Program-made: the position numbers and the translations under genes
Notes under the pieces: generated by a model
Told to the model about the DNA's origin: nothing
Database searches by the model: none
What the model saw: only the letters and a program-made list of their open reading frames with translations
Shown here: positions 1 through 64,000 of the stretch, in pieces
Layout of the letters: every line of letters starts with the position of its first letter
Numbering within the stretch: the stretch's first letter is position 1
Assembly (NCBI GenBank): GCA_027493885.1
Contig: JAOSJZ010000001.1
Location: 1,790,622-1,854,621 of the forward strand
Reading direction: 5' to 3'
Source of the DNA: Gaiella sp.
GTDB lineage: Bacteria; Actinomycetota; Thermoleophilia; Gaiellales; Gaiellaceae
Length of the DNA: 64,000 nucleotides

Positions 1-1767
1 GTCAACGCGTCCGCCGAGACGCTCCACGAGCGCCTCGCGGAGCTCGTCGCGCTGGGCCCCTCCGGGCGCGAGGAGGTCGGGCGCGCCTCCCGCGCGTACG
101 CCGAGCGGGTGCACGACCTCGACCGCGTCACCGACCGCCTCCTCGAGGTCTACGCGAGCGTCGTCGAGCCGGCACCCGACCGGCACGCGACCATCGTGGT
201 TCCGCCGACGCAGCCATCCGACCTCCCGACGGCGCTGCCGATCGCCGGCGAGGACGTCGACGCGCCGCCGCCCGCCGGGCCCGGGCTCCCGCCCCGGGCG
301 GAGGCGGCCTCCGAGGCAGGCCTCGCCCGGCAGCTCCGCAGGCTCGGGCGCCACTCGGCGGTCTACGGCATCGGCGGGCTCGTCTCCCGCGTGATCGCGG
401 TGATCCTGCTCCCGCTCTACACGCGGTACCTGACACCGGCCGACTACGGCAAGATCGAGACGCTCCTGGCGCTGACGACGGTGATGGGCCTCGTGCTCCG
501 GGCTGGGATCACGAGCGCGTTCTTCCGCTTCTACTTCGACGTGGCCGACGACGCCGGGCGGCTGCGCGTGCTCCGCACGTCGTTCTGGTTCACGATGGGC
601 GGCGGCACGCTCGGGCTGGCGCTGCTGCTCGTGCTCGCCGAGCCCGTGTCGTCGCTCTTGTTCGGGACGGCGGAGGCTGCCGACCTCGTCCGCGCGGCCG
701 GCGTCGCGCTCTGGGCGACCGTCAACTACGAGCAGATGACGTCGCTCTTCCGGGTGGAGGAGCGGTCGGTGGCGTTCGTCTCCGCGAGCCTCGCCAACGT
801 CTTCATCACGATCGGCCTCACGCTCCTGCTCGTCGTCGGGCTCGAGCAGGGCGCGCTCGGCGTCATCGTCGGCAACTTCAGCGGCACGTTGATCGTCTAC
901 CTCGCGCTGCTCGGCTACCGCCGCGAGCAGCTCGGGCTGCAGTTCGACCGCGGGCTGCTCCGCGAGATGAACCGCTTCGGCGTGCCGCTCGTCCCCACGG
1001 CGCTCTTCCTCTGGATCACGAACTTCTCCGACCGCTTCTTCCTGGTCAAGCTCGCGGACGTCTCCGAGGCCGGCCTCTACTCGGTGGGCGTGCGCGTCGC
1101 CTCGGCGATGGTCCTCCTCCTGACGGCGTTCCGCATGGCCTGGCCGGCGTTCGCGTACTCGATCCGCGACGAGCGCGAGGCCCGCAGGACGTACGCGTAC
1201 GTCCTCACGTACCTGACGGTCGTCACGGCCTGGGCCGCGCTCGCGCTGACGCTGCTCTCGCCGTGGCTCGTCGACCTCCTCGCGGCGCCGCGGTTCGCGG
1301 AGTCGTCGCGCGTCGTCGGCCCGCTCGCCTTTGCGACCGTCTCGTACGCCGCGTACATCGTGATCGCGATCGGCGTCGGGCGCGCCCGGCGTACGCAGTT
1401 CAACTGGGTCGTGACGGGGGCCGCCGCGGCGGTCAACGCGGCGCTCAACCTCGCGCTGATCCCGAGCTACGGGATGATGGGGGCTGCGATCGCGACGGTC
1501 GCCGCCTACACGACGATGGCCGTGGGGATGGCCTGGTGGTCGCAGCGGATCTACCCCGTGCCGTACCAGTGGCGCAGGGTCGCGACGGCCGCCGTGGCGG
1601 CAGTGGCCCTCGCGGCGATCGGCATGGAGCTGGACGCCGGGCTCGTGCCGTCGGTCGCGCTCGCGCTCGCATACCCACCCGTGCTCGTGCTGTTCGGCTT
1701 CACGAGCGCGGAGGAGCGGCGCCGCCTCGGCCGGCTCGTCGCGCGCAAGCGCCTTCCTACCGGCTGA
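1..1767 (+). CDS. 5'-partial glycosyltransferase C-terminus fused in frame to a Wzx/MurJ-like oligosaccharide flippase
   Basis: Frame open from base 1 (VNASAETLHERLAELVALGPSGREEVGRASRAYAERVHDLDRVTDRLLEVY, GT-B C-terminal helix pattern), Pro-rich linker, then polytopic flippase (LGRHSAVYGIGGLVSRVIAVILLPLYTRYLTPADYG; TNFSDRFFL). Confidence 0.8.
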   Translation, partial: VNASAETLHERLAELVALGPSGREEVGRASRAYAERVHDLDRVTDRLLEVYASVVEPAPDRHATIVVPPTQPSDLPTALPIAGEDVDAPPPAGPGLPPRAEAASEAGLARQLRRLGRHSAVYGIGGLVSRVIAVILLPLYTRYLTPADYGKIETLLALTTVMGLVLRAGITSAFFRFYFDVADDAGRLRVLRTSFWFTMGGGTLGLALLLVLAEPVSSLLFGTAEAADLVRAAGVALWATVNYEQMTSLFRVEERSVAFVSASLANVFITIGLTLLLVVGLEQGALGVIVGNFSGTLIVYLALLGYRREQLGLQFDRGLLREMNRFGVPLVPTALFLWITNFSDRFFLVKLADVSEAGLYSVGVRVASAMVLLLTAFRMAWPAFAYSIRDEREARRTYAYVLTYLTVVTAWAALALTLLSPWLVDLLAAPRFAESSRVVGPLAFATVSYAAYIVIAIGVGRARRTQFNWVVTGAAAAVNAALNLALIPSYGMMGAAIATVAAYTTMAVGMAWWSQRIYPVPYQWRRVATAAVAAVALAAIGMELDAGLVPSVALALAYPPVLVLFGFTSAEERRRLGRLVARKRLPTG

Positions 1768-3085
1768 TCAGAGCAGCGTCTGCTGGAGCAGGAAGGCGTT
1801 GAGCCCGACGATTAGCGCGGTGATCGCGGAGGCGAGGACGGTGGTCGAGCGCCGGTTGACGAGCGTCCCCATCAGCGAGCGGTCGCGACAGAACCAGAGC
1901 AGCGGGACGAGCGCGAAGGGGATGCCGAACGAGAGCACGACCTGGCTCAGGACGAGCGCGCGCGAGGCGTCGATCCCGATCGCGATGACCAGCAGCGCCG
2001 GCGCCATCGTGATCGCCCGGCGCAGGAAGAGCGGGATCCGGCGGCGGATGAAGCCCTGCATCACGACCTGACCGGCTAGCGTCCCGACGCTCGACGAGGA
2101 AAGCCCCGAGGCGAGGAGCGCGACGCCGAAGAGCACGTCCGCATGGCTGCCGAGGTGCGTCCCGAGCTGGTCGGCCACGAGGACGAGGTCGTCGCCCACG
2201 TCCGTGAGCCCGTTCTCGTGGAAGACCGCGGCGGCAATGACGAGCATGCTCATGTTGACGATCCCCGCGATCCCCATCGCGATCACGACGTCGACCAGCT
2301 CGAACCGGAAGATCCGCCGCTTTTCCTCCTCTGTCGCGCCGACGACCCGGTGCTGCGTGAGCGCCGAGTGGAGGTAGATCACGTGCGGCATCACGGTCGC
2401 GCCGAGGATCCCGACCGCCAGGAGTACGCTCTCCGAGCCCTCGAAGCCGGGCACGAAGCCCTGCATGACGTCCGAGCGGTTCGGGTCGGCGAGGAAGACC
2501 TGCGCGGCGAAGGCGACGACGATCACGCCGATGAACGCCGCGATCACGGCCTCGAGCCGCCGGAACCCGCGCGCCTGGAGAGCCAGGATCGCGAACGCCG
2601 CCGCGCTCGTGATCAGCGCAGCGGGAAAGAGCGGGATCCCGAAGAGGATGTTGAGGCCGATCGCAGCGCCGATGAACTCGGCGAGGTCGGTCGCCATCGC
2701 GATCAGCTCGGCCTGGATCCAGAGGAGAAACGAGGCCGTGCGCGGGAAGCGCTCGCGGCAGACCTCGGGCAGGTTCATCCCCGTGGCGATCCCGAGCTTC
2801 GCGCTCATCGACTGGATCACCATCCCCATCAGGTTCGCTGTCAGGATCACCCAGAGGAGCAGGTACCCGAACTGGGCGCCGCCGGCCATGTTCGTCGCGA
2901 AGTTGCCCGGATCGACGTAGGCGACCGAGGCCACGAAGGCCGGGCCGAGGAACGGCCACAGCCCCCGCGCGCCGCGACGCCCCCCCGCGAGGGACTCGTG
3001 CGCCGCCTCGAAGACCCGCGCCTCGCCGGGGGAGGACGTCGTCGAGCGGGTGGACGGGAGCGGAGCGGTCGTGACCGAACGGCAT
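1768..3085 (-). CDS. mntH: Nramp-family Mn2+/Fe2+ transporter, apparent +1 frameshift at G5 run 3028-3032
   Basis: AYVDPGNFATN, GATVMPHVIYLHS and GQVVMQGF motifs; removing one G joins ATG 3085 (MPFGHDRSAPVHPLDDVLPGEARVFE...GPAFVASVAYVDPGN). Confidence 0.92.
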
Positions 3086-3116
3086 CTCCCGCGACCTTAC
3101 GGAACGCGCCGAATCG

Positions 3117-4301
3117 TCAACCGACCATGAGCCCCGTGGTCCACATCGCGGCGATCCCGGCGAGGAAGCCCCCGATCACCCAGCCCGAGCGCAGCCCGCC
3201 GGGCGCCGTCCGCGCCACGTACCGCCCCACCTCGACGACCACCTGGAGCGCGGCGCCCGCCGCTACCCCGAAGAAGAGGGCCGCCAGCACGTCGTTGGAG
3301 GCGTAGCCGCCGAGCCAGGCCCCGAAGATCGCAGGCGCGCCCGCGACCAGCGCGAGGCCCGCGAGCTGCGCGAGCGTCACGCGCCCGCGGCTGGCCGGGG
3401 CGGCGATCCCGAGGCCCTCGGTGACGTTGTGCACCATGAACCCGATCACGAGGAATGCGCCGAGCTGGAGCTCGCCGATCGCGAAGGACGTGCCGATCGC
3501 CAGCCCCTCCCCGAGGTTGTGGACGCCGATCCCGAGCGCGACGAGGAAGGCAAGCGCGAGCCCGCTCATCCCGGCCCGGCCGCGTGCCAGCCGCGCCGAG
3601 AGGAAGGTCATCCCGAGAGCGCTCGCGGCGACGCCGAGCAGCACGAGCCCCGGGCCGCCGAGCGATGCGGGGAGCGCGGCCTGGAGCGCCATCGCCTCGT
3701 CGAGCGCGTCGACACCGAGGAACGTCAGCAAGCCCGCCGTGAGCGCCATGAAGGCGGCGAGCCAGCGGGGGTCGGCCCGGCGGAGCGACGGCAGCCAGAG
3801 CAACCCGAGCGCGACCGGTACGACCCCGACCAGAAACCCGATCAGCCCGTAGCCGAGGAATCCGCGAGGGCTCGGCTGCGGGGTGAGGACGGCCGCGGCG
3901 ACCTCCTCGACCGTCTCGATTCCCGTCGAGCTCGTCACCCCGACCGCGATCGGCTCGTCGGCGACCCAGTCGTACGGGACGACCACCGTGCTCGACCGCA
4001 GCCGCCCGAGCGTCGCAGGCCCGTCGAGCGTGAACGGGACGATCGCGTCGTCCACGGTGACCGAGGCGATCGTCAGGTCGTCGGGCTGCGGGTTCCGCAC
4101 CAGGATGCGGATCTCGCCCTCCCGGAACTCGACGCGCCGGACGTCGAACACGTCGGCGGGCGGCGGTGAGCCCCCGACGAGGTCGATGACGCGATCGCCC
4201 TGCGCCACGACGGTCGCCACGGCGAGCGCGAGCCCGACGAGCGGTACCACCGCCCACAGGCGCCACGCGAGCCCGCCCGCGGTCTCGGCGCGCGACTCCA
4301 T
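3117..4301 (-). CDS. ZIP-family metal transporter with N-terminal extracytoplasmic domain
   Basis: HNLGEGLAIG and HNVTEG metal-site motifs; N-terminal TM plus beta-rich soluble domain; ATG overlaps the TGA of the upstream oxidase. Confidence 0.85.
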   Translation of the reverse strand: MESRAETAGGLAWRLWAVVPLVGLALAVATVVAQGDRVIDLVGGSPPPADVFDVRRVEFREGEIRILVRNPQPDDLTIASVTVDDAIVPFTLDGPATLGRLRSSTVVVPYDWVADEPIAVGVTSSTGIETVEEVAAAVLTPQPSPRGFLGYGLIGFLVGVVPVALGLLWLPSLRRADPRWLAAFMALTAGLLTFLGVDALDEAMALQAALPASLGGPGLVLLGVAASALGMTFLSARLARGRAGMSGLALAFLVALGIGVHNLGEGLAIGTSFAIGELQLGAFLVIGFMVHNVTEGLGIAAPASRGRVTLAQLAGLALVAGAPAIFGAWLGGYASNDVLAALFFGVAAGAALQVVVEVGRYVARTAPGGLRSGWVIGGFLAGIAAMWTTGLMVG

Positions 4302-5316
4302 CACGACTCCTCGACCTGGAAGTAGCCCATCCAGCCGAGCTCGGTGAACTCCGACTGGTGCGCGTGGAACATGAACGTCCCCGCGTGGGCGAAGCGGATC
4401 TCGAGCACCCCCGCTGGCCCTGGCACTGCATCACCGTGTCCGTGTACTCCCAGTGCTCGCCGGTGCCGGTCGGCTGGTAGCGGAAGAAGTCGGCATGGAG
4501 GTGAAACGAGTTGATCAGGTCGAACTCGGTCAGGTTCGCCAGGTAGACGCGCACGAGCTCGCCGCGGCGCACGCGGATCGGGTAGCGCGCGTAGTAGAAC
4601 GTGCGCCCGTTGACGGTGTAGAAGTTGTTCCCGCCGTCGGCGTCCGTGTCGAAGCCGTTCATCACCATGACGAGCTCGCGGGCGGGCTCGCGCGGCGCCT
4701 TCGGGTCGACGATGAACGCGCCGTAGAGGCCCTTGTGGATGTGCTTCTTGAGCGGCGTCGCGTGGCAGTGGTACACGTGGAAGCCGGCCGGCCGGGCCGG
4801 GAACTCGTACGTGAGCTCCTCGCCTGGGCCGACGATCTCGAAGACGCCGTCCATGTTCGTGGGATGGATCCCGTGAAAATGGATCGTGTGAGGGTGCGCA
4901 CCCGCGTTGGCGAATCGCACCCGCAGGAGGTCGTCCTCGGTCGCTCTGATCACGGGCCCCGGAACGGTGCCGTTGTACGTCCAGGCGGGAAAGAAGACGC
5001 CCGGCGCGATCTCGAGCTCCTCGTCGCGGGCAACGAGCGTGTACTCGCGGGCGCGTCCCGGCCGGTACGGAAGCGCGGGCGGAGGGTAGAGCAGGGCGTC
5101 GAGGTCGTTCGGCCCGCCGACGGCCGGCGCGCCCTCGCCGATCATCGCCGCGTGCCCGACCGCCGGCGACCCGGCGTGGGAGGCCGTCGCGCGGTGCGTG
5201 GTGTGCTCGTGCCCCGCCGCATCGGCCTCCCCTGCGAGCGCGACCTTGACGCCGAGCGGCGCCGCAGCGAGCGGCGCCGTCGCGCAGAGCAGACTCCGTC
5301 GCGTGAGTTTAGGCAT
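4301..5316 (-). CDS. Tat-exported two-domain multicopper oxidase, apparent -1 frameshift at C5 run 4408-4412
   Basis: LTRRSLL Tat motif; HPHTIHFHG, YHCHATPLKKHIHKGLYG, NSFHLHAD; adding one base gives GVLEIRFAHAGTFMFHAHQSEFTELGWMGYFQVEES-stop at 4301-4303. Confidence 0.88.
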
Positions 5317-5326
5317 GCCTAAACTC
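5305..5326. promoter_or_regulatory. DtxR/MntR-type operator 1, perfect 22-bp palindrome over the oxidase start codon
   Basis: GAGTTTAGGCATGCCTAAACTC is its own reverse complement; core TTTAG-N6-CTAAA. Confidence 0.75.
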
Positions 5327-5352
5327 TACTCGTGATCTTTAGCCTTGTCTAA
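5317..5352 (-). promoter_or_regulatory. Putative leaderless sigma-70 promoter of the metal operon
   Basis: -35 TTAGAC (5352-5347), 18-nt spacer, -10 TAGAGT (5328-5323), 6 nt to ATG, no Shine-Dalgarno. Confidence 0.55.
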
Positions 5353-5353
5353 A
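5338..5353. promoter_or_regulatory. DtxR/MntR-type operator 2 overlapping the -35 element
   Basis: TTTAG-CCTTGT-CTAAA, same half-sites and spacing as operator 1. Confidence 0.7.
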
Positions 5354-5403
5354 CCCCGGGCGATTATCCCATCAGGACACGTACGTGCTAGCCTGCCCGC
5401 CGC

Positions 5404-5763
5404 TTGGCGACCCAACCGCAGCCGCTCTACTCTGTGTATCGCGCCCGCCTTCGTGCGGTCACGTGCCACCGCGTCGTCGCGCAGAACCCGGCACAGGTCG
5501 GCGATTTCCTGAGCTTCGCCGAGATGGGCGCGAACTTCGAGTGGTGGGATCTCCACCGCGCGGTAGGCGTCTCTCACTGGGAGGACGCGGAGACCGCGGC
5601 TGCCGTTGCGCGAGGCCAGGGTAAGGACTGGCTCGCCGTCTTGGATCTTTCGCGAGCGGACGGACGCACGCCGTGGGCATACATCGGGAGACGCGGCCAC
5701 ATCACAGTCTGGGCGCCTCCCCCGGTGCTCCTGGCCGCAGTGGTCGATTACGTGCGAGTGTAG
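5404..5763 (+). CDS. IS passenger hypothetical protein (119 aa)
   Basis: ORF with TTG start, globular composition, GVSHWED and GHITVW motifs. Confidence 0.55.
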   Translation: MATQPQPLYSVYRARLRAVTCHRVVAQNPAQVGDFLSFAEMGANFEWWDLHRAVGVSHWEDAETAAAVARGQGKDWLAVLDLSRADGRTPWAYIGRRGHITVWAPPPVLLAAVVDYVRV

Positions 5764-5779
5764 GAAAGCCGCGGTAAGT

Positions 5780-5860
5780 CGATAACTACGATAGATGCGA
5801 TTGATGCCATAGACGCAATAGCCACGAAACCTGCTAATACCCTCATAACGGCGAAATCTG
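5780..5860. repeat. Degenerate 9-bp tandem periodic tract
   Basis: CGATAACTA CGATAGATG CGATTGATG CCATAGACG CAATAGCCA CGAAACCTG CTAATACCC TCATAACGG CGAAATCTG. Confidence 0.5.
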
Positions 5861-5877
5861 TAACGTGCGACGTAGCG

Positions 5878-6072
5878 ATGTTCCTCGTCTACGACAACAT
5901 CACCAACAACGTGCTCGATGAGTTCGACACGTTCCATGAGGCCGAGCAGCGGCGCATCCAAGTGATTGGAGCCAATCCGCATCTTGCTGAGGCCATCCAG
6001 GTTGTGGACCTGGACGCGACCGTCGCCCGCTACCGGGTCGAGGTCGAAACGCGCGACGCCCAGCCTGCGTAG
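5878..6072 (+). CDS. IS passenger small hypothetical protein (64 aa)
   Basis: ATG ORF with protein-like composition (FLVYDNITNNVLDEFDTFHEAE). Confidence 0.55.
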   Translation: MFLVYDNITNNVLDEFDTFHEAEQRRIQVIGANPHLAEAIQVVDLDATVARYRVEVETRDAQPA

Positions 6073-6291
6073 TACCGCGCGATCATTGCAGGTCGAACGG
6101 CGTCCCGAGGGGCGCCTTTTTCTTCGGGAGCCATCACAGCGCACACCCACACGTGTGGGATGGCGGTGGGTCCCACCGTGGGGAGTGTCGTCCGGCCCGT
6201 CTGGGACTATGCGCGGGTGCAGTTGGACCCACGCAATCAGGAACAGCCGACCCCCTCTGTACCGTCGGGAGAGATGGAAGGAGCGTCCGCC

Positions 6292-6801
6292 ATGACCAGC
6301 GATCTCGTAGAGCGCCTGCCCGAGTTGGAACGCGAGGCCGAGGACTACGAACGGAAGGCCCATGCGATCCGACAGATCATTGAGGGCGTCCGCGCCTTGA
6401 ACGGCGAGGCCCACGTCATACTTGCGCCGCGACCCGTTCGCAGTCGCCCGCCCGCGGACACACCGAGGGGTCGGGCGGCCGTGGTCGCCCTCATGTCCGA
6501 GAAGGCTCCCGGCTGGGAGTGGGACTTGCAGGAGATCAAACTCGAGATCGTCGAGCGCGGATGGGCGCCCTCCCCGAAGGCCGTGGAGATCGCTGTCAAG
6601 CGCGCTTGGAATCACGGAGAGATCGAACCCGCCGGTCGACCCGGCGCAGGTCTCTACAGGCTTGTCGTCCGCCGGGACGGCGCCCAACTTCCGATCGGCC
6701 ACCGGCAAGGTATGCCGGACCGTGAGGAAGCCGCGGGAGGGGGACCGGAGACCGTATCTCCGGCCCCCTCCGCTTTCACGGAGCGGGTTGCCACTCGGTA
6801 G
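6292..6801 (+). CDS. IS passenger, coiled-coil plus probable winged-helix DNA-binding protein
   Basis: GGAAGGAG RBS before ATG 6292; heptad-like N-terminus (LVERLPELEREAEDYERKAHAIRQII); wHTH-like LQEIKLEIVERGWAPSPKAVEIAVKRAWNHGEI..GLYRL. Confidence 0.6.
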   Translation: MTSDLVERLPELEREAEDYERKAHAIRQIIEGVRALNGEAHVILAPRPVRSRPPADTPRGRAAVVALMSEKAPGWEWDLQEIKLEIVERGWAPSPKAVEIAVKRAWNHGEIEPAGRPGAGLYRLVVRRDGAQLPIGHRQGMPDREEAAGGGPETVSPAPSAFTERVATR

Positions 6802-6926
6802 TGGACCCTGACTTAGACCCAGCGGACACCACTTCCGTGGTGTGCGGTTCAACCCCGCCCCGCTCCGATTTATCGACATCGTGCCACCTGGACCTGACGG
6901 AGGCGAGCCGGTACGCTCGATCCAGC

Positions 6927-7106
6927 ATGAACACTGAGCCGAAAAAGAACACGCGCGGCAAGCCGCGCAAGGTCCCGAAGGACGTGCGCGAGAAGCAGGA
7001 TCCCGAGTACGACGAGGACGCCTTTGAGGACGCCCTCAAGCGCGTCAGTCGACGGCTAGACGATCCTTCCGAACCTGATCGAGGATCGCCCAAAAGAGCG
7101 GCGTAG
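6927..7106 (+). CDS. Small charged protein convergent with and overlapping the transposase 3' end
   Basis: MNTEPKKNTRGKPRKVPKDVREKQDPEYDEDAFEDALKRVSRR; natural-looking composition. Confidence 0.4.
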   Translation: MNTEPKKNTRGKPRKVPKDVREKQDPEYDEDAFEDALKRVSRRLDDPSEPDRGSPKRAA

Positions 7107-7960
7107 CCTCGTCCCGGTGATTCCACCGGAAGGTGTACTCGTTCAAGTAGCCCTGCAAGTGCTTCCGCGAGACGCCGTGATGGACGCCACGGAGCGCGTT
7201 CTTGATTAGGCCGAAGAACCCGTCGATGGTCTGCGTATGCACGTCGCCGTCCACGTAGATCCGCGTGTGGTGCTGGATCCGATGGTGGTTCGGATACTCG
7301 CGCCGAATGTCGAGATCCATCCGGTAGACGTTCGCGTCGTCCGTGTAGACGACCGACGCCGGTAGCACGTACTGCCGCATGTTCGACTTGATCGACGGCG
7401 CTAGCGCGTCCGTCATGACCCGCGCCACGACCCGGCCGCCGCGCTCCACCGCTCCGAACACCGGCACCTTCCGCGCCGCATGCTCCGCACGGCTGCGCTT
7501 CGGATAGGCACGAGCCTTGCCGCCCACGTACGTCTCGTCCACTTCCACCGCTCCCGAGAGAGGCGGCTCCGTGTCCTGGCCGAGCATGTCGCGGATCACG
7601 TTGAACATCCGCCACGCCGTTTTGTAGGTGACGCCGATCTCCCGTTCGAGCTGCTTCGCGGAGATCCCGCAGCGCGTCGAGGACATTAGGAAGATCGCCC
7701 AGAACCATAGGGTGAGGCTCGTCGTGGACTTGTGGAAGATCGTCCCTGACGTGGGGGTAGACCTGGTGCCGGCAGTACTGGCAGGAGTACGCCGAGCGCC
7801 CCGAGACGCGATGGAACTTCGTCGCCTTGCCGCACTTCGGGCACTCGGAGCCGTCCGGGTAGAACCGATCCTTCAAGTAGTCCAGGCAGTGATCGTTCGT
7901 CGGGAACCGGGCCATGAACTCGGCCAGGTTGAACTGCGACTCGCTCGACGGCTGCCGCAT
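7045..7960 (-). CDS. IS1595-family DDE transposase, apparent +1 frameshift at G5 run 7753-7757
   Basis: Zn ribbon CPKC..CQYC; repaired junction QVYPTSGTIFHKSTTSLTLWFWAIFLMS; VEVDETYVGG, VYTDD, HLQGYLNEYTFRWN. Confidence 0.93.
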
Positions 7961-8031
7961 GACCGACTCCCTCTGACGTGCGCTCATGCACCGAATAGTA
8001 CTCGTTACACGTACGTGTTGTCAAGGGATAA

Positions 8032-8757
8032 TCACCAAACCCCGCAGCGGGAGGGCGACAGGCCGAGAAAGCGGAGCGTGCCGCGGCAGAGGCCGAGCGC
8101 GGCCCGCTGCCGCACGGCCGGCGTCGCGAGCGCGCGATCCTCGGCGGCGTTCGTCATGAAGCCCAGCTCGACGAGGATCACCGGCACGTCGGCCCAGTTG
8201 AAGCCCGTGAAGTCGGCGCGCTCCCGGATCCCCCGGTCGGGGAAGCCGAGTGCCCGCACGAGCTCGACCTGGACGAGCCGCGCCGCGCGGCGGCTCGCTC
8301 GGTGGACGTCGTCCGTCCAGCCGCGCCGCAAGGCCGGGGTCAGCGTGTGCGTGCCGCGCGCGTGCGGGCTCGCCGCTCCGTCCGCGTGCACGCGCAGGAA
8401 GAGCGCGGCGCCGGCGCGGTTCGCGATGCGGGCGCGAGCGACGTTCCCCATGCTCGGCCCCGAGGTGCGGGCCCGGGTCATCACGACGCGGACGCCGGCC
8501 GCGCGCAGCAGCGTCCGGAGACGGAGCGACACGGCGAGCGTCAGCTCGGGCTCGCGGATGCCCGTGACCACGCCGTGGGTACCGCCGCCGTCCGAGATCT
8601 TCCGCGTCGCCGAGCCGGGGCCGATCGGCTCCGTCGCGAGGTTCGCCCGCGCGTCGTGCCCCGGGTCGACCACGACGACCGGCCCCTCCGGACGTGAGCC
8701 CTCCGCGGCGGCGACACCGCCGAGGCCCGTCAGAGCCAGCCCGATCAGCGCAAGCAC
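8032..8757 (-). CDS. N-acetylmuramoyl-L-alanine amidase (Amidase_3)
   Basis: Signal peptide; VVVDPGH, EPELTLAVS, FLRVHADG, VILVELGFMTN zinc-amidase motifs. Confidence 0.9.
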   Translation of the reverse strand: MLALIGLALTGLGGVAAAEGSRPEGPVVVVDPGHDARANLATEPIGPGSATRKISDGGGTHGVVTGIREPELTLAVSLRLRTLLRAAGVRVVMTRARTSGPSMGNVARARIANRAGAALFLRVHADGAASPHARGTHTLTPALRRGWTDDVHRASRRAARLVQVELVRALGFPDRGIRERADFTGFNWADVPVILVELGFMTNAAEDRALATPAVRQRAALGLCRGTLRFLGLSPSRCGVW

Positions 8758-8792
8758 AAGACTGTTACTTGCTCGTCTCCGGGAGGGCGCCC

Positions 8793-8975
8793 TCACCGTG
8801 GCGGCATCCGCAGCCGCATCCAGACGTAGGTCAGGAGCGCGCCCGGAACGAAGAGCGCGGCGGCGGCGGCCATCAGCACCTTCGCCCCGGTCGAGTCGAG
8901 GTCGACCGCGAGCCCCGCGAGCATGCAGAGCCCGCCCGCGACGCAGAGCCCGGCGCCGATCAGCCCGGTGCGCAT
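8793..8975 (-). CDS. Small two-TM membrane protein
   Basis: 60 aa with two hydrophobic segments; TAGCCT -10 hexamer 6 nt upstream of ATG. Confidence 0.6.
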   Translation of the reverse strand: MRTGLIGAGLCVAGGLCMLAGLAVDLDSTGAKVLMAAAAALFVPGALLTYVWMRLRMPPR

Positions 8976-8995
8976 CGCGTGAGGCTACTGCCCGC

Positions 8996-9631
8996 CTAGG
9001 CCACGACGCGGTACACCTGGAACACCTCGGCGTACTCGCGGTTGACGTTCGCCCCGTGGACGCGGGCGAGGTTCCAGATGTACTCCGCGTCGGCGTAGCG
9101 GCGGTGCTGCTGAGACGCGTAGCGCGCGACCGCCGCGACCTTCCGCTCGACGTGGCGGCGCTCGAGCGCGAGGTAGGCGCCGTAGGCGAAGTCGAAGTTG
9201 TTCCAGGGGATCTCGTAGCCGAGGATCGTCGTCCGCTTGAACGCCCGCAGGCCCTCCTGCGCGATCGTCTGGTGGTCCTGGTGGACGTCGTGGTGCGACG
9301 GCTGGAAGACGACGTCGGGGCGCCACTCCTCCCAGAGCGCAACGAGCAGCTCGAGGATGTCCTGGCGCCGCTCGGGGAACGTTCTCACGTCGAAGTCGTG
9401 GACGGTCAGGTGTGACTCGGAGATCCCGAGCTCGGTGGTCGCCTCGCGCACCTCGCGCGCGAGCGTGTCGGGCGGGAAGCCGGGCGGCAGCGAGCGCGTC
9501 GCGATCGAGAAGGCGACGTAGCGCACCTCGCAGCCCGACTCGACGAGACGGGCCATCGTGCCGCCGCAACCGAACTCGCCGTCGTCGGTGTGAGGCGCGA
9601 GGACGAGCGCGCGCTGGAGGCCGTCGAGCAC
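8996..9631 (-). CDS. PIG-L/LmbE-family deacetylase
   Basis: LAPHTDDGEFGCGG and HHDVHQDH motifs. Confidence 0.9.
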   Translation of the reverse strand: MLDGLQRALVLAPHTDDGEFGCGGTMARLVESGCEVRYVAFSIATRSLPPGFPPDTLAREVREATTELGISESHLTVHDFDVRTFPERRQDILELLVALWEEWRPDVVFQPSHHDVHQDHQTIAQEGLRAFKRTTILGYEIPWNNFDFAYGAYLALERRHVERKVAAVARYASQQHRRYADAEYIWNLARVHGANVNREYAEVFQVYRVVA

Positions 9632-9641
9632 GGGGGCGAGT

Positions 9642-11153
9642 CTATGCCGTCGGAGTAGGAGCGGGCTCGGGCACGCGGGGGGCCGGCTCGGCAGGCAGGG
9701 GCGGCACTCCGCCGCCGGGCTTCTTGGGCACGCGCGAGGCGAGCCCGACGAGCCCGAGCAGCGCCCAGGTCATCGGATCCTCGAAGAACGCGGCATAGAA
9801 CACGCTGTGGACCGTGATCGCCACGAGGGCGACCCCGGTTGCCAGCGAGACGCGCGAGGTGAACCCGCGGCCGAGTCCGCGCAGCGTTGCGAGGAAGGCG
9901 CCGGCGAGCAGCCAGCCGAGCAGCCCCAGCCCCACGACGCCGAGCTCGGCCGCCACCGTCACGGGCATCGTGTGCGAGGCGACACGCTTAGGGTCCTTGC
10001 CCGGGATCCCGAGACGGCGCTGGTACTCGCGCGAGAACCCACCCACGCCGACGCCGGCAACGGGGTGGTCGAGCGCGATCCGGGCTCCCTGGCCGACGAG
10101 GTTCGCCCGGCCGGAGGTGATGCGGTTGACGCCCGCGCGCGACTTGCCGACGAGCTCGTCGCGAACCTGCGGGACGGCGACGACGACGGCCGTCGTGACG
10201 AGGCCGAGCGCGATCAGCGCGAGCGTCGCCCGGCGGCCCCAGGCAACCGCGACGGCGACGACGATTCCGGTCGCCAGGGCGACGAAGCTCGACTGCGAGA
10301 ACGAGATCAGCAGGCCGAGCCACGTGGCGACGACGACCGCGTACAGGCCCGCCATCCGCCAGCCACGGACCCCGCCGAGAACGATCCCCGCGAGGGCGGC
10401 GAGGATCGCGACCGTGAGGTAGCGGCCGTAGACGGAAGGGTCCCAGAAGACGGAGTTGACGCGGAAGAACGGCGCGTAGGCGTTGAAGACCTCGACGCTC
10501 GGGTTCCAGAAGACGTCACGCGTGAACCACTGGTACCCGCCGACGGCCGCGTAGGCGAGCGCCGTGCCGGCGAGCCCGACCCAGAGCCACGTCAGCCAGC
10601 GGCCGCGCCAGGGAAGCCGGGCGAACCCGATCGCCAGCAGCCCGAAGGGGAGCAGGAAGGCGCCGAGGAAGATCGCGCCGCGGTGGACGTCGACCGCCCA
10701 CAGCAGCGAGAGGCTGCTCCAGCCGGCGAACGCCGCCGCCGGCCACGCGACCGGCCCGAGCTCGCGGCTGCGCTCGTCGCCTCGCACGAGCGCCCACGCA
10801 AGCGCGAGCGCGAGCCCGCCGACGACGGCGTAGAGCGGCAGCAGGAGATTCACCTTCTCGTCGCCGATGTCGACGGGAAGGCGGAGCGGGATGCACGCGA
10901 GCGTCGCGAACGCGAGGAAGTAGGGCCAGCGCCCGAGGACGAGGGCGACGCCGATCGCGACGACGAGCCCGCCGGCCGCCGCGGCCGCGAGCTTCGCACG
11001 CGAGATGTCGGGGAGGAGGTAGAGGCCGAGGACGGCAAGACCGGAGGCCCACGCGACGAGGCCCGCGAGACGTGCGATCCGGGTCGGCGCCAGGAGCAGC
11101 GCGACGAGGCCCGCCGAGCCCAGCACCGCCGCCGCCTGCGCCGCCGCGCTCAC
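9642..11153 (-). CDS. O-antigen ligase (Wzy_C)-family membrane protein
   Basis: GTG at 11153 in ORF 9642..12242; RVNSVFWDPSVYG, LISFSQSS, HPVAGVGVGGF, SHTMPVTVAAELGVVGL. Confidence 0.85.
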   Translation of the reverse strand: MSAAAQAAAVLGSAGLVALLLAPTRIARLAGLVAWASGLAVLGLYLLPDISRAKLAAAAAGGLVVAIGVALVLGRWPYFLAFATLACIPLRLPVDIGDEKVNLLLPLYAVVGGLALALAWALVRGDERSRELGPVAWPAAAFAGWSSLSLLWAVDVHRGAIFLGAFLLPFGLLAIGFARLPWRGRWLTWLWVGLAGTALAYAAVGGYQWFTRDVFWNPSVEVFNAYAPFFRVNSVFWDPSVYGRYLTVAILAALAGIVLGGVRGWRMAGLYAVVVATWLGLLISFSQSSFVALATGIVVAVAVAWGRRATLALIALGLVTTAVVVAVPQVRDELVGKSRAGVNRITSGRANLVGQGARIALDHPVAGVGVGGFSREYQRRLGIPGKDPKRVASHTMPVTVAAELGVVGLGLLGWLLAGAFLATLRGLGRGFTSRVSLATGVALVAITVHSVFYAAFFEDPMTWALLGLVGLASRVPKKPGGGVPPLPAEPAPRVPEPAPTPTA

Positions 11154-12088
11154 GGCGCCTCCGGCCGCACGACGACGAGCGCACGCTTCACGTGCCCGTT
11201 GGCCTCGACCCGGAGGACGTGGCGTCCGGGGGCGTCGGGAGCGCGGAACCGCAGCGTGCCGGGACGCGCGACGCCCGAGCGGCCCCCGAGCTTCCAGCGA
11301 AGCGTTCGCGCGTGGGAGATCGCAAGGATCGCGAACCGCTCGCCGGGCTTCGTCACGACCCGTTCCCGTCCGAGGGAGAGGAAGTGGATGCGGACGGTGC
11401 GCGAGCCGGAACGCGGCCCGAGGTTCCCGGCGAGGTCGCGCGCGACGAGCCGCAGCGTGTGGGCGCCCTGTGGCAGCGGTTCCCCGCCGGCCGTGCCGAA
11501 CCAGTCCATCGTCCCGGACGTCCGCGTCCCGAGGCGGCGCAGCGCCCGCACGCCGTCGACGTAGAGCTCGACCACGGCCTTCTCGTCGACGCGGTAGCGG
11601 ATCTTCGCGCGGTCGAAGCGGCCGTCGCCGTCGGGCGAGATGACGAGCGGCCGGGCGGTGAAGGTCGTGACATGGGGCGGGGTGGTGTCGACGCGAATGC
11701 GGTTCGGCATCACTATCGTCCGGCGCTGCCGGGCGAGGTGGACCCGTGGCTTGTACGTGCCCTCGGCGACCACGCGGCCGGCGTCGTCGCGGCCGTCCCA
11801 GACGTACGCCACGAAGCGGCGCCCCTGCGGCTGGTCGCGCGCGAGCTCCCGGACGATGTCGCCGCCGGAGTCGACGATCGCGACGCTGACGCGATCGGGC
11901 TGGCGCAGCCGAAAGCGGATCTCCGCCGACGCCGTCCCGCAGTCGCAGGTCGGCGAGAAGACCTTCGCGACGGTCGGTCCGACGATCGGGCTCCGCGTGA
12001 GCTTGAGCTTCTCCGTGACCACGAACGCCGCGGAGGTCGCGACGAGCAGCGCCGCGACCAGCGCCGCCGGTGCGAGCCGCGCCCTCAC
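11150..12088 (-). CDS. Secreted FlgD Ig-like domain protein
   Basis: Signal/TM start, VFSPTCDC, IRFRL..VSVAIVDSGGDIVREL, WDGRDDAGRVVAEGTY, ISPDGDGRFD. Confidence 0.7.
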   Translation of the reverse strand: MRARLAPAALVAALLVATSAAFVVTEKLKLTRSPIVGPTVAKVFSPTCDCGTASAEIRFRLRQPDRVSVAIVDSGGDIVRELARDQPQGRRFVAYVWDGRDDAGRVVAEGTYKPRVHLARQRRTIVMPNRIRVDTTPPHVTTFTARPLVISPDGDGRFDRAKIRYRVDEKAVVELYVDGVRALRRLGTRTSGTMDWFGTAGGEPLPQGAHTLRLVARDLAGNLGPRSGSRTVRIHFLSLGRERVVTKPGERFAILAISHARTLRWKLGGRSGVARPGTLRFRAPDAPGRHVLRVEANGHVKRALVVVRPEAP

Positions 12089-12262
12089 GGCTGCGGCGAA
12101 GCGGGAGCGGGACGCAGCCGGACGCGCCCGGGTCGGCGCGCAGCCGCCTCGTCGTGCGGAGAGCTCCCGGCCACCTGAACGGCGATTGTAAGGACGACCG
12201 GGCGGCGCCCGGCGGCACAGGCACACTGGGTGCCGGCGGCACCCGCCGCTGACGACGTCTCC

Positions 12263-13519
12263 ATGCGCCGCCGCCTCATCCTCGCCCTCACCGCCGTCGT
12301 CGCGCTCTCCGCGGGGGCGCTGATCGCATTCCTCGCGACGCGTCAGCCCCCTGCGGGGACGCTCGAGACGGCGGTCACCGACGTGACCGTCGTCGCGCCG
12401 ACCGTCCCGGAGCCGCCCCCTCGACCGGCGCCGCCGACCGCGCCGGCGGCGCCGGAGGTCGACAGGCGCTGCTGGCCGATGTTCGGCGGCGGGCCGTCGC
12501 GCGACCTCGCCCGGCTCGGCATCGACCTCGGCGTGCCCGGGGAGAAGCTCTGGGCGCGCGGGCTCAAGTCGTACGTCGAGTACCCGCCGAGCTACTGCGA
12601 CGGGATGCTCTACGTCAACACCGTCAAGGGCGACACCTGGGCGATCGAGGCCGCGACCGGGAAGGTGCTCTGGCGGCGGGTCAGCGACGCGCACAAGCCG
12701 TCGACACCCGCAATCTCGGGCGACAACCTCATCGTCAGCGCGAAGGACGGCACGGTGACCGCGCTGACGCGACGGAGCGGGAGGGTCGTCTGGCAGCTCC
12801 GCACGCACGCGATCGTCGAGTCGTCGCCGGCCGTCGTCGACGGCATTGCCTACTTCGGCGCCACGGACGGCCGTCTCTTCGCCGTCGACGCCGACACCGG
12901 GCGCGTGCGCTGGGCCTACGACACGGGCGGCCGCATCAACTCGAGCCCCTCGCTCGCACGCGGCCGGGTCTGCATCACGACCTACGCGGGCTCGATCTTC
13001 TGCCTGCGGCAATCGGACGGGACGAAGCTCTGGAGCACGTACGTGAAGCGCGACGCGTTCCGCTACGAGAGCTTCTACGCGAGCGCCTCCACGGACGGCG
13101 AGCGGCTCTACACCGTCGCCCGCTCCGGGAAGATCGTCGCGCTCGACGCCGCCACCGGGCGCGTGCTCTGGACGGACGGCGTCGACTCCCTCGGCTACTC
13201 GACGCCCGCGATCGGGCGCGACCGGATCTTCGTCGGCGACTTCAACGGCGGCCTGCGCGCCTACCGCAAGACCGACGGCAGGCTGCTCTGGCGCACGGTC
13301 GTCGGCGGGCGCGTCCTCGGCGGCGCCGTCGTCGTGGGCGACCTCGTCTTCTTCTCGACCCTCGAGACGGAGACGTACGCGGCCCGCGTCTCCGACGGCA
13401 AGGTCGTGTGGCACTTCCCGATCGGCAAGTACTCGCCGGGAATCGCGACCGAGCGGGCGTACTACTTCACCCTGAACGGCATCCTCGTCGCGTTCCGCGG
13501 CAAGGACGGCCCGGCGTAG
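12263..13519 (+). CDS. PQQ-like beta-propeller (BamB-like) secreted protein
   Basis: N-terminal TM, Pro-rich linker, repeated A.DA.TG..LW blades and SSPAV motifs. Confidence 0.85.
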   Translation: MRRRLILALTAVVALSAGALIAFLATRQPPAGTLETAVTDVTVVAPTVPEPPPRPAPPTAPAAPEVDRRCWPMFGGGPSRDLARLGIDLGVPGEKLWARGLKSYVEYPPSYCDGMLYVNTVKGDTWAIEAATGKVLWRRVSDAHKPSTPAISGDNLIVSAKDGTVTALTRRSGRVVWQLRTHAIVESSPAVVDGIAYFGATDGRLFAVDADTGRVRWAYDTGGRINSSPSLARGRVCITTYAGSIFCLRQSDGTKLWSTYVKRDAFRYESFYASASTDGERLYTVARSGKIVALDAATGRVLWTDGVDSLGYSTPAIGRDRIFVGDFNGGLRAYRKTDGRLLWRTVVGGRVLGGAVVVGDLVFFSTLETETYAARVSDGKVVWHFPIGKYSPGIATERAYYFTLNGILVAFRGKDGPA

Positions 13520-13657
13520 CGGCACGCTCCGCCTCCCGTCCGCGATCATCGCATCGCCGGTGGCGCTCCCGCCGAGGTCGTTTCTCCTCTCGGTCCCCGA
13601 GCCTCACGGAGCGCGGGCTCGACCGGCTGCGCCGCGAAATGATGTATACTGCGGTGT

Positions 13658-13906
13658 ATGCGTCGGAAACAGATCTACCTCGACGATGCGAGCGAGCGGG
13701 CGCTCAAGCGGCTGGCCGCGCGCACGGGCCGCTCGGAGGCGTTCCACATCCGCGAGGCCCTGCAGCGGTACCTCGCGACCGGCGGCGAGGGCGCCGACGA
13801 CCCGCTCGAGCGGCTGATCGGGCTCGTCGCCGACGAAGCCGGCCCCGACGACGTCGCCGAGGAGCACGACCACTATCTCTACGGTGTCCCGAAGGAGCGG
13901 GCCTGA
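13658..13906 (+). CDS. vapB: CopG/ribbon-helix-helix antitoxin (VapB-like)
   Basis: [39 protein letters not shown]; TATACT -10 7 nt upstream. Confidence 0.85.
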
Positions 13907-14355
13907 GGGTCGTCTACGCGGACTCCGGCGCGTTCATCGCGCTCCTCTGGCGGCGGGACCGCGCTCATCAGCGCGTCCGCGACCACTACACGATGCTGCG
14001 CGACGCGGGCGACGTGCTCCTCACCTCCGACCTCGTCGTCTCGGAGACCGCGACGCGGCTGCGCTTCGACGCGGGCCTCGACGCCGCGCTCGCGTTCCGC
14101 AATCTGCTCGAGGAGGCCGTCGAGACAGGTCGCCTGATCGTCCGCCATGCCGACGCCGCGCTCGACGCACGGGCGTGGGACGTGATGGAGCGGCACCCTG
14201 GTCTCACGCTCTCGTTCACCGACTGCGTCGGCGCGGTCACGGCGACCGAGGGCCGCGCCGCCGCCGTCTTCGGTCTCGACAACGACTTCCGTGCCCTCGG
14301 CTTCCCTCTCGAGCCGGGCGCGCCACCCACCCCGAACCGACAGGAGGAGCAATGA
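13903..14355 (+). CDS. vapC: PIN-domain toxin (VapC-like); start uncertain (CTG overlap)
   Basis: [42 protein letters not shown] acidic PIN residues. Confidence 0.85.
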
Positions 14356-17126
14356 CCCGTCCCGACACCTTCGGAGCCCGCTCCACCCTGGCGATCGGAG
14401 GCGCGAGCCACGAGATCTACCGGCTCGACGCCCTGCAGAGCCGCTTCGACGTCGCGCGTCTTCCCTACACGCTGCGGATCCTGCTCGAGAACCTCCTGCG
14501 ACGCGAGGACGGCGAGACCGTCACCGCCGGGGACGTGGAGGCGGTCGCCGCCTGGAACGCGAGCGCCGAGCCGTCGCGCGAGATCACGTTCGCGCCGGCG
14601 CGCGTCCTCCTGCAGGACTTCACGGGCGTCCCCGCGGTCGTCGACCTCGCGGCGATGCGCGATGCGATGAACGCCCTCGGCGGCGACCCGAGTCGAATCG
14701 ACCCCTTGATCCCCGCCGAGCTCGTGATCGACCACTCGGTCCAGGTCGACGACTTTGCGAGCAGGCTCGCGATCCGCCGCAACGCCGAGCTCGAGTTCGA
14801 GCGAAACCGCGAGCGCTACGCCTTCCTGCGCTGGGGTCAGAGCGCCTTCGACGCGCTCGAGGTCGTGCCGCCCAACACCGGCATCTGCCACCAGGTGAAC
14901 CTCGAGTTCCTCGCGCGCGTCGTCGAGGAGCGCGGCGGACAGGCCTTCCCCGACACGCTCGTCGGCACCGACTCCCACACGACCATGGTCAACGGCCTCG
15001 GCGTGCTCGGCTGGGGTGTCGGGGGGATCGAGGCCGAGGCGGCGATGCTGGGCGAATCGATCTCGATGCTCGTCCCGCAGGTTGTGGGGTTCCGGCTCCA
15101 CGGCCGGCTTCCGGACGGCGCGACCGCGACCGACCTCGTGCTGACGGTGACGGAGATCCTGCGAGCGACCGGCGTCGTCGGGAAGTTCGTCGAGTACTTC
15201 GGCGAGGGCCTCGCGAGCCTGCCGCTCGCCGACCGCGCGACGATCGGGAACATGTCGCCCGAGTACGGCGCCACGTGCGGCTTCTTCCCGGTCGACGACG
15301 AGACCCTGCGCTACCTGCGCCTGACGGGGCGCAGCGAGGAGCGGGTGGCGCTCGTCGAGGCGTACTGCAAGGAGAACATGCTCTGGCACGAGCCGTCGGA
15401 GCCCGCCACGTACTCCGAGGTCGTCGAGCTCGACCTCTCCACCGTCGAGCCGTCGCTCGCCGGCCCGCGACGCCCGCAGGACAGGATCCCGCTAAAGCAG
15501 GCGAAGGAGTCGTTCCTCGGAGCGCTGGCGACCTTCGGCGTCGCCTACGGCGACGGCGTGGACGAGGCCGTGGTGGAGTCGTTCCCCGCGAGCGACTCCC
15601 CCGCTCACGCCGATCCTGGCGCCGCCGAGCCGTCGACCGGTCAGGGGGTGTCGCCCGCTCCGGTCGCCCTCGCCCCGACGTGGACCGCGGGTGTCCCCTG
15701 CGAGCTCGACGGCGAGGTCGTCCACCTCTCGCACGGCGCCGTCGTGATCGCCGCGATCACGTCCTGCACGAACACCTCGAACCCCTCGGTGATGGTGGCG
15801 GCGGGGCTCCTCGCGAAGAAGGCGGTCGAGCGCGGCCTCGACCGGAAGCCGTGGGTGAAGTCGAGCCTCGCCCCCGGGTCGAAGGTCGTGACCGAGTACT
15901 TCGAGCGCGCCGGCCTGACGCCCTACCTCGAGGCGCTCGGCTTCCACACGGTCGGCTACGGCTGCACGACCTGCATCGGGAACTCGGGGCCGCTCCCCGA
16001 GCCCGTCTCGCAGGCGATCGCCGAGGGAGACCTCGTCGCCTGCGCCGTGCTCTCCGGCAACCGCAACTTCGAGGCGCGGATCCACCCGGAGGTGAAGGCG
16101 AACTACCTCGCGAGCCCCCCGCTCGTGGTCGCGTACGCCCTCGCGGGACGGATGGACGTCGACCTCGCGACCGAGCCGCTCGGTCACGACGCGAGCGGAG
16201 AGCCGGTCTACCTGGCCGACGTGTGGCCCTCCCCGGAGGAGGTCCGCGAGACGGTCGAGGGCGCGATCGGGCGCGAGATGTTCGAGCGCACCTACGCGGA
16301 CGTCTACACCGGTGACCCCGACTGGCGCGAGCTCGAGATCCCCTCCGGGGATCTCTACGCCTGGAGCGACGACTCCACCTACGTCCGGCGTCCTCCGTAC
16401 TTCGAGGGGATGTCGATCGAGGTGGGCTCCGTGGGCGACGTTCACGGAGCGCGCTGCCTCGTCTCGCTCGGCGACTCGGTCACGACCGACCACATCTCGC
16501 CCGCCGGGTCGGTCAAGCCGGATGCACCGGCGGGCCGCTACCTCGTCGAGCACGGTGTCGAGCGCAAGGCGTTCAACTCGTACGGCTCCCGGCGCGGCAA
16601 CCACGAGGTGATGGTGCGCGGCACCTTCGCCAACGTGCGGCTCCGCAACCTGCTCGTTCCGGGCTCGGAGGGCACCTGGACCGTGCATCTGCCCTCGGGC
16701 GAGGAGACGACGATCTTCGAGGCCGCGGAGCGCTACCTCGCCGAAGGCGTGCCGACGATCGTCCTTGCAGGGAAGGAGTACGGCTCGGGCTCGTCACGCG
16801 ACTGGGCGGCGAAGGGGCCGAACCTGCTCGGCGTGAAGGCCGTGATTGCCGAGAGCTACGAGCGGATCCACCGCTCGAACCTGCTGATGATGGGCGTTCT
16901 CCCGCTCCAGTACCTCCCCGGCGAGAGCCGCGAGTCGCTCGGCCTCACCGGGCGCGAGGAGTTCTCCGTCACCGGCGTCGAGAACGGCGAGGCGCGCGAG
17001 GTGACGGTGCACGCGGGCGGGAAGGAGTTCCGCACGATCCTGCGGCTCGACACGCCGCGCGAGCGCGAGTACGTGCGCCACGGCGGGATCCTCCCCTACG
17101 TGCTGCGGAAGCTGGCCGCGAGCTGA
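14352..17126 (+). CDS. acnA: Aconitate hydratase A
   Basis: [73 protein letters not shown]; GGAGG RBS. Confidence 0.97.
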
Positions 17127-17136
17127 GTCCCCCAAG

Positions 17137-17210
17137 GTGTCCGACTGAAGTCGGACACACACGGCCAGCGCCAACGCCACACGGGAGGTGTCCGACTTCA
17201 GTCGGACACC
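17137..17210. repeat. BIME-like pair of oppositely oriented REP-like hairpins
   Basis: GTGTCCGACT-GA-AGTCGGACAC (17137-17158) and GGTGTCCGACT-TC-AGTCGGACACC (17187-17210) between convergent acnA and sigma genes. Confidence 0.85.
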
Positions 17211-17246
17211 CACGTCGAACACCACGTCGGACAGCTGGCCCGTAGG

Positions 17247-18323
17247 CTACGCGGCGAGCGACGCGAGCTCGCGCAGCGCGGCGAGCCGGCTCAGGGCCTG
17301 GCCCTCGAGCTGGCGCACGCGCTCGCGCGTCAGGTCGAGCTCGTGGCCGATCGCCTCGAGCGTCCACGGCTCGCCCTCGAACCCGAAGCGCAGCTCGAGG
17401 ATCCGCCGCTCCCGCTCGGGGAGCGCGTCGAGCGCGCGCCGGACGCCCTGCCGGCGAAGCGACTCCTCCGCCTCGTCGAACGGGTCGACCGCCTCGCGGT
17501 CCGCGAACAGGTCGCCGAGCTCGCCCTCGTCGTCCGCACCGACCGACTGGTTGAGCGAGACCGACGCGTGGGCGGCGCTCATCGCCTCCTCGACGTGCTG
17601 GATCGGCAGGCCCGTGGCCTCCGCGAGCTCCTCCTTCGTCGCCTCTCGGCCGAGCTCGACCTCGAGCCGGCGGGCGGCGCGAGAGAGCTTCTGCTGCCGC
17701 TCGACGACGTGGACGGGCACGCGGATCGTGCGCGCGTGATTCGCGACGGCACGCTGCACCGACTGGCGGATCCACCACGTCGCGTACGTCGAGAACTTGA
17801 AGCCGCGGCGCCAGTCGAACTTCTCGACTGCCCGGTTGAGCCCGAGCGTGCCCTCCTGGATCAGGTCGAGGAACGGGACGCCGAGCCCGCGGTAGCCCTT
17901 CGCGATCGAGACGACGAGCCGCAGGTTCGACTCGATCATGTGGCGCTTCGCGACCGGGTCGCCGCGCTCGATCCGCTTCGCCAGCTGTACCTCCTGGGCG
18001 GCGTTCAACAGCTTGTGACGGCCGACGTCCGCGAGGAAGAGCTGCAGCGAGTCGGCGGCGCCGGAGAGGGACTCGCTCGCCCACACGGCCGCCTCGGCTG
18101 CCTCCTTCGCCTTCTCCTGCTCGGTGTCGATCGGCGCGCCGATCTCGAGGCCCATCGCCTCGAGCTCGCGCGTGACCTGCTCGACCTCCTCCGCGGCAAG
18201 CTCCTGCTCGGTGACGAATCCTTCGAGCTCGACCGGGTCCACCCAGCCGCGCTCCTCCGAGCGTTCCACGATCGACTTCAGCTGCTCGGTCTCGAACAGT
18301 TCGATGAGCTGGTTCTGCGTCAA
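17247..18323 (-). CDS. Sigma-70 factor, group 1/2 (RpoD/SigB-like)
   Basis: [63 protein letters not shown]. Confidence 0.93.
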
Positions 18324-18540
18324 GCCGGTGTGTCGTCCTTTCGACCTCGGCGGAGCACAATCTCCCTGACTCTATGCACCTGCTGCCGTTCTTTCCACGG
18401 GATCGGGACGGCAAACCGTGTCACAAACCGGCAACGCGTGCGTCAGCACTCGTATTCCGACCCGTGACGCCCTGCACCGCCCGGCCCGTCTGCGGCTCTA
18501 CCCGACTCTGACATGATAGGACGGTTGCGGGACGCGCGTG

Positions 18541-21095
18541 TTAGCGACGCGCTCCGCCGCGCCGACGCCGCTCCACGGGGCCCTTCGCTCGGCGCTCGGC
18601 AAGGAGCTCGAGCGCACGCTCCAGCGTCAGCCCGTCCACGTCGTCCCCCGGCGGAGGCTGGCGTTCGTCACGCCGTCGGTGACGTACGGCCCGAAGCGGC
18701 CGTCCTTGAGGACGAGCGGCTTGCCGCTTCCGGGATCGACGCCGAGCTCCCTGAGCGGAGGCTTCGGCGCTCCCCGGCCCCGGCGCTGCTTCGGCTGGGC
18801 GAGGATCGCCTCGGCGTCTTCCGGCGTAAGCTCGAGGAGCTGCTCCTCGGACTCCAGCGAGCGGGTCTCCGAGCCACGCTTCACGTAGGGGCCGTAGCGG
18901 CCGTTCGCGACGACGATCTCCTGGCCGTCCGAGCCCGCGAGCGTGCGCGGAAGCGTGAGCACGCGCTGCGCCTCGGCGAGCGTGACCGTCTCTGGGCTCA
19001 TCGAGGCGAACAGGGAGGCGGTGCGGGGCTTGCCCTCGGCGCCTTCGGGGAGCACCTCGGTCACGTAGGGGCCGTAGCGACCGACGCGGACGACGATCTC
19101 GCGGCCGGTCTCCGAATGCCGCCCGAGCGAGCGCTCGGCGCCGGCCGGCGTAGCGAGAAGCTCTTCGGCACGCTCGGCGGTGAGCTCGTCCGGCGCCAGG
19201 TCGTCGGGGATGCTCGCGCGTTCCTCGCCGCGCTCGAGATACGGGCCGTAGCGGCCGACGCGGGCGACGACGTCCGAACGGGGGATCGCGATCGAGTTCA
19301 CCTCGCGCGCGTCGATGCCCTCGAGGTGGTCGGTGACGAGCGCGTGGAGCCCCGGATCGCCGTCGCCGAAGTAGAACCGGCGGAGCCACGCGACCCGGTC
19401 CTCGTTCCCGCTCGCGATCCGGTCGAGGTCGTCCTCGAGCCGCGCCGTGAAGTCGTAGTCCACGAGCTGGTCGAAATGCCGCTCGAGGAGCTGCGTCACC
19501 GCAAAGGCCAGGAAGGTCGGCACGAGCGCCGTGCCCTTCTTGTAGACGTAGCCGCGATCGAGGATCGTCCCCATGATCGACGCGTAGGTCGACGGTCGCC
19601 CGATCCCGCGCTCCTCGAGCGCCTTCACGAGGCTCGCCTCGGTGTAGCGCGCCGGCGGGCTCGTCTCGTGGCCCTGCGGCTCGAGCGCGGAGGCCGTGAG
19701 CTCCTGGCCGGCCGCTACGGGCGGCAGCCGCCGCTCCTCGTCCTCGTCCGCCGGCTCGTCCCGGCCGGCCGAGTATGCGAGCATGAAGCCCGGGAAGGTG
19801 ATCACCGTTCCGCTCGCGCGGAAGGTCGCCTCGGTGCCGTCAGCCGTCGTCGCGCCGAGCTCGATCGAGACGGTCTGCCCGACCGCATCCTTCATCTGGG
19901 ACGCGATCGTGCGCTTGAAGATCAGGTCGTACAGCGCCAGCTCGTCGCGGCTGAGCTCCCGCGCCAGCTGCGCAGGCGTGCGGAAGACGTCGCCCGCCGG
20001 GCGGATCGCCTCGTGTGCTTCCTGCGCGTTCGCGACGGCGCGCTCGTAGCGCCGCGGCTCGGCCGGCACGGTCTCCGGGCCGTGCTCGCGGGCGGCATGG
20101 GCGCGCGCCGCCTGCGAGGCCGCGTCGGAGAGCGTCACCGAGTCCGTGCGCATGTACGTGATGTGCCCGTTCTCGTACAGCCGCTGCGCCAGGCTCATGG
20201 TCGTCTGCGACGAGAAGCGGAGCTTGCGGCTCGCCTCCTGCTGGAGCGTCGAGGTTCGGAAGGGCGCGGCCGGCCGCCGGGTGTAGGGCTTCTCGTCGAC
20301 CTTCGAGACGGTGAAGGTGCGATGCTCGAGGGCGGCCGCGACCTCGCGCGCCCGCTGCTCGTCGAGCACGAGGACCCCCGTGCCCGGGATGCCCGCCTCG
20401 CCGAAGTCGCGGCCCTGGGCGAGCCTCGTGCCTCCGAGCGCGACGAGGCGCGCCTCGAACGGGCCCGGCTCGAACGTCCCCAGCACGTCCCAGTAGCCGG
20501 CCGCGACGAACCGCATCCGCTCGCGCTCGCGCTCGACCACGAGACGGGTCGCGACCGACTGCACGCGCCCCGCGGAGAGGCGCGGCATCACCTTCTTCCA
20601 GAGCACGGGCGAGACCTCGAACCCGTAGAGCCGATCGAGGATGCGGCGCGTCTCTTGCGCGTCGACGAGCCGCTCGTCGATGTCACGCGTCTGGCCGAGC
20701 GCACGCTCGATCGCGTCCCGCGTGATCTCGTGGAAGACCATGCGCCGCACGGGGACCTTCGGCTTCAACACCTCGCGCAGGTGCCAGGCGATCGCCTCGC
20801 CCTCGCGGTCCTCGTCGGTGGCGAGCAGGAGCTCGTCGGCGTCGCGCAGCTTCTTCTTCAGGTCGGAGACGACGCGCTTCTTGTCGGCGTCGACGACGTA
20901 CATCGGCTCGAACTCGTCCTCGACGGCGACGCCGAGCTGGCCGAACCGCTCTCGCTGCTCCTTCGGGATCTCGGAGGCACGGTTGGGCAGGTCGCGGATG
21001 TGGCCGATGCTCGACTCCACGACGAAGTCCTTGCCGAGATAGCCGGCGATCGTCCGCGCCTTGGCGGGGGACTCGACGATTACGAGACTGGTCAT
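18541..21095 (-). CDS. topA: DNA topoisomerase I (type IA, actinobacterial C-terminal repeats), apparent -1 frameshift at C5 run 18645-18649
   Basis: LVIVESPAKA, ATDEDREGE, SAGRVQS, ITYMRTDS, QEAHEAIRP, GIGRPSTYA; repaired C-terminus SLRRGDDVDGLTLERALELLAERRAKG. Confidence 0.96.
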
Positions 21096-21162
21096 GGATC
21101 GGTCAGAGTAACGACGGTGTCGCGCGCCGCTTCGCCTGCGGGCGAGCGTATCCTGCGCGCGA

Positions 21163-21798
21163 ATGGTGCGCAGGGCGAGGCCCAGCTGGCTGTACTCCCT
21201 CGTAGCGGCGCTGACCTGGCCCGTGCTGATGGTGCTCTTCCGGCTCCGCTCGACGGGCCGGGAGCACGTTCCCGACGGCGGCTGCGTGCTCGCCGCGAAC
21301 CACTGGTCGAACTTCGACCCGTGGCCCCTCGGGATGCCGCTCTTCCCGCGGCGGTTCCTGCGCTTCATGGCGAAGAAGGAGCTGTTCTGGCCGCCGCTCG
21401 GCTGGATCATCCGCGCCGGCGGCGGCTTCCGCGTCGACCGCGGCCAGCGCGACCAGCAGGCAATCGACACGGCCGTCGCCCTCTGCAGGGAGGGCCATGC
21501 CGTGGTGATGTTCCCCGAGGGGACGCGGCGAAGAAAGGGCCTGCGCAAGCGACACGAGGCGCGCTGGCACACGGGCGCCGCCCGGATCGCGCTCGAGGCG
21601 GGCGTGCCGCTCGTGCCGGCGGGGATCGCCGGCACCGAGCGCCTCGGCCGGCTCGGGCCGCTGCGCGTCGCGTACGGGCCGCCGATCGAGACGGGCGACC
21701 TCACAGGGCTCGACCCCGCCGAGGCCGCGCAGGTGGCGACCGACCGGCTGCGCGAGGCGATCACGGGGCTGGAGGCGACGGCGGGAGGGAAGCTGTGA
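21163..21798 (+). CDS. plsC: Lysophospholipid (1-acyl-sn-glycerol-3-phosphate) acyltransferase
   Basis: NHWSNFD (HX4D), FMAKKELF, MFPEGTR motifs. Confidence 0.9.
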   Translation: MVRRARPSWLYSLVAALTWPVLMVLFRLRSTGREHVPDGGCVLAANHWSNFDPWPLGMPLFPRRFLRFMAKKELFWPPLGWIIRAGGGFRVDRGQRDQQAIDTAVALCREGHAVVMFPEGTRRRKGLRKRHEARWHTGAARIALEAGVPLVPAGIAGTERLGRLGPLRVAYGPPIETGDLTGLDPAEAAQVATDRLREAITGLEATAGGKL

Positions 21799-21815
21799 CG
21801 TCGCGCGCAAGCCCC

Positions 21816-21892
21816 GGTGTCCGACTTCAGTCGGACACCCATGTCGGGGCGACGGCGTCGGGCCGGAGGTGTCGGACTGAAGTCCGACACCT
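21816..21892. repeat. Second BIME-like pair of REP-like hairpins
   Basis: GGTGTCCGACT-TC-AGTCGGACACC (21816-21839) and AGGTGTCGGACT-GA-AGTCCGACACCT (21867-21892). Confidence 0.85.
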
Positions 21893-21916
21893 GACCAAGG
21901 CGACGCTGGGGAGCGC

Positions 21917-22752
21917 GTGAGGCGGCCGCTGCTCGTGATCGACGGAGACTCGTTCGCGCACCGCGCGTTCCACGCGCTGCCGCGCTCGATTCGCCGGGCG
22001 GACGGCCGGCCGGGCAACCTGCTCACCGGGCTCGTCTCGATGGTGCTGCGACTGTGCGAGGCGGAGCGGCCGCGTGCGGTCGTCGTCGGCTGGGACACGC
22101 TCACCGTCCCGACCTACCGGCACGAGCTGCTGCCCGGCTACCAGGCGGGGCGCGTGTTCGACCCCGAGCTCCTCGAGCAGCTCGACCTCGCCCCGGGGCT
22201 GCTCGAGTCGGGCGGCATCGCGTGCGCGAAGGCGCCCGGGTACGAGGCGGACGACTTCCTCGCCGCCGCGGTCGCCGCCGAGCGAAAGGCCGGCGGCACC
22301 TCGCTCGTCGCGACATCCGACCGCGACGCGTTCCAGCTCGCCGCGGAGGACGTGACGATCCTGCAGCCGGTGCGCGGCGTGAGCGAGCTCGCGCGGATCG
22401 GACCGGCCGAGGTGCGCGAGCGCTACGGCGTCGAGCCCGCACAGGTGCCCGACTTCATCGCGCTCCGCGGCGACCCGTCGGACAGGATTCCCGGCGCTCG
22501 CGGCGTCGGCGCGAAGACCGCCGCCTCGCTCCTCGCCGGGCACGGAAGCCTGGACGCGCTCCTTGGCGCGGGTCGCTTCTCGGCCGAGGCGGACGCTCTG
22601 CTGACCTACCGGCGGATCGCGACGCTCGACTCCGCGGCACCACTCCCGCCGCTCCCCGAGCACGGGCCGGACTGGCGCGCGCTGGCCGCCGCTGCCGCTT
22701 CTCTCGGAATGGGGCGCCTCGCGGAAGGCTCGAGGAGGCCGCATCGAGCTGA
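21917..22752 (+). CDS. Stand-alone 5'-3' exonuclease/flap endonuclease, apparent frameshift near 22725
   Basis: [70 protein letters not shown]. Confidence 0.88.
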
Positions 22753-22766
22753 TCTCCCACCCGGCG

Positions 22767-23599
22767 ATGGCGCACCTGCATCCGACGGGGCACCACCACC
22801 ATCCGGAGCGGCCGGAGCGCCTCGCGACCCTGCTCGAAGCGCTCGGCGGCGCTCGCCACGGCACGCGTGCAAGCAGGGCGCAGATCGAGCGCGTGCACGA
22901 TGCGGCGTACGTCGAGACGATCGCCTCGCTCAGGGAAGAGACGTGGCTCGACGGCGACACGCTCGCCGGCCCGACCTCGTGGGAGGCGGCCCGCCTCGCG
23001 GCCGGCTGCGCCGCCGAGGCCGCCGCGGCGAACGGGTTCGCGCTCGTGCGGCCGCCGGGGCACCACGCCCTACGACATCATGCGATGGGCTTCTGCCTCT
23101 TCGACAACGTCGCCGTCGCGGCCCGGCATGCGCAGGACGAGCTCGGGGTCGAGCGCATCGCGATCGTCGACTGGGACGTCCACCACGGCAACGGGACCGA
23201 CGCGATCTTTCGAGGCGACGACTCGGTGCTCGCCGTCTCGCTTCACCAGTGGCCGTTCTACCCGGGCAGCGGCGGGCCCGGGACGAGCGACGAGACGACG
23301 CTGAACGTCCCCCTGCCGGAAGGCTCCGGCGACGCCGAGTACGCGGCGGCGTTCCGCGATCTCGTCGAGCCGGCCGTCGCCGCCTTCGACCCGGGTCTCG
23401 TGCTCGTCGCGGCCGGGTTCGACGCCCATGTCGAGGACCCCTCGCTGGCATGGAGGTGACGGAGGAGGGCTTCGCCGAGCTCGCGCGGCGCTCGGCACAG
23501 CTCGGCCCGCGGGTCGCCGCGGTGCTCGAGGGCGGCTACAACCTCGCCACGCTGCCGCGGCTCGTGGAGGCCGCGCTCGCGGGGTTCGCCGCCGGGTAG
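22767..23599 (+). CDS. Histone deacetylase-family protein, apparent -1 frameshift at C4 run 23438-23441
   Basis: [49 protein letters not shown]; repaired C-terminus [20 protein letters not shown]. Confidence 0.9.
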
Positions 23600-23609
23600 C
23601 GCCGGCCGG

Positions 23610-24242
23610 TCAGACGGAGACGCTGACGGGCGAGGCCGCGATCCAGGCGAAGGTCGAGAGGAAGACGACGATCCCGATCGCGAGCATGGCGAGCCGGAGC
23701 CGCGGGGACGGGAGCTTCGTGCTCATGCCCGCGAAGAACAACGCCGCCGCGAACAGGACGACGCCGAGCACGTAGTTCGTCGAGCGCTGGATGTTCCTGC
23801 GCGCCGTCGCCGCCAGCTCGTCCGCCTGGGCCTCGAGCCGCTCCGCGCTCTCGCGCGCGGCGGAGCGGTACTGCGGCATCGCGAACGGCGTGAGCGGGGC
23901 GTTCGGGTTCGTCCGCGGCGTTGTCGCGATCCACGCGTCGAGCGCCGGCTTGAACTCGGGCCGGAAGCGCGCGAAGTAGAAGTCGCTGAGCTCCTGCTCG
24001 CCCTTCGCGTACGCGTCGACCCACTGCATGAACATGGCGACGTCGACCTGGGTGAGCGCATTCGCGCGATCGGAGTCGCGCGTCGACTCCACGCGCGCGG
24101 CGTTGCTCCGCCCGGTCGCCTTCGTCGCCTCCGCGTTCCAGCGGCTTGCCTGGTAGCCGCTCCAGGCGGTCGCCACCGTCGCGAGCGCGAGCAGGATCGT
24201 CGCGACGAGCGCGACGCGATCGGCCCCCGCCTCGCCGCTCAC
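23610..24242 (-). CDS. Three-TM membrane protein with helical extracytoplasmic domain
   Basis: ILLALATVATAWSGYQASRW, central soluble helices, two C-terminal TMs; GTGA overlap with upstream gene. Confidence 0.65.
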   Translation of the reverse strand: MSGEAGADRVALVATILLALATVATAWSGYQASRWNAEATKATGRSNAARVESTRDSDRANALTQVDVAMFMQWVDAYAKGEQELSDFYFARFRPEFKPALDAWIATTPRTNPNAPLTPFAMPQYRSAARESAERLEAQADELAATARRNIQRSTNYVLGVVLFAAALFFAGMSTKLPSPRLRLAMLAIGIVVFLSTFAWIAASPVSVSV

Positions 24243-25065
24243 AGCGGCCGGCCCCGCTCGTCGCACGGTGGCACGACCCCGGTGCGAAGGACGGCAGCAC
24301 CTCGTCCAGCGCGGCCAGCGACCGCTCCATCGCGACGGGCTTCAGGCCGCCGACACCGGAGTGGAACGGGCTGTCGAGGAACGAGAGGAGCAGGAGCATC
24401 GTCACGATCACCGACGTCACCGCGCCCATCAGGAGGCCCTGCGTCACGGCGCGCTCACCGCTGTCGGCGAAGAACAGCATGTAGACGAAGATCACGGCCG
24501 TGATGAAGAAGAGAACGATCCAGAGCGGGGACGGAATCACCCCCGCGGCCCCGTGGACGCGATCGCGGCGGGCCTCCTCCCGCGTCGAGGTCTGCTCGAG
24601 CCACTTGTCGTAGGCGGACTGCTGCGCCGCCGTCTGCGGCTGGACGCTGCCGAGGGTGCGAAACAGCTCCAGCGACCACGGGTTCGGCGCGTCGCCCACC
24701 GTGCCGCCGCTCTCCATGCGACGCCACTCGTCCCCCACGACCGAGCGGGCATAGCAGAGGAGCTGCCCGGTCAGCTTCGCCGACGAGGCGGCCGGGAACT
24801 GCTGCGCGTTCTCGACCTGCTGCACGAGGACGAGCGCCTCGCTCTCCGCGCCGAGGCGCGACTGGTCGTAGCTCGTGAACGCGAGGAAGATGATGAACCC
24901 GAGCAGGACCGAGAAGCCGGTCGCGAGGACGCCGAACACGCCCGACGCACGGTCGCCGTCCGAGAAGTAGCTGCCCTCCGGCGCCCGGCGCCGCACGACG
25001 AGCATCGCCGTCACGGCGAGGGCCGTCGCGGCCGCGACGACGAGCGCGCCCCAGACGAGGTTCAC
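24239..25065 (-). CDS. DUF4239/bestrophin-like membrane protein, apparent -1 frameshift at C4 run 24277-24280
   Basis: GVLATGFSVLLGFIIFLAF, CYARSVVGDEW, ARRDRVHGAAGVIPSPLW, LLSFLDSPF. Confidence 0.65.
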
Positions 25066-25278
25066 GGTGGCGAACGTAACGCGTCAACCACGCGACCGCC
25101 GCCGGCCGCCTCCTTTCCACCCGGGTGAACCGCTTTGCGCCGTTTGCGACCGCTCGGCGCGTGCGGCCGGCCCGGCCACTCCGCGATGGGGGATTCCCTG
25201 ATCGCGCCTGCGTGAAAGGCCCGAAGTCGCGGGCCGCGCTCCGACCTACTGTCGGTCGGGAGCCACCCAGGAGGCGAC

Positions 25279-26775
25279 GTGCGTAGCGAGCCGGTTCACC
25301 GGGAGGTCGTCGACGACGACGCTCTCTCGCGGACCGTGGTGCGACTGCGCGAGGCCGGGATCGCGCTGCCGACGTTCGCCCAGCTCGCGAGCCCGTCGCT
25401 GATCCCCCCGCGTGTCCTAGCGGCTCTCGCGGACGTCGGCCTGGACGACCCGCATCCGCTCAACCTCTTCCGGGTGCACTGGTCGAACGGCTCCGACCGC
25501 ACCCGTCTCGTCGACGTCCCCGAGCACCTCGTCCTGCCGAGAGCGCTGACGGGAGTCGAGGCGAGGATCGTCGTCGCGCTCGGCGACCGCTTCCCGCTGA
25601 TCCGGGCCCACAAGGTGCTCGCCGCGTACGGGTGCCTCGCGCCGCGCCTCGCGAGCGGCACCTTCGATCCCACGCGCCACCGCGCCGTCTGGCCCTCGAC
25701 GGGAAACTACTGCCGCGGCGGCGTCGCCATCTCACGGCTGCTCGGCTGCCGCGGGGTCGCGGTCCTGCCCGAAGGTATGAGCCGCGAGCGCTTCGACTGG
25801 CTCGACCGCTGGGTCTCGGACCCGGCCGACGTCGTGACGACGCCGGGGACCGAGAGCAACGTCAAGGAGATCTACGACCGTTGCAGGGAGCTCGCCGCCG
25901 ACCCGGACAACGTGGTCCTCAACCAGTTCTCCGAGCTCGGGAACTACCTCGTCCACTACCTGGCGACCGGGACCGCCCTCGAGCGCGTGTTCGAGTCGCT
26001 GCGCGAGCGCGAGCCGAAGCTCCGGCTGCGGGCGTTCGTGTCGGCCACGGGCTCGGCGGGGACGATCGCCGCAGGCGACCGCCTGAAGGAGCGCTACGGC
26101 TCGCTGACCGTCGCCTGCGAGGCGCTCGAGTGCCCGACGCTCCTCTACAACGGCTTCGGCGAGCACAACATCCAGGGGATCGGCGACAAGCACGTTCCCC
26201 TGATCCACAACGTGCTCGCGACGGACGTCGTCCTCGCCGTCTCCGACCGGGCGACCGACCGGCTCGGCGTCCTCTTCGGCACCGAGGCCGGCCGGCGCCA
26301 TCTCGCGCGGCGCGGCGTGTCCGACGGGGCGCTCGCCGGCCTTCCGTCGCTCGGTCTCTCGAGCATCTGCAACGTGCTCGGCGCGATCAAGGTCGCGAAG
26401 CACTTCGGGCTCGGCTCCGACGACGTCCTGGTCACCGTCGCGACCGACGGTGCGCCGATGTACGACAGCGAGCGCGAGACGGCGCGCGCCCGGTACTTCC
26501 CGGACGGCTTCGACCGCGTCGCGGCGGCCGAGACGTACGGCGAGCACCTGCTCGGCGCCGCGACCGACCACCTTCGCGAGCTCGACTCGAATGAGCGCCG
26601 GCGGATCTTCAACCTCGGCTACTACACCTGGGTCGAGCAGCAGGACGTCTCGCTCGCGGATTTCGAGGCGCGCCGCGACCCGGCGTTCTGGAAGGCGCTC
26701 CCCGACCGCGTGGCGGCGTGGGACGACCTCATCGACGACCTCAACGCCCGGACCGGCGTCCTGGAGGCCCTATGA
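25279..26775 (+). CDS. Fold-type II PLP-dependent enzyme (cysteine synthase/Trp synthase beta superfamily)
   Basis: AHKVLAAY Schiff-base Lys, WPSTGNY, ATGSAGT phosphate loop, [12 protein letters not shown]. Confidence 0.8.
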
Positions 26776-28166
26776 GCACGATCGGAAGCCGCCTCGTCTG
26801 TTCGGGCTGCGGCGCCTCGCCCGGGCCGTGGGAGCCGTACCCCTTCCGCTGCCCCGAGGCGCGCCCCGGCGACGACGTCGACCACGTCCTGCGCCGCAGG
26901 CTCGACCTCGCGCGCGTCTCCTTCCCCCTCGACGACCCCGAGCCGAACCCGTTCCTCCGCTACCGCGGGCTGCTCCACGCCGCGCGACTCGCACTCGCGG
27001 GGGGTATCGCCGACGACCGGCTCCGCGCGCTCGTGCGCCGCCTCGACGACGCGGTGGCGGCGGTCGACGGGCACGGCTTCCGCACGACGCCGTTCCGGCG
27101 CAGCGAGGAGCTCGGCCGTGCTTGCGGCTTTTCCGGGGCGGGCGGGGTCTGGGTGAAGGACGAGACGGGCAACGTCTCCGGCTCGCACAAGGCGCGGCAC
27201 CTGTTCGGTGTCCTGCTCCAGCTCGCGGTGGCAGAGGAGCTCGGCCTCGTAGAACGCGCGCCGAGGCCCGAGCTCGCGATCGCGAGCTGCGGCAACGCGG
27301 CGCTCGCAGCGGCCATCCTCGCCGCGGCGAGCGGGCGCACGCTGCGCGTCTTCGTCCCGCCCCACGCCGAGCCGGCCGTGCTCGCGCGGCTGCGTGAGCT
27401 CGGCGCCCTGGTGGAGGAGTGCCCGCGCGACGGCCGTCCCGGCGATCCGGCCTACCACCGCCTGCTCGAGGCGCTCGCCGCCGGCGCGCTTCCGTTCACC
27501 TGCCAGGGGAACCTCAACGGCCTCGCCGTCGAAGGAGGCCAGACGCTCGGGTGGGAGCTCGCCGCCGCCGGTGTCCCACTCGACCGGCTCGTCGTCCAGG
27601 TCGGAGGCGGCGCGCTCGCGAGCGCGTGCGCCCACGCCTTCGACGAGGCGGTCGCCCTCGGCGCGCTCGCGAGCGCGCCGCGGCTGGACACGGTGCAGAC
27701 GGAGGGGGCCCGGCCGCTCCGGCGCGCGTTCGAGGCGCTCGAGCGGGTCGACGCCGACGACCCCGTCGCGTTCGCGGCGCGGCACCGCTCCCGCTTCATG
27801 TGGCCGTGGGAGACGGAGCCGCGAGGCGTCGCGCACGGGATCCTCGACGACGAGACGTACGACTGGCTCGCGGTGGTCGAGGCGATGCGCGCGACGGGCG
27901 GGCGGCCGCTCGTGGTGGACGACGAGTCGCTCATGGCGGCGAACGCGCTCGCGCGGGAGGCGACCGGGATCGACGTCGACCCCACGGGCTCCGCGGGGCT
28001 CGCCGGCCTGCTCGCGCTCCGCGCGGCCGGGGACCTCGACCCGGAAGAGCGGGTCGCGGTGTTGTTCACGGGAGTCGTGCGAACGGCTCCGACCGAGAGG
28101 AGGAGACACGATGAGGAGCTTCCTCGGACGAGACATCCTGTCGCTTCGGGACTTCGAGCGCGCTGA
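26772..28166 (+). CDS. Threonine-synthase-like fold-type II PLP enzyme with N-terminal Cys motif
   Basis: [51 protein letters not shown]; 3' end overlaps next gene. Confidence 0.8.
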
Positions 28167-29067
28167 CTTCCAGCGCATCTTCGAGGTCTGCGACGAGCTC
28201 GCGCCGATCGCGAAGACCCGCCGGAACGCAGATCTCCTGTCCGGCAAGACGCTCCTGACGGCGTTCTACCAGCCGAGCACGCGGACGCGTCTCGCGACGG
28301 AGGCAGCCATGCACCGCCTGGGCGGGCACGTGCTCGGCTTCTCCGACGCGAAGATGACCCGGGCGGGCGACTTCTACCAGGAGTCGATCAAGGACACGGT
28401 CCACATGCTCGAGTACTACGGCGACGTCATCGCCATGCGCCACTTCGAGCAGGGCGCGCCCGCGGAGGCCGCGAGGTGGGCGTCGATCCCGGTGATCAAC
28501 TGCGGCGACGGCTGGGGCGAGCACCCGACCCAGGTGCTGACCGACCTCTACACGACGCAGAAGGAGCTCGGGCGCCTCGACGGCCTCACCTATCTCCTCG
28601 TCGGCGACATGCGCATGCGGACGATGCACTCGATCCTCTACGCGCTCTCGCAGTTCGACGCGAAGGCGTACGTCGTCGGGCCGCCGGAGATGTCCCTCAC
28701 GCCCGAGTTCACGCGCGAGCTGGAGGAGCGGAACGTCCGCTACGAGGAGGCGTTCTCGGTCGAGGACGTGATCGAGGCGTGCGACGTCATCTACATGGAG
28801 CCGGTCGTGCAGGCCGACTACACGGCCTCGCGCGAGGAGCGCGGGGGCGGCGGCGTCGCGACGACCCCGGCCACGTACCGCGTCACCCGCCAGCTCTTGC
28901 GGGAGAAGGCGAAGCCGGGCGCGATCATCCTGCACAGCCTGCCGCGCATGGACGAGCTGCCCGCGGACGTCGACCAGACGCGCCACGCGCGCTACTGGCA
29001 GGAGGCGTTCAACGGCGTCGTCATGCGGATGGCGCTGCTCGCGCTCGTGCTCGGGGCCGTCGAGTAG
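28111..29067 (+). CDS. ATCase/OTCase-superfamily carbamoyltransferase of unknown specificity
   Basis: FYQPSTRTRL, INCGDGWGEHPTQ, ILHSLPR; AGGAG RBS. Confidence 0.85.
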   Translation: MRSFLGRDILSLRDFERADFQRIFEVCDELAPIAKTRRNADLLSGKTLLTAFYQPSTRTRLATEAAMHRLGGHVLGFSDAKMTRAGDFYQESIKDTVHMLEYYGDVIAMRHFEQGAPAEAARWASIPVINCGDGWGEHPTQVLTDLYTTQKELGRLDGLTYLLVGDMRMRTMHSILYALSQFDAKAYVVGPPEMSLTPEFTRELEERNVRYEEAFSVEDVIEACDVIYMEPVVQADYTASREERGGGGVATTPATYRVTRQLLREKAKPGAIILHSLPRMDELPADVDQTRHARYWQEAFNGVVMRMALLALVLGAVE

Positions 29068-29081
29068 GGGGTGAAGCCGAG

Positions 29082-29564
29082 GTGGAGCTCACGCTCAACG
29101 GCCTGACCGTCGTCGCGGAGCCCTGCGACGGGCAGAGCCTGCTCGAGCTGCTCCGCGACGACTTCGGCCTGCGCTCGCCGAAGGACGGGTGCGCCCCGGA
29201 GGGCTCGTGCGGGGCGTGCACCGTCCTCGTCGACGGTCACGCGGTCGTCTCGTGCGCCCAGAAGGCGACCCGGGTGGAGGGCAAGAGCGTCGTCACGCAG
29301 GAGGGGCTCGACGAGGAGTCGCGGCGGCTCTGGGCGGAGAGCTTCGTCGCCGCAGGCGCTTCGCAGTGCGGGTTCTGCTCGCCCGGCGTCGTGATGAAGG
29401 CCGAGGCGCTGCTCCGCAAGAACGCGGCGCCGACGCGCGCCGAGATCGCGCACGCGCTCCTCGGCAACCTCTGCCGCTGCACGGGCTACGCGAAGATCGT
29501 CGACGCGGTCGAGCGGGCGGCAGCGGCCAGGCGGGGGAAGCGCGCGCGGGCGCCGAGCCGGTGA
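29082..29564 (+). CDS. 2x[2Fe-2S] domain of a xanthine-dehydrogenase-family enzyme (possibly fused to the next ORF)
   Basis: KDGCAPEGSCGACTVL..SC, SQCGFCSPG, GNLCRCTGY. Confidence 0.9.
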   Translation: MELTLNGLTVVAEPCDGQSLLELLRDDFGLRSPKDGCAPEGSCGACTVLVDGHAVVSCAQKATRVEGKSVVTQEGLDEESRRLWAESFVAAGASQCGFCSPGVVMKAEALLRKNAAPTRAEIAHALLGNLCRCTGYAKIVDAVERAAAARRGKRARAPSR

Positions 29565-31672
29565 CCGGCATCGGCGCCCGCGCCCCGCGCTACGAGGGCG
29601 CAGAGCTCGCGCTCGGCGACCGGCCCTTCGTCGCGGACCTCGTCGAGCCGGGCATGCTCCAGGGAGCCCTCCGCTTCTCCGACCACCCGCGGGCGCGGGT
29701 CCTCGCGATCGACACGGCCGCCGCCGGGGCGTGCCCTGGCGTGGTCGCGGTCGTGACCGCGGCGGACGTCCCCGGCGAGCGGCTGCAGGGGCCGTTGACG
29801 CGCGACCGGCCGCAGCTCGTCGCGGTCGGCGAGACCACGGCGTACGTGGGCGACGTGCTGGCCGCGGTCGCCGCCGAGAGCCGGGCCGCGGCGCGTGAGG
29901 CGGCCGCGCTCGTCCGAGTGGAGTACGAGGTGCTCGAGCCCGTCGCCGACCCCTTCGAGGCGACGGCCGCCGGCGCGCCCGAGCTCCACCCCGGCGGCAA
30001 CGTCCTCTCGGTCTCGCGCGTGCACCGCGGCGACGCCGACCGCGCGCTCGCCGGCGCGGCGCACCTGGTGCACGAGCGGTTCCGGACGCAGACGATCGAG
30101 CACGCCTTCCTCGAGCCCGAGGCCGCGCTCGCGGTGCCCGTCGACGACGGCTTCCGGGTCTTCTCGCAGGGCCAGGGCGCCTGGGAGGACCGGCGGCAGC
30201 TCGCCTCGTTCCTCGGTCTCCCGGCGGGGCGCGTCCGGGTGACGCAGGTCGCGACCGGCGGCGCCTTCGGCGGCAAGGAGGACCTGAGCGTCCAGCCCCA
30301 TGCCGCCCTGCTCGCCCTGGTCACCGGGCGTCCTGTCCTCGTCGTGCTCGGCCGGCGCGAGAGCATCCGCTTCCACCCCAAGCGCCACCCGCTGTGGCTC
30401 GACTACACGGCGGGCTGCGACGAGGAGGGGAGGCTCGTCGCCGTGCGGGCGCGGATCGTCGGCGACACCGGCGCCTACGCGAGCGTCGGCGACAAGGTGC
30501 TCGAGCGCGCCGCGGGCCACGCCTGCGGCGCCTACCGCGTGCCGAACGTCGACGTCGAGGCCCGGGCCGTCTACACGAACAATCCGCCGTGCGGCGCGAT
30601 GCGCGGCTTCGGCGTCAGCCAGGCCAACTTTGCCGTCGAGGGCGTCCTCGACCGGCTCGCCGAGAAAGCCGGCATCGACGGCTGGGAGATCCGCTGGCGC
30701 AACGCCCTGCGCGTCGGCGACCGCACGGGCACGGGACAGAAGCTCGGTCAGGGAGTCGGCCTCGAGGAGACGCTGCTCGCGGTGCGGGACGCCTACCGCG
30801 AGGCGCGCCACGCGGGCATCGCCTGCGGGATCAAGAACACGGGCATCGGCAACGGCGTCGTCGAGGAGGGGCATGCCGTCCTCCGGCCCGAGGCCGACGG
30901 CACGGTCACGCTGCTCCACTCCTGGACGGAGATGGGCCAGGGCGTGCACACCGTCCTGCGCCAGATCGCCTGCGAGGAGCTCGGCGTCGCGCCCGACCGG
31001 ATCCGCGTCGCCGTCGACACGGAGCGCGAGCTCGACACGGGCATCACGACCGCGTCGCGCGCGACCGTGCTGGGCGGCAACGCCGTGCTCGACGCCGCCC
31101 GCCGGTTGCGTGAAGCCCTCGGCGTGGCCCCGCTCGAGTCGCTTGCCGGACAGGAGTTCCGCGGCGACGTCGTCGTCGACTGGACGACCGCGAACGACGC
31201 CGACGAGCCCGTTACGCACCTCGCGTACGCCTGGGCGACGCAGGTCGTCGTGCTCGACGGCGAGGGCCGGCTCGAGAAGGTGATCGCCGCGCACGATGTC
31301 GGCCGCGCGCTCAACCCGACCCTCGTCGAGGGCCAGATCGAGGGCGGCATCCACATGGGTCTCGGCCAGGCGCTCTCCGAGGAGCTCGTGCTCGAGCGCT
31401 GCGTGCCCGTGACCGAGACCCTCAAGTCCCTGCACCTGATCCCGCCGACCGGCATGCCGGAGGTGGAGTGCATCCTCGTGGAGGTGCCGCAGCCCGAGGG
31501 CCCGTACGGGGCGAAGGGCGTCGGCGAGGCGTCGCTGGTGCCCACCGCGGCGGCGGCGGCGGCCGCGCTCCACGCGTTCGACGGCGTTCGCCGGACGGAG
31601 CTTCCGATGAAGGACGCGCCCGCCGCGCTCGCCGCGGTCCCGCATCTCCGACGCGCAAAGGAGCGGACATGA
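29561..31672 (+). CDS. Molybdopterin-binding subunit, xanthine dehydrogenase family
   Basis: [48 protein letters not shown]. Confidence 0.92.
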
Positions 31673-41381: not shown

Positions 41382-42742
41382 CGACGGCGCTCGCGCACGG
41401 CCTCGTCCTCACCCTCGACCCCGAGCGCACCATCCTCCGTGACGGCACCGTCGCGTTCGACGAGGACGGGACGATCGTCGCGGTGGGGCCGTCCCGGGAG
41501 ACGCTCGCGTCGCTGCGGCCGGGCACCGAGGTCGTCGACTGCTCGCGGTGCGTGCTGACGCCCGGCTTCGTCGACGCACACGCGCACCTCGGCGAGGAGG
41601 TGATGCGCGGCCTCGTCCCCGATGCTGCCCCGCCCGACGAGTGGCTTCCCCGCTGGCTCCTGCCCGCGTATGCAGCGCTGACGCCCGAGGACGAGCGGCT
41701 CTCCGCCGAGCTCGGGATCGCGCAGATGCTGCTCACCGGGACGACGACCTTCTGCGAGGCGGGAACGCTGCTCGACTGGCGCTCGGCGGCCGACGTCGTC
41801 GTCGAGACAGGGATCCGCGGCCAGCTCGGCCGCTGGGCGTGGGACCTGCCGCCGGAGCCCGCAGCGATGCGCCGGACGACCGACGAGGTGCTCGCGGCCT
41901 GCGAGGACCTCGTCACCGGCGTGCGGGCGACGGGCTCTGCCCGCCTCACCGGCGCGGTGATCCTGCTCGGGATCGGGACGGCCTCGCCGGCGCTCCTCAC
42001 CGGCGCGGCCGCGCTCGCCGGGCGGCTCGACGCGCCGCTCGCGACGATGTACGCGAGCGTCGCGCCCGAGCACGGCGGCACGTCTCTGCCGCTCGCCGCT
42101 CTCGGCGAGGCCGGCTGGCTGGCACCCCGCACGAAGCTGACCCACGCCGTCTACGTCTCCGAGGCGGATGTCGCGGAGCTCGCCCGGGCCGGCGTCTCGG
42201 TCGCGCACTGCCCCACGGCGGCCCTCCGGCACGTCAAGGGCATCCACCGCCACGGCCTCGTGCCGGAGATGCTCGCGCAGGGGATCCCCGTGGCACTCGG
42301 AGGCGACTCCGCGAACGGCTCGAACCACCTCGACGTGCTGCGGCTGATGTACCTCGCGGCGACGCTCTACAAGGACTTCCGCATGGACCCGACGATGGTG
42401 CCGCCCGAGACGGCGCTCGAGATGGCGACCCTCCACGGCGCCCGCGCGCTCGGGCTCGCGGACGAGATCGGCTCGCTCGAGCCCGGCAAGCGCGCGGACG
42501 TCGTCGTCTTCTCCACCGACCACCCCGAGTGGCGCCCGCTCCTGCATCCCGTGCAGAACCTCGTGCTCACCGCGACCGACCGCAGCATCGAGTCGGTCTG
42601 GGTCGACGGACGGAAGGTCGTCGACCGCGGGACGCTCCTCACGATCGACCTCCCACGCCTGCTCGAGCGCGTGGACTCGGCCGCGGCCGCGCTTCTCGAC
42701 CGCATCGGCCTCCAAGCACCCTGGACGTGGCCCGCGCGATGA
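41378..42742 (+). CDS. Amidohydrolase (MTA/SAH-deaminase/AtzA-like) with atypical metal site
   Basis: PGFVDAHAH, GTTTFCE, AHCP, LGGDS, GSLEPGKRADVV; usual HxHxxE replaced by ATMYAS. Confidence 0.85.
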   Translation: MTTALAHGLVLTLDPERTILRDGTVAFDEDGTIVAVGPSRETLASLRPGTEVVDCSRCVLTPGFVDAHAHLGEEVMRGLVPDAAPPDEWLPRWLLPAYAALTPEDERLSAELGIAQMLLTGTTTFCEAGTLLDWRSAADVVVETGIRGQLGRWAWDLPPEPAAMRRTTDEVLAACEDLVTGVRATGSARLTGAVILLGIGTASPALLTGAAALAGRLDAPLATMYASVAPEHGGTSLPLAALGEAGWLAPRTKLTHAVYVSEADVAELARAGVSVAHCPTAALRHVKGIHRHGLVPEMLAQGIPVALGGDSANGSNHLDVLRLMYLAATLYKDFRMDPTMVPPETALEMATLHGARALGLADEIGSLEPGKRADVVVFSTDHPEWRPLLHPVQNLVLTATDRSIESVWVDGRKVVDRGTLLTIDLPRLLERVDSAAAALLDRIGLQAPWTWPAR

Positions 42743-43509
42743 GCGGCGCGCTCGAGGGCAGGGCGGCGCTGGTCACCGGCGGGAACCGGGGCATCGGCCT
42801 CGCGATCGCCGGGGCGCTCCAGGGCGCAGGCGCACGGGTCTGCGTCACGGGGCGCGACGAGGATGCGCTCGAGGCGGCGCTCGCCGAGCTGGGCGACAGC
42901 GCGGTCGGCGTCGCCGGGGACGTTGCCGAGGCCGCCGACGTGCTGCATGCGGTCGAGCAGGCCGAGGCCCTCGGGCCGCTCGAGGTCATCGTCAACAACG
43001 CCGCCTCCGCCGGCCCCACGCTGCCGGTGCACGAGCTGCCGCCGGAGGAGTTCGAGGCCGTGCTGCGCACGAACCTGCTCGGCCCGTTCCTCGTCGCACA
43101 CCATGCGCTGCCGGGCATGATCGCGCGCGGCCGCGGCTCGATCGTCAACATCGGCTCGATCGCCGGGGTCGAGGGCTATCCGCTCCGCTCGCCGTACTCC
43201 GCCTCGAAATGGGGTCTGGTCGGCTTCACGCGGACGCTGGCCGGCGAGGTGGGCCCGCACGGGATCCGCGTCAATCTCGTCGCTCCGGGCCCGACCGAGG
43301 GCGAGCGCTCGACGAACGTGATCGCGGCGCGCGCCGAAGCGCTGGGGCAGCCCTTCGAGGAGCTCCGCGCGCGCTACGAGCGCGAGATCCCGCTCCGGCG
43401 CTTCGTGCGCGCCGACGAGGTTGCCGCCGCTGTGCTGTTCCTCGCCTCGGACGCGGCCAGCGGGATCACGGGCCAGTCGTTCTGCGTCAGCGGCGGGATC
43501 GAGATCTGA
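42739..43509 (+). CDS. Short-chain dehydrogenase/reductase
   Basis: TGGNRGIG, VNNAA, YSASK, VNLVAPG. Confidence 0.92.
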   Translation: MSGALEGRAALVTGGNRGIGLAIAGALQGAGARVCVTGRDEDALEAALAELGDSAVGVAGDVAEAADVLHAVEQAEALGPLEVIVNNAASAGPTLPVHELPPEEFEAVLRTNLLGPFLVAHHALPGMIARGRGSIVNIGSIAGVEGYPLRSPYSASKWGLVGFTRTLAGEVGPHGIRVNLVAPGPTEGERSTNVIAARAEALGQPFEELRARYEREIPLRRFVRADEVAAAVLFLASDAASGITGQSFCVSGGIEI

Positions 43510-44483
43510 TGCGCTTCGCCGACTACCTGCTCGACGCGGTCGGCGCGCGTGACGGCGAGCGGCTCGCCGTGATCGCCGACGCCGGCCGCGCCGTGGCCGC
43601 GGCCGCCACGGCGAAGGCTGCCCGCGCCCGCGGCCTCGAGGTGGAGCTCGTCACGACGGCCGAGGACTACCGCCGCGAGGCGGACATGCCGGCCCCGGCG
43701 ATCGCCGCCGTCGAGAGGGCTGACGTCGCGCTCCTCCATGTCGATTTTCCCCGGATCCAGTTCGGCGGCCACAGCGAGTACCGTCGCCGGGCGACGGCGC
43801 GCGGGGCGCGCGTCGGCTTCGTCACCTACGACCTCGCGGACGTCGACGGCGAGGCGCTCCGGCGCGTGGCCGAGGACACGCGCCGGCTCGCCGACCTGCT
43901 CGGCGCGGCCTCCTCCGCGCGCCTGACGACGGCCGCGGGCACGGAGCTCGAGCTCGCGCTCGGCGACCGGCCGGGGACGGCGCTCACGAACGAGCTCGCG
44001 TTCCCGGGCGGCTGGGGCGCCCTTCCGGACTTCTTCGAGGCCGCGGTCGCTCCGCTCGAGGAGAGCGCCCTTGGCGTGCTCGTCGTCGACGGGATGTCGC
44101 TCGTGACCGGGCTCGCGGACGAGCCGATCGTCCTACAGGTCGAGCAGGGGCGCGTCGCCGGGCTCCGGGGCGGCGCGGCGGAGATGCTCCGCGCGTACCT
44201 CGAGGCGGCGGGCGAGAACGCGGACGTCGTCTGCGAGCTGGGCGTCGGCACGAACGGCGTCGCGCCGACGGCGCTCACGGGAGGGTTCGTGGACAAGCGG
44301 ATCGCAGGCACGGCCCACCTCGGTCTCGGCGACAACCTCGGCCTCGGGGGCGCCTCGCGCGCCGCGACGCACACCGACGTGCTCGTCCGCGACGCCCGCC
44401 TCGAGCTCGACGGCCGCGTCGTCGTCGCGGACGGCCGGCTGCGGCTGCCTCAGGCGCCGAGCTCGGTGAGCCGCTCGCGATAG
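43509..44483 (+). CDS. M29 aminopeptidase-fold protein (leucyl aminopeptidase/NicX-like)
   Basis: EAAVAPLEESALGVLVVDG, ELGVGTN, DKRIAGTAHLGLGDN, HTD. Confidence 0.7.
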   Translation: MRFADYLLDAVGARDGERLAVIADAGRAVAAAATAKAARARGLEVELVTTAEDYRREADMPAPAIAAVERADVALLHVDFPRIQFGGHSEYRRRATARGARVGFVTYDLADVDGEALRRVAEDTRRLADLLGAASSARLTTAAGTELELALGDRPGTALTNELAFPGGWGALPDFFEAAVAPLEESALGVLVVDGMSLVTGLADEPIVLQVEQGRVAGLRGGAAEMLRAYLEAAGENADVVCELGVGTNGVAPTALTGGFVDKRIAGTAHLGLGDNLGLGGASRAATHTDVLVRDARLELDGRVVVADGRLRLPQAPSSVSRSR

Positions 44484-47400
44484 CGCTCGAGGTTGCGGAG
44501 CTTGATTCCCTCGTAGCCCTTGACCAGGTCGATCGCGCTCGCGGTCTCGACCGCGCGGTCGTAGCCCTCGGCGTCGAGCGCCGTCGTCAGCGACGCGCAC
44601 AGCTCGGTGTACTCCCGGGCGAGTGCACGCTCCACCTTGCGCACGTGCGCGTAGCCGAACGGGTCGAACGGCGTGCCGCGCAGGAACCGCATCCGGGCGA
44701 GCGTGCGCAGGAACGGTGTCGCCCAGCGGGCGTCGAGGGCGATCTTCTTCTTCATCCCTATCGAGCGCAGAAGGGGCGGATGCAGCCGGTAGTGGACGCG
44801 CTTCACACCGGGAAGCTCGTCGCCGATCGAGGCGAGGAACTCGGGCGTGGTGGCCAGCCGGGCGACCTCGTACTCGTCCTTGTAGGCGAGCGCCTTGTGA
44901 AGGCCCGCGGCGACGGCCTCGCTGTAGTCGGTGCGCTCGGTGACGCGCCGCTCTGCCTGCCAGGCCGCCTCGACCGCGTCGAGGTAGGAGCGGACGAGGG
45001 CGCGACCGCCGTAGGCCTCGAGCTGCGGCACGCGCACCGCCGCGGCTTCGCGCGTCGCTCCCGCGAGCGGGCTTCCGGGCAGCGCAGCGACCGGGAGCGT
45101 CCGCGCGTCCTTGCGCGTGACCGCGTCGGTGAACGCCCCCGGGTCGGCGATCGCGACGCGACCCCAGCGGAACGCGGCGAGGTTGTCCGCAACGCCGACC
45201 TTGTTCAGCTCGATCGCGCGCTCGATCGCCTCGGCCGGGATCGGCAGCGCACCCGCCTGGTAGGCAGCCCCGATCAGGAGGAAGTGGCTCGGGGTCGTCG
45301 AGCCGAACAGCGCCTCCGCGGCGGCGAACGTGTCGAGGTCGAAGACCTCGCGCGAGGAGGCGGCGATCCGCGCCAGGAGGTCCTCCCGGGCGGGGAACCC
45401 GGCCGCGTACGAGCCCTCCACCATCGGGCCTGTCGGCACCTCCGTCGTGGAGACGAACGCCGCCGTCCGCGACGGATCGGCGTACGCGAGCGTGCGCGGC
45501 TCGCTGCCCGTGAGCACGTCGAGCGCCAGGTAGCAGTCGGCCTGCCCGTAGCCGACCCGGTTCGCCGGCTCGAGACCGCCGCCCCGGTGAAGCCGCAGGT
45601 GCGAGATCACCGGCCCCGCCTTCTGCGACATCCCCGTCTGGTCGAGGGTCGAGACCCGCATCCCGTCGAGGAGAGCGGCGGTCGCGAGCACCTGGTTGAC
45701 CGTGACGATCCCCGTGCCCCCGACCCCGGTGAAGAAGACGTTGAACGTCCCGTTCGCGCCCGCCGCGGGAGGCTCGGGCGACTCGGGCGGCGTCGGCGCC
45801 TCGACGCGCCGGCGCGCGGACGGGTCGACGTCGACCGTGACGAACGAGGGGCAGTCGCCGTCCAGGCACGAGTAGTCGGTGTTGCACGAGGTCTGGTCGA
45901 TGCGCCGCTTCGTGCCGAGCTCGGTCTCGAGCGGCTGCACCGAGAGGCAGTTGCTCTTGTGCCCGCAGTCGCCGCAGCCCTCGCAGACCTCCGGGTTGAT
46001 CAGCACCCGCATCGTGCGCACGGGTGCCTTGCCCCGCTTGCGGAGCCGGCGGAGCTGGTTCGCGCACGTCTGGTCGTAGACCAGGACTGTGACCCCGGGC
46101 GTCTCGCGCAGCTCGCGCTGGGCCCGGTCGAGGCGGTCGCGGTCCCACGCAACGGCGTTGTCTGCAAGCGCAACTCCGTTGTAGCGGTGGATCTCGTCGG
46201 TCAGCACGATCGTGCGCCGGACGCCCTCCGCGGCGAGCTTGCGGGTCAGCTCGGGGACCGCCACCGAGCCGGCGGCGTCCTGGCCGCCCGTCATCGCGAC
46301 CGTCGAGTTGTAGAGCAGCTTGAAGGTGATGTCGACACCCGCCGCGACGCACGCCTGCACGCACTGCTGGGCGGAGTGGAAGTACGTCCCGTCGCCCACG
46401 TTCTGGAAGATGTGGCCGCCTTCGTGGAGGAAGGACTGGCCGATCCACTGCGCACCCTCGCCGCCCATGTGGGTGAGCCCGGTGACCGCGCTCTCCTCGC
46501 GGTCCATCATCCCCACGAGACCGTGGCAGCCGATCCCGCCGCCGGCGAGCGACCCCTCGGGCACGACGGTGGAGCGGTTGTGCGGGCAGCCGGAGCAGAA
46601 GTACGGCATTCGCCGCAGCGGCAGCACCGGCAGCGACAGCCCCTCGGGCACCGGCACGTCGCGCACCTCGACCCGTGGCGCCAGCACGCGGCGCAGCACC
46701 GGCGCGAGCCGCGGCGAGGTCAGATCGCCGTCCGCCGGCACGAGCGGGAGACCCTCGAGGTCGCGCTTGCCGAGCACGGGCGGGGCCGGCGTCGTCCCGT
46801 ACAGCGCGTCACGCACCTGCGTCTCCAGAAACGGCAGCTTCTCCTCGACGACGAGCACCGTCTCCAGGCCGCGCGCGAACTCGCGCACGCTCTCTCGCTC
46901 GAGCGGGTTGAGCATCCCGATCCGCAGGACCCGGATCCCGCGCCGCGCAAGCGTCTCCCGGTCGAGCCCGAGGTCGGCGAGCGCCTGCAGCGTGTCGTCG
47001 CACGTCTTGCCGCCGACGACGATCCCGAGCCACGCGTCGGGCGCCTCGACCTCGACCGCGTTCAGCCGGTTTGCGCGCGCGAACGCGTGCACCAGCTCCC
47101 AGCGCGGGCCGACCAGGTCGCGCTCGGCGCCGACCGCCGCAGGCGGCCCCGGCGGCGCCGCCTGCCGGTACGTCCACGGCACTCCCTCCCACTCCAGCGA
47201 CGGGACGGCGATCTCGAGCTCCGAGAAGTCCCGCGCCACGCTCCAGGCGCCGTCGGCGACATCCGTCGTGATCTTCAGCGCCACGAAGCAGCCCGACGCC
47301 CGCGAGAGCGCCACCCCGAGCAGACCATGCTCGACGACCTGCTCGCTGTCGCGCGGATAGAGCACCGGCAGCCCGAACGAGGCCAGCGTCGCCTCGCTCG

Positions 47401-47878
47401 CCGACGGCACGGTCGACGACTTCGCGGCCGGGTCGTCACCCGCGAGCACGAGCACGCCGCCGCGCGGGTGCGCACCGAACAGGTTCCCGTTGCGAAACGG
47501 ATCGCCGCAACGATCGACGCCCGGCGACTTGCCGTACCAGACGCCGACGGTGCCGTCGAACGCCAGCCCGAGCCCGGGCAAGGGCTGCTGCGACCCCCAC
47601 ACGGCGGTCGCCGCCATCTCCTCGTTGACCCCCGCGACGAAGCGAAAGTCCGGCCGGCCGGCAAGATCGGGCGAAGACGCGAGCATTCCCTCCACACCGC
47701 CGAGCGGACTCCCCGGATAGCCGGACACGAACGCCGCGCTGCTCAGCCCGCTCCGCGCGTCGCGCTCGCGCTGCTCCACGAGCAACCGCGCGATCGCGGC
47801 CACCCCCCCGAGCAGCACCGGCGCGCTCGTCGCGCGCAGCCGGTCGCTCGGAACGTAGTCCGAAAGAGTCGTGCCCAC
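44450..47878 (-). CDS. Fused indolepyruvate:ferredoxin oxidoreductase-family protein
   Basis: SGYPGSPLGG, NEEMAAT, WYGKSPGVDR, FCSGCPHN, HMGGEGAQW, CEGCGDC, CLDGDCPSF, GVGGTG, AYKDEYEVARL. Confidence 0.93.
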   Translation of the reverse strand: MGTTLSDYVPSDRLRATSAPVLLGGVAAIARLLVEQRERDARSGLSSAAFVSGYPGSPLGGVEGMLASSPDLAGRPDFRFVAGVNEEMAATAVWGSQQPLPGLGLAFDGTVGVWYGKSPGVDRCGDPFRNGNLFGAHPRGGVLVLAGDDPAAKSSTVPSASEATLASFGLPVLYPRDSEQVVEHGLLGVALSRASGCFVALKITTDVADGAWSVARDFSELEIAVPSLEWEGVPWTYRQAAPPGPPAAVGAERDLVGPRWELVHAFARANRLNAVEVEAPDAWLGIVVGGKTCDDTLQALADLGLDRETLARRGIRVLRIGMLNPLERESVREFARGLETVLVVEEKLPFLETQVRDALYGTTPAPPVLGKRDLEGLPLVPADGDLTSPRLAPVLRRVLAPRVEVRDVPVPEGLSLPVLPLRRMPYFCSGCPHNRSTVVPEGSLAGGGIGCHGLVGMMDREESAVTGLTHMGGEGAQWIGQSFLHEGGHIFQNVGDGTYFHSAQQCVQACVAAGVDITFKLLYNSTVAMTGGQDAAGSVAVPELTRKLAAEGVRRTIVLTDEIHRYNGVALADNAVAWDRDRLDRAQRELRETPGVTVLVYDQTCANQLRRLRKRGKAPVRTMRVLINPEVCEGCGDCGHKSNCLSVQPLETELGTKRRIDQTSCNTDYSCLDGDCPSFVTVDVDPSARRRVEAPTPPESPEPPAAGANGTFNVFFTGVGGTGIVTVNQVLATAALLDGMRVSTLDQTGMSQKAGPVISHLRLHRGGGLEPANRVGYGQADCYLALDVLTGSEPRTLAYADPSRTAAFVSTTEVPTGPMVEGSYAAGFPAREDLLARIAASSREVFDLDTFAAAEALFGSTTPSHFLLIGAAYQAGALPIPAEAIERAIELNKVGVADNLAAFRWGRVAIADPGAFTDAVTRKDARTLPVAALPGSPLAGATREAAAVRVPQLEAYGGRALVRSYLDAVEAAWQAERRVTERTDYSEAVAAGLHKALAYKDEYEVARLATTPEFLASIGDELPGVKRVHYRLHPPLLRSIGMKKKIALDARWATPFLRTLARMRFLRGTPFDPFGYAHVRKVERALAREYTELCASLTTALDAEGYDRAVETASAIDLVKGYEGIKLRNLERYRERLTELGA

Positions 47879-47926
47879 GGCACCAAGAGTATGGCCGGAC
47901 TGGTGAGGGCGCCGCCGGGAGAGGCG

Positions 47927-48775
47927 CTACCGGGGCGCGCCGGCCGTCGCGAGCCCGGCCCGCGCGGCAGCCGTGACCTCGTCGAGGAACCCGTGCAGCG
48001 CCTCGGTGAACGCCCCTGGCTCCTCGAGGTGCGGGCAGTGGGCGCTTCCCTCCAGCGTCACCAGGCGCGCGTGCGGGAGGTGCGCGAGGAGGTACTCGGC
48101 GCCGTCGTAGCGGGTCTTCTCGTCGTGGCGGCCGTGGAGCAGCAGGACCGGCACGTCGATCGTGGCGAGCGCGTCCCGGTGGTCGAGGTCGTGCAGGGTC
48201 TCCGCGAGCTGCACGAAGACGGCGAGTGGCCACTCCGCGGCCATCCCGAGGCTCCAGAGCCGCATCCCCTCGCTCAGCTCGCCGTGGAAGAACGCCTCGT
48301 CGATGAGATCCAGGTCTGCCTGCGCCCGGTTCCGCGCGGCGCCGCCCTGCATCCGCTCCCAGAGATCGTCCGGGAAGCCGCCGGCAGCGTCGCGGCGCTC
48401 GCCGACGAACCACGGCGCCGCCGAGGCGAGCGCGAGACCGGCGACGAGGCCCGGCCTCGTGGCCGCAAGGCGCAGCGCGACGTGGGAGCCGAGGCCGTGA
48501 CCGGCGACGACCGGGCGCTCGAGCCCGAGCGCCTCGATCAGCGCCGCGAGGTCGGCGGCGAAGAGGTCGACCGAGTACCCCGTGGGCGGCTTGTCCGAGC
48601 CACCGCTCCCGCGCAGGTCGACCGCGAGCGTCCGGTAGCGGCGCTGCAGCGCGGCGACCTGGTGGTCCCAGACACGGTGCGTCATCGCCCCGCCGGGAAC
48701 CAGCACCACGGGCGGCCCCGAGCCGAACTCCTGGACCTCCAGCGCGACGCCGGTTGAAAGCGCGATCCGGGTCAC
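47927..48775 (-). CDS. Alpha/beta hydrolase lacking the canonical nucleophile Ser
   Basis: VVLVPGG, DLRGSGGSDKP, AGHGLG elbow, LLLHGRHD, SAHCPHLEEP. Confidence 0.85.
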   Translation of the reverse strand: MTRIALSTGVALEVQEFGSGPPVVLVPGGAMTHRVWDHQVAALQRRYRTLAVDLRGSGGSDKPPTGYSVDLFAADLAALIEALGLERPVVAGHGLGSHVALRLAATRPGLVAGLALASAAPWFVGERRDAAGGFPDDLWERMQGGAARNRAQADLDLIDEAFFHGELSEGMRLWSLGMAAEWPLAVFVQLAETLHDLDHRDALATIDVPVLLLHGRHDEKTRYDGAEYLLAHLPHARLVTLEGSAHCPHLEEPGAFTEALHGFLDEVTAAARAGLATAGAPR

Positions 48776-48809
48776 CGGTCAATCGTAGCCTCGGGCCGCC
48801 GGGAGCCCG

Positions 48810-49570
48810 CTATGCGACCGAGGGAAAGGCCAGGACGTCGACGAAGCGCTCGTTGAAGTCCGGGCGATCGGACAGCTCGGCGTACGAGACGGTGTGCAGG
48901 ATCGCGGCTGCCGCGTGCCGATCCTGGAGCGAGAGGAGCGCCATCTTCGCGCCTTCGCCGGCAGCGTTGCCGGCAGCCACGATACGCGTCGTCGGCAGGT
49001 GCGGAACGAGGCCGATCCGGATCGCGCTCGCCGGGGAGAGGAACGATCCGAACGAGCCAGCGAGCAGTACCTGCTGGATCTCCGACTCGCGGATTCCGAG
49101 CTCGTCGACCAAGAGCCGCCAGCCGGTCGCGATCCGGGGCCTTGGCGAACTGTAGCTCCCGTACGTCACGCTCGGACACGAAGAGCGGCCGCGACGCCTC
49201 GCCCCGCCTCGTCCGGCCACTGGATGACGAAAGCCCGCTCCTCGCCTCGCGCACGATCAGGCGCGTGGCGAGCGCGGGCGAGAGCGCTACAGCCGTGTCG
49301 TCGCCGACGAACCGTCGCGTGGCGTCGAGGAGCCCGATGCGGACGCGCTCCGCAACAGCGTCGACGAGGCCCGACCCGCGGGTACCGGCAGGCTCGACGT
49401 CGCCGACGACGCCCAGCTCGACGCCGTCCGGCTCGATGCGGACGGCCTCGACGGCGCCCGCCGCCGCCCGCATGCCGCACGTGATCTGCGCCGCCCAGGT
49501 CGAACGCTATCGCGAGGAGCGAGCCGGTCGTGTCACCGGCCTCGACGTCGATCAGAACGTCGTCGACCCC
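48810..49570 (-). pseudogene. Decayed ASKHA/RACo-type corrinoid reductive activator fragment
   Basis: Pieces DDVLIDVEAGDTT..AIAFDLG, AQITCGMRAAAGAV, GSGLVDAVA, DVRELQFAKA, VLLAGSFGSFL..AIRIGL, GNAAGEGA, ELSDRPDFNERF in different frames; N-terminus missing. Confidence 0.75.
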
Positions 49571-49585
49571 GGTGGATCCGGCGAT

Positions 49586-51040
49586 TCAACCGAGGGAGGC
49601 GGGGCCGGACGCCGCTTCTGCGCCGGCAATCATTCCGAAGACACCGCACGAGGCAAGCATTCCGCCGTAGTAGCGGTCGTGGACGCCGCCCGCGGCGCCG
49701 GGGACGGCGCGCAGTCCCGGGATCGGTGCGCCTCGAGTGTTGAGAACTCGTGCCCGGGAATCGATAGCGATCCCACCGTACGTCATGCTGACGCCGGGCG
49801 CGAGCTTGATCGCATGATAGGGCCGGGTCACGAGGGGCACGCCGCCCGTGCTGGGGACATCGAGTGCCGCGCTACGGTCGGCCAGCGCGGAGTTGTATCC
49901 ACGGATTGTCCGGCCGAGGCGTACGGGGTCGAGGCCATGGCCGGCGAGCTTCTCTACGAGCTCCTCGATCGTTCGCGCGACGACCACGGTGGCGCCGCGA
50001 GCGCGGGACAGACGCAGCCCGTCGATCCCAATACTCGGCCGTGTCCCGCGACGGTGTGCTCGGAAGTAGGGTAGGAAGGCTGAGTACCGTAGGTTGCGCG
50101 GACGCAGACTCCCGGGCGGCAGCTCGTAGACGGCGTGCTCTCGCCGGATCGCTTCGTCGAGGATCGCCCACAGCCCACCCGGCGGCTGACGGGTCGCGAT
50201 GTCCAGCACCTCACCGTTGAGCTCGGACGGCCCTTCGTCCATGAACCTCTCGCCATCCGAGTTCACGACGATGCTGTGGCTGGCGTAGAACGCGGAGAGC
50301 AGCAGCGGATCGAGGAAGTTCGACCACCGAATTTCGCACGGCGGCGCGGGCATCAGCTGCCCGTAGAGGCTGCCCATGGCTGGAGTGAGCGCGGCGCCGA
50401 CCGCCACGGCCATCCTCAGAGCGTCGCCGACCGCCTCCGGCACCGCGCGCGGGACGATCTCCGCCGCCGCCGGGCCAACATACGTACGCAGCAGCTCCCC
50501 GTCTCGCTGGAATCCGCCGGAAGCTAGGATCACCTCGCGCGCCGCCACCGACATCTTCCGACCGTTACGCTCGCACGCGACGCCCACGACGACCCCGTCC
50601 TCCCGAAGCAGCTCTCGCGCGCGGGTCTCGAAGAGGATCGTGCCTCCCAGCCGCTCGAGTCGGCGTCCCAGTTCCGAGAACCAGGCGATCTTCGCGTCGG
50701 GCATCATGCTGTCGCCGATCTGGTACTTAGGAACGGTGACCCCCCGGAAGGTCACCGTGGCATAGGACCCACGGGCGCCCGACGACGAGAGCCAGTCGAC
50801 GAAGGTGCGGAACTCCTCCACCAGAGTGCGCGCAAGCTCCGGGGCAGTCGGACAGTGCGCGCGGTATTCATCCCACGACTCGGCGCCCCAGATGTGGACC
50901 GCCCCGCCGGAATGGAGCGCAGTGCCCCCGAGCTTCGACGCGGCCTCGACCAGGAGCACGCGTTGCCCGAGCTCGGCAGCCTTCAGCGCCGCACAGATGC
51001 CGCCCAGGCCTCCTCCGACCACCACGACGTCCTCAGCCAC
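49586..51040 (-). CDS. FAD-dependent oxidoreductase (flavocytochrome c/TcuA/KstD-like flavoprotein)
   Basis: DVVVVGGGLGG, GGTALHSGG, ILASGGFQ, VNSDGERFMDE, TYGGIAID, YGGMLASCGVFG. Confidence 0.85.
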   Translation of the reverse strand: MAEDVVVVGGGLGGICAALKAAELGQRVLLVEAASKLGGTALHSGGAVHIWGAESWDEYRAHCPTAPELARTLVEEFRTFVDWLSSSGARGSYATVTFRGVTVPKYQIGDSMMPDAKIAWFSELGRRLERLGGTILFETRARELLREDGVVVGVACERNGRKMSVAAREVILASGGFQRDGELLRTYVGPAAAEIVPRAVPEAVGDALRMAVAVGAALTPAMGSLYGQLMPAPPCEIRWSNFLDPLLLSAFYASHSIVVNSDGERFMDEGPSELNGEVLDIATRQPPGGLWAILDEAIRREHAVYELPPGSLRPRNLRYSAFLPYFRAHRRGTRPSIGIDGLRLSRARGATVVVARTIEELVEKLAGHGLDPVRLGRTIRGYNSALADRSAALDVPSTGGVPLVTRPYHAIKLAPGVSMTYGGIAIDSRARVLNTRGAPIPGLRAVPGAAGGVHDRYYGGMLASCGVFGMIAGAEAASGPASLG

Positions 51041-51151
51041 TGGGATACCTTGGTGAGGTGACGAACGTCGCATCAAGGAAGCAGCGACGGGCGGTGACGC
51101 GACGCAGATCGGACAGTGCCGAGGGATGAACGGTCGACAGCGGCAGAGAGA

Positions 51152-52105
51152 TCAGAAGTTCTCCGATGATTCGCAGGCGTGGAACGCCCACCCCGGGATA
51201 GGCGCTCTAAGCTCGGCGCCAACATGGCGGAACGCATTAACAGTCTCCGCCACGGCCGGAATCCGGAGCATGCCCTGGCGAGTCTCAAGCAGCACCTCCC
51301 GCGTCGGGGTTGGACTGAGGCTCCCAAATACGAGGTCCGGATGGCGGCTGGCAACCCCAGAGAGTGCCGGGAGCAGAGCGACCCCGAACCCGGCTGCTAC
51401 GAGCGCCTGAGCAGCGACATGGTCATCGAGCTGATGGGTGACCCTAGGCTCAAAGCCAGCATCACGACAAATGTGCTCGAGATGGGGTCGGTGGAGGCCT
51501 GCGATCCAATCCTCATCGGCCAGATCGGCCAACCGCACCTTGCGACGACCCGCGAGCCGATGGCTTCGCGGCAGAGCGACTCGGATGTCCTCCGTAAACA
51601 ACCTGATGCGGACGAGATCCCTGTCTCTATTACCGGTTGGGATTGGGAGCACACTGTAACGAAACACGACTGCGATGTCATACGCCCCTTGAACGAGCAA
51701 GTCACGGGCGACTTCGGGACGTGCTTCGCGAAAGGTCAGCGTGAGATTCGGAGTTCGCTGGCGGAGATGGTCGAGCGTTCTTGGCACGAGAGCCGCGCTA
51801 GCAGTGGAGAACGCAACAACACGCACTCTTCCCGCACCGAGACTGCCGAGACTGGCGATCTCGCGTTCGGCAGACTCGAGCAGCGCGAGCGCGGCCGACC
51901 CGCGTTCGAGCAGGATCTCCGCGGCCTCCGTTAGCATCAGTCGACGACCTTGCCGTAACACGAGCGTCACCCCGAGTCGCGCCTCGAGCCTCCTGATTCG
52001 CTGGCCTACGGCCGGCTGGCTGTAGCCAAGTGTTCGCGCCGCGCCGCTGAAGGAGCGTGCGTCGGCGACAGCCCGGATCATCCGGAGCTCGGCGACATCG
52101 ACCAT
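51152..52105 (-). CDS. LysR-family transcriptional regulator
   Basis: RSFSGAARTLGYSQPAVGQRIRRLEARLG..LTEA; C-terminal effector domain. Confidence 0.93.
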   Translation of the reverse strand: MVDVAELRMIRAVADARSFSGAARTLGYSQPAVGQRIRRLEARLGVTLVLRQGRRLMLTEAAEILLERGSAALALLESAEREIASLGSLGAGRVRVVAFSTASAALVPRTLDHLRQRTPNLTLTFREARPEVARDLLVQGAYDIAVVFRYSVLPIPTGNRDRDLVRIRLFTEDIRVALPRSHRLAGRRKVRLADLADEDWIAGLHRPHLEHICRDAGFEPRVTHQLDDHVAAQALVAAGFGVALLPALSGVASRHPDLVFGSLSPTPTREVLLETRQGMLRIPAVAETVNAFRHVGAELRAPIPGWAFHACESSENF

Positions 52106-52405
52106 GACGACAATCTAAAACATTCGGTTTCTCAAGAGCAAGCATATTCTCTCTTGACTTCTACACGAGGGTTTGGCAGCGTGACTAGGGTGGTGGCAGC
52201 GCGGCAAGAACGCGTGAAGTGCAGGCTTCCCGCGTCGCCCATCAGCTGTACCGTCTCCAGACGTAACGCACTTTGGATTCAATGGTGCGTCGATCGCAAG
52301 CTCCTCGACCTATCAAGCGACGAGGCGTGCTCTGTCCCGAGCCGCCAGCGGAGAAGCTGACGAAGGTGACGGTCCTGCAGTCGCCCTCTTGGAGACACCG
52401 GGCCG
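52037..52405 (+). promoter_or_regulatory. LysR 5' end plus divergent promoter/leader, copy A
   Basis: TCAAGAG-N12-CTCTTGA dyad (52132-52157) overlapping TTGACT (52154-52159); homologous in inverted orientation to 61502-61886. Confidence 0.75.
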
Positions 52406-52472
52406 TTTGTGGCGCGCCAGTGCTCCGTGCCGCGGACGGATACGTGAGTCAGGAACGACGAAAGGAAGGGTG

Positions 52473-53081
52473 ATGTACTCCCGCTACTCCGCATTCACCT
52501 TCGATGACGAGGCCCGCGGGCGCGCGATGGCGTTCTGGAGTGACGTCGGTGCGCCCGTCGCGGCAACCCAACCGGGCTTCCAGCTAGCGACCATCCTCGA
52601 GTCCGATGAGACTCCCGGCCGATTGCGCACTCTCACTGTCTGGCGGCGCCAGGAGGACTTCGAACGCTTCTACTCAAGCGACGACCACCAGGTCATCAAT
52701 GCGAGGATCCGCGAGTCGGGCCTTCGGATAGACGATCGCGATGGCCTGACTGTCAGGCATCTTGTCGAGCCCGAAGCCGGTGAGGTGCGACTGATCCGCG
52801 CGCGCGTGCCGGTGGAGCGACTCGATGAGGTGGTCGGGTTCTGGCGCCGCACCGGACGGGCAATCATCGAGTCGCAGCCGGGCTGTGTGCGTGCGCGGGC
52901 GTTCATCGACCGCGATCAGTCTCTGTTGATCCTGCAGATTCACTGGCGCAGTGCCTCGGATGGAAGGGCCTTTGTTGAATCCGAGCAGCACGAGACTGAG
53001 TTCGTCGCCGGGCTTGGCCCGGGCGTTGAACGACTCGAGCGGCTTCATCTCGAGTCCATCGACCAGGGCGGGGCCTCATGA
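52473..53081 (+). CDS. Tandem two-domain ABM (dimeric alpha-beta barrel) protein
   Basis: Two repeats: QPGFQ..TVWRRQEDFERF..H and QPGCV..HWRSASDGRAF..H; GGAAGG RBS. Confidence 0.7.
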   Translation: MYSRYSAFTFDDEARGRAMAFWSDVGAPVAATQPGFQLATILESDETPGRLRTLTVWRRQEDFERFYSSDDHQVINARIRESGLRIDDRDGLTVRHLVEPEAGEVRLIRARVPVERLDEVVGFWRRTGRAIIESQPGCVRARAFIDRDQSLLILQIHWRSASDGRAFVESEQHETEFVAGLGPGVERLERLHLESIDQGGAS

Positions 53082-54160
53082 AGAAGGGACTGGGGCTTCT
53101 CGGTGTGGCCGGAACGACTCCTTTGTCGGAGGTGTGTCAGCGTGCATTGGCGCTTTTTGACGACCACCCGACGATCGAGGTCCGCGCGCTGATCGCCGAC
53201 GACCCGGCAGACGTCGGCCGCTCCTTCGGCGAAGTCACCGTCGGCCGGTGGCTCCGACCTGAGCCCGTTCCCGAGCGCTGGGTCGACACTCCCCTGGCCG
53301 GTATCGACGACGACTTGAGGACGGCCGGTGTCGACCTTGTCCTTTCGTCCTTGATAGGCCCTCGCGCTCGGGAACTGGATCCAGTTGTGGCAGCGCTCGG
53401 ACTACCGGTCGTCTCCGAGTCGATGGGACTGCGTCTTGAGCCGGACGTACCCCTAGTCGTGCCAGAGGTGAACCCTGAGCACATCGGGCTCGTTGAACAC
53501 CAGCGAAGCACGCGCGGGTGGAAGGGGTACATCGTCGCGAGCCCGCTCTGCACCGCCGTGATAGCGGCGCTTGTCCAGAAGCCGCTCGACATCGTGTTCG
53601 GGGTTGACTCGCTCGTCGTCACATCCCTACAGGCACTGTCGGGCGCGGGACCCAGCGGCGTGCCGGCGATGGCGAGCCTGGACAATGTGCTACCACACAT
53701 CGACGGGGAGGAGGAGAAGCTCTCGGCTGAGCTCCCCAAGATACTCGGAAAGGTCGAAGGCACTGCCATCCGACCACACGACGCGCAGATCGCTGCCACG
53801 TGTACACGCGTCGGTGTGCGTCATGGTCACACTTTGTCGATGACGTTCGGGCTAACCTCGCCCGCCACGGCGGGCGAGGTTAGCGAAGTGCTGATGAGCT
53901 TCCGCGGCTCCTGGCCCGCGGGCACAGCCTCGCTGCGCCCCGATGCCCCGCTAACAGTCGAGTCGGCGGCAGCCCGCCCACAGCCACTCTTAGATCGTGA
54001 CCGTGATGGCGGCCGGGTCGTGACGGTGGGCCGTGTGCGGGAGCAGGCGACGCCAGCGAACGGCATCGGACTCGTGGCGGTCGGGCACAACCACGAACGG
54101 GGAACGTGGGGAAACGCCGCGATGCTCTGCGAGCACCTCGTCGCTGATGGCTGGGCCTGA
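53078..54160 (+). CDS. Divergent aspartate-semialdehyde dehydrogenase-like protein
   Basis: PDVPLVVPEVNPEH, PLCT, SLQALSGAG, GEEEKL, ATCTRVGVRHGH, GHNHERG; Rossmann GxTG motif degenerate. Confidence 0.8.
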   Translation: MKKGLGLLGVAGTTPLSEVCQRALALFDDHPTIEVRALIADDPADVGRSFGEVTVGRWLRPEPVPERWVDTPLAGIDDDLRTAGVDLVLSSLIGPRARELDPVVAALGLPVVSESMGLRLEPDVPLVVPEVNPEHIGLVEHQRSTRGWKGYIVASPLCTAVIAALVQKPLDIVFGVDSLVVTSLQALSGAGPSGVPAMASLDNVLPHIDGEEEKLSAELPKILGKVEGTAIRPHDAQIAATCTRVGVRHGHTLSMTFGLTSPATAGEVSEVLMSFRGSWPAGTASLRPDAPLTVESAAARPQPLLDRDRDGGRVVTVGRVREQATPANGIGLVAVGHNHERGTWGNAAMLCEHLVADGWA

Positions 54161-55184
54161 ACAATCGCCGACGTCGGCCCGAGAGGCCGTCAGCGTTACG
54201 ACGACCCCGGAAGCCCTACAATGCGCGGTGCGCGCAGCGATTCGGGTGCCCGGACTCGCTGGAGACCTCACCGCTGCGGCGCTGGTCGAGGCTGAGCAGC
54301 TCGGCGAGCGTCGCTTCGGCGTTTCTCTTCTCTCCGGCGTCGCACGCGATGAGGAGCGGTGTGACTTGCCCTGCTTCGACAATGCGAACCGAGTCGCCGA
54401 GCTTTGTTGCGCCGCGGGCCTCTTCGGACCAGTCGTCGTAGCATCGGTGGCTGAGCGGATGGTCGCAGCCGCACGATCGGGCGGCGTAGGAATCGCCGTA
54501 CTTCGGAATCTCGGTGCCCTTGGGCGTCTCGCACCGTACGTGCGCTGGGTGGCGACCGAAGGTCTTGTCGGAGTGCTCGCGGTCGATGCGCCACCGTTCG
54601 TCGCTCCCTACGGAGGGAGCGCTGCTGTCCTCGGGACGAACCCGATCGCATTTGCGCTACCGGCGAAACCTCGTCCTATCGTTGTCGACGTCAGCACAAG
54701 TTCGATCACCATGGCTGGCCTGCGCGATGCTCAAGCGGCGGGCCGAGATCTCCCTCTTGGAGTCGCGCTGAATAGCGACGGCCTATCAACCGCGGACATC
54801 GACGAGGCGGTGTCTGCCACACCGCGCGGCGGACTGATGGGCACTCTCCTGGCGCTCCTCGTCGAGTCTCTCACCGGTGGGCTGTCTGGCGTCCTACCTG
54901 GCCCTGAAAAGCGTACGGGTACGTTGCTCGTGCTACGTCCCGTGGACGCAAAGCCGCTCGTCGGCACCCGACTCGTAGAGTCCTTCGAGAAAGTCGGAGC
55001 GCGCGCTCCGGGACTTGGGCCTACGCCGGAGGCCGAACGTATTACGCTTGAGCCCACAACCGTGTACATACTTGATCGCCTCGTGCCGGGGTGGCGCGAC
55101 GATGAGTTCGTTGAGGCACGAGCGGCTCGGCCATCTCGTAACACATTCCCAAAGGTCAGTGGATCACGAGATCGACCACCGTGA
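54147..55184 (+). CDS. Ldh_2-family (AllD/DpkA/ComC-like) oxidoreductase
   Basis: VAPYGGSAAVLGTNPIAFA, VDVSTS, ALNSDG..T.D, GTLLALLVESL. Confidence 0.75.
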   Translation: MAGPEQSPTSAREAVSVTTTPEALQCAVRAAIRVPGLAGDLTAAALVEAEQLGERRFGVSLLSGVARDEERCDLPCFDNANRVAELCCAAGLFGPVVVASVAERMVAAARSGGVGIAVLRNLGALGRLAPYVRWVATEGLVGVLAVDAPPFVAPYGGSAAVLGTNPIAFALPAKPRPIVVDVSTSSITMAGLRDAQAAGRDLPLGVALNSDGLSTADIDEAVSATPRGGLMGTLLALLVESLTGGLSGVLPGPEKRTGTLLVLRPVDAKPLVGTRLVESFEKVGARAPGLGPTPEAERITLEPTTVYILDRLVPGWRDDEFVEARAARPSRNTFPKVSGSRDRPP

Positions 55185-56890
55185 CCGTGGTCTCCGACAG
55201 CGTGCTCGTGAACAAGATCCGAGAGTCCGTGATCGGCGACGATCAGGTGATGCAGGGTCCATTCGGCGCTCGTCGCATCACCTACGCAGACTACACGGCG
55301 AGCGGCCGTTCACTCACCTTCATCGAGGATGTCATCCGAGATGAAGTACTTCCGCGCTACGCAAATACACATACCGAATCGTCGGGCACCGGATTGCAGA
55401 CAACCCGTCTGCGAGAGGATGCCCGCCGCATCATCCGGGACGCGGTCGGCGGCGACGATGACACGTGCGTGATCTTCTGTGGCTCCGGCGCCACAGGTGC
55501 AGTTGACAAGCTCGTTGGCATCCTCGGCATCCGCATCCCATCCGAACTCGACGACCACTACAAGCTCTCGCGCCACATTCCGGAAGATGAGCGGCCAATC
55601 GTTTTTGTCGGGCCGTTCGAGCACCACTCGAACGAACTGCCCTGGCGTGAGTCAATAGCGGACGTTATCGAGATTCCCGAGGACGTGGATGGCCACATCG
55701 ACCTAGGGCGACTTGAGGCAGAACTCGTGCGCTACGCGGCTCGTCCGCTCAAGATCGCGTCATTCTCGGCCGCCTCCAACGTGACGGGCATTCTCTCCAA
55801 CACGTGCGCGATCGCGGATCTCGCGCACCAACACGGGGCTCTTTCGTTCTGGGACTACGCTGCAGCTGCGCCCTACATTGGGATCGAAATGTATCCCTAT
55901 TGCGACAGTCATCCGCTCGGATACAAGGACGCGGTGTTCTTCAGCCCGCATAAGTTCGTTGGCGGGCCCGAGACTCCCGGCGTGCTGGTCGTACGGCGGG
56001 AGCTACTGCGTAATCGAGTGCCTGACATCGTCGGTGGCGGCACTGTTGCCTACGTCAACGACCGCGAACACCGGTATCTGAGGGATCCCGTGCACCGCGA
56101 AGAAGGCGGAACACCGGCAATTGTTGGCGCGATTCGCGCTGGCCTCGTCGTACAACTCAAGCAAGCGGTCGGCATCGACGTTATCCGGGCGCGAGAGGCG
56201 GCCTTCTGGCGGCGCGCCGTCGGCCGCTGGACGGAGAACCCCGCGATCGAAATTCTTGGCAATGCCAACGTAGAAAGGCTCTCGATCGTCTCGTTCGTCG
56301 TGCGGAGACCGAACGCCCGGTACCTACATCACAACTATGTCGTCGCCCTGCTCAATGACCTCTTCGGCATCCAGGCACGCGGAGGGTGCTCATGCGCGGG
56401 CCCGTACGGTCATAGACTCCTCGGGATCGACACCGCGCGCTCCCGCGAGTTCGAGACTGCGATTACTCGAGGATACGAGGGGATCAAGCCCGGCTGGACG
56501 CGTGTCTCGTTCAACTACTTCATCTCTGACACGGTATTCGAGTACATCGTCTCTGCCGTCGATCTGGTCGCGGCCGACGGGTGGCGCCTTCTGCCCGCCT
56601 ACCGATTTGACCCTGCCAGCGGACTCTGGCGTCACGGGGAGGGCCCCCGTGAGCCAGCACTGCGCCTGAACGCGCTATCGTACGATCCGGCGACCGGCGA
56701 CTTGAGATTGCCCGAAGTTCCTCACGACCGCGCGCCGGAGTCGGCGCTCGCCATCCACTTGGAAGATGGGAGACGGATCCTCGCGTCTGCAACTCCCGAC
56801 GAGATGGACGACGGCGACCTCGGTGCCGTAATCGGCGCCGGCTTCGAGCACCTCCGGTGGTTCGACCTCCCCCCGTCCTGTCTTGCTTAA
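55181..56890 (+). CDS. Class-V PLP enzyme (cysteine-desulfurase-like)
   Basis: YADYTASGR, YANTHTE, EHHSNEL, SAASNVTG, WDYAAAAP, FSPHKFVGG, EEGGTP, RGGCSCAGPY. Confidence 0.88.
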   Translation: MTVVSDSVLVNKIRESVIGDDQVMQGPFGARRITYADYTASGRSLTFIEDVIRDEVLPRYANTHTESSGTGLQTTRLREDARRIIRDAVGGDDDTCVIFCGSGATGAVDKLVGILGIRIPSELDDHYKLSRHIPEDERPIVFVGPFEHHSNELPWRESIADVIEIPEDVDGHIDLGRLEAELVRYAARPLKIASFSAASNVTGILSNTCAIADLAHQHGALSFWDYAAAAPYIGIEMYPYCDSHPLGYKDAVFFSPHKFVGGPETPGVLVVRRELLRNRVPDIVGGGTVAYVNDREHRYLRDPVHREEGGTPAIVGAIRAGLVVQLKQAVGIDVIRAREAAFWRRAVGRWTENPAIEILGNANVERLSIVSFVVRRPNARYLHHNYVVALLNDLFGIQARGGCSCAGPYGHRLLGIDTARSREFETAITRGYEGIKPGWTRVSFNYFISDTVFEYIVSAVDLVAADGWRLLPAYRFDPASGLWRHGEGPREPALRLNALSYDPATGDLRLPEVPHDRAPESALAIHLEDGRRILASATPDEMDDGDLGAVIGAGFEHLRWFDLPPSCLA

Positions 56891-57035
56891 GTGCTCCCGG
56901 CCGTCAGTTCGCTCGCCATCATGCCGCGAGCTGAAGTTGAGAGACGACGGACTGGCGTCTGAACCCGAAGCCGTTTCACGCGAACGACAGGCTCTGCGTC
57001 GGAGTTCGCTACGTCGCTCTACCGTCCAGATCGAC

Positions 57036-58022
57036 TCAAGTATCGTACGCTCGCCAGCAAGCGACCTCCCTTCCGTTCGGCGCAGGAATGAATGGCGGTG
57101 GCTCTACGCAGCGGTCGAACGCGATCGGGCAACGAGGCGCGAACGGGCAGCCCGGCGGGGGGTCGATCATGTTCGGCGGCGATCCGTCAATGCCGATCAT
57201 TCGGTGCTGAGCGAGGTCGATCCGTGGCGTCGAGCGCAGGAGGCCGGCGGTGTAGGGATGGCCAGGATGCTGAAAAACATCTGTAGCACTCCCGCGCTCC
57301 ATGATCTTGCCGCCGTACATGACCACGACGCGATCGCACACCCCCGCCACGACGCCGAGGTCGTGTGTGACGAGCAGCACGGCCAGTCCGAGTCGCTGCT
57401 GGATCTCGCCGATCAACTCGAGGATCTGCGCCTGGATCGTCACGTCCAGCGCGGTCGTCGGCTCGTCGGCGATGAGGAGCTCGGGCTCGCATGCGAGCGC
57501 CATCGCGATCAGTGCGCGCTGCCGCTGGCCGCCGGACAATTCGTGCGGATACGCCTTGGCGCGCTCCCGCGGCGATGGGATGCCGACGAGGTCGAGCAGC
57601 TCGACGACGCGTTCCTCCGCCCGCTTGCGCCCCATCCCGAGATGGTGGCGAAGCACCTCGCCGATCTGCCAGCGGAGGGTGAACAGCGGATTGAGCGATG
57701 TCATGGGATCCTGGAAGACGATCGCGAGCTCCTTCCCGCGGACCTGCTTGACCCACTTCAGTCCGGCGCGGTTAAGGAGGGAACTCCCCTTCCAACGCAC
57801 GTCGCCGCCGGTGATCTTTCCCGGGAGGTCAATCAAGCCGAGGATCGCGAGCGAGGTCACGCTCTTGCCCGACCCGGATTCGCCCACGAGTCCGACGGTT
57901 TCGCCTCGTGCGATGTCGAAGGTCGTGCCACGCACAGCCCGGACGACGCCGTGTTGCGTGAAGAAGCTGACCTCGAGCTTCTCGACCTCGAGTAGCGGCA
58001 CGCGGTGCCCGCTCTCGCTCAC
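57036..58022 (-). CDS. Oligopeptide/dipeptide ABC ATPase (DppD-like)
   Basis: GESGSGKS, FQDPMTSLNP, LSGGQRQR, ADEPTTALD, HPYTAGLL, GCPFAPRC. Confidence 0.93.
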   Translation of the reverse strand: MSESGHRVPLLEVEKLEVSFFTQHGVVRAVRGTTFDIARGETVGLVGESGSGKSVTSLAILGLIDLPGKITGGDVRWKGSSLLNRAGLKWVKQVRGKELAIVFQDPMTSLNPLFTLRWQIGEVLRHHLGMGRKRAEERVVELLDLVGIPSPRERAKAYPHELSGGQRQRALIAMALACEPELLIADEPTTALDVTIQAQILELIGEIQQRLGLAVLLVTHDLGVVAGVCDRVVVMYGGKIMERGSATDVFQHPGHPYTAGLLRSTPRIDLAQHRMIGIDGSPPNMIDPPPGCPFAPRCPIAFDRCVEPPPFIPAPNGREVACWRAYDT

Positions 58023-58987
58023 CTCGTCTCGGTGGTCTGGGTCAACCTCGAGGTCTGCGCGAAGCGGCGATCCCTCTGCTGCGGGTCGGCCGCCACGCGC
58101 AGCCAGCTCGCGAACAGATTGACTGCGAGCACGAGGACAGAGATCGCGATCCCGGGCCAGGTCGCCACCCACCATGCGGTGAAGAGATACTCGCGGCCGG
58201 ACGCAACCATCAGCCCCCACGAGACCTCTGGCGGCTGGATGCCGAGTCCGAGAAAGGAAAGCGCCGCCTCCGCCACCACAATCCCGGCGAACTCGAGGAC
58301 GGCGAGCGTCAGAAGGGGCGAGGCTAGATGGGGGAGGATATGCTTGAAGATCACGCGGCGCGGCTTGCATCCGACGATCTCGGCCGCCTCGACGTAGGGC
58401 GTTTCTCGTGCCTGCAGCACGATTCCACGCGTCATACGAGCGTAAACCATCCAGCCGTTCAGGGCCAGAACGACGATCACCGACTTCAGGCTCGGCGGGA
58501 CGACCGTAAGGATCGTGAGGGCGAGCAACAGGCCGGGGAAGGCGACCTGAACGTCGACCACTCGCATCACGGTCGAGTCCCACCTGCCGCCGCGGTAGCC
58601 TGCGAAAAGCCCTAGCACGATCCCGAATGTGCCTGAGAGGAGTACGACCGCACCGCCCACCACAAGGGACGTACGGGCTCCGTAGAGCAGCTGCGAAAGC
58701 TCGTCCTTGCCGACGCCATCGGTGCCGAGCGGATGGTCCCAAGACTGGAAGGGCGGTGTCAGCCGGTTCAGCAGTGACTGCTCGCTTGGCTCGTGCGGTG
58801 CGAGCCAGGGCGCGAAGACCGCACAAGCGATGATCAATACGATGACCGTGAGGCCGAGCAGTCCCGCCTTGTCCAACCAGAGCTCAGACAGGCCCGAGCG
58901 GAGAGCGTGGCTGACCCCGTAGAGCCGCCCACGGACAACGTCCCGCTCGTGGCCCGCGTCGACGGATTCCCGCGTCGTCGACGACAT
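58019..58987 (-). CDS. Peptide ABC permease (DppC-like)
   Basis: HPLGTD..G.D, YVEAAEIVG, KHILP, EAALSFLGLG. Confidence 0.92.
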   Translation of the reverse strand: MSSTTRESVDAGHERDVVRGRLYGVSHALRSGLSELWLDKAGLLGLTVIVLIIACAVFAPWLAPHEPSEQSLLNRLTPPFQSWDHPLGTDGVGKDELSQLLYGARTSLVVGGAVVLLSGTFGIVLGLFAGYRGGRWDSTVMRVVDVQVAFPGLLLALTILTVVPPSLKSVIVVLALNGWMVYARMTRGIVLQARETPYVEAAEIVGCKPRRVIFKHILPHLASPLLTLAVLEFAGIVVAEAALSFLGLGIQPPEVSWGLMVASGREYLFTAWWVATWPGIAISVLVLAVNLFASWLRVAADPQQRDRRFAQTSRLTQTTETR

Positions 58988-59908
58988 TCAGCCGAGCTTG
59001 ATCCTGGGGTCGACGACCCGGTAGAGAATGTCGATGCCGACGTTGACGAAGACGACGAGGACAGCCACGACCAGCACAATCGTCTGCACGAGGAACACGT
59101 CCTGTTCCCTGACCGCCTGGAAGGCGAGGTACCCGACCCCGGGCCAGGCAAAGACCGTTTCGACAGTTACCGCGTAGCCCGCGAGCGCTCGCATCAACTC
59201 CCAACCCGAGAGCGTGAGTACGGGAATCAACGCGTTTCGAAGGGCATGGATGCCGACGACGCGCCATCGTGGGATTCCTTTGGCTTTCGCCGTCTGGACG
59301 TATGCCTGGCCGAGCTGGTCGATCATCGACGACCGCGCGATCATCGTCAGCCTCCCGACCGCGGGGAGGGCGAGCGTCAGCGCGGGCAGAATCAGGTGCT
59401 CGATGCCTCCCTTCCCCGACGCGGGCAGGACGCCAAGCTCCACAGCGAAGAAGAGGATCAAGAGGATTCCGAGGAAGAACTCCGGTACGGACAGCCCGAG
59501 CAGGCTGAGAGAGACGCTCATCCGGTCGACCAGGCTGCCGGGCCGCACAGCCGCGACCACACCGAGGGGCACGGCGATCAGGATCGCGAGCGCTATACCG
59601 GCGAAGACGAGCTCGAACGTCGCCGGCAGGTGCTCGAGCACGATGCTGATCGTCGGACGATCCTGCAGCAGTGATGTCCCGAAGTCGCCGCGCGCTAGGT
59701 TGGTGATGTACTCGCCGAACTGCTCCAGAATGGGCCGGTCGAACCCGAGTTGGTGTCGAAGAGCCGCGCGCTGCTCGTGCGTCGCCTCGAACGGGAGTAT
59801 AACCCCGACCGGGTCGCCCACGAGCCGGCTCGTCGCAAACACGACGATCGCGACGCAGAACACGACCACGACGCCATGGACGATCCTACCGATCGCGAAC
59901 CGGCCCAC
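58988..59908 (-). CDS. Peptide ABC permease (DppB-like)
   Basis: LGFDRP, GDFGTS, YVQTAKAKG, HALRNA, ETVFAWPGVG. Confidence 0.92.
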   Translation of the reverse strand: MGRFAIGRIVHGVVVVFCVAIVVFATSRLVGDPVGVILPFEATHEQRAALRHQLGFDRPILEQFGEYITNLARGDFGTSLLQDRPTISIVLEHLPATFELVFAGIALAILIAVPLGVVAAVRPGSLVDRMSVSLSLLGLSVPEFFLGILLILFFAVELGVLPASGKGGIEHLILPALTLALPAVGRLTMIARSSMIDQLGQAYVQTAKAKGIPRWRVVGIHALRNALIPVLTLSGWELMRALAGYAVTVETVFAWPGVGYLAFQAVREQDVFLVQTIVLVVAVLVVFVNVGIDILYRVVDPRIKLG

Positions 59909-59932
59909 TGTGGAGTTCCTTCTATGCCATTC

Positions 59933-61471
59933 CTAGCCCACAAACCTCATCGTGTTGACGAAGATGTAGCCGTCGCTGCGCGGCTGCCACCGGAGGTTCT
60001 CGTCCATGCCCCAGAGCGTCGAAAAGTTGACGAGCCAGGTGAAATACGCCTGCTGACGTGCCCTGCGGATGGCCAAGTGGTAGAGGTTGGCCCGCTTGTT
60101 CTCGTTCAGCTCACTCCGCGCCTTGTCGATCCACTGCTTGAGACGCTGGTCGGCATTCGAGGAAGCGATGCCGGACGGCGCGTAGTACATCGTGAGTTGT
60201 TGGTCGGCGTCGTAGAGGTCGGTCGAACTCGAGATGAAGATCGCGTCGGGCCGCCGCTTCGGGTCGACGAGCCGGCTCACGAACTCCCGGAAGTCGTAGA
60301 TCTTGACGTCGACCTCGAGACCTATTGCACGCCATGACTGCGTCACGACCTCGATCAGCTCGCGGTCCTTGAGCCAGCGGCCGGAGGTACCAACGACGTT
60401 GACCGTCTTGCCCGTCGCACCTGCCTCCTCGATCAACTGCTTCGCCCTGGCGACGTTGTGCGGGTAGGCCTTGGTCGCCTTGTCGAAGCCGAACACTGAC
60501 GGGCTCAGCACTTGCCCGGCGTCGACGGTCGCGTAGCCGAGGAACAGTTTGCTCGCGATCGCCTTCTTGTCGATCGCGTAGTTCATCGCCTGACGCACCC
60601 TGACGTCTGCCGTCACCTGGCTCCCGGGCCGTGCGTTAAGGACGAACTTCGGGTGCTCGGTGGACGGAACCGAGAGCACCTTCGGTGCGCGCTTGGCGTT
60701 CTCCGGGATCAGATTCGTGATGAGGTCGAAATTGCCGGCGACGAGACCCGCGAGCTGCGTTGAGCCCTCGGGCACGAACTTGAACGTCACCGTCCGGATC
60801 GACGGCTTGGGTTTGCCCCAGTAGTCCGGATTGGCGGTCAGCGTGATGTGATCGCCGCGCGCCCATTCGGAAAAAACGTACGGCCCCGTCCCGACGGGCC
60901 TGTTTGCGAAGTCGGGCAGACTCTTCCAGTCGGCGGGCATAATCCGCATGTAGCTCATCCGCGACGGAAAGATCGGATCGGCACCCTTCGTGAGGATGTC
61001 GACGGTCAGGTCGTTGACCTTCTTCGCCCCCTTGATCGTACCGAGCCAGGAGGCCTGTTCGGTGACCACCTTCGGCTCGAGGAGATGCCTAACAGTCGCG
61101 ACGACCGAGTCGGCGTTAAAAGGCGTGCCGTTCGAGAACCTAATCCCGGGGCGCAGCTTGAACCGCCACGCGGAACGCGACACGCGTCTCGGATGGTGGC
61201 TCGCGAGCTTCGGATACAAGCGCGAACCGTTGGGCGTGCGGCCCAACAGTGTGTCGAAGACGTTCTGCGTTACGGCGCGCTGGTTGCCGTCGTCCCGTAC
61301 GAGCGGGTCGAGCGTTGATGGCTCCCCACCGATCGCGATCGTGATCGATTCCGCTGTGGCATGCGTCGATGTAGATGTCGCGTCAGCGGCACTCGCCGCG
61401 CTCAGCGCTGCTGACGCGACTGTCGCGACGACGACGGCCGAGATCGCCGCCATAGTGTGACGTCTCATCAT
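59933..61471 (-). CDS. Family-5 ABC substrate-binding protein (DppA-like)
   Basis: EPSTLDP, FKLRPGIRFSNG, PVGTGPY, NPDYWG, VRQAMNYAID; signal peptide without lipobox. Confidence 0.92.
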   Translation of the reverse strand: MMRRHTMAAISAVVVATVASAALSAASAADATSTSTHATAESITIAIGGEPSTLDPLVRDDGNQRAVTQNVFDTLLGRTPNGSRLYPKLASHHPRRVSRSAWRFKLRPGIRFSNGTPFNADSVVATVRHLLEPKVVTEQASWLGTIKGAKKVNDLTVDILTKGADPIFPSRMSYMRIMPADWKSLPDFANRPVGTGPYVFSEWARGDHITLTANPDYWGKPKPSIRTVTFKFVPEGSTQLAGLVAGNFDLITNLIPENAKRAPKVLSVPSTEHPKFVLNARPGSQVTADVRVRQAMNYAIDKKAIASKLFLGYATVDAGQVLSPSVFGFDKATKAYPHNVARAKQLIEEAGATGKTVNVVGTSGRWLKDRELIEVVTQSWRAIGLEVDVKIYDFREFVSRLVDPKRRPDAIFISSSTDLYDADQQLTMYYAPSGIASSNADQRLKQWIDKARSELNENKRANLYHLAIRRARQQAYFTWLVNFSTLWGMDENLRWQPRSDGYIFVNTMRFVG

Positions 61472-61501
61472 GCTTCTCCTCTCGAGATCGTGGACGAGGC
61501 A

Positions 61502-61817
61502 CGGCCCGGTGTCTGCAAGAGGGCGACCGCGGGACCGTCACCTTCGTCAGCTTTTCCGCTGGGGGCTCGAGTTCTTGTAGTGGTGGAGGTTGAGTGTTCC
61601 GAACTGCAGTGAGCCACAACCGCCGTTGGAGACGCATGCCGGCGTGACGGCCATGTTGTTGGCTCCGGCACGGTGCCACGACCCTCTGCTTCGCTCGGGA
61701 CAGAGCACGCGCTCTTGCCGCGCTGGCCACCACGCTGGTCACGCTGCCAAACCCTCGTGTAGAAGTCAAGAGAGAATATGCTTGCCTTTGAAAAACCGAA
61801 CGTTTTAGATCGACGTC
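61502..61817 (-). promoter_or_regulatory. Promoter/leader copy B driving the peptide ABC operon
   Basis: Reverse complement contains GCAAGCATATTCTCTCTTGACTTCTACACGAGGGTTTGGCAGCGTGAC and AGCTGACGAAGGTGACGGTCC identical to copy A. Confidence 0.75.
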
Positions 61818-61886
61818 ATGGTCGATGTCGCCGAACTCGCGATGATCCAGGCTGTCGCCGACGCACGCTCCTTCAACGATGCCGCA
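61818..61886 (+). pseudogene. Truncated LysR 5' fragment (duplicate of the first ~23 codons of 52105-52037)
   Basis: ATGGTCGATGTCGCCGAACTCGCGATGATCCAGGCTGTCGCCGACGCACGCTCCTTC vs ATGGTCGATGTCGCCGAGCTCCGGATGATCCGGGCTGTCGCCGACGCACGCTCCTTC. Confidence 0.85.
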
Positions 61887-62030
61887 TGCATTGCTGTCTC
61901 GCTCCCCGTCCCGGACAACCCGCTGACCTGACGCTTCCGACCGGGCCAGAGTGATCCGGCGGCCGACTAACTGGACCGACCTCGACTGACAAGGAGACTG
62001 AGCTGCATTCTGACGGGGAAGGAAAGTGGC

Positions 62031-62960
62031 TCAGTAGCCGGCCGTGAGGTCGATGGTGCCGGCGAGTGGGCGGCCCTCGGCGAACGCGCTGACGTTGCCG
62101 GCGAGGTGCTCGAGCAGCTCGGCCAGGTGCGAGTCCCACGGGTTGCCCGCGTTCGGGTTCGCGACGTGAGGGGTGATCAGGACGTTGTCGAGGGCCCAGA
62201 GCGGATGCCCGTCGGGGAGCGGCTCGGGGTCGGTGACGTCGAGGAGCGCGGCGCCGAGCCTGCCGTCGCGAAGTCGCTCGACCAGCGCGCCGGTGTCGAC
62301 GAGCTCCCCGCGTGCGACGTTGACGAGCGCCCCGCGCGGTCCGAGCGCGTCGAGCACGGCGCCGTCGACGATCCCGCGCGTCTCGTCGGTCAGGGCCGCG
62401 GTCAGCACGAGGTAGCGCGTGCTCGGTAGCGCCTCGCCGAGCGCGGACGACGGGTACGTGCGGTCGAAGCCCGGGAGCCGGTCGCCGTGACGGGTCACGG
62501 CGACGAGGCGCACCCCGAGCGGCGCCAACAGCTCCGCCAGCCGGCGGCCGATCGCGCCGGCGCCGAGGATCGTCACGGTCTCGCCGCGGAGCCGTTCGGT
62601 GTCGAGCTGCCGCCAGGTCTGCGCCCGCGCGTAGGCCGGGAGCCGCCGAGCCGCCGCGAGCAGGAGCGCGAGCGCGTGCTCGGCGACACCGTCGGCGTAG
62701 ACGCCACGGGCGCAGGTCCACGTGCGCGCGTCGTCGACGACCCCGGAGGCGAGCCAGCGCTCGACGCCCGCGATCACGAGCGCGACCCACCGGTGCCGCG
62801 GCTCGAGCAGCGCCGCAAGCCGGTCGGGCTGGCCCGGGGACGTCCACACGAGCGCGTCCGCGTCCGACGGCTCGACCAGCGTCGCGCCGGCTGCCTCCAG
62901 CGCTTCCGCCATCCCGGGGAGCACCTCGGGCGTGACCGCGAGCGGGACCGAACGGCTCAC
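62031..62960 (-). CDS. D-isomer-specific 2-hydroxyacid dehydrogenase
   Basis: VAEHALAL, ILGAGAIG, LVNVARGELVD, LDVTDPEP, ITPHVA. Confidence 0.92.
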   Translation of the reverse strand: MSRSVPLAVTPEVLPGMAEALEAAGATLVEPSDADALVWTSPGQPDRLAALLEPRHRWVALVIAGVERWLASGVVDDARTWTCARGVYADGVAEHALALLLAAARRLPAYARAQTWRQLDTERLRGETVTILGAGAIGRRLAELLAPLGVRLVAVTRHGDRLPGFDRTYPSSALGEALPSTRYLVLTAALTDETRGIVDGAVLDALGPRGALVNVARGELVDTGALVERLRDGRLGAALLDVTDPEPLPDGHPLWALDNVLITPHVANPNAGNPWDSHLAELLEHLAGNVSAFAEGRPLAGTIDLTAGY

Positions 62961-64000
62961 CCGGCCACCACCCGCGACACGCGCAACGCGTGGCGGCCCG
63001 CGGCGAGGAACGCCGCCGCACCGGCGACGGACAGCCCCGCGCAGACGGCCCAGGCGACCTCGAACGAGGCGATCGTCGCCACGAGCGCGACGAGGAGCGG
63101 CCCCAGCGTGGCGCCGGCGAACGAGCCCGTGACGGCGGTTCCGACCGCACGGCCCGCCCCGGCCGTGCCGTGCTCGACGGCGGCCAGGATGTAGAGCCCG
63201 GACCAGCCCCAGCCGACGCCGACGGCGAGCAGGGCACCGGCCACCACGGCCGGGACGGCGCCGACGACGAGGAGCGCGAAGCCGACCGTGCCCACGACGA
63301 CGAGCACGGCCATCTGCGGCAGGAGCGGGTCGCGCCGTCGATCGACGCGGACGCCCAGCCGGATCCGGGTGGCGACGCAGATGACGCTCGCGACCGCGAG
63401 CAGGATACCCGCGGCGCCCTCCGAGAGGCCGGAGTCGGCCGCGTAGACGACGAGGTACGCGATCAGCCCGTTCGCGGCGGCGCTCGCGAGCAGGCCCCCG
63501 AGCGCGAGCAGGCGGATGAAGCCCCGCTCGTCGCCACCGTGGGGGTGGGCGGCCGCCCGAAGGGCGAGCGGCCTGCCCTCGCCGCCGCGTACGGCGAGCG
63601 TCGCGAGCGCGGCCGCGGCCGCTCCGAGCACGAAGACGGGTCGCCAGCCAAGGCTCGTCCCGAGCGTCGGCAGCGCCAGTCCCGCGACCACGCTCGCGAG
63701 CGGCGGCCCCGCCTGCTGCAGGCCGAGCACGGTCCCCCGCCGCCGTGCGCGGAGCTCTCCCGTGACCAGCGCGCTCATCGCCGTGGGGATGATCGCGTTG
63801 CCGATCGCGGTCACGGCGAGGAACGCGGTGAAGACGACAAACGACGGAGCGGCCGCGATCCCGAGCGACCCGGCGACGACGAGCGCACCCGCGACCCGGC
63901 CGGTGCGGATGGCGCCGATGCGGTCGACGAGACGCCCGGCCGGGAACGACGCAGCCGTCGCGACGACCCAGAACGCCGTGATCGCCACCCCGAGCCGCGC
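62957..64000 (-). CDS. MFS transporter (5'-partial)
   Basis: GRLVDRIGAIR loop motif, multiple TMs, GVRVDRRR second repeat; frame runs off the window end. Confidence 0.88.
   Translation of the reverse strand, partial: ARLGVAITAFWVVATAASFPAGRLVDRIGAIRTGRVAGALVVAGSLGIAAAPSFVVFTAFLAVTAIGNAIIPTAMSALVTGELRARRRGTVLGLQQAGPPLASVVAGLALPTLGTSLGWRPVFVLGAAAAALATLAVRGGEGRPLALRAAAHPHGGDERGFIRLLALGGLLASAAANGLIAYLVVYAADSGLSEGAAGILLAVASVICVATRIRLGVRVDRRRDPLLPQMAVLVVVGTVGFALLVVGAVPAVVAGALLAVGVGWGWSGLYILAAVEHGTAGAGRAVGTAVTGSFAGATLGPLLVALVATIASFEVAWAVCAGLSVAGAAAFLAAGRHALRVSRVVAG

Follow-up and report, generated by a model that had tools for sequence, protein, structure and literature searches.

Why should a gene that databases label pyrB lie among genes for the reductive breakdown of urate, and what would its product be doing there? 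The question is raised by an open frame at 28111-29067 (plus strand) of the window, by which is meant the whole 64,000-nucleotide stretch of Gaiella sp. DNA that was analysed. The frame is single, encodes 318 amino acids and its ATG is preceded by a ribosome site, GAGGAGGAG. The product is a pseudo-ATCase (a look-alike of aspartate carbamoyltransferase, ATCase) of the Nocardioides A1SH59 type. The answer to which we lean, at slightly better than even chances, is that it is a catabolic alpha-ureido carbamoyltransferase that would attack the 2-(alpha)-ureido group by phosphorolysis, with 3-amino-2-ureidopropanoate or diureidopropanoate as its substrate and not albizziin, and so provide another carbamoyl phosphate and another ATP; substrate, direction, regiochemistry and ATP yield are what we infer here.

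The gene belongs to a run of nine tightly packed genes (25279-36018). Upstream on the plus strand, where all the operon genes named here lie, are two PLP enzymes, the first (25279-26775) with a PALP fold, distant from cysteine synthases and a candidate for the YgeX step, the second (26772-28166) threonine-synthase-like and a candidate for the same step or for a racemase/lyase partner. Downstream are an XdhAC-type 2Fe-2S and molybdopterin oxidoreductase (29082-31672; TIGR03311 matches best, below cut-off as pieces), an SsnA-like amidohydrolase (31669-33015; 41% to E. coli SsnA and just below the family cut-off), an F420-type luciferase-like reductase (32988-34007; cofD is in the genome) of the sort suggested as a stand-in for YgfK (PMC12507026), a shorter YgeW-like carbamoyltransferase (34034-35065; 38% to E. 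coli YgeW, whose specific motifs it has, though below the YgeW cut-off) and carbamate kinase (35062-36018; NF009007, above cut-off). The earlier note on this DNA, which placed a YgeW-like enzyme and a carbamate kinase alongside, was right in this. Across 80 related loci, many of them partial and with the query's own loci removed, neighbours at 40% identity or more recur as follows: the first PLP enzyme in 67, the second in 57, Xdh in 54-60, SsnA in 51, the reductase in 39, the YgeW-like enzyme in 57 and the kinase in 54. Homologues of the core of the reductive urate cluster (Xdh, ring reductase, SsnA, YgeW and carbamate kinase) are then co-located, several of them below cut-offs, with an F420-type reductase replacing YgfK; such an F420 variant of the pathway had been predicted (PMC12507026). 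In a genome-wide search of this 92%-complete genome neither YgeY nor YgeX was found. There is no HyuA in the operon, and the best hydantoinase of the genome, about 40% identical to cluster-linked HyuA, is encoded elsewhere.

Several features of the surroundings deserve record. The Xdh pieces are split into different frames by a one-base deletion in a G run near 29535 (29530-29564), and are fused in 42 of 44 relatives; the split is probably an assembly error, and selD of the same genome is likewise frameshifted. In many close relatives (among them L001, L002 and L007, at about 15900-19300) the YgeW-like gene is separated from the F420 reductase gene by an extra Xdh set, comprising an FAD subunit and an Fe-S/Mo component; the window has no such set at the corresponding place, 34007-34034. 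The best candidate for the HyuA step is a dihydropyrimidinase/hydantoinase-like gene (C1:1592855-1594306) beside an ABC-type permease-like ORF, far from the operon. Beyond a dinB-like gene on the minus strand (36091-37293) lies a set (37414-42742) consisting of an ABC transporter (a binding protein whose C-terminus has a Gly-rich calcium-binding-like repeat, an ATPase and two permeases) and a TRZ/ATZ-family amidohydrolase, which may supply heterocyclic substrates.

What sort of active site does the pseudo-ATCase have? Its carbamoyl-phosphate half is that of the superfamily, with STRT, R105, HPxQ and HxLP on a two-domain fold. STRT (S56-T59, 28276-28287; kept in 80 of 80 orthologues), HPTQ (H138-Q141, 28522-28533) and HSLPR (residues 275-279, 28933-28947, of the pseudo-ATCase H[ST]LP type) are intact, as had been claimed, and by alignment S52, T53, R54, T55, R105, H134 and Q137 of E. 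coli PyrB are conserved. The amino-acid half is remodelled. R229 and Q231, the clamp on the aspartate beta-carboxylate within an RxQxER that every known ATCase has (PMC4581275), have become Pro and Val in a 240s loop that reads YMEPVVQADY (residues 228-237, 28792-28821); relative to E. coli PyrB there are also T228 to Glu and P266 to Ser, and a new invariant glutamate, E230, adjoins the position of the lost arginine. The 80s loop has become KMTRAGDFYQES (residues 81-92, 28351-28386), with an invariant R84 and without KGE, so that the S80/K84 loop of E. coli PyrB is replaced, its register being uncertain at a short insertion. The initial description of both loops was accurate. Where it spoke of aspartate-specificity motifs as lost, however, that holds for R229, Q231 and KGE only: R170 (28618-28620), the counterpart of the E. 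coli R167 that positions the alpha-carboxylate (PMC4581275), and D162 of the aspartate site were overlooked, and both are kept in all 80 orthologues.

Those 80 orthologues, 74-92% identical and drawn from Actinomycetota, Chloroflexota, Phycisphaerae, Spirochaetota and others, share identical losses of R229/Q231 and KGE. R229 is present in 69 of 69 canonical ATCases and Pro occupies that site in all 80 pseudo-ATCases, which rules out drift or sequencing error. A degenerate enzyme or pseudogene is likewise rejected, given the fixed substitutions and an AlphaFold model with pLDDT 93. Because the residue states are fixed in every orthologue, what is seen is a conserved new pocket and not decay.

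Might it nevertheless be a divergent but genuine ATCase, or an anabolic transferase of another kind that draws on carbamoyl phosphate from the operon? The sequence narrowly passes the TIGR00670 ATCase HMM (251 bits, cut-off 237), though it falls below NF002032 (218 bits, cut-off 263), and it is because it just clears the one but not the other that databases carry the pyrB label. P. abyssi ATCase is its closest relative of solved structure and also the best structure match of the model (TM 0.88), and in 12 of 50 carrier assemblies no other PyrB scores above cut-off. Those 12 assemblies are incomplete, however, and in the other 38 a separate PyrB is found. This genome has four transcarbamylases (ArgF, a canonical PyrB, the pseudo-ATCase and the YgeW-like enzyme), and the canonical PyrB, with KGE, RMQ and HPGP, is encoded elsewhere, flanked by pyrR- and pyrC-like genes; with that gene located, the pseudo-ATCase is not the housekeeping ATCase, in agreement with the view that it is no ordinary PyrB. 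There are no pyr genes nearby, and distribution is patchy, the gene being accessory (in 4 of 24 congeners). Together with the missing RxQxER this makes an anabolic role highly improbable.

Nor do other named families accommodate it. The OTCase/PTCase features sought (a DxxxSMG loop, HCLP and the HMM cut-off) were not found, in keeping with the reported absence of SMG; as a YgeW it scores 22-24 bits where the cut-offs are 453-500, and it is not placed with YgeW in the tree; and it shows neither the GX[SC] of UGTCases at R229-Q231 nor their allantoinase/uricase context. In trees it forms its own clade (support 99-100) on the ATCase branch, apart from OTCase and YgeW, and clusters with further non-canonical ATCase-like proteins from metagenomes. 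A large quick tree puts the clade outside the canonical ATCases (89), though a careful tree has a weak backbone and does not reject canonical monophyly (p-AU 0.46). Phylogeny supports a distinct clade; placement inside the PyrB clade, which had been offered as grounds for refutation, proved not to discriminate. The other non-canonical ATCase-like proteins (P0133-P0265) commonly have a TRAG-type 80s loop, retain R167 in 41 of 42 and have very different 240s loops. Five of their contexts were examined (L157-L159 included) and all differ: creatininase/SHMT, aminotransferase, racemase-like/DHO dehydrogenase, alcohol dehydrogenase and phosphate acyltransferase. The wide set possibly comprises many N-carbamoyl amino acid transferases.

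How would alpha-ureido phosphorolysis fit in? The setting would be an environmental form of reductive urate (2,8-dioxopurine) breakdown, its flow as drawn here being taken throughout from homology and the 2025 papers. Urate would be reduced by Xdh and the purine ring by the F420 enzyme, SsnA and a hydantoinase would open the ring to 2,3-diureidopropanoate, and the YgeW-like enzyme would phosphorolyse the 3-ureido group. The pseudo-ATCase could then phosphorolyse the remaining 2-(alpha)-ureido group, at the position where ATCase acts on carbamoyl-aspartate, to yield 2,3-diaminopropanoate and carbamoyl phosphate. The ligand of the carboxylate would be R170; at the position of the ATCase beta-carboxylate clamp, E230 could bind the 3-amino group. 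The unfavourable equilibrium would be drawn forward by carbamate kinase, which would yield a second ATP (two kinase ATP per urate), and the PLP pair may carry the product on to pyruvate. YgeY would be made dispensable without always being displaced. 3-Amino-2-ureidopropanoate is favoured as substrate since the scaffold keeps R167 but has an acidic residue where the clamp for the beta-carboxylate has been lost, and since it is the alpha-amino group that ATCase carbamoylates. The fuller proposition, that this is an N2-carbamoyl-diaminopropanoate phosphorylase mislabelled pyrB in many phyla which, with its YgeW-like partner, converts both urate ureido groups to carbamoyl phosphate, doubling the kinase ATP relative to the gut pathway and rendering YgeY dispensable, we would put at even chances.

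Which ureido group goes first is itself contested, and that the two 2025 papers disagree on which one YgeW removes counts against an alpha-ureido reading. Liu et al. have YgeW remove the 3-ureido group, leaving 3-amino-2-ureidopropanoate for YgeY (bioRxiv 2025.04.24.650524); Li et al. make the opposite assignment, having detected albizziin as the YgeW product (PMC12507026). Were the latter to hold here, the pseudo-ATCase might, as the earlier note had it, take the albizziin released by the YgeW-like enzyme and phosphorolyse its 3-(beta)-ureido group, with the same net two carbamoyl phosphates and the opposite regiochemistry. The co-occurrence data would fit equally well. But the isomer assigned by Liu et al. 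is the other one, the ATCase-type alpha-carboxylate site is kept, and the retained R167 indicates an alpha-ureido acid, which makes a beta-ureido substrate less likely. Further, DPTCase, which interconverts diaminopropanoate and beta-ureidoalanine, carries HDLP (PMC4581275), for which there is no match in the pseudo-ATCase orthologues, HSLP being present in all 80. We consider the albizziin-consuming version quite unlikely.

Alternatively the pseudo-ATCase could act first, on the 2-ureido group of 2,3-diureidopropanoate, so that albizziin is its product, to be finished by YgeY where there is one, by the YgeW-like enzyme or by direct PLP-dependent elimination of urea; this would be a parallel entry and no stand-in for YgeY, and its yield need not be two ATP. 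YgeY and YgeX do turn albizziin into pyruvate (PMC12507026), two PLP enzymes are encoded here where E. coli needs one, and the scheme would account for the retention of ygeY in 14 of 40 loci. Moreover the H[ST]LP hydroxyl has been modelled as binding the ureido nitrogen in UGTCase (PMC4581275), and diureidopropanoate is allantoate plus one CH2. Set against this, the pseudo-ATCase nearly always accompanies a YgeW-like enzyme (53 of 54 Anaerolineae carriers), YgeY loss occurs mainly where the pseudo-ATCase is present, and the invariant E230 would match an ammonium more readily than an uncharged ureido group. Overall such a parallel entry seems unlikely.

Can gene content tell whether the alpha-ureido phosphorolysis favoured here could take over from YgeY? 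Just 5 of 50 carrier genomes have a YgeY that scores above cut-off, and 251 Anaerolineae genomes provided a controlled sample. Since TIGR03316 detected no knotted YgeW in any of the 251, the local YgeW-like protein served as query. The pseudo-ATCase gene is present in 54 of the genomes, of which 53 have the YgeW-like enzyme, versus 78 of the 197 others. Among those with the YgeW-like enzyme, some YgeY match is found in 39 of 53 carriers against 76 of 78 non-carriers (Fisher p 6e-5, inflated as kin are not independent), and 14 of the 16 genomes that have the YgeW-like enzyme without YgeY are carriers. The figure of 39 overstates retention, because in the 10 carriers examined the distant matches fall outside the E. 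coli YgeY clade, 9 of them in one paralogous clade. Genome-level TIGR03526 counts were rejected as a clean marker on finding that a paralogous M20 clade in Anaerolineae clears the cut-off. This M20 paralogue (L137-L150, L156) is often downstream of a sugar-transferase-like gene and unlinked to purine genes. SsnA is present in 200 of the 251 and the shorter YgeW-like transferase in 131, often right behind ygeY, and reductive purine breakdown seems very common in the class.

Gene order is instructive. By hand count, 59 of the 78 non-carriers have ygeY no more than about 5 kb from the YgeW-like gene; in most carrier loci the pseudo-ATCase gene is directly upstream of the YgeW-like gene, the usual ygeY slot. 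True ygeY is nevertheless kept in 14 of 40 Anaerolineae carrier loci, mostly directly upstream (some loci reach contig ends), and adjoins the pseudo-ATCase gene in three further loci, which is odd if both enzymes perform the same reaction; strict mutual exclusion is rejected. The resulting series, from ygeY then YgeW-like gene, through ygeY, pseudo-ATCase and YgeW-like gene, to pseudo-ATCase then YgeW-like gene, suggests a functional overlap permitting loss of ygeY, though a third of carriers keep both. Three Phycisphaerae genomes combine a true knotted YgeW with the pseudo-ATCase and are without YgeY. In a separate search for the YgeW-like enzyme a threshold of E 1e-55 proved too strict for some of its subgroups, and the 23 genomes so affected have the gene at 47-54% identity beside that of the pseudo-ATCase. 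The proposal that phosphorolysis stands in for hydrolysis by YgeY therefore survives in part: YgeY is absent here and its loss is concentrated in the Anaerolineae carriers, but the pseudo-ATCase is no clean substitute.

That coexistence with YgeY invites thought of a side branch, in which the pseudo-ATCase would handle the opposite enantiomer, or another N-carbamoyl amino acid derived from a different purine, pyrimidine or hydantoin, and pass carbamoyl phosphate to the shared kinase. The pairing of two transferases with two PLP enzymes is suggestive, and many loci are flanked by guanine-deaminase-like hydrolases, extra Xdh trios and ABC transporters. There is also a mismatch of hand that favours a side branch and counts against the alpha-ureido reading: the 2025 work assigned the intermediates as (R), i.e. 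D-configured (bioRxiv 2025.04.24.650524), while the ATCase scaffold binds L-aspartate. (The stereochemistry is itself disputed; PMC12990295.) Counting against the alpha-ureido reading too are the lack of HyuA in the operon and the sub-cut-off scores of the YgeW-like, SsnA and Xdh proteins. A side branch, however, leaves unexplained both the near-confinement of YgeY loss to carriers and how the final ureido group is removed where YgeY is missing, as in the present genome, and is to our minds improbable.

Should alpha-ureido phosphorolysis prove correct, a carbamoyltransferase subfamily named in 2013 would acquire a reaction, a widespread pyrB misannotation would be corrected, and the urate pathway solved in 2025 would have a more energy-conserving form by which soil and sediment bacteria gain a second ATP per uric acid degraded. 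The chemistry, phosphorolysis with carbamate kinase, is familiar. An alpha-ureido-selective enzyme would also be a reagent for the disputes over whether YgeW yields albizziin or 3-amino-2-ureidopropanoate and over stereochemistry (PMC12990295).

Of known systems, the ATC II PyrB of P. abyssi (1ml4) shares the fold at 42% identity, the full carbamoyl-phosphate site and R167; the pseudo-ATCase differs in lacking RxQxER and KGE/K84, in having HSLP for HPLP, in being a paralogue of a canonical PyrB and in its catabolic context. The reaction of DPTCase also involves diaminopropanoate, carbamoyl phosphate and a ureido product (PMC4581275), but the enzyme is anabolic and acts on the beta-amino group. 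The YgeW, YqeA and YgeY pathway has the same kind of operon and couples ureido phosphorolysis to ATP (bioRxiv 2025.04.24.650524; PMC12507026), yet there the M20 enzyme YgeY hydrolyses one ureido group, and YgeW is on the YgeW/OTCase branch where the pseudo-ATCase is on that of ATCase. Rxyl_2847, the Rubrobacter UGTCase, phosphorolyses allantoate to ureidoglycine and carbamoyl phosphate (PMC4016543) and provides a working model, being ATCase-derived, of H[ST]LP type and beside carbamate kinase in purine breakdown; it belongs, however, to another subgroup, the only one that Barba et al. assayed, on a separate branch of their tree, with GX[SC] at the R229 position and an oxidative allantoin context with uricase.

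Closest is the A1SH59 of Nocardioides sp. JS614, which by sequence is of the same family and already in print. Barba et al. defined pseudo-ATCases in 2013 and noted that the JS614 one adjoins ygeW, xdh and hyuA; they call it 'Subgroup 2' in their text and ATC_III_HSLP in their tree, and the HSLP row of Table 1 has 'VXP' where their alignment reads YMEPVV, table and text subgroup numbers differing (PMC4016543). The two proteins have in common KMTRAG.FYQES, DGWGEHPTQ, GDMRMRTMHS, YMEPVVQADY and HSLPRMDEL, with about 75% identity over some 296 columns counted by eye, as well as STRT, HPTQ, HSLP, the RxQ loss, a separate genuine PyrB and the ygeW/xdh context. In 2013, with the pathway then unsolved, this was one organism and no substrate was proposed; our literature search, beyond whose reach were many subscription journals, found no assay or pathway assignment of a Nocardioides-type pseudo-ATCase. 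The family is now seen to be widespread (at least 587 relatives, and 54 of the 251 Anaerolineae), and its gene neighbours include the two PLP enzymes, the F420 reductase and carbamate kinase. It is a conserved family, named before, and probably a catabolic transcarbamylase with a new substrate.

What the first reader, a model, noticed from the sequence alone, without database searches (positions are those of the whole stretch)
52037..61886. Two convergent operons driven by inverted copies of one LysR promoter/leader, each with its own insert
Seen: 52037-52405 and 61502-61886 are inverted homologs covering the lysR 5' end, dyad/-35 block and a downstream ~60-nt block. Copy A has a unique 113-bp segment bounded by GCGTG repeats (52212-52216, 52325-52329); copy B has a different 128-bp segment bounded by GCTCG repeats (61565-61569, 61693-61697), so spacing stays similar. 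The distal block (CAGCGGA(G/A)AAGCTGACGAAGGTGACGGTCC..GTCGCCCTCTTG.AGACACCGGGCCG) keeps an AGGTGAC/GTCGCC hairpin with changes mainly in the loop. Inference: promoter duplication put enzymes and transporter under one LysR; the distal block may be a new cis-regulatory RNA; the repeats could also invert the ~9-kb interior.
Basis: partly seen in the sequence, partly recalled or inferred. Interest (0 to 1): 0.65.

Follow-up and report, generated by a model that had tools for sequence, protein, structure and literature searches.

The report
Duplicated LysR promoter heads captured transporter
A roughly 260-bp copy of a LysR-type regulator's control region, with a stub of the regulator gene, sits upside-down in front of a truncated transporter operon on a foreign gene island. 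This probably puts uptake and breakdown genes under one regulator; it is a tidy but ordinary rearrangement, not a new RNA element or DNA switch.

Summary
Arms 52038-52216/61706-61885 and 52330-52406/61501-61569 (plus link 61693-61705) are inverted homologs, about 91% identical, and occur only twice in the 3.29-Mb genome. Each copy has a unique segment (113 and 128 bp) flanked by 5-bp direct repeats. Short-read contigs from several runs reproduce all four flanks.

Copy A is the native site: lysR faces an ABM, ASD-like, Ldh_2 and SufS-like operon, as in the one close outgroup. Copy B is derived. It keeps 68 nt of lysR and is fused about 30 nt upstream of an Opp/Dpp-type operon, at a GGCC(G/A)T microhomology. 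That operon is itself a fragment: only about 25-29 codons of its second ATPase remain. In the outgroup the transporter lies downstream of lysR. All of this lies on a low-GC island (about 51.1-62.0 kb) of a Gaiella-like actinobacterium.

The "distal block" shows no sign of being an RNA element. It is no better conserved than the dead lysR stub, folds no better than shuffles, has no Rfam hit, no homolog elsewhere and no counterpart in the outgroup leader. The unique segments are not mobile elements.

It would leave the regulatory wiring unchanged.

The parts
51152..52105 (-). Full-length LysR-type regulator gene (317 aa)
   Evidence: Pfam HTH_1 (E 9.6e-20) and LysR_substrate (E 2.1e-36). No equivalog-level NCBIfam match. 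The only close relative (77% aa) is in outgroup L017/L018.
52038..52216 (.). Copy A, outer arm: first 68 nt of lysR, divergent promoter region and start of the leader
   Evidence: Inverted repeat with 61706-61885. Contains a 48-nt run identical in both copies (about 52138-52185).
52118..52130 (.). AAAC-N5-GTTT dyad, the candidate LysR recognition site of copy A
   Evidence: Conserved in copy A, copy B and outgroup L017. Centred about 65 bp upstream of the inferred start site. The dyad plus -35 combination occurs only twice in the genome. Binding is inferred, not shown.
52154..52182 (+). Inferred promoter of operon A: TTGACT (-35), 17-nt spacer, CAGCGT (weak -10)
   Evidence: The -35 and the A2/T6 positions of the -10 are conserved in L017 (TTGACT ... 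CACTGT). The strict sigma-70 consensus scan did not call it, so this is an inference.
52217..52329 (.). Unique 113-bp segment of copy A (includes one GCGTG repeat)
   Evidence: Absent from copy B. Single-copy in the genome, with no terminal inverted repeats. No significant similarity to the outgroup leader (p=0.37).
52330..52406 (+). Copy A inner arm: link CTCTGTCC plus the 69-nt 'distal block'
   Evidence: 93% identical to 61501-61569. No Rfam hit. Fold z -0.08. No compensatory pairs.
52473..56890 (+). Operon A: double-ABM protein, archaeal-type ASD-like dehydrogenase, Ldh_2-family dehydrogenase and a 569-aa SufS-like class-V PLP enzyme
   Evidence: Pfam and NCBIfam. The RBS-proximal 40 nt (52428-52466) are conserved with L017 (p<0.002).
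56944..57030 (-). Stub of the second ABC ATPase (first 25-29 codons)
   Evidence: tblastn of L030 ATP2 residues 2-26, 68% identity. tblastx gives 59-69% over 29 aa against L030, L032 and L033. Nucleotide homology to the intact operons ends at 56960.
57036..61468 (-). Operon B: family-5 substrate-binding protein, two permeases and one OppD-type ATPase
   Evidence: Pfam and NCBIfam. About 81% nucleotide identity to intact five-gene operons L030-L033, over 61493/61499 down to 56960.
61501..61569 (-). Copy B inner arm (distal block), joined to native sequence upstream of the binding-protein gene at 61500/61501
   Evidence: The junction overlaps a GGCC(G/A)T microhomology with the native upstream sequence of L030.
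61570..61697 (.). Unique 128-bp segment of copy B (includes one CGAGC repeat)
   Evidence: Absent from copy A. Single-copy, with no terminal inverted repeats. Contains a 35-codon ORF preceded by GGAG, of unknown significance.
61706..61885 (.). Copy B outer arm: leader start, -10 (61741-61746), -35 (61764-61769), dyad (61793-61805) and the lysR stub
61818..61931 (+). lysR' stub ORF (37 codons; the first ~20 aa match LysR, then unrelated sequence)
   Evidence: Translation MVDVAELAMIQAVADARSFNDAAC... compared with LysR MVDVAELRMIRAVADARSFSGAAR....

Best explanation
A small segment, about 260 bp in its shared parts, was copied in inverted orientation by illegitimate (microhomology-type) recombination. 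It comprised the first 68 nt of lysR, the divergent LysR-controlled promoter and the first part of the operon-A leader. The copy was joined about 30 nt upstream of the start codon of a substrate-binding-protein gene that heads a truncated Opp/Dpp-type ABC transporter operon. Copy A is the original site and copy B is the derived one. As a result, the single LysR protein encoded next to copy A most likely binds the same dyad in both copies. It would then activate the catabolic enzymes (+ strand) and the matching uptake system (- strand) together. Afterwards each copy acquired one indel flanked by a 5-bp direct repeat, most likely through slippage or microhomology events rather than mobile-element insertion. 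The 'distal block' is simply the promoter-distal end of the duplicated piece. Shown: the structure, its uniqueness in the genome, the two gene stubs, the junction positions, conservation of the promoter core in an outgroup, and the enzyme-transporter link in other loci. Inferred: promoter activity of copy B, LysR binding at both copies, and the order and mechanism of events.
For: The inverted homology is highly significant and occurs only twice in the genome. All four flanks are reproduced by independent short-read contigs. Copy B keeps only 68 nt of lysR. Copy A has the intact gene, and its arrangement lysR<-P->ABM is shared with outgroup L017, including the dyad, -35, -10 positions and the RBS-proximal leader. 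Homology of operon B to intact operons (L030-L033) starts 25-31 nt upstream of the binding-protein start codon. It ends 20-29 codons into the second ATPase, so operon B is a captured fragment that lost its native upstream region. The junction overlaps a GGCC(G/A)T microhomology. Transporter and enzymes are also linked in L017 (binding-protein gene directly downstream of lysR) and in L019 (permease-ABM-GntR-ASD-Ldh_2-binding protein). The whole unit is a low-GC island. A comparable case is known: the tfdR/tfdS inverted duplication on pJP4 gives two divergent LysR-controlled promoters (PMC11507517; PMC6449761).
Against: There is no expression or binding data. The strict promoter scan finds no consensus sigma-70 site in either copy, and promoter rules for Gaiellales are unknown. 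Upstream genes (MFS, 2-hydroxyacid dehydrogenase) lie on the same strand as operon B with no canonical terminator between them, so read-through could also express it. Operon B lacks its second ATPase and may be decaying. The copies differ at 6 of 34 positions around the dyad, and a second dyad (TCAAGAG-N12-CTCTTGA) is imperfect in copy B. The 48-nt identical core is not longer than chance allows (p=0.13-0.23), so there is no statistical sign of selection on copy B.
Confidence: 0.65

Rival explanations
1. Copy B is only a rearrangement scar with no regulatory role. The transporter fragment is expressed by read-through from the upstream MFS/2-hydroxyacid-dehydrogenase genes, or is a decaying, non-functional operon.
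For: The second ATPase is reduced to a stub. The upstream genes are co-directional and no canonical terminator lies between them and operon B. There is no statistical excess of conservation anywhere in the copy.
Against: The four remaining transporter genes are intact ORFs with normal domain hits. They are 100% identical across contigs from at least seven runs. The native ribosome-binding region was kept. The dyad, -35 and -10 are all intact in copy B, and the dyad is even more symmetric there. A GC-rich hairpin (-16 kcal/mol) follows the dehydrogenase gene and could terminate transcription. A paralogous ATP2 exists elsewhere in the genome.
Confidence: 0.2
2. The 60-70-nt distal block is a functional leader element shared by both operons. 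It would be either a structured cis-regulatory RNA or an operator for a second regulator, and was retained in both copies for that reason.
For: It is present in both leaders at similar distances from the promoter core (152 and 168 nt). Both copies can form CAGC/GCUG and ACGG..CC(U/C)G/CGGG.CCGU stems with one G-U to G-C change. The CTGCAG to CCGCGG change keeps a 6-nt palindrome.
Against: Its 93% identity equals that of the non-functional lysR stub. There is no Rfam match at E<=1. No homolog was found in 60 relatives or in 400 genomes of the class, which gave only 23-36-nt chance hits. JGI metagenomes gave one 24-nt chance hit inside a pilin-like coding sequence. The block is not recognisable in the orthologous L017 leader, although the promoter core and RBS-proximal region are.
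Confidence: 0.07
3. The two arms serve as recombination sites for a reversible inversion of the 9.1-9.5-kb interior, acting as a DNA switch.
For: Inverted repeats of about 180 and 77 bp flank the segment and include a 48-nt perfect match, long enough for occasional RecA-mediated crossover.
Against: No recombinase or invertase gene lies in 49-64 kb. About 9% divergence between the arms argues against frequent exchange or gene conversion. The promoters lie inside the repeats, so an inversion would give each operon an equivalent promoter and change nothing regulatory. Only one orientation is present in the long contig.
Confidence: 0.05
4. The 113-bp and 128-bp segments are insertions of small mobile elements (MITE-like) with 5-bp target-site duplications.
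For: Each segment is flanked by a perfect 5-bp direct repeat, and the other copy has a single repeat unit.
Against: Both segments are single-copy in the genome and absent from all fetched relatives. They have no terminal inverted repeats. Two independent insertions would have had to land 13 bp apart. The same signature arises from deletion between short direct repeats in a longer ancestral leader, or from template switching.
Confidence: 0.1

Closest known systems
tfdR/tfdS inverted duplication on plasmid pJP4 (Cupriavidus pinatubonensis JMP134)
   Same: A LysR-type regulator's control region was duplicated onto the opposite strand within a catabolic gene cluster. Several divergent promoters (tfdDII..., tfdA) then answer to the same regulator specificity, and the arrangement arose by rearrangement during cluster assembly (PMC11507517; PMC6449761).
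   Different: On pJP4 the whole regulator gene was duplicated, giving identical functional tfdR and tfdS. Here only 68 nt of the gene were copied, so one regulator must serve both promoters in trans. The second target here is a truncated transporter operon, and the host is an uncultured Gaiella-like actinobacterium.
Classical LysR-type (LTTR) divergent promoter architecture (e.g. CatR/ClcR/BenM: recognition site near -65, activation site overlapping -35)
   Same: The regulator gene is transcribed divergently from its target. A conserved dyad is centred about 65 bp upstream of the inferred start, and the -35 is good while the -10 is weak, as expected for an activator-dependent promoter.
   Different: The dyad reads AAAC-N5-GTTT rather than a textbook T-N11-A box. 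The transcription start and binding are not known.
Microhomology-mediated template-switch rearrangements (FoSTeS/MMBIR-type; tandem-inversion duplications in bacteria). Named from my own knowledge, not looked up here.
   Same: An inverted duplicated segment, junctions at 4-6-nt microhomologies, truncated gene stubs at the breakpoints, and small indels flanked by short repeats.
   Different: The mechanism is inferred from the scars only. The order of events cannot be reconstructed, and the present gene order looks like a circular permutation of the outgroup order plus an inverted copy of the control cassette.

Membership tests
LysR-type regulator with divergent, regulator-dependent promoter | Regulator protein with an N-terminal HTH_1 domain and a C-terminal LysR substrate-binding domain | tested here: met
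   Pfam PF00126 (E 9.6e-20) and PF03466 (E 2.1e-36).
LysR-type regulator with divergent, regulator-dependent promoter | Target operon transcribed divergently from the regulator gene | tested here: met
   lysR 51152-52105 (-) faces the ABM operon from 52473 (+). The same arrangement is seen in outgroup L017.
LysR-type regulator with divergent, regulator-dependent promoter | Dyad recognition site (T-N11-A type) near -65 plus an activation site at the -35 | tested here: inconclusive
   The AAAC-N5-GTTT dyad is conserved in copy A, copy B and L017, about 65 bp upstream of the inferred start. It is not a canonical T-N11-A box, and the start site is inferred only.
LysR-type regulator with divergent, regulator-dependent promoter | Regulator binds both copies and controls transcription | not testable with these tools
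   Needs EMSA, DAP-seq or reporter assays.
Structured cis-regulatory RNA (riboswitch or leader element) | Match to a described RNA family | tested here: not met
   Rfam 15 cmscan of 49000-64000 at E<=1 gave 0 matches.
Structured cis-regulatory RNA (riboswitch or leader element) | Folding energy lower than shuffled sequence | tested here: not met
   Block z-scores are -0.08, -0.60, +0.34 and -1.49. Whole-leader z-scores are +0.09 and -0.19.
Structured cis-regulatory RNA (riboswitch or leader element) | Covariation supporting the helices | tested here: inconclusive
   Only two sequences exist. None of 18 pairs is compensatory, and one shows a G-U/G-C change.
Structured cis-regulatory RNA (riboswitch or leader element) | Conserved in homologous leaders or elsewhere | tested here: not met
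   Not found in the L017 leader, in 60 relatives, in 400 genomes of the class, or in JGI metagenomes apart from one chance coding-sequence hit.
MITE / insertion-sequence-derived insert | Terminal inverted repeats | tested here: not met
   The ends of the 113-bp and 128-bp segments are not complementary (sequence).
MITE / insertion-sequence-derived insert | Multiple copies in the genome | tested here: not met
   blastn-short against the whole genome finds only the segments themselves.
MITE / insertion-sequence-derived insert | Target-site duplication | tested here: inconclusive
   5-bp direct repeats flank both segments, but deletion between direct repeats gives the same picture.
Invertible DNA switch (fim/hin/shufflon type) | Inverted repeats bounding the segment | tested here: met
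Invertible DNA switch (fim/hin/shufflon type) | Site-specific recombinase gene at or near the segment | tested here: not met
   All sizeable ORFs in 48.8-64 kb have other Pfam assignments, and none is a recombinase.
Invertible DNA switch (fim/hin/shufflon type) | Both orientations present in reads | not testable with these tools
Short-read contigs break inside the 48-nt identical core.
Invertible DNA switch (fim/hin/shufflon type) | Inversion changes which genes a promoter drives | tested here: not met
   The promoter cores lie within the repeats, so after a crossover each operon would still carry an equivalent promoter.
tfdR/tfdS-type duplicated LysR control module | Two inverted copies of the regulator gene plus promoter, each facing a different operon | tested here: not met
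   The promoter part is met, but the second regulator gene is only a 68-nt stub. The case works like this module but is not the same arrangement.

The most novel reading that the evidence does not exclude
Both leaders may descend from one longer ancestral leader that held both unique segments, and each lost a different piece by deletion. On that reading, the block and the 18-nt link GCGTGCTCTGTCCCGAGC survived two independent trimming events because they form a functional leader element, such as an operator for a second regulator or a translation-linked element. In both copies an upstream ORF ends at the same TGA inside the block. Separately, an unchecked note from this scan reports a very similar inverted copy of a LysR control region with a truncated LysR stub in an unrelated genome. 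If such stub-bearing promoter copies recur widely, they could be a general and undescribed route by which LysR regulons grow.
Probability: 0.1. Interest if true: 0.55.

Novelty: new member of a known kind. Interest (0 to 1): 0.3.

Why it matters
This is a clean natural example of how a regulon can grow. A few hundred base pairs of control DNA were copied by illegitimate recombination onto a newly captured operon that had lost its own promoter, with the scars still readable: a regulator stub, an ATPase stub and a junction microhomology. It gives a directly testable prediction, that one LysR controls two promoters, for an uncharacterised uptake-plus-catabolism island in the poorly studied, mostly uncultured Gaiellales. 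It does not reveal a new RNA class, mobile element or DNA switch.

Tried and rejected
- **Rfam:** a search of 49-64 kb at E<=1 found nothing.
- **DNA homologs of the control region:** 60 relatives gave only chance hits.
- **Homologs of the block:** 400 genomes of the class gave only 23-36-nt hits at or inside genes.
- **Pattern scans:**
  - The outgroup-tolerant promoter pattern found nothing in JGI metagenomes.
  - The looser promoter pattern found one chance hit in genome contigs, in Oceanobacillus.
  - The block 22-mer found one hit inside a pilin-like coding sequence.
- **Further outgroups:** a relatives search with the ABM protein found nothing in 60 genomes or in genome contigs. Global protein searches found one useful outgroup (L017/L018) and one distant locus (L019).
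- **Empty-site search:** the flanking 2-hydroxyacid dehydrogenase has no close ortholog in 40 relatives.
- **Coding origin of the leaders:**
  - tblastx gave only GC-rich noise.
  - The block and segments show some codon-position GC periodicity.
  - The block's substitutions are 2 synonymous to 3 non-synonymous in the best frame, so a conserved small ORF was rejected.
- **Polarising the indels:** the L017 leader has no significant similarity to either segment or to the block, so this stays undecided.
- **Selection on the 48-nt identical core:** not significant (p=0.13-0.23).
- **Contig break at 57444-57462:** it was checked as a possible rearrangement point. It is a shared 32-mer with a paralogous ATPase, so an assembly artefact.

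Full report
**1. Observation**

Reading both ends, the repeat finder and a MAFFT alignment confirm the inverted homology.
- 52038-52216 pairs with 61706-61885. This arm holds the lysR 5' end, the intergenic promoter region and the start of the leader.
- 52330-52406 pairs with 61693-61705 plus 61501-61569. This is the link CTCTGTCC(CGAGC) plus the "distal block".
- Copy A carries 113 bp (52217-52329) that copy B lacks, bounded by GCGTG repeats.
- Copy B carries 128 bp (61570-61697) that copy A lacks, bounded by CGAGC repeats.
- The two indel sites are 13 bp apart.

A BLAST of copy A against the whole 3.29-Mb assembly finds copy B (E 1.7e-64 and 1.2e-22) and nothing else. A dyad-plus-35 pattern and a fuzzy core pattern also occur exactly twice.

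Logan short-read contigs are 100% identical to the window on all four flanks. They stop inside the 48-nt stretch that is identical in both copies, as a k=31 assembler must. The duplication therefore exists in the sequenced population. Only the long contig shows how the flanks are connected.

**2. Gene content and setting**

- lysR (51152-52105, minus strand) has HTH_1 and LysR_substrate domains.
- Operon A (plus strand) encodes four proteins:
  - a double-ABM protein (52473-53081);
  - an archaeal-type aspartate-semialdehyde-dehydrogenase-like enzyme (53078-54160);
  - an Ldh_2-family dehydrogenase (to 55184);
  - a 569-aa SufS-like class-V PLP enzyme (55181-56890).
- Operon B (minus strand) encodes a family-5 substrate-binding protein (59933-61468), two permeases and one OppD-type ATPase (57036-58022).
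- G+C falls from 72-77% to 61-66% between about 51.1 and 62.0 kb. lysR through the lysR stub is therefore a compositionally foreign island.
- Homologs of the binding protein are named Gaiellaceae or Gaiella by their sources.

**3. Comparative evidence**

The ABM protein is rare. It is absent from 60 relatives and from genome contigs, and has only three relatives in the large protein collection. The LysR has one close relative.

- **L017/L018 (closest outgroup).** ABM is 74% and LysR 77% identical at the protein level; all three shared pieces are 72-74% identical at the nucleotide level. Its order is binding-protein gene (-), a 222-bp spacer, lysR (-), promoter, ABM (+).
  - lysR facing ABM is therefore ancestral, so copy A is the native position.
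  - In that relative the transporter sits directly downstream of lysR with no second promoter copy.
  - The alignment shows conservation of an AAAC-N5-GTTT dyad, TCTnTCTTGACTT (-35) and GTTTGGCAnnGTG, which includes CAnnGT 17 nt after the -35.
  - The last 40 nt before the ABM start codon are also conserved (p<0.002).
  - The rest of the outgroup leader has no significant similarity to the block (p=0.12 and 0.63) or to either unique segment (p=0.37 and 0.19).
- **L019 (more distant).** It strings permease, ABM, GntR, ASD-like, Ldh_2 and binding protein in one direction. Transporter and enzymes therefore belong together functionally even where the regulator differs.

**4. Operon B is a captured fragment**

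Three contigs with 73-74% identical binding proteins (L030, L032, L033) carry a five-gene operon: binding protein, two permeases, ATPase 1 and ATPase 2, followed by an HpcH aldolase. No lysR is nearby.

- Nucleotide homology (about 81%) to the window runs from 61493-61499 down to 56960.
- Upstream it stops 25-31 nt before the start codon, so only the ribosome-binding region is native.
- Downstream it stops 20-29 codons into ATPase 2, which survives as a stub at 56944-57030.
- At the upstream junction, the last bases of the block (GGGCCGT) overlap GGCCAT of the native upstream sequence. This is a junction microhomology.
- Together with the 68-nt lysR stub (37-codon ORF), these are the scars of illegitimate recombination.
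- The present order (lysR, P, enzymes, transporter, inverted P) equals a circular permutation of the outgroup order plus an inverted copy of the control cassette. I cannot reconstruct the exact steps.

**5. The distal block**

Identity between the copies varies little by segment:

| Segment | Identity |
|---|---|
| lysR stub | 88% (93% without the fuzzy first 10 nt) |
| ATG-to-core | 82% |
| Core and onward | 95% |
| Block | 93% |

- The block is no better conserved than a gene fragment that cannot be functional in copy B.
- The 48-nt perfect run in the core is within chance (p=0.13-0.23).
- Fold energies of the block and of both whole leaders are indistinguishable from dinucleotide shuffles.
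- The two-sequence consensus fold has no compensatory pair.
- Rfam gives nothing.
- No homolog appears in relatives, in the class or in metagenomes.
- A small ORF through the block is open in both copies, but it shows 2 synonymous to 3 non-synonymous changes and has no convincing start, so I rejected it.

**6. The unique segments**

Both are single-copy, lack terminal inverted repeats and match nothing fetched. They are not MITE-like elements.

The flanking 5-bp repeats are real signatures. A chance 5-nt match has odds of about 1 in 400-1000, and it occurs twice here. The repeats fit two explanations equally:
- deletion between short direct repeats in a longer ancestral leader that held both segments;
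- template-switch insertions.

The outgroup cannot polarise them. I lean towards microhomology events, because two independent insertions of unique DNA 13 bp apart seem less likely.

**7. Inversion**

No recombinase gene lies nearby. The arms are about 9% diverged, which argues against frequent exchange. Because the promoter cores lie inside the repeats, an inversion would leave each operon with an equivalent promoter.

**8. Mechanism proposed**

- **Shown.** A duplicated control region sits at the head of a promoter-less captured transporter fragment. The conserved promoter elements are intact in both copies. These are the only two such sites in the genome.
- **Inferred.** The single LysR binds the dyad, centred about -65 from an inferred start near 52189 or 61734, and activates both promoters.
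- **Caveats.**
  - The strict consensus scan calls no promoter.
  - Read-through from the co-directional upstream genes is possible.
  - The transporter lacks its second ATPase, although a paralog (80% to L030's ATP2) exists at genome position C1:114840-115811.

**9. Comparison and verdict**

The nearest described case is the tfdR/tfdS inverted duplication on pJP4, where a duplicated LysR module serves separate tfd operons (PMC11507517; PMC6449761). Here only a stub of the regulator was copied.

This is a new member of a known kind: regulon growth by segmental duplication during the assembly of a catabolic island. Interest is modest (0.3).

Noticed in passing
window 56944-57030 (-): The Opp/Dpp-type operon has only one ATPase gene. 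The second (OppF/DppF-type) gene is reduced to its first 25-29 codons in the convergent gap between the two operons.
   Followed up: yes
genome C1:109689-116583 (outside the window): A complete paralogous operon sits in the conserved context seen in L030-L033: flavoprotein, binding protein, two permeases, ATP1, ATP2 and HpcH aldolase. Its binding protein and permeases are less similar to L030 (61-68%) than the island's copies are (74-86%), while its flanking genes are 80-91% similar. This hints at a swap or replacement of the core transporter genes. ATP1 there aligns in two pieces and may be frameshifted.
   Followed up: partly
window ~51100-62000: This is a low-GC island (61-66% against 72-77% in the flanks). 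Within it, lysR and the enzyme genes have GC3 of 0.67-0.76, but the transporter genes have 0.83-0.85, suggesting that the two parts have different histories.
   Followed up: partly
window 55181-56890 (+): The SufS-like class-V PLP enzyme is 569 aa. The last ~150 residues (from about residue 414) have no Pfam or NCBIfam match.
   Followed up: no
L019 (Logan SRR22452314), 1-5708: A distant relative of the cluster has all genes in one direction and a GntR/FCD regulator inside the operon instead of a divergent LysR. The same uptake-plus-enzyme set is thus wired to a different regulator family.
   Followed up: no
window 61592-61699 (-): The 128-bp unique segment of copy B holds a 35-codon ORF (MAVTPACVSNGGCGSLQFGTLNLHHYKNSSPQRKS) with GGAG 8 nt upstream and GC3 of about 0.8. 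Copy A has a GTG-started 48-codon ORF ending at the same TGA inside the block. Both contain several Cys residues. Significance unknown, and probably chance in GC-rich DNA.
   Followed up: partly
window 57421-57452: All short-read contigs from both sides break at 57444-57462. The cause is a 32-nt exact match to a paralogous ABC ATPase gene, which is an assembly artefact and not a rearrangement point.
   Followed up: yes
window 61937-61966 (-) and 56905-56935 (+): GC-rich hairpins without U-tracts lie just after the 2-hydroxyacid dehydrogenase stop (-16 kcal/mol) and just after the class-V enzyme stop. They are possible non-canonical terminators.
   Followed up: no
another genome (scan note e1-5260226): An unchecked first-reader note describes a very similar inverted copy of a LysR control region (~245 bp, with the first ~33 LysR codons as a stub) heading a second operon in an unrelated genome. 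The pattern may recur.
   Followed up: no
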